This document shows, in pieces, positions 1 to 64,000 of a stretch of 64,000 nucleotides of DNA (its first letter is position 1; each line of letters starts with the position of its first letter). The notes under the pieces are model-generated. The model saw only the letters and a program-made list of their open reading frames with translations, ran no database searches and had not been told where the DNA came from. The position numbers and the translations under genes are program-made. The stretch comes from Paraspadella gotoi (taxonomy: Eukaryota; Animalia; Chaetognatha): NCBI GenBank assembly GCA_051294375.1, contig CM119265.1, positions 27,100,517 through 27,164,516 of the forward strand, read 5' to 3'.

Positions 1-9740
<9,740 letters not shown>

Positions 9741-9935
9741 AACCGTGCGAACACTTCCGCCCGACGAGTGATCATCCGCGAACGGGGGGCGACGGGGGAT
9801 AAAAAGTGAGGCAAAGAGAGAGAGAGAGAGAAAGAAAAGAAAACGGAGGGGGAGAAAGAGAGGGAGGGAGAGAACGAAATCAGTTTTGGTTCTTCTCGTA
9901 TCTGTCGGAGATCAGAGACGTCATTTCGCTGTCGG

Positions 9936-9946
9936 CGCCATCTTGG
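9936..9946 (-). promoter_or_regulatory. YY1-like motif CAAGATGGCG upstream of the WWP gene
   Basis: Consensus match about 200 bp upstream of ATG 9740. Motif match only; no functional evidence. Confidence 0.3.
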
Positions 9947-10568
9947 TTTTTCATCAGAGGTTTAGGCCCAATATTTTTTTGTGATTTTTTTAGATTTTTC
10001 TTATTTTAATTCGTGGATATGATGAAGTTGCGAAAAAAAGTCACTAGGCGATGCGTTGAGTCATTTGCTGAATAAAAAATAACAGAAAGCTTTTTTGAAG
10101 GGTTCTGAGTGAAACAAATTATAGTAGGATTTAAAAAAATAATTTCACTTAAGGAACGTTACGTTTCCTTCATTCCTGATTCAAACTAGATGACAACATG
10201 ATGTGTACAAATAAATAAATGAAAGAGTAATGTTTTTTTCGAGTTCAATGTTAATATGCGATTTTATGCATCTGTTGTGTTAAAATAAAATAAAATACAC
10301 AACACAACAGATGCGAAAATACGCATATTTGATCGATGCGGCCATTTGTTACGATCATACGTGTCACAAAACATGTCGAATTAAATTAAAAATTGGACCT
10401 TCACTATGGAAAAAACTTGCAAGAGTGATTGATCCGTGAATCATTATCAATTAGCTGATGTGAATTTTAAAAAATTGAGGGAGAGAAATGAAGCGCATTA
10501 ATGTTTGCAAAACATTAAATGACTAATGACTAAAGTTTAAAGTTTTTCTCCGCAACCAGTCACGTGAT

Positions 10569-11990
10569 TTAGTCTCTCGGCAACGTCAAATGACTCAGTC
10601 TTCCGGCGACGATATCGGTGAGTTCCGGCGTCGCGGCGCAAAGTACGCGGCGCGACATGACGTCGAAATCGGCGCCGGTCGGATCGACGACGACGCCGCC
10701 GGCTTCGCGGACGACGAGCGCCGCCGCGGCCATGTCCCAGCAGTGAAGGCCGTATTCGTAATAGGCCTCGGCTGGAGAAATATGAATAAAACTAATTCTA
10801 ATAATACTACCCCAACAATTAGCTAAGCTTCGTCGGTCTTACCGGATCCTCTCGCTACGTAGCACATGTTGAGCGCCGCGGAGCCGAAAGACCGAAGTCC
10901 GTGGACATCCTCGACAAACGACCGCAAGTTGGAAAATATATTTTCAAGTTTTCCAGGTTCTCGGCTGAAAAGGATTGAATAAATTGGATCACGTCAGGCT
11001 CACCATTGAGGAAAAGGCGCTAAGAGGGCTGAAAACTACTATCCGTAACTTCTCTGCCCCCTTGGCAGCAATGTAACGGGTCCTGGGATTGGAACCAAGC
11101 TTGGAAGTTTTCCAGGCCCCGAAGGTTTACGGCCGTTCTCACGCTGATGAGCTGATGAGCTGTTGGCATTACTCAATGAGTCACCGCGTCACGATTGAAG
11201 GAGTGAAGGTGTCATGCTTATTAAGCATTGCATTGCATTGCTTATAGGTGGGGTAAACTTCGTGCAAAGGCCGACAACAGTACTACTAATTGTATTCAAA
11301 TGTCACATGACCCACGTGTTTCCAACTTCGCAAAGAAGGACGGACTGTTTCAACTCTTTGACGCCGGATACTTTGATGGGGTCGCCGTTGCAAAAAGCGC
11401 CGTCGCCGGCCGACGCCGTGAACATTTCGTCGAGGATGGGATTGTAGACGACGGCGACTTGGGGCTCTCGATCGATCCAGAGTCCCATGGAGATGCAGAC
11501 GTGGGGGACGCGGTGGACAAAGTTGGTCGTCCCGTCCACCGGATCGATCATCCACGTGGGGGCGTCGGTGAGAATCGACTCCGCGCCCGCCGCGGTGCTC
11601 TCTTCTCCGATAAAGGCGTGGTCGGGAAAGCGTTCGCGCAGGGTGGAGATGGCGTGGCGTTCGACGGCCTCGTCCGTCTCCGTGACTAAATCGGCGAATC
11701 CGGCTTTCGTCTTGACCGTCTTTTCCGCCATGAATCCTCGTCTATGTTGAAGGGATTGAAGAGGGGCGGGACGAGAGGCATAATTTTATTTTTTATTTTA
11801 TTTATCTTTCATTATTTCTGTAAAAGTTTCTCAACGAAGGCCATTCAAAATTATATGTACGTTCGAGGAAGAAACGATTGGTCGCTTCCGCGTTCGAACT
11901 CCGCCGCGCATGTGCGTACTTGATTATTTCTCCCGACGTTTTAGCGACTTCGATTCCCGCGGCCATAAATTTCGCGTTTTTTCCCGACAT
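10569..11990 (-). CDS. IMPA1: Inositol monophosphatase (IMPA1/2 family), 4 exons
   Basis: Exons ~11990-11920, 11741-11316, 10964-10842, 10771-10569. Motifs DLVTETD, FIGEES, WMIDPVDGTTNFVH, GSAALNMCYVARG, WDMAAAALVVREAGG. Ends LPRD-TAA. Confidence 0.95.
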
Positions 11991-14693
11991 CTTTGGCTTT
12001 TTCGTAGACTGGTTATCAGTTTTAGAATCAGAGTAAAGTATTTTTAAAATAAACACCTAAAACGGCATATTTAAACATGAGTAAAGATGTTTTTAAAAGA
12101 AGACTGGAGTTGGGGACAACAAAAAGTTGGGGCCGAATGGGACAATCGTTAAGTTGTAAAACTCAAAACAACGAAAAATGTAAGGGTTCTACATTTTTTC
12201 TTGTTGGTAGAAATGTAAAAACTAAAAATATGGGGAGCGACTTAACAACGCAGGAGAATGTCATTTAACTAAGACAAAAAGTAAAAACCAGCGGTTCGTG
12301 GTAAGTTTCAAACCAAGTTAGTTTGGGAGGAATTTACAAAAATTCTCTCAAAAATTTTTGAAAATAACGAAATCGTCATACAAATTTTAAACTTGACAAA
12401 TTTTACAGCGATTCAAATATGTAGCAACTGGTTGTCATTATTGATAGATAATGGTAGTTTTTTCAACCTTTCTACCTTTTAATTAGGATTCCATATTTAA
12501 AAAAAAAAGATAACTTCGAATAACTGACTTCCCCCTCCCCCCGAACCAACATGATTTAATCCTACCATCGGCACCAGACGCAAAGACTTAAAAAAGTGCA
12601 ATCGTTTTCAGACCACGTCATCCGTTGTCGTTTAAGTTTTAATCAAAAGCTTTTTTCTCAAGCGTCAGTCTTTGCTCGATTCGATTCCAAAGCCTTGCAT
12701 CTCTTGAGAAAAGAGTTTTAAACTGAAACTGGGAATAAAAGTTAAGTGGGGGGGAAAACGAATTGCGGACTATTTGTGCACCGGAGGTGGTGAGTGAGTT
12801 AAAAGTGACCAAACGAATGTAATAAACGGATGAGGAAATGAGAATACTGAACGCGAGAGAAAGAGAGAAGAAGAAGAAACAGAGACAATGTACAAAAAGT
12901 TGTTTCTCGGCAAATTGCGTTTAATCTTCTGGTGACCAAAAAAAAAAACAACTAAAAAGCAAAGAGTGACTTTTTTTTTAAAAACATGACAACACAAACA
13001 CTAAGATAATAAAGATATTCTACATGAATAATGACATGTAAACAATCTATCAAGATTTGACCAAAAAAAAGACGAATGAAGTCAGGATCGACGAGAGGAC
13101 GCCATAAAAATGTTCGCAATATTTTATTTTATATAAAAATTAAAGCTTTTTTTAATAAAAGATTAGATTTAGAAAACAGATCTCAGGGTTTAAAGCAACT
13201 TCTGCAAATTATTTCTGAGAAAACTTGAATTTATCAAGGGGCTGGTTTGAGACAATGGCCCTTTGCCACATAAAACAAATAAGCTGACAATATTAATTTT
13301 TCTTTAAGAACCATTAAAAGAGAAATTAACGGCAATTGAAAAGTATCGCTTATCTAATTTTAGATAAAATAAGTACAATTTTTAACGAATTAGTTATCCA
13401 AAAAAAAATCATCCTCAGTCTTTAAAATCGCCCAAAAAACTTGACTAGCTCTAAAATGAAAAAGGAAATGCCTCTGTAGAGTGCGACGTGTTATAAAAAA
13501 ATAATTATAATTCTTATGATTTAATCATGGTCGCGCGAGACAGCGTGGCTGACAAATAAAACGAAGAATTCTGTTCTAAGAGAGAATTCTCAAACACATT
13601 TTTTCACAAAGCATAAAATTGAAAAAATGTTTTTGTTGTCAGAAAAAAAGTAGATGATAGTGTACATCGTAGTATGCAACCAGAATACAAAGTGTTATTG
13701 TGGCAGTCGATAGTGAAAGACGTATCACTCAAAATGAAAACTAGTAAGAGTGCTAACGTTAGTAAAAGGTTCTTCTTTATCACTACAATCGAATGGCCTA
13801 CATTTGACTTTATAAGCCTTTACTATCGACTGATATATAAAGGATATTGCACGAAAATTGCACAAATGACGACGGTAAGTCAACATAAATATAGTGACGA
13901 GAAATTGGAGATGTAGGTTTATAAAAAAAAGTAGGTACTTTGGGTAGTGGTGTAAGAGTAAAAATGCAAATAAAATCTTTGATCCTTTTACAGAAGAAGC
14001 TTGAATGATATAGTGAACAGTTTTTTTTGTAATTTTATACAGTTTCATGATTATTTTGCGGTTCAAGCGAAAAAAAAACACGAGTGGAATTATGTAGGTT
14101 AATATATATATTCCTCAATTTATAATCTCTTTCGTTTGGTGCATCGTCTCAATGTGTGTGAAGAATGAAAAAAAAATTTTTAACGTTATCCTGTTTTTTG
14201 TTTTTTTTTAATTCTTTGATGGAAAAAGCATCAAAACAAAATGGAATACAATATACTGCTTCCCTTTTTCTTCTTGACTAGATCAGAAATAATATAAGAC
14301 TCGGGAAGGAAGAAAAAAAAACGACTACAATTACAATATGCTCCTGGATTAAGATTTTTTTGTTTTGGTGTTGACAAGAAAACGAACACTAACGTGGCAC
14401 AATCGACGAGGGGGTCGTTGGATGGCACCGACACACAAAAAAAAGAAGAAGACAAAAGACCGAGCACGGTTCGAGACAAAGGAAGAGGGTGGGCAAGCTT
14501 GTTCGATCCCGTTTTTTTTAATCCTACCAACCAATTTCTTGGGATATATATTGATTAATTCCCGTTAGATTTCTGCGAACGTTTTCTCGAAAATACCAAA
14601 AGGGAGAAAGTTGAGAAAAAAAAGGGGTTTATTTTTAGTAGTAAAAAAAACCCCTTAAAAAGGGACGCTCTCTCTCTCTCTCTATTGTTGTTT

Positions 14694-17558
14694 TCAGTTG
14701 TTAATCTCAGAGACGGCGAGAGCGCCGTTGGTGATGGTGGTAGGAGTTTCGGACGAATCGCTGCCCACGGCGTTGGCGCTGCTGGCACAGTCGCTGCTGC
14801 TCACGCTGCTGCTGGTCACGCTGGCGGCGAGGATCGCCGTGGCGCCGGGTGGCGCCACGACGCCCGGCGCCGCTTCCGGCGAACTGGCGGAAGACGCGGC
14901 GCCGGAGAGGCCGGCGACGACGGCGGTCGGCGAACCGGAGATGGCGTTAATGATGGTAACGCCGCCGCCGCCGCCCGAGAGCGCCATCCCGCCGGCGGTC
15001 TTGATCGCAGAGGTGACCATAGCCTGCCGCTGCTTCTTTCGTCTCGCGTGCTCGTTCTTCAGTTCCCGTTGCATTCTCTCCACGACTTCGCATTTGCGCA
15101 TCTTGCAGATCTGATGGCCAACGTGCCGATTCTGACACGCGTAGCACGTGTTGCAATTCTCCTTAACGACGCAACGCACGCACGTGCCGCAAGATTTCAG
15201 TTTCTCCGCTCGGGGGCGCTTGACGATGGTGACGTCACCGTCCGGGGTGCCCGGATCCGAGCCGGTGTCCCCGCCGCTGATGGAACCGCCGCCAAGCGGG
15301 CTGCGGACGGGCTTGGGACGCTTTTTGGCCGAGAGTACGACGGAGCCGCCGCCTCCGCCGCCGCCGGTTTTCGAGTGCAGCGTCGACGCGTGCTGCTGCG
15401 CTGTGAGGGCGACGGCTGCGGGGGATCCAACGGGCTGCTGCGACGACGTCACGTCGGAGAATCCCGTGACGGCGTTGGGATCCGGCGTCGTGGAAACGGC
15501 GCCGGCAGCGATGGTCGTGGCCCATGGAGTGGCGCCGGCCGGAAGGACTTGTATCGCGCCCGCAGGAGCGACAATGGTGTTTCCGGTGCTGGGATCCGTT
15601 TGGATCGTAGTGCCGGCCGGTTGCGGCGCGTAGTAGGTCACCGTGCCGCCGGGACCCGGCGCCGCGGCGATGAGGGGCGTGGCCGAGGCGGCGCCGAAGG
15701 GCATGAGAAAAGAAGGATAAGCGGATCCGGACGACGCCGCCACCGCCACCTGCTGCTGCCCGTTGGACGCCGTCGCCGCCGGTTGGGCGGTCGCGGTGGC
15801 CGCCGCGCCGCCACTTCCGCCGCCCGCTTCGGGGTTGGCCGCTATGACGTAGGTGAAGGGAATCCCGCCGGCGGAGAGGGCGCCGGAGAGGGCGTACGGA
15901 TTGACGATGGTCTGTCCGTTAAACTCGGCCGCGTAGGCGGTCGTCGCGTAGGGAAAAAGGGCGGGCTGAGCAGAGTCACCGCCCGCCTGAGGAACGCCTC
16001 CGTAATTGTACATGGTCATGGGATGCATTGCTGGAGCGAAGATGGAGTGCTGCTCCGCCGAGACAGCCTCCGCCTCCTGGGACTGCTGCTGCAGCTCTTT
16101 AGTGTCCAGAGTCTTGGGCTCATCATCGTCGTCGCCGACTTCCTTTGCGGAGCCCGCCGACGCCGCCGCGGCGGAGGAAGCGTCGCCGGTTTCGCCGCCG
16201 TCGGCGATGACCAAATCTCCTTGGGACGAAGCTTGAGTATCGTTGTCCGTCGAGTGGGCCGCGGCGGGGGTGGCGGCGGCGTCGGACGGGGCGGTGTCGG
16301 AAGCGTCGCCGAGATTCGAAGGGTCGACGGAGGTCGTGCTCTCCGGCACCTCTTCCTTGACGGTCGTACGGTCAGCTGCGGCGACCGTCAAGAAAGCCGG
16401 GCTGAAGATCGTGTCGCCTGTGGGCGCCGGCGTGGCGGCGACGACCGGTTTGGCATCGAGCATTTTGGCGCAGGGTTTCACGTCGACGATGGGTTTATTG
16501 TCTTCGCCTTCGAACTCGAAATCGATTGAAGACAACGCCTCTTGCAGAATGTCTTCTCCAGCCGCCACCGCTGTCGCGTGGGCGTCGTTGACCGGCGTCG
16601 TAACCGCCGCGGCGCTGGACAGAGTCGGCGCCGATACTACAGGCGACGCGGCCACGAGCGGCGAGGCGGAGGCGCCTGCCAGCGCCGCCATCGGCGCGGA
16701 AATGACTTGCGGGGCCAGCGGGGCGTGAGAGACGACGGGGCTGGCGGCGATGGCGCCAGAGGGAAGGGCGACGGCGGAGACGACGGTGGCTGCGGCGACG
16801 GGCGACTTGGCGGCGTTGGCGGCGCCGTTAGGCGTGGTGTACCAGTTCTGATAACGCGGCGCGTCGGTGCCCGTCGTCCGCGTCTTGACCGCCTCTTTCC
16901 CGATCGGCGCCCCGCAGAGCAGATGAGATTTGGGACCTTTGTTCTCGGCGGCGACGCGTTGGATCGCCGTCAAGAGGGCGATGACCTCCGCCGATGAAGC
17001 CAGACGCCCTTCGTCCGCGACGCCACCCGCCGACTGGCCGCGCCCGGCGCCGGAAGACGGCGTCGTCGTCGGCTGGGCGCCGCCGGCCGTCAGGTCCTTG
17101 ATGACGTACGACCAGAAGTGAGTTCGGCTCCGTCGAGGTTTCGAGTTCTTTTCGGGGGTCATGACCACCACCTTGTCGCACCCTGCCCGCCATGTCTCCA
17201 TGTCCAGATCCATGTGGAGCAGGCAGATGTTCGTGTAGGTCTTTTCTTTGACCTTGACCTTTTCGGTGGACTCCGCTTTGTCCTTGGCATCCTTAGAGTC
17301 TTTGTCCTCGCCGTCAACGATCGGTTCCGGTTCCTTCTTAACGTCCATTGTTGTTGTTGTTGTTGTCGGCATCGACGTCGTGGTTCCTGAACCTTCCTCC
17401 TTCGGGCAACCCGGAATGATGGCCCACCCAGGAGGCAGCAAACCGGGAAGCAGGAGCATGGCGTCCTGGGGCGTGGCCATTGGGAAATCGCTGGTGGCCG
17501 TCTGGCACTCTGCCTCTTTGCTGGTCGGAGCCCCGACCGCGTATCGACTGCGGTGCAT
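14694..17558 (-). CDS. Intronless 954-aa low-complexity protein with a C-terminal CXXC zinc finger of the CXXC4/CXXC5/TET type
   Basis: Single ORF. CGTCVRCVVKENCNTCYACQNRHVGHQICKMRKC (~15190-15090) matches the CXXC4/5 (IDAX/RINF) pattern with the HQIC(K)xRKC tail. Preceded by basic NLS-like KKRPK/KRPR. Confidence 0.85.
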   Translation of the reverse strand: MHRSRYAVGAPTSKEAECQTATSDFPMATPQDAMLLLPGLLPPGWAIIPGCPKEEGSGTTTSMPTTTTTTMDVKKEPEPIVDGEDKDSKDAKDKAESTEKVKVKEKTYTNICLLHMDLDMETWRAGCDKVVVMTPEKNSKPRRSRTHFWSYVIKDLTAGGAQPTTTPSSGAGRGQSAGGVADEGRLASSAEVIALLTAIQRVAAENKGPKSHLLCGAPIGKEAVKTRTTGTDAPRYQNWYTTPNGAANAAKSPVAAATVVSAVALPSGAIAASPVVSHAPLAPQVISAPMAALAGASASPLVAASPVVSAPTLSSAAAVTTPVNDAHATAVAAGEDILQEALSSIDFEFEGEDNKPIVDVKPCAKMLDAKPVVAATPAPTGDTIFSPAFLTVAAADRTTVKEEVPESTTSVDPSNLGDASDTAPSDAAATPAAAHSTDNDTQASSQGDLVIADGGETGDASSAAAASAGSAKEVGDDDDEPKTLDTKELQQQSQEAEAVSAEQHSIFAPAMHPMTMYNYGGVPQAGGDSAQPALFPYATTAYAAEFNGQTIVNPYALSGALSAGGIPFTYVIAANPEAGGGSGGAAATATAQPAATASNGQQQVAVAASSGSAYPSFLMPFGAASATPLIAAAPGPGGTVTYYAPQPAGTTIQTDPSTGNTIVAPAGAIQVLPAGATPWATTIAAGAVSTTPDPNAVTGFSDVTSSQQPVGSPAAVALTAQQHASTLHSKTGGGGGGGSVVLSAKKRPKPVRSPLGGGSISGGDTGSDPGTPDGDVTIVKRPRAEKLKSCGTCVRCVVKENCNTCYACQNRHVGHQICKMRKCEVVERMQRELKNEHARRKKQRQAMVTSAIKTAGGMALSGGGGGVTIINAISGSPTAVVAGLSGAASSASSPEAAPGVVAPPGATAILAASVTSSSVSSSDCASSANAVGSDSSETPTTITNGALAVSEINN

Positions 17559-20481
17559 GGTGCGCGGCTTTTATGCTACGTGGTTATTTTGCCTCCCTAA
17601 CGTCGCGCGACGGACAAAAAGTTGAGAATCGCGTCTTCGGTCGCGCTTTTCGATGCGAGAAACGCGCGCGTGAGCGAGAGACGTGATTCCAAAATCAGTT
17701 CCGGCGTCGAATCAAAAAGATTTTCTGGTTTTTTAAGTTTTTTTGGTTGTTGTTGTAGTTGTTGTTCGCTAATCTCTTTCCCCCTCTCTCTCTCTCCCCT
17801 TCTCCGATTGAGCGAGCACCAGCGCGGCAGGATTTCAATCGCGGACTCCGACGGAAGCTTGGAAGGTGGGCGGCGGCCTGAAGAGGGGGGAAGACGACGC
17901 CAGCGGCGACGGAGGTCCTTCGGAGGCGCAAAGAGGAGAAGGGCGTCCCCAAGTGGTCGACGAGCGAGTGGGAGGAAGGGACGAGGATCGCGAGAGGAAT
18001 TAAAAGTGGAAATGGATTGGCGCGACTCTCAACGAGGTCGTCCGTCCACTCGTCGAATCACTTCGTCGACTCGGATCGAATCCGCGAGATTTCTTCGCTC
18101 GATTCATTTGTCGCTTCCACGTGAGATGGCGTCTCTTTGCGTCCGACGCCATGAGGAGGGGGGGAAAGGGGGCGGAAGCTGAGATACAGGGGCGAGCTTT
18201 AGAGGAAGAGGGCGGCGAGTCCGTCCGGCGTCATGACGGAGCGGAGGTTAATAAGGGAGCGAGACGGATGGGCGACGGGGGAAAATATTAAGATTCAAAT
18301 GAACCTTTTTTTTTAATTTTTGGTTCCGGCTGTGGTGGGGGATAAAAAAGGTAAGGCGAGGGAAAATTTAAAGCGACTAAAACGAATCAAATGAGAAAAT
18401 CAAACTGCATTATTGAAAAATATAAAACTAGATGCAATAGTTATAAAAGGTTAAAAAAACATGATGAATGAGAAAGTCCGGAATCGAGGGTAAGTTAACG
18501 CTTGGGTCCAGAATTAAGCGGCGCCGACGACGAGCGATGAAAAAGTGAGTAAGAGGGAATCGCTTATGGCGTCGATTCGTCGCGGAACAAGAAATGGTGA
18601 GGACGAAGACCCAATCGAAAAAGGAAAAACTGGACGAGCGACTCGAAGAGAAAAAAAAAGAGGCGTAAGTTGTAAATTGACGTAACATTTCGGTTTCTTT
18701 CTTTCCTTTATTTCATTTCTGGTCCGATTCTTATTGTTTCAGCGTCGAAAACTGTACCCCGTCTACATCGGCAACAGTGAGCGGCAGGAGCGTCAGGGCT
18801 CGCCGAGGGACGCGGCAGGGGCGCGGGCTGCGGCGGAGAGCAGCGGCGGCGGCGGAGCACCTGCGCTTTTGACGTCACCGTCGCCCCCTTCTTCTCTTTG
18901 GTGCTGCCGCCCTCAGGGTGGCGAGCGATTCGAGGGCCCGAGGGTCAGGTCGCGGCCTCTGGCGAGCGAGGTGAGAAAGTTTTGAAGAGGAAGGAAACAA
19001 AAGACGTGGAACATTTAAGGATTTTAGTTAAAGCTTAAGACTCAAAGAAAAGAAGAGTCAAAGAGATTTAATTTATAGTCTCGTTCACTCGTTTTAAATT
19101 AGATAATTGTGTGGCAGCAACCTTCAAGCGATCGAGGAATCTCGAGAAACCAATTCTAGCTTTCCTCTCTGACTTTGCTGACATTAAAACGTAATTTCCG
19201 TTGAAGAATTAACATTCCCGATCTGAACCTCGTCTCGTGAACACTTGCCAGTTGCCAGAATTAATCATTAAGCGAGACTTTCACAATTTTTGTCTCAGCT
19301 TATTTCTTTACTAAAATTTGTATTTTTTTGGCGACAACAACCAAACGACACGACTTCAGGTCCGAGCACGTTCTCGTTACGATTTACACCTATACTGAAA
19401 CCATTATTCACTGTTATTTCTATAATTGTTTTAATTTTTTTAGCTTTAGTTTTGGATACTTTTTTCCCTAATCCTCTGTATGTTTTTCGCGTTAAACGTC
19501 TCTCTTTGAACTCCTCGTGTAACTTTTAAGAAACTAACTTTCTTCGCGGCATCACAAGAACCCATCAACATTTGTACAATTTATAACAGAAAATTATTCT
19601 CTTTTGTTTTCAATCTGTATTGTATCATTGTAGAGACGAATACAATTACATTTAACTATTTTACAAAGAGTAACTTCCTACGGGAAAAAATACTCCCTTG
19701 ACTGACCAAAGAAACAAAACAATTTCTTTATTTTTTTTTTTTTCAATACATTAATTCATCTGATCGTAGTGCTACAAAGGCCATGTACTGCCATCTAGTA
19801 AACAACAAATAAAACAATAAGGCTAACAATAATAAAGATGCTTCTTTTTTTTTTTCAAACCAAACCAAAGGATGATTTCATGAACTGTTCTTTATTCCCA
19901 ATGCATCTAAATAGTTGACCCCAAGTTCTTTCTTTCAGTCGATAAAATAAGTATTCAAAAATAAAGGTGTTTTCGTGGCACGTCAGAGGAAAATGAAATT
20001 GGTTAAAGTTTATTATTTACAAGTAATTTCTTCTTTAATGAGTGAAGGGGGTCGAATTATTTCAAGTGACTTTTTTTTTTAAGATAATCCTTGCGCGTGA
20101 ATAGATTTTCTGAAAAAGAAAAAGAATAAGAATTAGAATAAATAATTAATTATTAATTTAATCATTCACCTGTTCCCCTAGGGGATACTGTCCGCGTGTG
20201 GATCGAATAGAAGAGTAGAGGCGAAATCGAGAGGAAAAGAAGGAAAGGAGAAGGGGGGGGGGGAAAGTCTCGTCGTGAAACGGTTATGAATCCAATTAAC
20301 CCAATTCTCAAAAAACGTCTGATTGGTGGAAGTTATATCGTAAGGGAGGGGGGAAGAAGGTAGATAAAGAGAGATGGAGAGAAAGAGGAAAAGAAGAGGG
20401 AGAAAATTCTGGGTTTTTTTCGTCGCAATGTACAATGAAAGTTTTTTTCCCCCTCGAGGGGAAAGACGGCGGGAGACGAGA

Positions 20482-23400
20482 TTAGCCGGGTGGAGGAGGA
20501 GGAGGAGGTGGAGGTGGCGGAGGAGGGGGAACGCCCATAGGCGCGCCCCCTTGGGGACCCATCGACGTTCCCGGAGGACCCCACGATCCGGGGGGTCCAC
20601 CGCCCCAGGGATTCTGGGAAAAGAAGGGGGTGGGGAAAGAATCGTCAAGTCATTTACGTCTCATCAGATAATTTACAATAATAATTTAACAATTTAATAT
20701 AACATAATTTTTATTTTCTCACTTGGTTCATGGAATTGTTGCCCCAGGGTGGAGGAGGCGCGCCCCACCCGCCGGGAGCTCCTTGGCCGTTGCTTCTACC
20801 GCCGTTCCACTGGTCGTTGGCCGACTCGGGCGGGGGCACTCCCTGTGGCTGCCCACCGCCGTTGCTACCACCCGACATCTCCATCAGGTTGGGCGGTTTG
20901 GAGGCGGCGCTGCCGGGCGGCGGCGGGGGAGGAGGAGGAGGCGGAGGTGGCTGCGTTCCCGGAGGTCCCTGCTGCCACGGCGGCGGCGGAGCTTGATTCC
21001 ACGCCCCGCCGCCCCCTTGATCGCCCCCGCCCCAACCGGGCGTTCCGGAGCCCCAACTGTTTCTGTCGTTGCCCCAAGAGGGCGGAGGTCCGCCGGACCA
21101 GCTGCGACTGGCGCTGACGCCGCCGCCGCCCCAGCCGAGCCCTCGTCCGCCGCCCCAGCCGCCGCGGTCTCCGCCCCATTCGCCGCCCCTGCCGCGACCT
21201 CGTCCTCGGCCGCGGAACCCGCCTCGTCCCATGCCGTATTCCCCGTTCTCTTCGGGACCTTCGCCGGGCGGAGGGACGCTGGAAGCCCCGGGCGGGGGAG
21301 GCGGACCTTGACCCAATTCCGCCATCAGGCTCATGTACTCCTCGTCCATTTTTGCTCTGGGTAGAAAATAAATCATAATTGATAAATGATAATAATTGTT
21401 ATTAATTATATTAATATAATAATATAGTCATTGTCAAAACTCACTTGTCGTTGCCCATGAAGTGGGGCGGCCTTCCGAAGCCGCCGCCGGGGCCTCCCCA
21501 ACCGCCCCTCCCGCCGCCTCGGGGTTCGAAGCGTTCGTCGCGGAGATCTCCTGGTCGTTTTTGCTTGCAGTCGTTGGCGATGTGACCAGCCCCGCCGCAG
21601 ATGTGGCAGATTATCCTGAAATAAAAGTAGCATAAATGTAACTTTTTATTATTATTATTATTAAGAATAAAATATTCTTCTCACGTGTTAGTGACGATCT
21701 CCTGCGACTCGGCGATCTGCCTGAGTTTCGAGAGTCCCTCGTTCTCCCTCAAAGTCCCGTTGAGCAGTGCAAGTTCGCGCAGTTGTTGTTTGCGAAGATC
21801 GTTTTGTCCCTCGGGAACCTAAGACGGGAAGATGTGGGGGAGAAAATGAGAGGGGGGCGGGAGAACTCTCGCGGTTTATTTCTCTCTCTTTCCCTTTTCC
21901 CGCAGTCCCTTGCAACCCACCCCTCACGACACTCACGTCGATGCCTTCCTTGATGACTTTCTTGATGGCCTCGACGCCCTTCTTGACGGCTTCGGACGTG
22001 TTCGCCGTCACGTAGGCGTGGAGAGGCTCGTCCTCGCCCGGCAACGGTTGCCCGTCCTTTCGCCCGATCTTGCCTGGAAAGAATAATTATGAAACGTTGA
22101 TATAAAGTACAAAGTGACTGAGATAGAATCGCCGCGAGTACTCGTGGAGGTACTCAATAAGTCACTTTTCGGTCAATCGGTCTGTCTGTGTTTATCATCA
22201 GATTTATTCACATTAAAAATACTTCACCAATTTAATTATATTGGGTAGAAAGATAGACTACCATAAGACCTTTTGTTCTCGCAAATGGAAATCGGATTCT
22301 CGTGGTTTGAAATCGGATTATCTTGAATTAAAATCGGATTCTCATGGACGGATATTGATCTTCAATAATAGACTATTTGATTATTTAAAAACTTAATCTT
22401 TATTTCTTTATTTCCGTGTTTGATATTAATGTTCATTGATTTGTATTTAATAATATGTTATGCCCAATGGGATGGGACATCTCACTGTTGAGTTTGGGGG
22501 CTTCCAACCCTCAATGACGGCTCCAGTCACTGGCCTGGTTACCCTAGGACAGTCTCGCTTTGCTAACGCAGAGGGAAGTCGTTAGGACTGTGGATGGAAC
22601 ACTACGCCTGGGATGGTGTGTTCCCCCTCTGAGCCAATGGATTTTGGCTGAACGATGGTGGACGTGAGGCGTTGTGAATATACCGCCACAGGATCCCCGG
22701 GCCAAGACATCACTCAGGTTCCTCAAGCCTGAAAGTTGTCTGACAAAACTGTTACCATAGTGGGAGAGAGAGAGAGCGATAGTTATGGGGGTACAGGCAT
22801 TTGTCGTAGCATACCCCAGGGGCAGAGGCGTTTGTTATAGCGTACCCGAAGTTGGCTGGGCATAGGCGTTTGTTGTAGCGTACTCTGATAAGGTTGCGTG
22901 TTCGATAGTAGGGCTCACCACTTATGGCAACAGCCAGGTTGCCTGTGATGGCCATTGGGATGGGGCATCTCACTGTTGGCTTTGGGGGCTTCCAACCCTC
23001 AGTGACGTCTCCAGTGACTGGCGCGGTTACCCTAGGACAGTCTCACTTTGCCAACGCAGAAGGAAGTCGTTAGGACTGGATGGAACACTACGCCTGGGAT
23101 GGTGTGTTCTCCTTCTGAGCCAATGGATTTTGGCTGAACGATGATGGACGTGAGGCGGTGTGAATATACCGCCACAATGTTCTTTATTCCAGCCGAGTGA
23201 ACGTTATATTTTGTAAGCCGTCTGGTACGCGTTATGAGAGTGTAGTCCGTTTATTCCATATTTGGAAGTTGTCTCTCGAGTTCTCTATTCTTTTATAGAT
23301 CCACATATAGATGGTTGATGGTTTAAAAGTGAAATAGAACTAAGATATATTTGATCGTTTTAGTTAAAACTTTCTACATAAAAGATTCACCATTGGATAT

Positions 23401-24604
23401 TTATCATACAGATATTTAAAAATAATATAATCACAAATCACTCAGAAATACACATGATAAAAAATGACTGAGGCGCAACATATTGGAATTAGCGTTCTTG
23501 TTATTCAGATATGGACTGACCTTCCTTGACGGAGCCTTTTCCCCTGATGATGATCTTTGCGCCCGTGTCCTTCTCCATCGTCTTCAGCGTGTTTCCCCTG
23601 GGGCCGATCAACAACCCCACGAAGTTGATGTCCGGGTATTCCTCCTGGGGAATCATCACTTTATCGTGTATTCTTAAAAAATAAAAGGGGGAAGAGAGAT
23701 TAGATTTCGCACATCCTGACGAACGCTTTTGACGAATTAAAGAGCGCATCTGCTGCACCTGTTAACAGGTGCTCTGTAGTCGGAAGGAGGACGGTAGTTG
23801 ACGTTGATCTCGATCATCTTCTGCACGAGCAGGTGGCGCTGCTCTTCGAACTTTTTCCGCGTGCGATACTCGCGGGTGTTCAGTCTCTTTCCTTCCGAGT
23901 TGTAGATAGGTTCGGGGGATGGGGACCTAGAATAGGTAAACAAACGAATTTAACAAACAAACAGAAAGAAACTTAATGCGTAATCAGTAACTACTACATA
24001 CATAACTACTAGTTATTAACTAGTTATTAACTAGTCCAATCCATTACCTATCTTCGGGGTTTTTCGGGATGCCCAGTTCATTGGTCCTGAGCTTTCGCGT
24101 TATTTCTTCTATTTGCAGTTGGTATATGTATTGCTTCTCCTGTTCCGCCGATAGTCCTTTCGGCAAGGTGGTCGGCATGCCGGGAACCTGGTATGGAATA
24201 TAAACTTAATAATTCAAATATCTTAAGATAATAATGCAGACGATAACGGCAGCAAACTCACCGTAGTCTTGGTGTCGTCGCCTCCCCATCTGCTCTTCCT
24301 CTTCTTGGCCCTGGGTTGATGGGTGACGGCGTCGTTAGCGGCGACGCTGACGATGCCGCCCGGACTCGAAGACGCCGACGTGGACGCCGCCGCGAAATAC
24401 GCGTCTTGAGCCTTGGTGTACTGTGGGGGGGAAAAAAAGAGGAAGATAGAGATAATTAGAAAAAGGCAAGAACCTTCTAAGTCGCCCTAATCCCTAATCC
24501 CAACTCCATCTCACCTGTTCCATCATGGCGAAGAATTCGGCGTCGCTCATGCCCGGCCCGTCGAGGCCCGCGTCGGCCGCGCCTCGCTTCCCGTCCACCG
24601 ACAT
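20482..24604 (-). CDS. SF1: Splicing factor 1 / branch-point binding protein, 10 exons
   Basis: [24 protein letters not shown]2 domain ([16 protein letters not shown]; [11 protein letters not shown]; [13 protein letters not shown]), Zn knuckle [28 protein letters not shown], Pro/Gly-rich tail ending PPPG-TAA at 20482. Confidence 0.96.
22462..23176. repeat. Two copies of a ~230-250 bp dispersed repeat (LTR-like end) in an SF1 intron; further copies at 49559-49811 and partial ~40955-41046
   Basis: Shared sequence ...gggatgg...gggggcttcc...ggttaccc...gaagtcg...gaggcggtgtgaatataccgccaca. Sharp common end in a GGCGGT/ACCGCC hairpin plus ACA (TGT... on the minus strand). Confidence 0.8.
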
Positions 24605-25329
24605 CTTGGAGACTTTAATTCAGTCTCCGATCGACTGGCCGACCGATCGATGCAGGGGATCGATACGGAGATAGAGAGGGAGAGAGAGAGTTTTGGGTCA
24701 GTTCCGTTGCGGCCCTGACATTCGCAGTTTTGAGTTTCTTATTCAAAATATCTGAAGTTTTTTATGACGGAGGAAAATGAAAAATGTGGGTGGGAAAAAT
24801 AACTTTTTTTTTCCGCGAGTGGAGATAATAACGTATAAGCTTGAACTTGGCGTAGTAGTACAAAAATGAATCGGTGACTAGAATCGTAGACCATTAATCG
24901 AGAGAGAAAACCAATACATTTCTTTTTAATAATTGACTCCCCAAATTTAAAAGTGGATGGCAAGATAACTCATTAAACGTTGTACCAATTACTAATTTCC
25001 ACTCTTTTTCTAGACAAACACGGCAAAGTGAATTTCAAGCGGACAATCGAAAGCTAAACTAACTCGGCACAAACAGATATAAATATATAGTACTAGAGTT
25101 TATAAAAAAATAAAAAAGAACCCGACGTGTTAACCAATGATCGTACAAAGTGGAATGTGTTTCGAAGAAAGGCACAAAGTTAAAGAGAAAGGACATCTCA
25201 AAAAGAGAAAGAAAAAAGAGAAGAGGAGATAGAGAGGAGAGAGAGAGAGAGAGAGACGCGAGAGTGAAGAGAAGAGAAAGGAGAGTCAAAAAGAATCAGC
25301 GGTCTGCCCAGCCTTCGCTCTTCAAAGCC

Positions 25330-26419
25330 TCAATCCCAGTCGGGGATGTCGCTGTAATCGTAGCCCGGGACGCCGTGGTAGGCGTAGTAAGCGATCCTGA
25401 CATGATAGAACCCGGGGACGAACATGATGAGGCCGAGAAAGAGGACGGGCCAAGTTCGGTCGTTGTAGGCCGGGTCGATGTAAAGGCCGGAGAGAAGGAG
25501 GCCGCCGACGACGCAGAGGACGGAACCGAGGACGAAGAGAACCACGGCCAGGGCGATCGCCTTCAAGGGTATTTCTTATTTACTTTCAATTTATGAAATT
25601 GGTACAACCAATATAAAAATTATCACATTCATTTAATAAATAAGCTATCTTGCCCCTGACTTTGGACAGGCTTGGTGGTTTTAAGGCCCCCATCACTCTT
25701 TACAAGATAATGACATAGCAGGTCCCTGCAAGCTTTCAATCAAGACTCTCTCACAGTCTCGTTTATTCACTCCCAGAGTACCTGGCTTCCCTATCAATGA
25801 AGTGGGAAATATTTCAAAATGTTTCAATTGTATGAAAAGACCACTCCCTTAAGTATTAGATCGGGTAATACTTATTGTACTCCGCACTAGCATCAAATAC
25901 AAGGAGCTGAATTTTATGAAATTGTACAACCAATATAAAAATTATCCATTCATTTAATAATAAGCTATCTTGCCCTGACTTTGGACAGGCTTTTGGTGGT
26001 TTAAGGCCTCCATTATATTATTTATTTTTAAACGATGATAGGATTTCAACCCAACCTACTAAGCCTCTTATTTTCGATATAGTACGTACATTTATTAATT
26101 AATGATTAAAAAAAAAACCACAATGGAACTCATTGCCATACATCCTTCAGACAATCCCAGGTTCGCCCCACCTTGACGGGCACTTTGATCGTTCTCGACT
26201 CGAACTGAGAATCCAGAAATTCGTCCTCAACCGACTTCCCCGCCGAAGACGACGACGACGACGCCGTAGCCAACGAGTCGGTCCGTCTCTCTCCGGTCGT
26301 CGACAACGAAGCCAATGGCCGGTACCGTACTTTGCCGAGAACGTCGCCGGCCGAGCCGATGAAAGGTTCTCCTCAGAGTAGGCGCCCGTGTAGGACGAGG
26401 TAGTTGGGCACTCGGTCAT
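25330..26419 (-). CDS. TMEM230: Transmembrane protein 230; 5' part has an apparent 1-nt frame discrepancy
   Basis: Exon 25560-25330 reads [12 protein letters not shown]...[39 protein letters not shown]. The upstream exon gives KVRYRPL...EFLDSQF...KVPVK. Start codon uncertain. Confidence 0.88.
25591..26012. repeat. ~320-bp tandem unit (1.3 copies) in the TMEM230 intron; inverted relative at ~130-430 and partial copy at ~8250-8320
   Basis: gaaattggtacaaccaatataaaaattatc...gctatcttgcccctga recurs at 25595 and 25918. The reverse complement is present in the WWP intron at 130-430. Confidence 0.85.
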
Positions 26420-26466
26420 GCATGGTGGGATGTAGAGGAGAGAGGAGAGAAGGATGAGAGAGGAGG

Positions 26467-26506
<40 letters not shown>

Positions 26507-27522
26507 AGAGGAGATGAGGAGAGGAAAGAGAGAGAGAGAGAGAGAGTTTGTTTTTCCCCACGAGTATCAAACGGAACGTTTAGACGAAAACCGCACTTGT
26601 TATTTGTATTTTATGTTTTTATGTTATATGTTCTTCAACAAAAGAGAGTCGTCGATCAAGGATCAATGCGAATTAATAAATCAATTCCTTTTTTTTTTCG
26701 ATTATCTCAATTTCGGCCTGTAGACGCACGGCCACTTATGTACTGGCCACGCGACGGTTCAAACGTCTTGCTGATGTAAAGCCGCAAAAAAACGAGACGT
26801 CCCGGCTGCGGCGTCTTGGGATGTGTGGCTCGAGCGCCATTTGGACGGAGCGAGGCATCGCGTGGAGCCGCTCGTCGCCGATCGAAGCGAATCTGGTGTC
26901 GGTCGACGGAAATCGAGGGAAACTAAGAACAAACAAAAGATTGGTGCTTACGTAGAAATCCCAATGAGATTGGAAATATATCTATACAAGCTTTTAAGCT
27001 AAAGAAGCTTTTAAGCCGAAATTTAGTCAAAAAATAATAAATAATCGTACGAAACTTGCGGGTTTTACGTGTCTCATAAGCAGTAATACTCCGACCAGGA
27101 AAAATTACCAAGGTTAACGACCCAAACGAACTGAAGAATGAGGATCTTCAATTTTCGCGCTTCACGAAGTTTTGTCCGATACAGGCAACTAGGAAAATGA
27201 CCGAGAAACCAACAAGTTTTGAATGTTTGTTGTTGTATTTTAATATTTATTTTTAATATATATATATATATATACATATACCTACTCTTAACCACTTTTT
27301 CATTGCTCCTCAAGAAGCTTCGAGTCTGCGTAAGTCGTAACAAAAATATTTTTTTCTTTCGTAAATACTCATTCTTCAATCTTCATGGGTCTCTAAATAG
27401 CTAATAACCATAAATGAGGTTTAACTACTGCATATATGTAGATTATGGAGCGAAGACTCCACCAACTATTAATTAGCAATATGTTAAAAATTAAATTGTA
27501 ATTGGAGAATTAATAACGAGAA

Positions 27523-29602
27523 TCATTTGACTATGTGCTTGTAGTGTTGATGCAAGGGGGAACCGACTTGGCCGAGACCGGGATGAAGCGCGTGCTGAGC
27601 TCGCGTTCTGAACAGGTCGAGCATGAAGCTCTGATCGTTTCGCTTGATTCCCTTCATGTCGAGGACCTTTTGAAAATTGGTCACGTCCGGATCCGCGAGC
27701 AACTTGATGTAATTCTCCACGAAACCTAGGGGAAAACCGAATTGAGTACATCAATCTCATTTGCATATTGTAGTAATCTATTTAAAGTGTCATAAATTTA
27801 TGCTTCATTTAAATACGTTGTTAACTTAAGGGTTTTCAAATAATAATTTTTTATAGTAGTGTAAATGAATCATTTTAAATTTAGAAAATATTTTACAAGA
27901 ATAATTAATTAATTATTATTAATAATGACACAGTTACAACGAAAACAGCGGCGCCACCTTTCTGAGATGGCGAGTCGGCCGCGGGCGACATGACGACCTT
28001 GAGGATCATCTCGGCCCGAGTCATCCCCTTGACGACGATTTTGGTGAAGGAGGCGGGCGCCTTCCGAGAGACGGCGCTGCCGATCGACGGAAGATCGAGC
28101 AACGTCGTCTTCAGCGAGTGAGCGTCGAGTAGGAGTTGCTCCGCGCCCACCGTCGACACCGACTTGCATCTGGATAAATGAAAACAAAAGCGGCCTTTTG
28201 TTTTTTTGTTTTCTTTTCTTTTTTCTGTTTTCTTTTATTTTTTTTTGTGGCGAAACAAATTTGGTTTCCCCCCTTCTTTTAGTTTTACCGGTAAAGATTG
28301 TTGATGAATTTGGGAATGAACGAGTTGGCGAATTTGACGCAAAACTGAGTGAAGTACTTTCGCGATCCCTGAAGATTGTCCCTGATCACGGGAAGGTTTT
28401 GTTTCAGATGGTTGATGATCTCTGAGATGGAGAAAAACGTCAACAAATTTTAACTTTAAGATAATTAAATATCAATCACTTTTTTTTATCGCTCAAACAA
28501 ATGAATGTATTCTTACGAGAAACGTATCCGCTTTGATCTCCGACGGCCTCGACGTTCTGCCAGGATAATTTGCTCATCGCCGTCAGCGGGGCCTCCAACG
28601 CCCCTTCGAGGTCAGCCACGAGGAGTTGGATGCAGGTCGAGATCACGTTGTGGAAGAGGTCCAGCTCTTGCCCCATGTTCAATCGATCTGGGATGCGGGA
28701 AATACATACATGAAGAGATTTACGTGTAATCGCTTAGCTAAACAGTAAACACTGAACACTGAACAGTGAAAAACAGCTACATAAACAGGTGAGACCAAAA
28801 TTAAAACCTGCAAATTGAGGTAAAACTTTTTCTTTGAGTTTTTCTTCGAGCTGCTGCGAGGTTTCGAGACAATACTCGGCCGTGCAAAGGATGCAACAAA
28901 TTCTGATCTGTGAGAAAAACGAGTACGGTAAGTAAAGGAGAGAAGTTCACAATTCGAAATTCACGCATAATTCATGTATTGTTTCATACTTTGAAATAAG
29001 TTATATAACACGAAGCCGCCATAAACCTGCTCGGGTTCGGTCAGCTTCGCTCCAGCGGAATCCTCCTTCAGCAGCGATGAAGTCATTTGGGTGAAAAGAC
29101 CTGAGGTCGCCGACGCCCAGTTGGTGGCGTTGGAGTCGACGGCGCCCGTCGTCGTGGCAACCGCCGCCGCGGGCGAACCGTGGCGAGCGTTGATTTTTGG
29201 GAGATTGCCAAGCAAAAGACGAGTCGCGTATTCTGCGAGGTTTGAAAATATTTGTATTTTTACATACACGATTCCATCAATCTCATAAAGACATTTTATT
29301 CGGAAATAAACTGTTTTTGAAAAAATGTTAGTTTTAATACTCACCCGTGAGATACTTCTTAAAGACTTGTGCCAGGTAGACCAGGGCTCCCCTTTGCTCA
29401 AAGTGGTGCACTGCACCATGCACTTTTTGTAGTAGACGAATAGATCGCGGAGACAGGACGGACCCGAGGTTAGTTCTCACCCGCCGAGTCTGGCGTCAGA
29501 CCCGAAGGCACACCCGTCGATCGGAAGTCGTTGACGAAACGTTGGAGGAGTTCGCTCAGTGCGCGGTCCTATTTTGATGGGAGGTTGGGGTAAAAGAAGA
29601 AT

Positions 29603-29647
<45 letters not shown>

Positions 29648-32600
29648 TCGTTACTTGAGAATCGACGTAGATCTTAAGATGAGGTTCGAAACAACCGGAG
29701 ACGATCCCGGCAAAATGGTTTTTCGACGATTCCGCCCTGGAGACAAAACAAGTTTACGAATCAATGGATTTTCTAGATGGAATTTATAAATGGAATGTGG
29801 CCGACTGACTGACCGAATCCCCCGATGGGGTTCTTGACTCTCCTCGTCTTCGTTCTCGAAAGGGTTCGTCGAGGGCGCAGAGTCGGCGTCAAGGGAGAGA
29901 GTTGGCGACCGGGTTTCGTCCAGAGTTCGACCTAGGAGGAGGGAAGCGCCCGTCCAAGCTGCATCATCAAATCTCTCAACAATATTTCAAACAAAGGAGC
30001 AAAAGAAACCGTAGTCTACCGGAGAATCTCTTGGCGAGAAAAGTCTCGAAGGCGAATGTCCTCTGGATGGCAAAGAGAAGGAGTTTGACGTCGATCTCTT
30101 CCTCGCGATTCTTCATCAACGTCGCCAACTCGCTCTTCGTCCCGTGACAAAACTCCACGGAAATTCTTTGACCAAATTCAAATAAATACGCTATTAGACA
30201 AACATATATTTTATTATTTATATATAATTTGGTTTTGAAGAGACAGTAATTATTATTATATGTTAGTGACAGAAGCGTTCAATATAAGCAGTCCCTGAGC
30301 TTCGGATCAGGCTGTTACACAATGTTACAGGCGGGTTAAGCGCCCCGTCCCTCTTAACTGCTTGGCAGCCACCGGGCAAGAACCCTGGACCTTTGGGTTG
30401 GGAGGCGAATGACTTGTCTCCGGCACCAATGGCCGCTGATGAACGGTTGGTGGATTTTAGTCCACCATAGCTCACAATTTCCTTTTCCTTGCGTTTATTT
30501 TAAAAGGAAAATTTTTTTTTTAATATTTACAACCAAAAAAAATCGTTGTTTGTTAACAAAATTTATCCTATAACAGGGAACGATTCTGATTCTGATGGCT
30601 GGTCAAGGCTCGAAGATCACTCTAAGAGAATTTATTCTAAGCGTTTTCTAATAATTAGAATTTACCTCATTAACTCTGTCTCTATGGCTACACAACGGTT
30701 CCCAACATATGATAGAATTTTGTCACTATGATCGGAAATGATTGGTAGCTAAAACACACAAAGGGTTAAAACACATTGAAAAAAATTCTTTGTAATTTAC
30801 TACAATATTCAAATGAGATTTATGAGAACCTCTCGCTAAGTTCCCAGGTGGGCGGGAAGAGCTTGACGAATTTCTCTTCAAAGTCAATCAGGTGACGTTT
30901 TAACCAGGCGAAGCGACGATCGATTTTGTCCAACCAGGCGACGTCCTGAGAAGGAGAGAAGAGCAGGCGATACTCGGAGAGTTGGAGGCCCACGAACCTG
31001 TAAAGAGAAAAGGGGGTCATCGACTAGAACTCCTCCAGTCTTTTCATTGGTATCGTAGGATGATGTTGATAATGTAGCAGTTTAGAATATTTCTCTTATC
31101 TTTTGTTTAGCTTTTCTTAAAAGTTTTATTTTATTACTTTATAATTACTTATAATGTTTAGTTTTACTAGTAATATTTATATAATAGAAATTACATAGTA
31201 GTAATATTGTAAACTTGTAGTAGAGCCAAACTTTGTCAATGGGGTGGGTCAGAAGTTTTATTTGGGAACCTTCCCAATGAAACTTCATACATTTCTGAGA
31301 AAACTTTCAATGGACCAAATTTTTTTAAAATAGCTAGAAGCACTAGTAATTATTTTTTTAATATTTATTTATAGATAGGAAATGTCAAAAAATTCAGATA
31401 GCCTAAAAGTTGTCTGCACAAAGTATAATTCTTTTTTCAATATTTTGATAAGTGGGTCATAATTGGGAAAAACCTGGAAAATCATCCTTATCATCATCAT
31501 CATCATCATCCAATGATTTTAGTAGTTTTTGCTCATTTTCAGTAATAAAACATCAAAATTTTAAAAAGTTGTAATTACATTTTTGGTTTAACTTTTTGAG
31601 CTCTATCAGAATCAATTAAAAAAACTTAAAATATTCAAAAAATTTTTTAACATTATATAGCAATATACTAATTTTAATTAATTTTAATTACTCATGGTTC
31701 GGAAAATTTTTGCAAAAAAATATTTTAACACAATAACTAATACCAATAATGGATTCGTTTAATACTGTTCCCATTAAAATTTGAATTTGGACGGCTACCC
31801 CTACTTGTAGCCTTAATTCCAAAAAAAGCAATAATCAATAACATTGGACTCGCCATTTTAAGAGCTCCCTCTTGACTTTGGGCTCCAGGACGTCGAGAAC
31901 GAGGCAGGCTTGGTAGAGTTGTTGAGTTGGCGGGACGAATGCCGACTTGGCGCCGGGCCCCGACCCGCTCGCCACGTTGAAGGCTTCCTTAACGAAGAGA
32001 AGGAATAACGGAAATTAATATAGATAAAATAACCATAAGAGACTCGACCAACGGAGGCGTCCTCGCCTTGAAATCTCCCAAAATCTGGTGGCCGACGTTT
32101 TCCTGAATCGTCCTGAGTTGATCCGACAGCGCGCGAACTTGAGGGATGTCGGTGTAGTTCTTAAAATGATCCATGACGTGAATGACGCCTGCGTTGAAAA
32201 AATGTCATCATCATCGCCAAAAAAGACATTCACCATCGTGACATCCGCGTCAAACCTTCCAACAGATTGGCGACCTCCCCGTACTGCCGTTTCCTAGTCA
32301 GCGTCTGCAACGTCGCCACCCCACCCACCAGCATGTGGAGGTGATTGAGGGTGGCGATGGAAGCGGTGAGGTTGCGCTTGGCGTGGTCGAGCTGCTTGAT
32401 GTCGCGGGTGATCTCTCGGACCATCTCCTCGGATTTGCCCGCCTTGTCCTTGATGTCCTTGATGCGAGAGAAGAGATGCCCGATGGCCATTTGTGCATCG
32501 AGCAGCGCCTGGCGCCCGTCCTCGGCGCCGAGGCCCGGGCGATGCGGCTCCGACGCGGCGCCAGGCTCGGGACTTCCGCGAATCACGCGTCGAATGTCGA

Positions 32601-33103
32601 CGTCGAGTTTGGAGATTTCCGTCTCCACGTTGACGATAACGTCGTCGATATTGGCTGGACGGGGAAGCGGGTTTAAAGGAGGAGTTTGTAAGGATGGTTT
32701 AGATAAAAAAAAAAAAAATTATATTTTTAAACTTAAAGTTAATTTTAATTCTTTTGGAAGACCCGACATTAAAACTCTCTGACTAAAAGCCAAATTGGGT
32801 AAAAGAGTTTAAATGTCAGGAATCTTCGGCCTCGAACCTTCCCCCCCCCCCTCCGAACGCCTTGGCCTCACCCAACGACTGTTCCGTAGGAAAGAGCGAA
32901 TTGATGTAATCTACGGGATCGAACCCGGGTCGATCCAACGGATCCTCGGACGGCATCACGCGACTGATCGCGTCTTGAACTTCCGGCGGAAAGTCGAGCA
33001 CGTGCCACGCCTCCTCGGGAGTCGCGGGACCGATGACATCCCCGGGACGTGGCGGCGGAGGCGAGTCGGTGGACGGAACTAAGTTTTCTAAAGAAGCGCT
33101 CAT
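27523..33103 (-). CDS. VPS53: GARP/EARP complex subunit VPS53, about 15 exons
   Basis: [93 protein letters not shown]. Local frameshifts at ~29370-29480; 3' end uncertain. Confidence 0.95.
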
Positions 33104-33354
33104 CGTCGTCCGTCTCCGGGAGTTTCTTGTTTTTGATTAGTTTTTTTTTTTCATATATGAAAAAAATGACATTTTTTTTTCTCCCAGTTCTGACTAGTTT
33201 AGTAATCGTCCCACGGGCAGTTAACTTTTTTTTTGTTCATAAATAAAAACGAAAACATGATTTCAGAAATTATAATGAGCAACAACAACAACAACAACAA
33301 CGAGACAACTAGTGCGAGGGGGGGGAGAGGAATTCAAGGTCAATGTTTATCTTT

Positions 33355-34387
33355 TTAAAACGTAATGACTTTCATGTTATTTTTCTTCTTCTTCTTCTTT
33401 CTCTCTCTATCCGTAATCGGCGCCGTGGCCAGCGGAACTTCCTCTGCGGCGTCGGCTGACTTCCCTGCGGCGGAGGAGAGAGTGTCGAGGGCGATGGAGT
33501 CGATGCCGCGCTGCCGGTCGTGCTCGGGGCAGTCACGGCGGAAATGCTCCACGCTGCCGCAGAGTGTGCATCCTCCGCCGTTGGGGTAGAGACCTAACGA
33601 CATGATTAACGGCAAACTATTTAAATAATAAATTCAACATTTAATCGGACAAATAAATTTCAGCAATTGACCTCTCGGATTGTCGGGGCATTTGCTGGAC
33701 AGGTGACCCTTTTGATTGCAGACGAAGCAGGTGGCGAAGGGATAATCGCCAGGCGCCACTTTGGATCGGCACCTGGAGGACTTGTGCTCGGTGGAGCCGC
33801 ACTTGAAACAGATACCGGCGCCAGAGTCCAGGTTGTCCATCGTTTCGGGACAATCTATGAGGGTGTGCCCCGGTTGACGACATTGAAAGCAGCACCTAGT
33901 TATTTTTATTGTAATTTTTATGTCATCCGTACTTATTTAATAATTTAACATTAAGATTTCTCGTTTACTTTTGATCCTGACGAAACTTGACCCTCTTGAG
34001 CCTTCGTCGCTCGCGACGCAGATCCTTTTTGACGACCTCCTCGATCTTCTGCTCGGAGGCTCCGTTTTTGCTGAGTTCGTCCACCATCTTGTGCAGATCC
34101 TCGGACCACATTCTGAGCAAAAGAGAAATTTTTCTAATGAGCATCATTTCGGTCGGTTATCAATCGGATAGAATAAGAGGACAAATCTTTTCATTGGATC
34201 TACGGACGTCAACAGACCTTGTATCCCTCATGTAGGCGGGTAAAAACCGTTTGGCGACTCGACCGCCGCCGCCGCCGACACCGCCGCCCTTTCCTCCATC
34301 GCCGCCGGGTTTCAACTCTGCCCAAGAAGAAGCTTCGTGTTCTCGTTTCTTTCCCGATTGTCCGTTGTGTCGCGCCCACCGAACCAT
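33355..34387 (-). CDS. ZCCHC9: CCHC zinc-knuckle protein ZCCHC9-like, 4 exons
   Basis: N-terminal MVRWAR, RRERRRLKR, then four knuckles (CFQCRQPGH, CFKCGSTEH, CFVCNQKGHLSSKCPDNPRGLYPNGGGC, CTLCGSVEHFRRDCPE). C-terminal KVITF. Confidence 0.92.
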
Positions 34388-34591
34388 GTTTCGTTTTTTT
34401 GTTAGTTAGTTTTTATTATTATAAACTCGTTTCCGCTTTCAAAACTGAAATATGAGAAGAAAAAACAAAACATGAAAACATCAATTTTTTTAAAAGAAAG
34501 AATGGCAGCGAAAAAGGAAATGGGAAGGAGTTCTCCAAAAAACATTATCGCTCCTCTTTTTGTCTTCTCTTCACGCAGCAGTTCCCCTTTC

Positions 34592-37500
34592 CTACATCTT
34601 CTTCTTAAACTTTTCCACTTTCTCACGATACAGTTCCTTGTTTTCCGGATGATAAACGTCCATGTGCTCACAGTCGAAAAAGCGAATGGTGCAGGTTGGG
34701 TAGCCTCGAGTTTTGCGCCACTCCATGTGCTCCTCCTGAGCGGTGGCCTCTTCCTCTTCCTCTTCAGCAATGCGTTCGGGATTCATGAAAAACTTCCATC
34801 TCTTCATGCGGGGGATTCTCTCTTGCGAGGGGCACGGGACCTGATGATAAAAGTGGGATTAAATTGTTATGAAATTGGTTTTACAAGCTACAAGGTGACC
34901 TACTGAAGCCCGCAGCTAGAAAAAAATCGCCATTGGCGAACCTGTAAAGTTTTTTTCCATCTTAAAATTTTGTTTTTTAATAAAAACCAAAACCATTTTT
35001 ATATATCCAAATTTTATATTGATTGGTTTTAATTTGACTTGACGATGAGCGGAGAAAAGTTGCCTTCAAAATTGCCTTTCATTTTCAAACACAAAGTTTT
35101 TTTAAAATCTTTTTGTCTAACTTTCTGAATATTTTTAAAAAAACTTTTACATAAAATTGTTCAAAGTACAGTGTGTCCCAATGGTACTGTCTGTTAAGAA
35201 AAGCTTACTGCTCCTATACCAGATCGAAAAACTTTCATTCATTATAATGAATATGAGCACAAGTATGGACCATTTTATAAGATACTTAAATTTTAAAAAT
35301 TGTACAAAGCAAACTCATGTAGTTATTACATAAAGCAATTGGTAAAAATATTTTTTCATTAATTTTTAACAAAAATTTTTTAAATCATATATTTTTTATT
35401 ATTTATCAAATATTTTTTATAATATTGATTAAATAATATTTTAAATCTTTTCTTTAGATGCAGGATAGTAAGAAACTACTTTATATTTTAGCTCCAGAGC
35501 TTTTATAATGCAGTAATCGTTATTTTTAAAATTATCTATTTGCCTTGTTCATATTACTTTTTTAATTGTTTTAATAATAATTTATTGAATAAATAGCAAC
35601 TAATATTTAAAGCCCCTCATTCATTATATTGTGTTTCTTGGCTTTTAAATGATTATATAAATATATATGTCGAGCTTCCACACCTTTTGGAACGAGGAAA
35701 AGAATATCCAAATATATCTATTTAATTACTATAAAAATTATATGAAATAATATGTAGATCTGGAGCATTGCCTTATGTGTTTTCATCTGATCTTACTCTG
35801 GGCGCGATTAATAAAGTGCAATTGACAATACCTTCAGTATATTATATGAACCACTGCCCATAAGTCTGGTCTTCCGAGACGCACAAGACACATTCTCTGT
35901 TCTCATTAAGAAACTAAATAGGTTATGTCTGGTATTGTCGCGACCAAGATTAAATTCAAAGTTTTTTAACTATGGATGGAATCAATATGTCCGATTTATA
36001 AATTGAGGTTTATTAATATTTTCGTTTGCTTCATAACATTCATATACTGTGTTCGTCACTTAATGTTCTGAACCATGAGTAATTCGCTAACTCTTGAGAG
36101 ATTGATCTACGACTGGTATGGCCGCTGTAGTCATTTTATTTATATCGAATACATAAAGAAGTTTCATATATATAAAATGAGTGTAGCTCACAATTAGCTG
36201 TGTTTAAAATAATTTTTTTGGAGAGTCATATTTTGAGCTCCTTCTACATTGTGCCACTATCTGACTATCGTACGATGTCCTGCTAGAAAAAGTTAAGCAG
36301 AAAAAATATAATTACACCCAATACACTTTTTGTACATAAGTAGGGGGAGAATGTTGCATCACATTCTCACTTTGGCGAGTATTAGAAGTCTCATAGTATA
36401 TATACCGACAGGCTCCTGCCTATATATATAAATCAATTGAGAGAGAGAAAAATTACAAAAATGAATAGATAATCGCATGTTTTTGATCCCGACTCTTATT
36501 TTGCAAGGGTGTACCTTCCTCTCAAGTTGTTAGACAGCTCATATCTCGGCAACGCTAAGTGGAGTCACATACTAATTAGATATAATTCCACCTTGGAGAA
36601 TAATACTAATATGAATGTAATTACTTATCGTAGTAGTCGAGAGAGATATCACGTTTTTCATCATAAAGCCTATTTGAAATATCTGGCTACCTTTAAATTA
36701 ATCTATAAAAATAAATTTACAAATTTGACATTTATCATATCCTCTAAATTTATAAAGATATTAACTAAATATTTAAATCTATTCTTTAAAACTCTGTTCA
36801 GTGGTTCGGGAGGCCATCTCCTCAAGAAATATCTCGAGGCTCACAATGATACAGTTTCTGTATCTACAGAAACTGCTGTTATTGTGTACATATTTGAGAA
36901 TACTGGATTATCCCCAAAGATCAACAATAACCTTACTGACGTATTGATTGATAATGAAGCACACTCTCCGCAGTTGAGACAGACTTATCGATTCAAAGGA
37001 GCACTACTACTTTTCACAAATACAGAGTGGGAGTGTATACCAGAAGATGCTTACAAAAGGAATAAAGTGGTAACTATGAATATTGTCAGAACCCATCTTG
37101 GTAAATAGCGCCCTTACTACACCACACATTTTAATATATTCGTTATAAGTCCCTGAAGTAGCATTACTTCTCACTTTCCTTTGTATTCAATTTCTATTCA
37201 TATCTTTCTGAAACTAGTCGTGTATCATTATGGCTTAGGGATCTATGCTTAAATGTTCATTTCTTTTTATTAATGCACGTATTTTATACAAATTAAAATT
37301 TAAATAATTTATATCTATTTAAAATATTTTTTTACATAATTTTTTTAATAAAATTTATTTTAAATAAAAAAATCTTAAAAGCATAAGGATCGTCGCAATC
37401 GCCTAAGAACAAGTTTGAACAAACAATGTCGGATCTGCCTATGATAATTAAATGGTAATAAGCTAACTTGGTCAACTTGCATAATTTAATCAACTTGCAT

Positions 37501-40500
37501 TATTTGGTCAACTGGCATAATTTGGTCAACTGACATAATTTGGTCAACTGGCATAGTTTGGTCAACTGGCATAGTTTGGTCAACTAGCATAGTTTGGTCA
37601 ACTAGCATAGTTTGGTCAACTAGCATAATTTGGTCAATTGGCTTAATTTGGTCAATCAATCAATCAATCATAATTAGAGAGAGAGAAACTTTAAAAAATT
37701 CAAATAAATATGTCTTTTGGTTTTTTAATTTTAACTCTTTTCCACTCTTATGATTCCATCAAAAAATTTATATCCAGGTTTATCACATACTTCCCTACCC
37801 ACACAAAATTCCATTTCAATTTATCTATCCAATTTTTAATAAACATAATAATTATGAGTAAATTTTAAGTAAAATTACTTCAAGTAAATATGACTTTGGT
37901 TTTTTCCATTTTAACTCATTTCCACTCGCACGATTCCATCGAAACGATATATCCAGCTCAATCACACACTTTCCTACCCACACACAAAATTTCATACCAA
38001 TCCATCCATCCAATCACGAGTAATTGGAGTTTTTTGTTAAGGGGGGATGGACGTACGGACGGACGGACATTTTTTTGGCATAATTGATCATAATTCGAGG
38101 TTCTGATCTGATAATAATGATTTACTGACAATATTTTGGGGTGGGACCGACGGACCGACAAAGTGAATTATAGAGTCGGAATCTGCTGAGAAGCAGATCC
38201 GACTAAAAATCTGGATTGACAAAAAATTTTTATACTAAAAAAAAATCAAATTTGAGAAAAGAAAATTAATTTATAAACAAAGAAAAAGAAGAAAAGAATA
38301 AATATAAAGAAAGAATAGAAAGGAAAAAAAGCAAAGAAAGGAAAGAAAGAAAAGAAAGGAAAGAAAGAAGAGAAAGAAAAGAAAGGAAAGAAAGAAGAGA
38401 AAGAAAAGAAAGGAAAGAAAGAAAAGAAAAGAAAAGAAAAGAAAAATCTTAAAAGCATAAGGATCGTCGCAATTGCTTAAGAAAAATCTGGATTGACGAC
38501 AAATTTTGATACTAAAAAAATCAAATTAGAGAAAAATAAAGAAAAGAAAATTAAAAAAAATAAAAAAAATCCATGAAAAAAATTCAAAAAAATCTAGGAT
38601 GTAAATTTGGGAATAAATGGCGATAATAAAAGTTTAATTGAAAAATTAATCAGAGATAGAGAGAAAAAAAAAGAAATCAAAAGGCAGCAGCAGAAAAGAG
38701 AAAAAGAAAGAGCCCCTGCAGAGCCAGCTGCAGAGAAAGAAATCAAAAGGCAGAAGCAGCAGGAGAAAAGAGAGAAAAAGAATAAGCCCCTGCAGAGCAA
38801 GCGACAGTCTCGTTTTTTTTTCACTTTGTCTATGAATCAGTGACTAGGGAAAAGAGAGAGGGAGAGAGATATGTAATTAAAAGAGAAAAGAGAGAGAGAA
38901 AGAAAAATAAAAATAAAAGAGAAAATTTGTTTGTTTTGATAAAACGTAAACAAAACATATTTAATAACTGTCCAGACTCAATTTTAAGCACATCGATGAT
39001 GAGAAGCTGTATATAAATTTTCAGCTTCCTTCCCCCAAATTTAATCATAGAAAAAGGCGATCTATAATTTGGAACGCCGACGACGACGACAACGACGACG
39101 ACGCCGCCACTTATGGGCAAAAGCGATACAATATCGTCGCAAACGCTAAGCGATTGCGACGATAAAAAGCGTGACGACGACGACAACGAAGACGGTCACA
39201 AAGAAGCAATAGCAAACGATTATCTCACCCAAGACGGGCCTAAGCCTGGCAAGATAAAAACTTCTGGCTTTTTTTGTAAGTTCAGTCCTATAATAACGTT
39301 TAAATGTTAAATTTTGCTCGTTAGAATTAAATTAATTGACACAATTTACATTAAAATAGTTACGTTTATCAAGGAAATACTGTACAATGATTCATGGTGG
39401 CATTGACAAGGTTCATAATTTGTGGACTTGTTTCATTTTAATTTTGAAAAAATCATAATTAAAAAAAGTTAAATTCTAATTTAGGCCTCAATTTCAGTAA
39501 TTATTCGCGAATAGAAAAAAATAAGTCACTATTGGGACATCATAATATATGTTGATAATTCGAAAAACTAGTTGTATATTCTTATTGATACATGAATAAG
39601 TTCTTGAAAGTTTTTTTTCAAAGATACTTTTATTTAAACTTTCATGGGCGTAAAAGAGGAAATTCCTGCCCAAATTATTATACATAAAAAAAGTTGGGGA
39701 CGATGGGCACGATCAGAATTCAAAAAGTTGATCTCGACGTCGACAGATGTTATATTCACGGATCCATTTCATATAGACATGAAGACCATAACTTAAAGAA
39801 ATTCTATTTTTTCATTTTCAGGACGGATTACTTTTGAAAACATTGGTATTAAAAGCTAACGAGGGAATAACAAGTAGTTAGCCCCAAACAAGTTTAAAAA
39901 AATGGCATCTTTATTTAGTGGTGCCAAAAAAAAAAAAGCAGTGATTGGAATCAGGCGCACGCTTCAAATATTGAAAAAATTTTCATATTGGGTAAAACAT
40001 AAAAACACTCGCATCGCAAATATGTGTTTCAAGAAAATGAACACGTTCAGTTGTCATATTATTGGATCCAAAAATGAAGATTTTTGAAAATTATTTGATG
40101 CGAATATAAACAAGGAATAGAGATCAACATTAAATAGCTATAACATATGTAAGTAATAAATCTTCTTCAGTTTCCAACAAGCCATTGCAACATTTTTCCA
40201 TTAATGGCTGTAAAAAAATAAAAATACAAAAAAAAGAACAAAGAAAAGTAAGAGAATAATTTGAAATAAATCCAAAGCTTTCATAAAGACTTAATTTCGA
40301 TTCTAAACAGTTAGAATGAGATTCATATTACTCTAATCATCCTATTGCATTAATTTTACAGAAAGAATCTTATGTTTATTTGGACAATAACGGATAAAAC
40401 ACAGTAAAAACTATTAGCATTGGGACAAAACAATTGACAAAAAGCGCAAAATTCAAATATTTGTTTTTAATAATATATGAATAAAAGCATAAACAGACCC

Positions 40501-43500
40501 TAAGCAATGTCAACTAGTAGAAAGAGTATCAGGAAGATATAAGTCGGTTTAAGAATCTTGTATTACCAATTCTCATATCATACTTTATTTTAAGACTCCG
40601 TCCTTTGCAGACATTGATGGGAAAAGAATCTTTGAATCGTAGTTTGGACCATCTTTCATTATCAATAATACCGTTATTGTACTGTATAGAAGTATTCATC
40701 AAGCAGTATCGAAGCATATTTTCTGTTTTTGGGTCCTGCCACACTGAAAGTTAAAAGTAGATAAGCTTATATAATATATATTTAGAAATTTGGTATGAAC
40801 GATCCCGATGTGAATACAAATAGAACTATCAAGGTGAATTTCAATATTTGACCCCTTGCTTGGCCGAGATATGAGCCTCCCAGAGGGGTCACCCATAGGG
40901 GCAAAAAATGGTTAAAATTGTTTTAAATTTGTCTAAATTTTGGGACTGCGGATAAAATGCAACGCCAAGGATGGTGCATTCCCCCTCTGAGCAAATGGGA
41001 TTGGCTGAACGATAATGGATGTGAGGCGGTATAAATATACCACCATAGTACCTCATTTTATAATATGAAACATTCTTTATGTATTCGATATGAATAAAAT
41101 GACTACAGGGCCATACAGTCTGGCCAGTAGAGCACAGTGAAAGTTAGGAACGGAAATTCTAAAAATCAATTATAAACAACATACCATCAGTGAACATTAA
41201 CTTGCAAAAAAAAAAAAAATTTTTAAAAAAATTTTTGCAGTAGGCTATATTTATATATAGTACTATCCTTATAAAATCAAAAAAATTTAAAATAGACTTT
41301 TCTTAATTTTGATTACAGATTTGAATTCCTCGTCAAAAGTTGATAAACTATATTTAATATATAAAAAATTAATTTTCAGCTTAAAATATAGCTTTTTCTG
41401 ATTTTTGATTCACTTAACCAAGGAAATTTTCAAAAAAAGTTATATTCCTTTATATCAACTTTTTTAACAAATCCAAATCTGCCAAAAAATCTTAGAAAAA
41501 ACTGTTTTACAATTTTATCATTTATTGGATTAGTACTATGTATGAATATGGCTTACTGCGTAAATTGTAAAATTTATTATAAATTTTTTTTATACATAAA
41601 GGTTCATTAGTATAATGTTGTTCGTTCCTCACTTTTAGAATTTTAATTTAAGTTAAATTTAGAAATTTTACTACGCCTTACTGGCCAGTGATACAAAACA
41701 GACACACGTTTGAACAAACAATCTGCCTATGATCATTTACGCTAAGCTGCTAATTAAGTTAATTATGCAAGTTAAAAAAAATTATACAAATTGAAAAATT
41801 TTGCAAGTTAAAAAAATGATGGGAGTTGTTAAAAAAAATGATGCAAGTTGTTAAAAAAATGATGCAAGTGAAAAAATGATGCGAGTGAAAAAATGATAAG
41901 TTAAAAAAATTATTTGTTTGTACTGAAGAGACAGTAATTATTGTTATGAGTTAGTGATAGGAACCGTTCTAATATAAGCAGTCCCTGAGCTTACGGATCA
42001 GGCTGTAACACCCTGTTAGGCGGGTTAAGCGCCCCGTCCCTCTTAACTGCCAGACGACCACGAAGGCTTAGAACCCCTGGACCTTTGGCTTGGGAGGCGA
42101 ATGACTTGCCCTCCGGCACCAAATGGCCGCTGATGACGGTTGGTGGATTTTAGTCCACCATACATCCCCCCCTCCCGTAGGGAGAAGTCCGTTGCGTCTC
42201 TTCTGTGAATTGTTGTTGTTTGGTGGACTATACAGTACGTCAGCCAAGTTTGAGGCCATGTCGGCCTTGAATGTGTTGTGGGCGGAAAGTGCCATGCGCC
42301 AGGTTGAGGGCAAATGTCGCCGGAAAAGTGTTGTTGGTGCTATGCTGTGTGAATTCAGTGATGGGTGCTCGTCGACTAGTCGTTATTCGCTATGATACGA
42401 GCAGAATTATGTTTATGAGAGGATTAGAACCGCTTCATTTATAGAAGCTCCCTGGAGCTTCGGATCAGGGCTGTAACACCCTGTTACACGCGGGTTAATG
42501 GCACCCCGTCCCATCTTTGAAGACTGCCGAAGACGACCACCGGAGGCTAGAACCCTGGACCCTTGGTGGAGAGAGAGGCTTCGCTCTGCACCAAATGGCC
42601 GAGCTGATGAACGGTTGGTTCAGGATTCTTGCTTCCACCGATAGTACCGATCAAGCTGATAGTAACAGTAAGTTAAGTCCTTGCAAACGATTTACATGTA
42701 GTGGCGCAGCCATTGTTTGGTATGGTACGATATGTTCTGATCAGTTAAGGATCACAAATTAAAAGAATTTATCTGGTGATTTATCATCTGATTAGCTGAT
42801 TACGCCGTTTTATTATCGTAGGCAGATCCGACATTTTTGCTCAAACTTGTTTTATTTAAACTCATATTCCTACTCGGTCGGTCCGACTTCCACTCAAAGC
42901 TTAATTCCAGCACAATCACCAACTCTTCACCCAAACACAAAATTTCAAGTAGAATCGCGCTCAAAGCTAATGGGGACGCACGGTACGGACATTCAATTTT
43001 GTGCATAATTTATAGTAATTCGATTGTTCTGACATGAGCAAAGCACTTACGACAAGATTTGGGTGGACTGACGACCGTCACGCAGATCCGGCTAAAAATT
43101 CTATCCTTACGTCTTATTTTAGGAGAATAATTGTTATCGCTATTGATGCCAAACCAATAATTGCTTCTATTTTCGATAAGTGAGTACCGAGCGTAATGTG
43201 CTTGTCTGTGGGTTGCTTAAAACAGAAGTGGGTTAACAAGTTCCAAGATATCATAAATAAAAATTCAAAGGACAAAAGTATTGGCGTCCGAGACGAATAT
43301 GAAGGAGAAAATATTTTTTCCAGATTATTATTTCTTTTTAGCTCTGGTAACGTAATATTCGGAAAACTACCAATGGAGAAATCAATATCCAAATGCGATA
43401 GTGACATTGACTATTTTTGAAGAAATACAGTAAAAAAGTTAGAATGCCAATAATACCCTGAAAGTACCTAAAAATGTTAAGGCATAGCCTGTTTCACGAC

Positions 43501-45960
43501 ATTTTGTTGAAGCTAATCAAGACCAACTACAGAGAATGAAAAAGATATAATAAGTTGGCTCTGATCCAAATCCCATATCACAAGTCGATATTGAGGTTCT
43601 AAAACTATAGAGACAATAGCATGGTTTATCCAGTGGAATGAGCTGGTTGTTTTCGTTGATTTTATAAACTGTACCATTATTTCTAAGTCCATCATAATAA
43701 ACGAATTCGCTTAAAATACACTGAGTACTTGTACCGGGAGGTAAAAGAAAGAATCAGAGCTAAAAAGTGAAGTATAATTTGAGGAAAAGATTCGAGCAGA
43801 ATATGTATAAAATTAACAGAACTAACTAGTTGGGATTTCAAAGCAAAAGAAGGTGATTTAGGGTCGACTCTTTCATCCAAATAAGAATCCATAGCCAATA
43901 TAACATTTCCCAATCCAAAAAGAAACGAAATCAGGGTTATAATTTTTCGCAAAGGACTGCTGTATATTCGCTTGTATTGAACATGACATTTTTGTAAATA
44001 ATAGTTTATGTAAAGACAAGAAATACTTCCATGTATTACCAAAATAATCATCATGAAAATCCCGATAAATTCCTCAACATAAAACGTTTTATTACAAAAA
44101 ATAATAGTGGTTTGAAAATCTGTGAGGACATCTACAAAACTGACCAAAGTAGATAAAAAAAGAAGAGTAGGGACTTTCATTTTGCTTATCAACTGAATAG
44201 TCTTCCTAGAAATACTCACGAAATTCTTTTTTAGCAGTATTCTTATCACTGACTGAAAATTGTTATATATATATATATCGCAAGTTTATATAAACGTCAG
44301 AAAAATGACAAAAATTGAAAAATATAAAAATTTAGGTTTTTAAAATATAACCAAACATTTTTATAAAAGTTTAATTAAAGATCATTTTCATAAGTTCGAC
44401 GATAGTTTTAGTTTTAACTTTAGCAAGAACAATTTTTTTCATATTTTTCAAAATAAAATAATTTAAATATTTGTATTGTCCAGCAATATATACTGCCAAA
44501 AGCAAAATAAGAAAAAAAATTGTTACGCCACTGAATCTCCATCACTCCACTATATTGCAGAGTAAGGCGGGCTAGAATTTACCATTTTTTTACAATATGA
44601 AAAAGGCTGCAATAAAAGTCTTTTGTCCTTTTACAACCAAACTAACTTATGATGTTAAATTTTGATTAAATTTATTTTCCTCATGCATGGAAAGAAGTAT
44701 TTTAATATTTAAAAATATATTATTATATAAGAAATGCCTAAAAATTATTTTTAAAATTTAAATTTTTAAAAAGGATTCTGATAAAGATTAAAAATTTAGA
44801 TAAAGGTTAATATTACATATTTCAAATATTTTAATGATACATGGGCTAAAATTTAAAAAACCTTAAAAAATTAACATCATCATCATTCATTAAATTTAGT
44901 TTTATTTAGTTTTTGTTAATTTTCATAGATAAATAAAATTTTAAAAAGTTGTAATAATAACCGTCATCTTTTAAAGCTCTATCAGAATATGTTAAAAAAA
45001 ATTAAAATTAAAAAAAATTTTTTGGATATTATAGTATTTGGATAATATAAAATGGCTTCCATGCGGTTAACTATAAGATACATCTTAATTTTTTTTTATT
45101 TTTCTGATCTTTAATAAACATATTAACAATATTTATACCGGACTTCTGTTAGTTTGTAACCTGTCCCGCCTTACTGCTTAGCTTTTATATTTGCTATAAC
45201 AGAATTAATAGAGTAATTGTCAATCTAAACAAAGAGGCCTGTCACCCACTCTTCTTTCTAGAAATCATATCTAGAGCACTTACTTTAGATTTGATTAAAG
45301 AGGTTGTTTTGGGATAAAAAATATTAAAAGTATAGTGCTCTCGCCAGACGTTACTATCAAAGAAAATTAATAAAAAATTCCGCGCTGATAAATAAATTTA
45401 AACATTGTGGACGCAACAAGATGTTCGTCCACAACATGTCCGTTATTTGATTTTATAGTAAAAATCGTTGTTTGTAAATAAAATACAAAATTTTCTTCTT
45501 TCAAATTAAATTTAATTAAATTTAACTGGTTAGGCTTATTTTTATGTAACAATATCCTAAAATATATAATTCTTTTTAAATTTGAATGACCTTTCAAAAG
45601 ATATTAATAATGATAACTTTGGTAAGTATTAGGGTGGAGTGATGAAAAGATTGATTTGATTGATTGAACATTATTTTTTTGCTGCCTATGACATATAATT
45701 AATGAATTTTAAACCCTTTTAAAATTTTTTTTAGCATAACAGTATAGCAAATTCAATTATTTATGTAGTAATATCCTTATAAAATCGTAAAATTTCAAAA
45801 TAATTTTTTTTATTTTTAAGAACTGATTTAGGAAAAACAGTTTTTAAGGTCAACAACGATTTATTATTGGATATAAGTCGGACAAGTTTCAATACTTTAT
45901 TAAGAGTCTTCTTCAGCGATTTTTAATAATCAACAATTTTCTCTCTTTAACATTAGCTTT

Positions 45961-45991
<31 letters not shown>

Positions 45992-46097
45992 GAGGGAGAT
46001 TCCAACAAAGAATTTAGAAAGGACAGTGGTCAGATGTGAGGACAGGTGAAGGTAAGGACAGGGAAGAAGATAAGATTGGTTGAAACTTGAAAGGTGA

Positions 46098-46135
<38 letters not shown>

Positions 46136-47558
46136 CAACAGAGGCAGAGAAAATAATTACATTTAGCAATGTACAACAGAATAATAAATGGAAAACTTAA
46201 TACTAAACTAGTAATAACAAAAGAAATTAATAATTTAGTTAACTATTAAGAATGAAATGTGAAAGGGAAAATAAGTTGTTAGGGATAGATAAGTGAAGGT
46301 GTTAGTGAAAGTAAGATAAAGAAAGAGCTCAAAAAGAGCTGGCCCCCCCGGCCTGGCAAATGTAGGACGTGAGGCGATGTGATCGGGTCATTGGCTTGTC
46401 ATAGACTGGAAGTGTATTTTAGTAGGCTGGGGTATGATTCCCAAGGCAGTTCTAATATCCCTCTGGCCTGATAAGCCTGCCGACGGCCCCCTCTCGCCTG
46501 ACGACGAGGCGGGTGGTTATCTGTTCTGGCCTGCTTAAATGCAGGGGATACAGATTCCTCTCCTTCTTCCTGCAGCCGTCGTTTTGGGCGACGCTCGGTG
46601 CGAGGAGAGTCACACCAAGTTGCTGCAAGTTTGGGAGAGGCATCGGGCGTCCATTGCCTGCTGAGAGGCCTCCGCCTGACCCGTTGAGTAGGGACAGGGG
46701 AACTACCGTGCGGTTGGGGTGGCGTTGGGCGTTCCACCTCCATTTTGATAAGCGAATCATAGCTTGGAGGGAGGTCGAATCGTCCTCCATCACGGTTCAG
46801 AGAGGGCTCGAGGGCTTTGATGTAAATTGCCTCTCTAATACCTCTAGTGAACCAGTTTTGGTCATGGGACAGCACGAGACAGTCCGTCTCTCTAAACAGA
46901 TGGCCAGAAGATGCCGAATGCTCGGCAATAGCCGACAAAGTGACCACGGGCGTCACGATAGGGCTTTATGTGCTGGTTTGAACCGATCTGAGAGAGATTT
47001 TCCGGTTCTCGCCCACGTATGCTGCTGAGCAGGTTTGGTTTCCTTGCCTGCACAGGCCACCCAGTAGACAGCTCCTGAGGTGTTCGGTCTGGGAATTTTG
47101 TCTTTCGGTTTCACCAAATGCTCACGTAAAGAGCCGCGGGCCGTCACTGAAGTGGAGATTCCCTGCTTTGCTAGCACCCGCCCAATGGTTCAGTGATCCC
47201 CTGGTGGTAGGGGAGGGACAGGTGGCCCACGTTCTTGAGACGCTTCTGCTTATCTCCAATTTGCGCTGTGGTGGGCGCGGTAGGTCCTTTAGCAGCAAGG
47301 CCTCGTTCGTCCTCCTGGGGGCGGAGGTTGAACTTGCGTCAGCGGTTACTTGCTCTTTTTGAGCTCTTTTCTTTATCTTACTTTCACTAACACCTTCACT
47401 TATCTATCCCTAACAACTTATTTTCCCTTTCACATTTCATTCTTAATAGTTAACTAAATTATTAATTTCTTTTTGTTATTACATAGTTTAGTATTAAGTT
47501 TTCCATTTATTATTCTGTTGTACATTGCTAAATGTAATTATTTTCTCTGCCTCTGTTG

Positions 47559-47596
<38 letters not shown>

Positions 47597-47702
47597 TTCA
47601 CCTTTCAAGTTTCAACCAATCTTATCTTCTTCCTGTCCTTACCTTCACCTGTCCTCACATCTGACCACTGTCCTTTCTAAATTCTTTGTTTGAATCTCCC
47701 TC

Positions 47703-47735
<33 letters not shown>

Positions 47736-50700
47736 AAAGCTAATGTTAAAGAGAGAAAATTGTTGATTATTAAAAATCGCTGAAGAAGACTCTTAATAAA
47801 GAGTTGAAACTTGTCCGATTATATCCAATAATAAATCGTTGTTGACCTTAAAAACTGTTTTTCCTAATTTACAAACACAACGAAAAGAAAGAATCATAAC
47901 AAGAACTGATTTGAATTCGCTGTAAAAAACTAAGAAACTTTTATAAAATATGTTATATGATATTTTAATGTTTAGATCACAAAAAATGACAAACGTTTTA
48001 ACATATATAAGTTTCTACTACAGAGAATAAAAAAGTCAGGAATTTTCACCTTTTTTCTTATTTTAAACATTGAAGATGATAGAATTTTTGATAACATGTT
48101 TTATATTTTTGATTCAACTTTTTTTGAAGAATCTGAATCTTTATTAAAATTTAAAAAAAAAATATTTTTAAAATTTACTATTTATAAGAATATTACTACA
48201 AATATATTATATTTTACTATTCTGTTCCCGAGATAATATGAACAAAATATTTTTTGTACTAGTTAATCATGCTATCTCACATCTAAATATCATTGTTCGA
48301 TCATTCAAATAATTTTTTTGTTCTTGAGTGCTCCACTCTAATGGGCACTCAATTTTTTACATACCTTTTTTAGTTATTGGGACCTGTTTAAATTTATTTT
48401 CATTACAAAGATTGTCACCTAATTTTTGTTTAGATTTAAAACAGGTATTAATGACTTATTACTAGGGACCAACTCCAAAGATAATATAAAATTTTGACTA
48501 TTAGTAGCCATAGCCGATGAAATTTAAATGCTAATGTATACAACGTTAAAATAATCTATCATGAGCATTGATTATAGTATTAAAATATTTTTTTTCAAAA
48601 ATTATTTTTTTTGAGTGTACTCGACGAATTAAAATTATTATATTACTATTATTATATGTAAAAAAAAGAAAAATTTTGAAATATTAAAATTTTTTAATAG
48701 ATTCTGATGGAGCATAAAAAGTTAAACAAGAAATATAATTACAGCTTTTAAAAATTCTTACGTTTTCGTAATAAAAATTAAAAAAAACTGATAAAATCNN
48801 NNNNNNNNAATTAAAAAAAAATGATAAAATCATCAAAAGATGATGATGATAACAATTTTTTATGGTTTTTCTTATTTTTGTAACGCTAACTTATCATAAA
48901 AATATTTAAAAATGAATTATACTTCGTGTAGACAACTTTTTATTTAGCTATCTGAATCTGGTCTTAAAATTTAAAAATTCTAAAAGAAATTTTGGCCTTT
49001 CCTACCTATAAATAAATATTAAAAAAATAATTACTAGGGTATAGAGCCATATTATAAATTTTTTGTCCATTGAAAGTATTCTTAAAAATGTCTCAATATT
49101 CGTTTGAGCATGTACTCTCTCTAAATTTTTGACTCTCCCCATTGACTGGGGCTACCCCTATTATTACTTGGGCACCATCGTAACTGATGTGAGATTCCCG
49201 GAATGTAGGGGATACAAGGAAATGGTCTAAAATCTATGTGTAGGTTAACATTTCGGAAGGGAAGGACGTCAAGCAAGTTCTCTGGTATGTCTGAGTCATT
49301 GTGACTTTTAGGGGTGATGGTTGCATTTTGTGTAATGGCTCGTATTTTTTTATCCAAATTTTTAACTTCTGGTGGTTCTTGCTGTTTCTTCAAAGTTTAA
49401 ACGGTTATGTCCGTTATCTTCTTAAAGTTTAATGGGGAGTTGGATTTCCCTTTCTATATGTTTAGGGCTTTTGCCCTTTATTTTGTTTTATTTTTTTATT
49501 TTGTTGTATCCTTTTTTGACCTGTTAGTTGACCTAAACTGATGTGTACTTACACTCTCTATGGAAACAGCCAGGTTGCCTGTGATGCCCATTGGGATGGG
49601 GAATCTTACTGTTGGCTTTGGGGGCTTCCCACCCTCAGTGACGGTTCCTGTCACTGGCGCGGTTACCCAAGGACGGTCTCGCTTTGCCAACGCAGAGGGA
49701 AGTCGTCAGGACTGTGGATGGAACGCAACGCTTGGGATGGTGCGTTCCCCTCTGATCCAATGGGTTTGGCTGAATGATGGTGGATGTGAGGCGGTGTGAA
49801 TATACCGCCACATCTCTTTAATTATTTGTTTTCCACTGATGATGATATAAAAAATATTTGGCAAAAAAATTATTTGTTTTTGTACAGATATCTTTATGTC
49901 TTCATCAAAATTTAATCACGCTGTGCTTGTAATGACGTTAAAAGTTAGACAAAAAGATTGAAAAAAAAATTGAGTTTTAAAATAAAAGACGATTTTTAAG
50001 GCTTCTTTTCTCCGTTCATTGCCTCGTTAAATCATAACCAATCAATATGAAATTATGATACATAAATGATTTTAGCTTTTATTACAAAAATATCTTTCGG
50101 ATTAAAAAATATTCACAGGTTTGCAAATTATGATTTTCTTTAAGCGGCAAGTTTCGGTGTGTCACCTTGTATAACTTTAAATAATAATATCATTTCACTC
50201 GCCTGTCCCTCTACTTCGCAGATGCACCAACGAGAGCAGTCGTAGCCAAAGTTGGCGGGATTAGTGGCCTCCTGGATCGCTTCTCTCTTTAGCATTTTCG
50301 GAGTTTTTCCTTTGAAATGAGAGATGATTTTAAGAGTTGTAGAGGTATATAATACGTTTTATCGGCAGATAAAATAACGAAGAGATCAGAGAGACATTCA
50401 ATTTACAAGATAATGAATGAGGCTGAATAAAGAAAGCGCTGTACTTATTAACGAAGAGGGAGAGTAAGAGTGATCGAGAAAGAGAGATCAGTACATAACC
50501 GGCTTCCTTCGCGACCACTATTAAACAGAGTGGCCAACTTGGGTCAAACCCGTGATGGCGAAATCGTGTTCAACACAGGGTGAAAATAGAATAAAATAAA
50601 TAAAATTTAAATTTGTATTAACTTATTTATTATCAAATTACCACAAGAAAAGTAGCTGTGACTAAATACCCTCAGACTAGAATGAAGAAGCAAAGCATTT

Positions 50701-51075
50701 CACACACCCACCTCCTCCACTCACCTAATATCTTCTTGATGTGGTCGTGAATCTGCTCGCGACTCTTGCCGTAGCAGTCGACGAGGACGGCCTGTTCCAA
50801 AGTGGTTATCGGGTCATGAAGGAAGAACTTGACCCAGGGAGATGGAGTCACTGATTTGATGACATTGATTTGGACGTTGGGATTTCGATATTGGATCTGG
50901 AAAAAGCGGAAAAAAGAGAATTGAAATCGTCTGCTTCGTCTCGGGGTTTTATTTTTCCGATGCTTGTCCCAGTGTCCCGCGTTTAGCATTCAATGCGCAT
51001 TGTCTTTCATCGCCTCTTTTCTCTCGGTGGCTTCTTCTTTCTTCGCGTATTGTCTGAGTCATGTCCTTTGTTTAT

Positions 51076-51139
<64 letters not shown>

Positions 51140-51329
51140 CCTGAGGCAATGACCAAATGCAGAATTGCTTCAAGCCCTCGCTTGTGGGCTGAGCGTCGTT
51201 GAAATGAGCCAAGACAACCTGGACGGCGTTACGGAGGAAGAGGGGCTCCGCCTCCAAGTATTTCGTCGTCTGGATGAGAGGCGTGGGGCCCAGCTTCCAA
51301 CGGAAGAGTGAGAGCGAGAGCCGCACCAT
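34592..51329 (-). CDS. MRPS25: Mitochondrial ribosomal protein mS25, 4 exons (51329-51141, 50896-50725, 50309-50203, 34840-34592)
   Basis: LPQ|IQYRNPNVQI...TPSPWVKFFL...VLVDC...IKKILG|KT...NPANFGYDCSRWCICEVEGQ|VPCP. The conserved CICEVEGQVPCP motif is split by a 15.4-kb GC-AG intron, and all exon phases match. Confidence 0.92.
37370..39166. mobile_element. Helentron-associated (HINE/DINE-like) non-autonomous element with a second such element nested at ~37407-38205; related copy at ~8390-9465
   Basis: Outer family: subterminal ATCGTCGCAA, internal GAAA-rich microsatellite, 3' hairpin ATCGTCGCAA...TTGCGACGAT. Inner family: GTCGGATCTGC, 18-bp tandem TTTGGTCAACTGGCATA(A/G), GGAC microsatellite, 3' hairpin AGTCGGAATCTGC...GCAGATCCGACT. 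No TSD; inserted in an A-run. Confidence 0.65.
41923..42162 (-). mobile_element. tRNA-derived SINE-like repeat, ~240 bp; other copies at ~30235-30470, ~42405-42620, ~51494-51666
   Basis: Four clearly similar copies (ataagcagtccctgagcttcggatcaggctgt...ggcgggttaagcgccccgtccctcttaactgc). The minus strand has A-box-like AGCGGCCATTTGG and B-box-like GGTTCTAAGCC about 40-50 nt apart. Confidence 0.65.
43114..44180 (-). pseudogene. XK-related (scramblase family) membrane protein gene nested in MRPS25 intron 3; disrupted reading frame
   Basis: MKVPTLLFLSTLVSFVDVLTDF (DxxTD in TM1), LLESFPQIILH (ESxPQ motif), QLIISFSFSVVGL. Frame breaks near 43695 and 43515; AT-rich codons. Possible further exons at ~40745-39850. 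Confidence 0.6.
44560..45177. mobile_element. AT-rich MITE-like element; relatives at ~1960-2300, ~31250-31700, ~41120-41690, ~48600-49080
   Basis: Short terminal inverted repeats GTAAGGCGGG / CCCGCCTTAC. Internal inverted GATTCTGATA(G)AG / CTCTATCAGAAT motifs and (ATG)n shared among copies. Confidence 0.5.
45876..45922 (-). ncRNA. Second hammerhead copy in the sense-orientation 3' pLTR, with stem II mismatches
   Basis: Minus strand reads aaatcg-CTGAAGA-agactcttaataaagtatt-GAAA-ctt-GTC-cgactt. Confidence 0.7.
47775..47820 (+). ncRNA. Minimal type I hammerhead ribozyme in the inverted pLTR
   Basis: AATCG-CTGAAGA-a-GACTCTT-aata-AAGAGTT-GAAA-c-tt-GTC-CGATT: conserved core, stem II, very short stem III, GUC cleavage triplet, stem I AATCG/CGATT. 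Confidence 0.8.
48799..48808. other. Assembly gap (10 N)
   Basis: Run of n with similar sequence on both sides (aattaaaaaaaa.tgataaaatc). Confidence 0.99.
49150..49540 (-). mobile_element. Fragment of a second Penelope-like element (RT-EN linker region)
   Basis: ORF 49121-49393 contains CIPYIPGISHQLR, resembling the (L/I)PY..G.S..L linker between RT and GIY-YIG in PLEs. Confidence 0.5.
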
Positions 51330-51333
51330 CTTC

Positions 51334-52473
51334 TTAACTGGCCAATTTGGGCGTGCGCCTATGTGTCAGGCAGACGGAGAAAATATAAAGAGTGGTGGTA
51401 TAATATTACCAAAATAATCAGAAGAGAATTGAAAATTTTAGTAAATTTTATTCCACATAAATTAAAATTGAATTTAAATTGCATTAAAATTAAAGAGACA
51501 GAATAATTGTTATGAGTTATGAGAATAGAACCGTTCGATATAAGCAGTGCCTGAGCATCGGATCAGGCTGTGACTCCATTTCACAGGCGGGTTAAACGCC
51601 CCGTCCATCTTAACTGCTAGGCGGCCCCCGGGCTAGAACCCCGGACCTTTGCCTCCTGCACCAAATGAACGACACCAGAATAACAACATGTAATTTAATA
51701 AAGAAACGCCAGCCTCTCTTTCCTCTCACTTGATGATTTTCCTCCAGAGAACGGCTCGTCCGCCGGGAGTCTTGAGTCGCGTGGCGAAACCGTGTTTCGT
51801 GCGGCGCTTCTTCGCGTCGGGTCGGTAGGTCCGCGGGTGGTTGAGGCGCTTCGGCGGCGTCGACGAAGAGTTAGGGGGGGAGAGAAATTCGCGAACCTAA
51901 AGAATGGACAGAGTTGGGGGGGGGGGATAAATGACGGGGGAGAGAAGTTTACTTGGAAAAGAGACGCATCGTCCCTCTCACAGGATAATAACATATCATG
52001 ACCCAGCAAGTTTTCAGTCAAGACTCTCTCAGTCTCGATAATTCATTCGAAGAGTCCCTATTAATAAAGTGGTATAATATTTCAAAGATCGTTTCAATTT
52101 TATAAAAGGACCGCTTTCATACTTTTTTAATCACGTGATCGTAGGAAATTGCGTTCTCTTATGAAAGTGACTGCGGCGCAAGACCCGAAACATGCCGGTT
52201 CATGTTTCTTCAATCTTCATACAGAAGAGCAAACTTACTTACTTAAGAAATGAATCAATAACTTACCCTAGAAACTATCGAGACGGAGGGCGTAGCGAGT
52301 GCGGAGAAGGATCTCCTCGATCCGCAGGTGAAGGGAGAAGCGAAGAAGGGAGAGAATAGGGAGTTGAAAACGAGAGAGCGAGAGACGACCGAGGACGAGG
52401 AGGCGAAGGCGGAAGCGCGTCCAACGGAGGCGAATCGGAACAGCGACGTCAATCGCGACGTCAAGAGCGACAT
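51334..52473 (-). CDS. MRPL34: Mitochondrial ribosomal protein bL34m, 3 exons (52473-52267, 51896-51730, 51358-51334), about 132 aa; not captured as such by the ORF track
   Basis: Exon 1 is a Ser/Arg-rich, acid-free mitochondrial presequence. Exon 2 contains RTYRPDAKKRRTKHGFATRLKTPGGRAVLWRKIIK (L34 signature). Exon 3 adds RTPKLAS-TAA. Phases 0 and 2 match GT-AG sites. Confidence 0.88.
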
Positions 52474-53493
52474 GACGATTTCATGACGTTAGATATCTTG
52501 ATTTTTTTTTTTTAGGTTTGACTGCTTGAGGTGGGAAGAAGAAAAAAAGAAGGCTCGATATATTTCATTCGTGGCGATGATACCAGTCGAACAGGCTAAC
52601 TCGTTTTCACGTTTTTTACGTTACGTACGAAGAAGTAAATAATTCTATCTCGAGTTGCGATAATAACCAGACAGACAAAAGAATTAATTTATTAAGATAT
52701 TTTTTGGGGGGCTATCTTGACGACCGCCCGAACGATTAGCTAAAATAAAATTAACGGGTATTTCATCTCCTCAGTGGACGGCGAAAGCAAAACGACGCGG
52801 GTTCTCAAAATGAAGCATCGAATCGGTCGCAGAGAACCCGGACAACCCCGGGCTTTTTTCGGAGCGCACGAGAACAAATCCGCCAATTTTCAATAAGGCT
52901 TATTGACCGTACAAAAAACGTAGCATCGGGGGGAATAAAATACGTAAGTTATAACCCCGACCCGCAAACAAAACACGAAACAAAACACTTATTTCGGAGC
53001 GGATCTTACACCCAGTGATTAATTTTTTGAAAGTTATTAGCAATTACCGTAAGTGTAGGACATGTAACGACCTCGGAAGGAAATGTAAAAAGGGAATAAG
53101 TTGCTAATGTAGCGATACGAATTAACTAGTGAGAATTTTTTGTTTTGTTTTATTTTATTTTTTTTTTTTTTTGTTTATCACAACTACGATTACAAAATAC
53201 GAATACGGATATAAGTATTTGAATTTCACAGTCGTCCACGAATGGCTAAGGACGGACGAATACGACTCGCCATAAAAAGGACTAAAAAAGGTGCTTCTCT
53301 AATAAAGTAATATCTAAGAAGAGGCGAAAAAAGTTGAATTCTTTCGAAAAAAAAAGTCTGGTGCTTGTAAGCGACGACATCGACCGCAAGGATTTATTTT
53401 CAAATTTCGCTCTTTTCATCGCGACGACGGCCAAAGGGACAAAAGAGACAAATTGTCGATGTGAATTGAATGCGAAAACACAAACGGAGAGGG

Positions 53494-53599
<106 letters not shown>

Positions 53600-53617
53600 A
53601 AAAAAAGGAGCCTGCTA

Positions 53618-56600
53618 TCACATGGGAAAAGCAGTTCGACCGCCGGCGGCTGCAGTCGCCTGATCCGCCTGATGTTTCTCCTCGAACTCGGACCAGGCGT
53701 CGTTGAGTTCCATGAAGACCAACTTGGCCTGCTTCTCCTCCGGGCTCCCGGTGAGCTTGTCCGGGTGGACGCAGAGGCAGGCCTTGCGATACCACTTCTT
53801 GACGTCGTTGTAGGCGACGAGCTGATGCATCCCCGGACTCTTCCACTTGACCTCTCCGTCCCAGAGGACCGTGTGGAGGGTTGAGAGAAGAGCGCGGATG
53901 TTGCGTTCTTTTCCTTCAGTCCAGTCGCGGACCTTGAGCACGTCGGGATCCACCGACTTGGCCAGCTCTGCTCTACGCATGTCCCTCATGGTTTTTGGCG
54001 TCTGATCCTTGGGCGCCTTGTTGAAGCCCTGTTGGCCAAGGAGGTCGCCGAAAAGCTCGCTCCTTTTAGTCCTGGGTTGTGCGGGCTGCCCATTGGCCGC
54101 GGCGTTGGCGTTTCCGCCCTTGGAGACGCCGCTGAGGTCGACATTGTAGTTTGCTTTCTTGTTAGCGGGCTCTTTGAAATTGGGCGCGCCGCTGGCGGCG
54201 GCGGAAAACCCTGCGGCGGCTGGGCCGCCGATTTTTGAAGGCGTCATCGGCGCGGAAGTCTTTTTCGTGGGATTCCAAGACCCGAAAGAGTTGGCGCCGG
54301 ATTTGACACCACCGGCGCCGGCGCCAACTTCGCCGACGTTCAGTCCGCCTAGCGACTCAAAAGGATCGTAAGCGTTCGACGCCGCTTTGCCGCATCCGTT
54401 GACCCGAGCGGAGGGCGATTCCCGCCCGACCGGCGTCTCTCGACCGACCGGCGTCGATGCGCCGGAAGTCGATTTGAGCACGGGAATCTCCGCCGCCAAG
54501 TCGCCGAGGCTGTCGAAGACGTCGATCTTGGCGCCGGTGGAGATGAGCGACGTCGCCGGAGGAGGCGGCGCTGAATCGGAATCAAAGATGCCGAAGGGAT
54601 CGTCCGCGGGCGCGGCGTCCGACTTAGGCGGAGCGCAATCCGCTAAAAGAATCTCGTCCGCTTCGTCGTCGTCGTCGTCGTCTTCGGCGTCTCGGTGATT
54701 CGTCGCCGCGGGGGTCGCGTTCGTCTCGACGGCGTCGGACAATCCTGACAGCAGATGGAATAGGAATGCAATGAGTTGGCCCGTCTCCGCGCAATGGTCG
54801 ACTTTCTGGCAAACGAACCCAACAAATCGGCGTCCTTCTCTTCTTCGGCGAAATGGGATTCGAAGGCGGGAAATTGCGCGGGTCGTTCGAGGATCGACGT
54901 CGCGTCCGGTTGAACCCGTTGAGACGTCTCCGCCTTTAACAAAAAAAAAAAAAGGATTAATTTATAAAACGAAAGATAAAAAGAAGTAAATATTTAGTTT
55001 AAAATCCATTTTTGGACAAAGTTCACACACACGCACGCACACACACACCTTGGTCGTGCTTCGCTCGGAGGAAAAGACGTCGAATTCGACGTCAAAAGAA
55101 TCTAAAACTGGAATGTCTTGAAGGAGCGGGGCCGGTTTAGGGGTGGAACCCGGAGCGGCTTCAGCTGGCGGAGCGGCTGTTCGAGATGAGAAGAGAAAAA
55201 GGGAAAAGCGATGAGGAAAATATCCTTAATTAACTAATTATTAATTTCTTGCACCAACTTTTAGGAACGGGCGGCCGAGGAGGCTTCGGTTTGGGAGGAG
55301 TTTCGTCGGAATAAGGCGTCGTCGCCATGTAGCGCTGCATCACCATGTCCAGCTCTTCGTCCGTTGAAAAACAAATCTAATGAACAAAACAAAAATATAT
55401 AAACATTAAAAAAATATGAAATTTAGAGGACTAAACTGACCTTCGGCATCGTCTTGGACGGATCGAAGCTCTTCCACGGCGCCCGATCCCCCGGCGGTGA
55501 TGCGGGCGGCGTCCTCGACGGCGACGGCGGAGAGATTTCCAGCGTGAGGTGAGTGTGGTCGGGGATTCGCTCCTCTGCCTCCAGGATGTCGAGATCCTCG
55601 CGGGCGAAGAACATCTCGCCCACGACCGATTCCAAGAAGCCCGTGTGGAACGCGGCTTGGACCAGCCTTTTCGAAGAGGGGAAATGGGGCAGGGTCAATG
55701 TCAAGAATAACGGAGAGGCTCGACCTCGAGCCCTCAAAACCTCATCGATCCTTCTTTACCTGACGGAAGTAAGTTTCCCCTGCACCTTCCCGCCGAAGGT
55801 GGACCGGGCGTGATAGACGACGACGACGACGTCGCCGGCGACGGAGACGTTGAGGGGAATCGTGATCTGAGCGTCGTCCGACGAGTAGCCCTTTTTGGTG
55901 GACGAAGTAGTTGGGCGGGACCGGAAGGGCGGAAGAGAGAGAGAGAGAGAAAGAGAATTTCTATGTGACGTTCGTGTCGATAAAAAGATATCGTATTCAA
56001 CGGTCGATTATATATCAAGAGCACAGGGTTGGTGTCTTTTTTTCGGTTCGGTTTCGCTTGAGTATTCGAGAGAATTTTATTAACGCGTTTTAAACGAGAT
56101 GGGGGGAAAATTCTAACGATCGGTCATAGTTCCGCGTGTGTTAACTCGAGTATTCGGAATACATATTTAATAATTAAGTTTTATAACGAATTAATATTTA
56201 ATAGAAAACTGACCTGCATTTTCTCGTACTCGATCGAAGTGGAAAGGACTTTCTCGTCGTTGACGTAGACTTCGGCGAAGGGCGTGCATCCGCTGCGTTT
56301 CTGGTTGACTAGAGGAACCGGCGCCAAAAAAAGGGATTTCAGGACGATGGAGCGAGAGTGGGGCACGCCGAAACCTAGGAAGGGGGGGACGGATGGTCAA
56401 TTAAGTCAAGTACCATATTAGGAAACTAAAAATATAATTTTTGCTCTTAAAATTTCCTTAACAATTATACCTGGAGATTCGGGACTGCTTCTGAAACCGG
56501 GATCCGACAATTCTTCGACTCTTTGTCGCACGATTTGGCAGACGTATTCGACGTAGCGCCGCTGAGACGCGGAAAGACCCGGGTTGCCCCGTCGATCCGT

Positions 56601-59600
56601 AAACAACCTGCCGCAAAGAAGAAGAAGAAAAGTGTTTATACCCGAATAAACTGACAAATATTCTTAGTTTTATTAATTAATTTGCGCTAAAACATGTACC
56701 ATTAATTTTTCTGTCATAAAATAAAATTTTTTGATGTCATCTTCAATCAAAAGTGAAAAAAAATCGTTTTTTCGAACTTCTAAATTAAAAAGCAAGTTTA
56801 TGTCCAACAAATAAAGAACATGTATAGTTTTATTACTCACAATTCTCCCCAAAGCCAGAATAAAGTCTTCTCATTTTCGTTTTATCTTCTTCGCCGGCAA
56901 AAAACAATACAAAACAAAAAAAAAACAACTCGAAAACCATCCCCTTAACACCCGCTTTCGACACCCGCTTTAAGATCCCCTTCAAGACCCATCAACCTGA
57001 CGGCCTGACGCTCGGACTGCACGACTCTGGCATAGGCGAGGAAGGCGGCGACGACGGTGGCGGAGACGCTCTTTCCGTCGAGACAATGGAGGACGACGAC
57101 GTGACGCGGATCCTGGTTCAGCCAGAGGGAGACGCTGCGGCAGACGGCGAAGAGCGTCGCCAGCGTCGGCGGACGCCCGCGGCTCGAGGAGCAGGCGTAT
57201 TCCGAGACGCGGTTTTCGAATTTGCCCGCGCGGTAAGAACGCTGAAGGGTGGAGAGTTGAAGGGGAAAGAAATGGATGACTCTTTTCAGCATCGTGACAT
57301 AATTCCACTTTTTTTTCTCAAACAGACGATGACCACCGTTCGGAACATTTTCCTCTCACCCCGGAGAGATTGTAAACGGCGTAGGCCCCCTTGTGGTGGG
57401 CGTCGAGGTAAGCTCTGACGTCGTCGATGTGGTGGCGAAGGGCGGACTCCACTCCCTCGGAGGGGAAGGACATCGCCAGCAACCTCGAGGTGATGTAAGA
57501 GACGTCGAGGCCTTCGGGACCTCGCCCACCCATCGAGGAGGCCACCGACTCCATCACCTTCGAAGAAGTGTCTTTGATGTTGCGTAGGAAACTGCCAGCG
57601 CCACCTGGGCGGAACGTTGGGGGCAAGTTAACATTTATATATATTTTTATATGTAAATTCATTCATTATCAAACATGTAAGAGATACATTCTTAGAATAA
57701 TATTAAATGAGATTTGAGATTGAGATTTCATCAATCTCATTTGCATATATAGTTAAATCATTTTAAGTCCAATTGATTTTTTGTACTGTAATATTTTTAG
57801 GCATATATTTGGATTTTATATTACTTTTCTATATTGTTTAGTAGTTTAATTGATTCATGGATAATTTTGTCATGATTTGATAGATTAGTTATGTCATTAA
57901 TGATTGAGAGTTTATCTCTATCCTGGCTGACCTTTTCATAACACATAAATACTTTATTATTCAAAGGTGAAATCAATGGTCAGCTTGGATCAAGGGAAGT
58001 ACTCTTCATGTTAGAGTCCCATATCTCTGAAGTCCTTGCTCAATGTATTAAGTGTTGATAGTTGTATTAAATAAACAATAATTATAATAATAAAGATAAA
58101 TTATGTTTTTATTTGTATTTAGTTATTTAGCTATTGTAATAAATCTCAGGTAAACTAGAAAGGCAGCGCGAGCACTATCACTGAAGATATAAGTAACAAA
58201 ATATATAATTCATAACCTGAGTCCCACTCCTATAAACATTTGAAGGATCCTTGAAACCGTCAACAAAATTTGTTTAATTATTATTAAATCCTTAGTTTAA
58301 AAACTATTTGGAAATGATCCATGTGGCATGACTGATTTGAATGGCTATAAAACGATAGATACCAAGTAGAATTCTTTAATCAATAATCATTATTCAGTCA
58401 AGCAAATTCTCACTTCACTTTTCACTTTGATTTTCTGCAGATTATTTTAACAGATTCCCTATATGTATTAAAATAAATAAAAATATTCTAGTTTTCCCGT
58501 TAGAATAGATTTGATAGTCAAATTCCACACTTGTCACACTTGCCACACTTGCCACACTGACCTTTCAACGAAGTCAGAAACGTTCCTCCGACCTCTTCCT
58601 GCGGCGTCTGTTGCCCCGGAACCGCGATTCGCGACGGCGCCGCGTTGACGCCGGGTTCGGCGGACGGCGTCACGGACGGCGTCGTCGGTTGCGACGGCGT
58701 CGACGCCGGCACCGACGAGGAAGGCGTCCCCGACAACGCCTGCTGCAAAACGGGGATTCCCTGGGGGTCGTTGAGGTCGGTCCCGAGGACGGAGGCCATC
58801 TCGCGGCAAGCCTCCAAGATCGGGGAAATGGCGGGGCGTTCGATGGGGTCTGATATAAATTAAAAAATTAAAAATTTCATCAAAGTTTGATAAAATTAAA
58901 GAACCAATATTTATTTTTAAAAAATAACCCATCCGCTATACTGTTTTTAACTTACCCACGCGAAACATGCGGTGGATTAGCTCGTGAAAGATCCTGTATT
59001 GCGTGTCCCCGGAAGGGATCGAATACTTGGCGTTGATGATCCTTAATTTAGCGGAATCCTCGTAAGGATGTTGTCGAAAGCACAAAAGAAAGAGAAGGCA
59101 TCCCAGAGCCCAAATGTCCTGGAAATAAACGATTCATTTCACGCTTCACGACCACAAGCTGCCAATTAAAGTCTCTTCCCTGACTTCAGTGTTTCTCATA
59201 TTGAAAATCAAACTTATTCTCCTCTCACTTGTTTTTCGTTGATAACGAAATTCATGTAAAGATCGAGGACTTCCGGCGGACGGTACATGGGCGTGGTCAC
59301 ACGAGCAATCAGGTCTTCCGTCAAAGATCGCTAAAAAAAAAACGCGATCGATTTAATTAGTTATGTCAATATAATTTAATAAATTATACAGTGGACTGGA
59401 CAATGGACATTGGACAATGCACCTGTATCGCGGTCCAACTGTAGTCGGGTTCGTAGGTCGTCGTCGTCGCTGACCCGAAATCGCAAAGTTTGATGACGCA
59501 ATTTCGCGCCAACAAAAAGTTTTCTACTTTGAGATCTCGATGAATGATAGGAGGCTTTTGGGAATGCATGTGCTCCACGGCCGAGCACATTTGGTAGAAA

Positions 59601-60864
59601 ATACCCAAAACTTGTTCCCTGAGAAAGGAATTTCGGTGCCTTTAGTTTTTTTGTTTTTTTTCTGCGCCTCATTTCTTAGAAAAGCGACTCCCCCCATCGG
59701 GACAAGGTTTCGAATATTTCAAATTTTTTCGTAATTTTTTTTAAATCAATGGATCCATCCCCCCTTAAAAAACCTGGGAACGTTTTGGCCGCCGGCGGTG
59801 GCCTTGTTGAGCACGTCGACAAGCTGGCCGCCTTCGCACAGTTCGGTCAAAAGGAGAAACTCTGCCTGACCGTGATCAGATTCTTCTTTGCCGATCGACG
59901 CGGCAGAGATGAACTGGATGATGTTGGCGTGACCAGAGAGACGCTTCAAATACTGGATTTCCTACAAATGGGAAATATGGACCACATTAGTGTTGAAGGG
60001 GGGGGGGAGAAATTTAAGCATTTTTATGAGTGGCTCGCTGTCTTCATCAAAAAGGTTGTCCGCATCATTATCCACACGATCAGTTAAGTAATCTCTGAGG
60101 TCATCAACATCATGATCCCCAACGAGCTCATCTAATCAAATGCCTGGAGGATTTCGGTGGTGGCGTCCTTGCTGGAGGCCAAGAGCCTCTTCAAGGCGAA
60201 ATCCTTTCTCGATCCAATTTCTTCGGCGACAAAGACGAAGGCGAATCCTCCTTCGGCGATCACGCGTTTCACGCGCAACTTGCGAGGTCCTGATGGAAAC
60301 AAAATGTTTTGTTTAATTTAAAGCCAATAGTATATTAATTAATTAATTAATTAATTACGCTCCAACATATAATTTCATCCGTAAACTCGGGGACGCGTTT
60401 CGCTGTAAGGATCGATGCTTGGGCTAAGTGCCCAATTTTTTTTCAACCACTTTTTTCTCGGTTAACTTATTTCTCGGGCAAATTTAAAAAGGAACAATTG
60501 TTTTACACTTCAGTTCTTTAGTGTTAACTCTTGTCCGACAATTAAGCCTTACCCAATACCCATTAAGCAGTCTATGCCTTACCTAATACCCATTAAGCAG
60601 TCGATGCCTTAGCCAATGCCCATTAAGCATTCGATGCCTTACCCAATGCCCATTAAGCATTCGATGCCTTACCAAATACCCATTAAGCAGTCGATGCCTT
60701 ACCCAATAAGCAGTCGATGCCTCACCCAATACCCATTAAGCAGTCGATGCCTTACCCAACTCGACCACATTTCCGACAAAACTATTGTCGGGTGCTCCGC
60801 CGCCGCCGCCTCCGCCGCCGCCCTCTTGGAACCCGCCCATTAGAGAGCGGAAGAAACCCGCCAT
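53618..60864 (-). CDS. GAK: Cyclin G-associated kinase / auxilin (NAK kinase, PTEN-like, C2 and J domains), about 17 exons
   Basis: ATG at 60864. [40 protein letters not shown]; PTEN-like [12 protein letters not shown] and LHCLDGKS; DPF motifs; J domain [14 protein letters not shown]...ACLCVHPDK...FMELNDAW. Confidence 0.96.
60545..60760. repeat. 30-bp minisatellite (~7 units) at the start of GAK intron 1
   Basis: Unit cccattaagcagtcgatgccttacccaata. On the minus strand the consensus unit carries TTGG/GTAAGG. Confidence 0.92.
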
Positions 60865-61913
60865 CGCGAATTAATTAGAGCGTCTCTGTCGTGGGTGACT
60901 AGGAGATAAGTCCGTCGATGTCAAGACTAATTTCTGAGAATTAGGCCTCATATCGATTTTCGCTCCTCGAACGGAATATTTCAAAGGCGCGACATTGTTC
61001 GTTAAGTTTTAAGAGTTGGTTGTTTTTTTTTGGTTACAGCGTCTGTGGGTAAAGTTTGAGGTGTAAAATGGTAAGTTACTTTTAACATCAATAAAATTAT
61101 CAAGATAATTTTTTTTTTCAAAAATAAAATTGTAAACATTGTGAAAATAAAATTGATAACTTGAAATAGATATAGGAATGAAAACGAAAGGAGATTCGGG
61201 CGGTCGGTGGAGAACACTTTGTGACACAGTCAGTGTCAAATGAAATGATTGTAAATAATTCGTTTTGTATTCGTGATACTTTTGAATTTTTTTATTTTTG
61301 AATTACAATACCAAGTACGACATTCATGTAAAAAGTTTTGGTTTGATAGCTACTCTAACAGCATTCCGACGGCTCATTAGGCAATATTTTTTTTGGTTTA
61401 ATACTAAAAGAATGAATACAAATTAAAGCCTTACAAATATTAAATCAAATCTTAATTCATTATGAAGTATTATATATATAGTTTTTAGGGTAATTGAAGA
61501 AAAAAGTAAATTGCAGAATTTTATCATAAAAGCGCTAAAAAATTGGTAAAAGTAAAACGAATTAGGGAGAGACAAAAAAAGCTTTAGCCATTTGTTTCCA
61601 AACGTTGCAAATTTCAAAATAATTAAATATTTATTTTTTCAAAATAAACAAGAAAGCGCAATAAAGATTTTTCGATTAGCTTTTTACGTTCCAAGCATAT
61701 CACATCCAGTACACATAAAAATATTCAGTTTCCATTTTTTGGACAGCAAATTTGGTCCTGGCCCTCCAAAAAAGCAGTAAGGACAAGTGACCGGTTGACA
61801 CATCTAAGTATGAAACCGCTAGGCTAAAAAAGACACGAACCAGTAGAGAGACTAGTACTAGCCACAATAAAGCAAGGCAACACACAAAACGCACGTTAGT
61901 CACACGCACAACT

Positions 61914-63458
61914 TTAGACTCGCGCCAAAGAAGAGGCGCTGAGTTCCACGCCCACCGCCCCAGGCGCCGCGTTGTACATCTTGACCAAATCGGCCTGTCG
62001 CACGGCGCCTCTCTCTTCTTGCGAGAAGGCGTAGCCGGAAGAGGAAGAGGGAGCTTCTGCTTGATCCCCGCCAGATCCGTGTGGCCGGAGAATCTTGGAT
62101 CCTTTGGAAACGATCGTCCTCGCCAAGAGCCCCGCCCGCTCGGAGAGAGAGAAGGATCCTCGCGCGGCTTTGGAGACGACGTCGCTGGGATCTTGATTGG
62201 CCAGCTCCTCGTCGAGAACTCTCTCCGGCAGCGTCTTGTCGAAGGTGCGTTTGGCGACGCGGATAACGAAGTCCAGCGAGAGGCTGGCGATCGGCACCAT
62301 GGGCAGGCAGACCCAGAAGATTCCGCTCCGCATGACGGATTGAAAAACTCCGTGAATCTCCGAAGCGACGGGCACGACCGGCCAGAGGTTGGAGTAGACG
62401 GAGAGAAAGAAGAACCAGACGACGATGGATCCCCAGATGGCCAAGTGGGTCATCGCCGTCCACGAGGTCGTCTCCAGGAGAGCCTTGCCCGAAACGGTGA
62501 CCACGGTGAAGGAATAGACGAGATTCCCCACAAAGGCCAACCCGCCCGTCTCGCCGTCGCCGTAGGCGGCGTCGTTGCGGCAAGCCAATACCGTCAGCCA
62601 GAAGACGATCATGCTGTGGTAGACGCCGAAGATGCACCAGATCCAAAAGACCCTCACGTTGAAGAGGGAGGATGATTGGGAGAACTTGTAGAGCTGCGGG
62701 AAGCGGAGCATGTTCTTCTTAGAAAACTGACGGTCGAAGAGGCCGAGTGCGACGGGAGGCGCCGCGGTGAAGACGACGTTGTAGAGAGCGATCGTCCACC
62801 GATCGAAGAGGACCTGGGCGCTGAACCCGGAGATCATCCCGAACCAGACTTCGATGATGTAGAGGGTGATGTTCTTGTAGAAGCTGAAAAGGATGCATTT
62901 GCAGAGTCTCGAGTAGTTCCAGGCGCCGTGGACGAGAAGGAGATGCTTCAGGAAGCGGAACTGCGCGATGGAGTAGTCCGAAGCGCAGGCGGCTTGGAGG
63001 CCTTCTTTGCCGGAGAGGCCGACGCCCACGTGGGCGCTGCGAATCATGCCGACGTCGTTGGCGCCGTCGCCGATGGCCAGGGTGATGCCCAACCCGGCCG
63101 TCTTGACCAGCTCGACCAGTTCGGACTTTTGCAGCGGCGTGGCGCGGCAGCAGATGACGCAGGAGCAGGAGACGGCCAGGGCGAGAAAGTCGCGTCGACA
63201 GTCGCAGGTGAGCGCGTACTTGAGGGTCTGACCGTCGATGACGAGGGCGGATTCTGGACCGAGGGCTCCCTCGCGCTCGCGGAGAGCCTCGCGAGTCGCG
63301 TCCAGGCTGGACTCGTTGAGGATGACCAGGTCCGTCGATCTGTCGATGAGGCGACACGAGAAGCCAACGTTGACGGCCGTCTCTTGACGGTCACCCGTTA
63401 AGACCCAAATCTTGATGCCCGCCGTGAGGAGATCCGAAATGGTGTCGGGGACACCGGC
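61914..63458 (-). CDS. ATP8A1: P4-type phospholipid flippase of the ATP8A class; large terminal coding exon only
   Basis: Acceptor at 63459, 515 codons in frame. KIWVLTGDRQETA, CCRATPLQK, LAIGDGANDVGMI, SDYSIAQFRFLKHLLLVHG, and C-terminal GYAFSQEE motif of ATP8A1/2. Confidence 0.92.
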   Translation of the reverse strand, partial: AGVPDTISDLLTAGIKIWVLTGDRQETAVNVGFSCRLIDRSTDLVILNESSLDATREALREREGALGPESALVIDGQTLKYALTCDCRRDFLALAVSCSCVICCRATPLQKSELVELVKTAGLGITLAIGDGANDVGMIRSAHVGVGLSGKEGLQAACASDYSIAQFRFLKHLLLVHGAWNYSRLCKCILFSFYKNITLYIIEVWFGMISGFSAQVLFDRWTIALYNVVFTAAPPVALGLFDRQFSKKNMLRFPQLYKFSQSSSLFNVRVFWIWCIFGVYHSMIVFWLTVLACRNDAAYGDGETGGLAFVGNLVYSFTVVTVSGKALLETTSWTAMTHLAIWGSIVVWFFFLSVYSNLWPVVPVASEIHGVFQSVMRSGIFWVCLPMVPIASLSLDFVIRVAKRTFDKTLPERVLDEELANQDPSDVVSKAARGSFSLSERAGLLARTIVSKGSKILRPHGSGGDQAEAPSSSSGYAFSQEERGAVRQADLVKMYNAAPGAVGVELSASSLARV

Positions 63459-64000
63459 CTGCGGGAAAGTATTAATTATATGATAAATAATATATTATAT
63501 AATAATTATTTAAATAAAAAAGAAGTCGAATTTGTCGATTGAGAAAACAATTTGTGGTTCGTTCCAGAATTTTTTAAAATCTTTTTAAATTTTTTTTGTG
63601 CTAATAGTAATATCGTGCCTCTTTAAAACTATATTTATTCAATAATTTAACAAATAACTTGGCAATTAATTAAATGACATAAATTTTATGACATACATAA
63701 AAAAGCCAGAGCAAATAAACAATTAAATTATGATTCCCTCTCAGAAGCGAAGCAAAATCAAAACATTGCAAATTTGAACACCAGTAAGAGGACATGATTA
63801 AGTCGATTGAAACCAACATAAATCATCCAAAATATCGATCAATGACCCCAATATGTTTAAATATGAAAAGGGTGCAAAATAATTTCTAAACGTGTGTCCC
63901 GAACAATCCTAAAACATTCTTACCATAATATCTAAATAAAATGTGATTGGGTTTTAATAATGAAAACAAAAAAAGAAAAGGTTAGATTGGCAAACAAAAC

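What the first reader, a model, noticed from the sequence alone, without database searches (positions are those of the whole stretch)
51320..51735. MRPL34 and MRPS25 share one exon: stop and start only 4 nt apart (candidate bicistronic or cis/trans-splice switch for two mitoribosomal proteins)
Seen: on the minus strand, MRPL34 exon 2 ends ...ATC ATC AA|GTGAGA (51730). The next acceptor CTGACACATAG| (51359) opens G CGC ACG CCC AAA TTG GCC AGT TAA GAAG ATG GTG.... Splicing completes MRPL34 as KRTPKLAS*, and the MRPS25 ATG (51329) follows 4 nt later, leaving no room for a poly(A) site or promoter. Known: bL34m ends K-x4-L-x2-stop (human KGRKSLSH, from memory), matching in length and Leu position. 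Inference: either one mRNA yields a large-subunit and a small-subunit mitoribosomal protein by re-initiation, or the same acceptor is used in cis (MRPL34 mRNA) versus in trans with a spliced leader (MRPS25 mRNA), coupling their stoichiometry. Alternative: without this splice MRPL34 stops at TGA 51728-51726 with ATTAAA at 51699-51694, a 7-aa shorter protein.
Basis: partly seen in the sequence, partly recalled or inferred. Interest (0 to 1): 0.9.

Follow-up and report, generated by a model that had tools for sequence, protein, structure and literature searches.

The report
Two mitoribosomal proteins, one arrow-worm mRNA
In this animal, likely an arrow worm, the genes for two mitochondrial ribosome proteins share an exon and assemble as one spliced transcript, as they do in a distant relative, and the second protein is likely made by ribosomes that skip the first gene's start codon, probably helped by a tiny overlapping reading frame of a kind best known from viruses.

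Summary
The 51730-to-51358 splice is present in an RNA contig that continues through MRPS25, and the RTPKLAS tail matches relatives. A distant relative's intronless contig, L001, carries both ORFs 9 nt apart. It begins with the last 10 nt of the published chaetognath spliced leader, so the lineage is likely arrow worms.

There is no AUG in any frame between the two starts (403 and 456 nt). None of six lineage bL34m proteins has an internal Met. A 7-8-codon out-of-frame uORF starts 11 nt before, and overlaps, the MRPL34 start in both DNA sequences.

Best reading (0.55): a mature leader-capped bicistronic mRNA whose MRPS25 ORF is reached by scanning, through uORF bypass and/or leaky scanning, as in KSHV ORF35/36 and Drosophila sloth1/2. 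The main rival (0.27) is leader trans-splicing at the shared acceptor, hinted at by short MRPS25-only contigs. The two can coexist. Translation was not measured, and no leader was seen in this species. Verdict: new variant of a known kind.

The parts
52521..52545 (-). Candidate spliced-leader acceptor for the MRPL34 cistron (pyrimidine tract + AG; first exon base 52524 or 52521, 48-51 nt before the ATG)
   Evidence: Top 0.7-1% of 3068 AG sites with a 16-acceptor PWM. No cis intron ends here in contig 2. The relative L001 has the leader 26 nt before its MRPL34 ATG. The leader itself was not observed in this species.
52461..52484 (-). 7-codon out-of-frame uORF starting 11 nt before, and overlapping, the MRPL34 start
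   Evidence: L001 has an 8-codon uORF at the same -11 offset, with a second AUG at -8.
52267..52473 (-). MRPL34 (bL34m) coding exon 1, presequence-like
51730..51896 (-). MRPL34 exon 2 (L34 core)
   Evidence: PF00468 E 2.6e-9; spliced in contig 2
51359..51729 (-). MRPL34 last intron (371 nt, GT-AG, phase 2), with a dispersed repeat at about 51490-51655
   Evidence: Joint; repeat copies at 30235-30395, 41926-42090 and 42402-42565
51141..51358 (-). Shared exon: MRPL34 last 25 nt incl. TAA (51358-51334), 4-nt spacer (51333-51330), MRPS25 first coding exon (51329-51141)
   Evidence: the same layout with a 9-nt spacer in L001
50725..50896 (-). MRPS25 (mS25) exon 2
   Evidence: Matches solved mS25 chains, E about 5e-9; contig 2
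50203..50309 (-). MRPS25 exon 3 (GC donor)
34592..34840 (-). MRPS25 last exon (82 aa + stop) after a 15.4-kb intron
   Evidence: The joined protein is 58-62% identical to ten long-form mS25 relatives over 223-241 columns. This joint was outside the stretch laid with reads.

Best explanation
The two genes assemble as one spliced transcript here and in a distant relative, and this is likely a mature, leader-capped bicistronic mRNA of an arrow-worm lineage on which MRPS25 is likely made by ribosomes that scan past the MRPL34 start. Inferred steps: (1) the pair is cut out of a longer operon precursor by spliced-leader addition just upstream of MRPL34; (2) MRPL34's last intron is cis-spliced, so its stop codon sits 4 nt before the MRPS25 AUG and the message cannot end before MRPS25; (3) some 40S subunits start at the MRPL34 AUG and make bL34m; (4) others start at the uORF AUG 11 nt upstream, translate 7-8 codons, stop just past the MRPL34 start, resume scanning over about 390-440 AUG-free nt and reinitiate at the strong MRPS25 AUG; simple leaky scanning past both AUGs would add to this. 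The split at the two nearby AUGs would set the bL34m:mS25 ratio. Shown: exon structure, splice, both ORFs on one contig in two species, leader tail at the 5' end of L001, AUG-free interval, uORF. Not shown: single-molecule continuity, a leader in this species, any translation.
For: Spliced contig spanning both genes. L001 (1271 nt, intronless): leader tail at nt 1-10, MRPL34 37-483, 9 nt, MRPS25 493-1224. The 10-mer equals the 3' end of chaetognath SL2, SL4 and SL3.3 forms in PMC2481426 Table 3; chance at position 1 is about 1e-5 to 1e-6. 8 of 12 lineage bL34m records share an exact contig length with one of 48 mS25 records, cluster by cluster; P about 1e-8 with a post-hoc length range, and one pair was verified by sequence. 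Zero ATG in any frame between the starts in 2 of 2 DNA sequences, against 3 of 957 overlapping 403-nt control stretches. No internal Met in 12 of 12 lineage records plus the window (six lineages, 29-49% identical), against 2 of 18 other L34 hits of 80 aa or more (Fisher 2e-4). uAUG at -11 in 2 of 2 DNA sequences; 0 of 4 other window starts have an ATG within 50 nt; 2 of 2 lineages with N-terminally extended calls are compatible with a -8 or -11 uAUG by back-translation (background 7.6%). The spacer is 4 nt versus 9 nt, so no reading frame is conserved between the ORFs. The MRPS25 AUG has a purine at -3 and G at +4 in both species; the MRPL34 AUG has T at +4 in both. Experimental precedents: PMC3561293, PMC9681215, PMC11892635.
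Against: Contigs do not prove one molecule, and in run X1 contigs bridge other neighbours too (ATP8A1 to GAK, record 4). Contig 2 starts about 660 nt upstream of the MRPL34 ATG, unspliced, with 5 more upstream ATGs; no leader was among the 18 of 268 loose ends shown. Out-of-frame ATG absence alone is weak: P0 0.49 in the window and 0.065 in L001. The Met control includes over-extended bacterial calls; among 9 I judged eukaryotic by eye it is 2 of 9 (P 0.007), and the six lineages are related. 6 of 21 full-length mS25 records in one subclade sit on contigs too short to hold MRPL34. 4 of 12 bL34m records had no length match. One lineage has two in-frame Mets at its start (P0043). The uORF is shown at DNA level in only two species. 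The phylum call rests on one 10-nt match plus the tree.
Confidence: 0.55

Rival explanations
1. Cis/trans switch: the acceptor at 51359 is used in cis to finish MRPL34, whose mRNA then carries MRPS25 as a silent 3' region, and in trans with a spliced leader to give a separate MRPS25 mRNA with a 29-nt 5' UTR. It could coexist with the best explanation as a second source of mS25.
For: The lineage likely trans-splices; in P. gotoi nearly half of genes are trans-spliced and 18% are in operons (PMC12460157). The acceptor is 29 nt from the ATG, like the 26 nt in L001, and scores in the top 5% of AGs. In one subclade, 6 of 21 full-length mS25 records have 342 nt or less outside the CDS, 12 have 821 nt or more and 3 lie between; 5 of 8 non-full ones cluster at 279-342 nt (P about 0.003, post-hoc bins). 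That pattern fits a 5' end or graph branch near the acceptor. Cis/trans sharing of acceptors is common in flatworms (PMC12582326).
Against: It gives no reason for AUG and Met absence across MRPL34 or for the conserved overlapping uORF. The same flatworm paper says cis-splicing at operon-resolving acceptors is very rare. The short contigs' sequences and 3' ends were not seen, and intron retention or broken assembly could give them. No leader was seen at 51358 (18 of 268 loose ends shown). The intron's presence in relatives is untested because L001 is cDNA. AG directly before the ATG is a poor acceptor (23% of AGs score as high).
Confidence: 0.27
2. Termination-reinitiation after the full MRPL34 ORF: the 40S subunit stays on after TAA and restarts 4-9 nt downstream.
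For: The stop and start lie within 20 nt in both species, the range of viral TURBS-type reinitiation (PMC10275272 passages).
Against: Reinitiation falls with first-ORF length, and this ORF has 132-148 codons. It predicts AUG loss only near the stop, not over 400 nt. The recalled TURBS core pentamer is absent from the last 120 nt in both species.
Confidence: 0.08
3. MRPS25 has its own promoter in the 371-nt intron, perhaps supplied by the repeat, and the spliced MRPL34 RNA merely overlaps it and may end at an intronic AATAAA (51076).
For: AATAAA at 51076, 50953 and 50631; short mS25 contigs.
Against: L001 runs from the leader through both ORFs with all MRPS25 introns removed. This model does not explain the AUG pattern. 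The repeat is a dispersed element occupying 44% of the intron.
Confidence: 0.06
4. Assembly artefact, or MRPL34 normally ends unspliced at TGA 51728-51726.
For: De novo contigs in X1 fuse neighbouring genes; ATTAAA at 51699.
Against: The junction is in the contig with 166 nt on its shorter side. The 7-residue tail is conserved. The same pair occurs in an independent record.
Confidence: 0.04

Closest known systems
Drosophila sloth1-sloth2 bicistronic mRNA (PMC9681215; passages read)
   Same: Two mitochondrial proteins on one mRNA, 5 nt between stop and start, ORF2 made by leaky scanning in reporter tests, arrangement conserved in several lineages.
   Different: Those are short paralogous peptides (79 and 61 aa) with no uORF in the passages seen. 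Here the proteins are unrelated mitoribosomal proteins of 132 and 238 aa, from different subunits, with an overlapping uORF and an intron at the junction, in a likely trans-splicing animal.
KSHV ORF35-ORF36 mRNA (PMC3561293; passages read)
   Same: A short uORF (11 codons) overlaps the ORF1 start and diverts ribosomes, which scan 332 nt and reinitiate on ORF2. Here: 7-8 codons and about 390-440 nt.
   Different: Viral, two uORFs, one internal AUG tolerated, shown by mutation. Here it is a cellular housekeeping pair, and the mechanism is inferred only.
Green-algal bicistronic mRNAs (PMC11892635; passages read)
   Same: AUG depletion upstream of ORF2, weaker ORF1 context, short 5' UTR, conserved loci.
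   Different: Different kingdom; plain leaky scanning was favoured; no leader or operon context.
Chaetognath SL-resolved operons, e.g. Spadella RPS14-PCNA (PMC2481426 section 12 and passages; PMC12460157 passages)
   Same: Co-oriented housekeeping genes, near-zero spacing, the same leader family.
   Different: There the upstream gene's poly(A) site precedes the downstream acceptor by 3 nt. Here the upstream stop codon lies downstream of the acceptor, so MRPL34 cannot be resolved as a monocistron.
Nematode SL1-type operons and cis/trans-shared acceptors in flatworms (PMC9258526, PMC12582326; passages read); C. elegans 'alternative operons' (recalled; paper not held)
   Same: No intercistronic space; one acceptor may serve both kinds of splicing.
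   Different: Trans-splicing at this acceptor was not observed, and those models do not predict the AUG-free ORF1.

Membership tests
Animal bicistronic mRNA translated by scanning (sloth1/2, green-algal type) | Both ORFs on one mature spliced mRNA | tested here: inconclusive
   Both ORFs lie on one fully spliced contig in X1 and in L001, and length matches suggest 4 more lineages. These are assemblies, not single molecules.
Animal bicistronic mRNA translated by scanning (sloth1/2, green-algal type) | AUG depletion between the ORF1 and ORF2 starts | tested here: met
   0 ATG in 403 and 456 nt; no internal Met in six lineages. The out-of-frame part alone is not significant.
Animal bicistronic mRNA translated by scanning (sloth1/2, green-algal type) | ORF1 start context weaker than ORF2's | tested here: inconclusive
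   ORF1 has G at -3 and T at +4; ORF2 has a purine at -3 and G at +4, in both species. No species-wide consensus was available.
Animal bicistronic mRNA translated by scanning (sloth1/2, green-algal type) | ORF2 output inversely tied to ORF1 initiation | not testable with these tools
   Needs reporters or ribosome profiling.
uORF-bypass polycistronic mRNA (KSHV ORF35/36 type) | Short out-of-frame uORF overlapping the ORF1 start and ending just after it | tested here: met
   7 and 8 codons, both from -11; 2 more lineages compatible.
uORF-bypass polycistronic mRNA (KSHV ORF35/36 type) | uORF translation is required for ORF2 | not testable with these tools
   No translation data.
SL-resolved operon junction (chaetognath/nematode type) | The lineage uses SL trans-splicing | tested here: inconclusive
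   10-nt leader tail at the 5' end of relative L001; the window's mS25 groups with that clade 100/100. Not seen in run X1.
SL-resolved operon junction (chaetognath/nematode type) | The upstream gene's 3' end forms at or before the downstream acceptor | tested here: not met
   MRPL34's last 8 codons lie downstream of the acceptor.
SL-resolved operon junction (chaetognath/nematode type) | Leader attached at the downstream gene's acceptor | tested here: inconclusive
   None among 18 of 268 loose ends shown; short-contig hint only.
TURBS-type termination-reinitiation | Stop and start within about 20 nt | tested here: met
   4 and 9 nt.
TURBS-type termination-reinitiation | 18S-complementary motif upstream of the stop | tested here: not met
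   The recalled core pentamer is absent from the last 120 nt in both species; the organism's 18S sequence was not checked.
Readthrough or frameshift fusion | Conserved frame relation between the ORFs | tested here: not met
   4-nt spacer (out of frame) versus 9-nt spacer (in frame).

The most novel reading that the evidence does not exclude
Arrow worms have turned an operon junction that cannot be resolved into a lineage-wide cellular version of the herpesvirus uORF shunt. A conserved 7-8-codon uORF over the MRPL34 start sends a fixed share of ribosomes down an AUG-purged ORF to MRPS25. One leader-capped mRNA thus sets the ratio of a large-subunit and a small-subunit mitoribosomal protein, with leader addition at the internal acceptor as a second dial.
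Probability: 0.35. Interest if true: 0.85.

Novelty: new variant of a known kind. Interest (0 to 1): 0.68.

Why it matters
Operons in trans-splicing animals are thought to be resolved into monocistronic mRNAs. This pair cannot be resolved on the MRPL34 side, is kept in relatives whose mS25 proteins are only about 60% identical, and carries the sequence marks of scanning-based ORF2 translation. The 2013 KSHV paper (PMC3561293) named only hepatitis B virus as another case of a short uORF enabling a downstream gene, so a conserved animal housekeeping example would be notable. It offers a compact, testable case of translational coupling between the two mitoribosomal subunits. It also gives a simple screen for hidden bicistrons in chaetognath and other operon genomes: Met-free ORF1 plus an overlapping uORF. 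Such loci are likely mis-annotated as chimeras or single genes.

Tried and rejected
No genome is held for the window, so no leader-RNA gene search or genome-wide controls were possible. Rfam found 0 matches in the window, and the leader 10-mer is absent from it. No RNA holder is on record; X1-X3 are guesses from one study. X2 and X3 gave no usable alignment at the junction. Word-based searches with single exons found nothing. The ESM Atlas gave only unnamed 47-50-aa clusters at low recognition. A viral-contig scan found no relative among 40 pattern hits. L002 and L003 hold a bL34m like the Bugula-named hit, ending KGRHNLHC with internal Mets and no MRPS25 downstream in their + frames; they are an outgroup, not support. 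Folding z-scores of the MRPL34 interval are unremarkable (-0.18 and 0.40): no sign of selection on structure. A guessed fourth MRPS25 exon near 49775 was rejected as a repeat. Literature: 0 papers hold MRPL34 + MRPS25 + bicistronic; 0 hold the recalled C. elegans gene pair; the recalled 'alternative operon' paper is not held; none of the 40 listed of 1,412 papers concerns a chaetognath bicistron by title. The three readable supplements of PMC12460157 lack the gene names; its spreadsheet, which likely holds the operon table, could not be read and may list this pair. Earlier scan findings: none.

Full report
Observation. On the minus strand MRPL34 has three coding exons (52473-52267, 51896-51730, 51358-51334; 132 aa). 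MRPS25 starts at 51329, 4 nt after the TAA, and has exons 51329-51141, 50896-50725, 50309-50203 and 34840-34592 (238 aa). Identities rest on Pfam L34 and solved mS25 chains. One public run holds the stretch (X1). Its contig 2 (2723 nt, 0 mismatches) is spliced at 51730-to-51358 and runs on through MRPS25 exons 1-3 (15 of 45 joints, 18 of 268 loose ends and 24 of 909 pieces were shown). The spliced form adds 7 residues. Solved bL34m chains have 7 residues after the same Lys, and the closest relatives end in near-identical heptapeptides. The unspliced alternative is therefore disfavoured.

Caution on X1. Contigs in this run also bridge other neighbours. Record 4 runs unspliced from the ATP8A1-like last exon into GAK exon 1. 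Contig 2 begins about 660 nt upstream of MRPL34 and has 1152 nt left after MRPS25 exon 3, which likely reaches into the zinc-knuckle gene 205 nt past the MRPS25 stop (inferred). X1 alone thus shows the splice, not a mature bicistron.

Conservation and lineage. A metagenome-collection scan with an alignment of the nearest bL34m proteins confirmed 3 loci among 62 pattern hits. L001 (Ga0307385_10067644, 1271 nt, intronless) carries MRPL34 (37-483), 9 nt, then MRPS25 (493-1224). L002 and L003 are outgroup-like and lack MRPS25 downstream. The first 10 nt of L001 equal the 3' end of the chaetognath leaders in PMC2481426 Table 3 (section read); chance is about 1e-5 to 1e-6. L001's mS25 retrieves 11 unnamed long-form clusters (239-252 aa, 54-99% identical) ahead of all named animals. 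The window's mS25 is 58-62% identical to ten of them and groups with them 100/100 against six named animals; P0051 was left out of the tree as truncated, and long branches meet at that split. I infer an arrow-worm lineage, in which nearly half of genes are trans-spliced and 18% lie in operons (PMC12460157 passages). The contigs behind the other proteins could not be fetched. However, 8 of 12 bL34m records share an exact contig length with one of 48 mS25 records, cluster by cluster (P about 1e-8; about 1e-7 without the verified pair; 4 misses). The spacer differs in frame (4 versus 9 nt), which argues against a conserved fusion protein.

The translation signature. Between the two start codons there is no ATG in any frame in either DNA sequence (403 and 456 nt). 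Only 3 of 957 overlapping 403-nt stretches of five control CDSs are ATG-free. All 12 lineage bL34m records and the window's protein lack an internal Met; P0043 has two Mets three residues apart at its start. They form six lineages at 29-49% identity. Among other L34 hits of 80 aa or more, 2 of 18 lack one (Fisher 2e-4). That control is inflated by over-extended bacterial calls; restricted to nine I judged eukaryotic by eye it is 2 of 9 (P 0.007). The out-of-frame component alone is weak (P0 0.49 and 0.065). In both DNA sequences an out-of-frame ATG lies 11 nt before the MRPL34 ATG and opens a 7- or 8-codon uORF that stops 4-5 codons into MRPL34. None of four other window starts has an ATG within 50 nt, and two further lineages are compatible by back-translation. 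A strong acceptor with no cis partner sits 48-51 nt before the MRPL34 ATG (top 1% of 3068 AGs) and is the candidate leader site.

Mechanism. These features match two experimentally worked systems. One is KSHV ORF35/36, where an 11-codon uORF over the ORF1 start diverts ribosomes, which scan 332 nt and reinitiate on ORF2 (PMC3561293 passages). The other is leaky-scanning bicistrons with AUG depletion or weak ORF1 context (PMC11892635 and PMC9681215 passages). I put 0.55 on a mature leader-capped bicistron with MRPS25 reached by scanning. The uORF route in particular is less certain than scanning in general. All translational steps are inferred.

Rivals. A leader at the shared acceptor (0.27) is supported by lineage biology and by bimodal contig sizes. 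Of 21 full-length mS25 records in one subclade, 6 have 342 nt or less outside the CDS, 12 have 821 nt or more and 3 lie between (post-hoc bins, sequences unseen). Against it: it does not explain the AUG pattern, no leader was seen there, and cis-splicing at operon-resolving acceptors is very rare in flatworms (PMC12582326 passages). The two routes can coexist. Stop-start reinitiation (0.08) fits the short spacer but not the ORF length or the ORF-wide AUG loss (PMC10275272 passages). An intronic promoter (0.06) and an artefact (0.04) remain as minor options.

Novelty. Animal bicistronic mRNAs, including mitochondrial ones with a 5-nt spacer, are known (PMC9681215; PMC2776167 and PMC2276209 passages), as are gapless operons (PMC9258526, PMC7986045 passages). 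I found no report of this pair or of a chaetognath bicistron in the library searches (listings only, except for the papers named). The unreadable P. gotoi spreadsheet and subscription papers may bear on this. The gene names GAK, ATP8A1, ZCCHC9, SF1 and ITCH-like are my recall, guided by Pfam domains. Verdict: new variant of a known kind, interest 0.68.

Noticed in passing
window 474-63460: All recognisable host genes lie on the minus strand: WW/HECT ligase, inositol monophosphatase, CXXC protein, SF1-like, VPS53, zinc-knuckle protein, MRPS25, MRPL34, GAK-like, P4-ATPase. Gaps are 205 nt (MRPS25 to zinc-knuckle), about 250 nt (zinc-knuckle to VPS53) and 1.0-1.2 kb; likely one long operon-like array.
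   Followed up: partly
window 34840-50203: MRPS25 intron 3 is 15.4 kb with a GC donor and is packed with repeats, in an otherwise compact region; it holds ORFs at 43692-44285 (-) and 36473-37108 (+) with no Pfam match.
   Followed up: partly
window 34592-34840; P0045-P0055: This lineage's mS25 has a 65-80-aa C-terminal extension with a conserved V-Y-H-x-E-N motif and a divergent N-terminus compared with the three named animal mS25 proteins aligned; possibly compensating for reduced mitochondrial rRNA (inference).
   Followed up: no
window 51334-51141: The MRPL34 stop is 193 nt upstream of the next exon junction, with three junctions downstream. The mRNA would be an exon-junction-type decay target unless MRPS25 is translated on it or decay is junction-independent (inference).
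   Followed up: no
window 45920-47693: An element with long direct repeats (about 45920-46340 and 47350-47800) around a 188-aa ORF (46399-46965), likely a retroelement remnant.
   Followed up: no
window 14694-17570: A 958-codon open frame, GC-rich and low-complexity, with a weak CXXC zinc finger near the C-terminus (E 6e-5).
   Followed up: partly
window 60550-60760: About seven tandem copies of a roughly 28-nt unit follow the GAK exon-1 donor, each repeating a donor-like sequence.
   Followed up: no
window 34444: A TTTCAG acceptor-like site 57 nt before the zinc-knuckle ATG lies upstream of an AATAAA at about 34417, so the MRPS25 3' UTR may overlap the next cistron's 5' end; PWM score only moderate.
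   Followed up: partly
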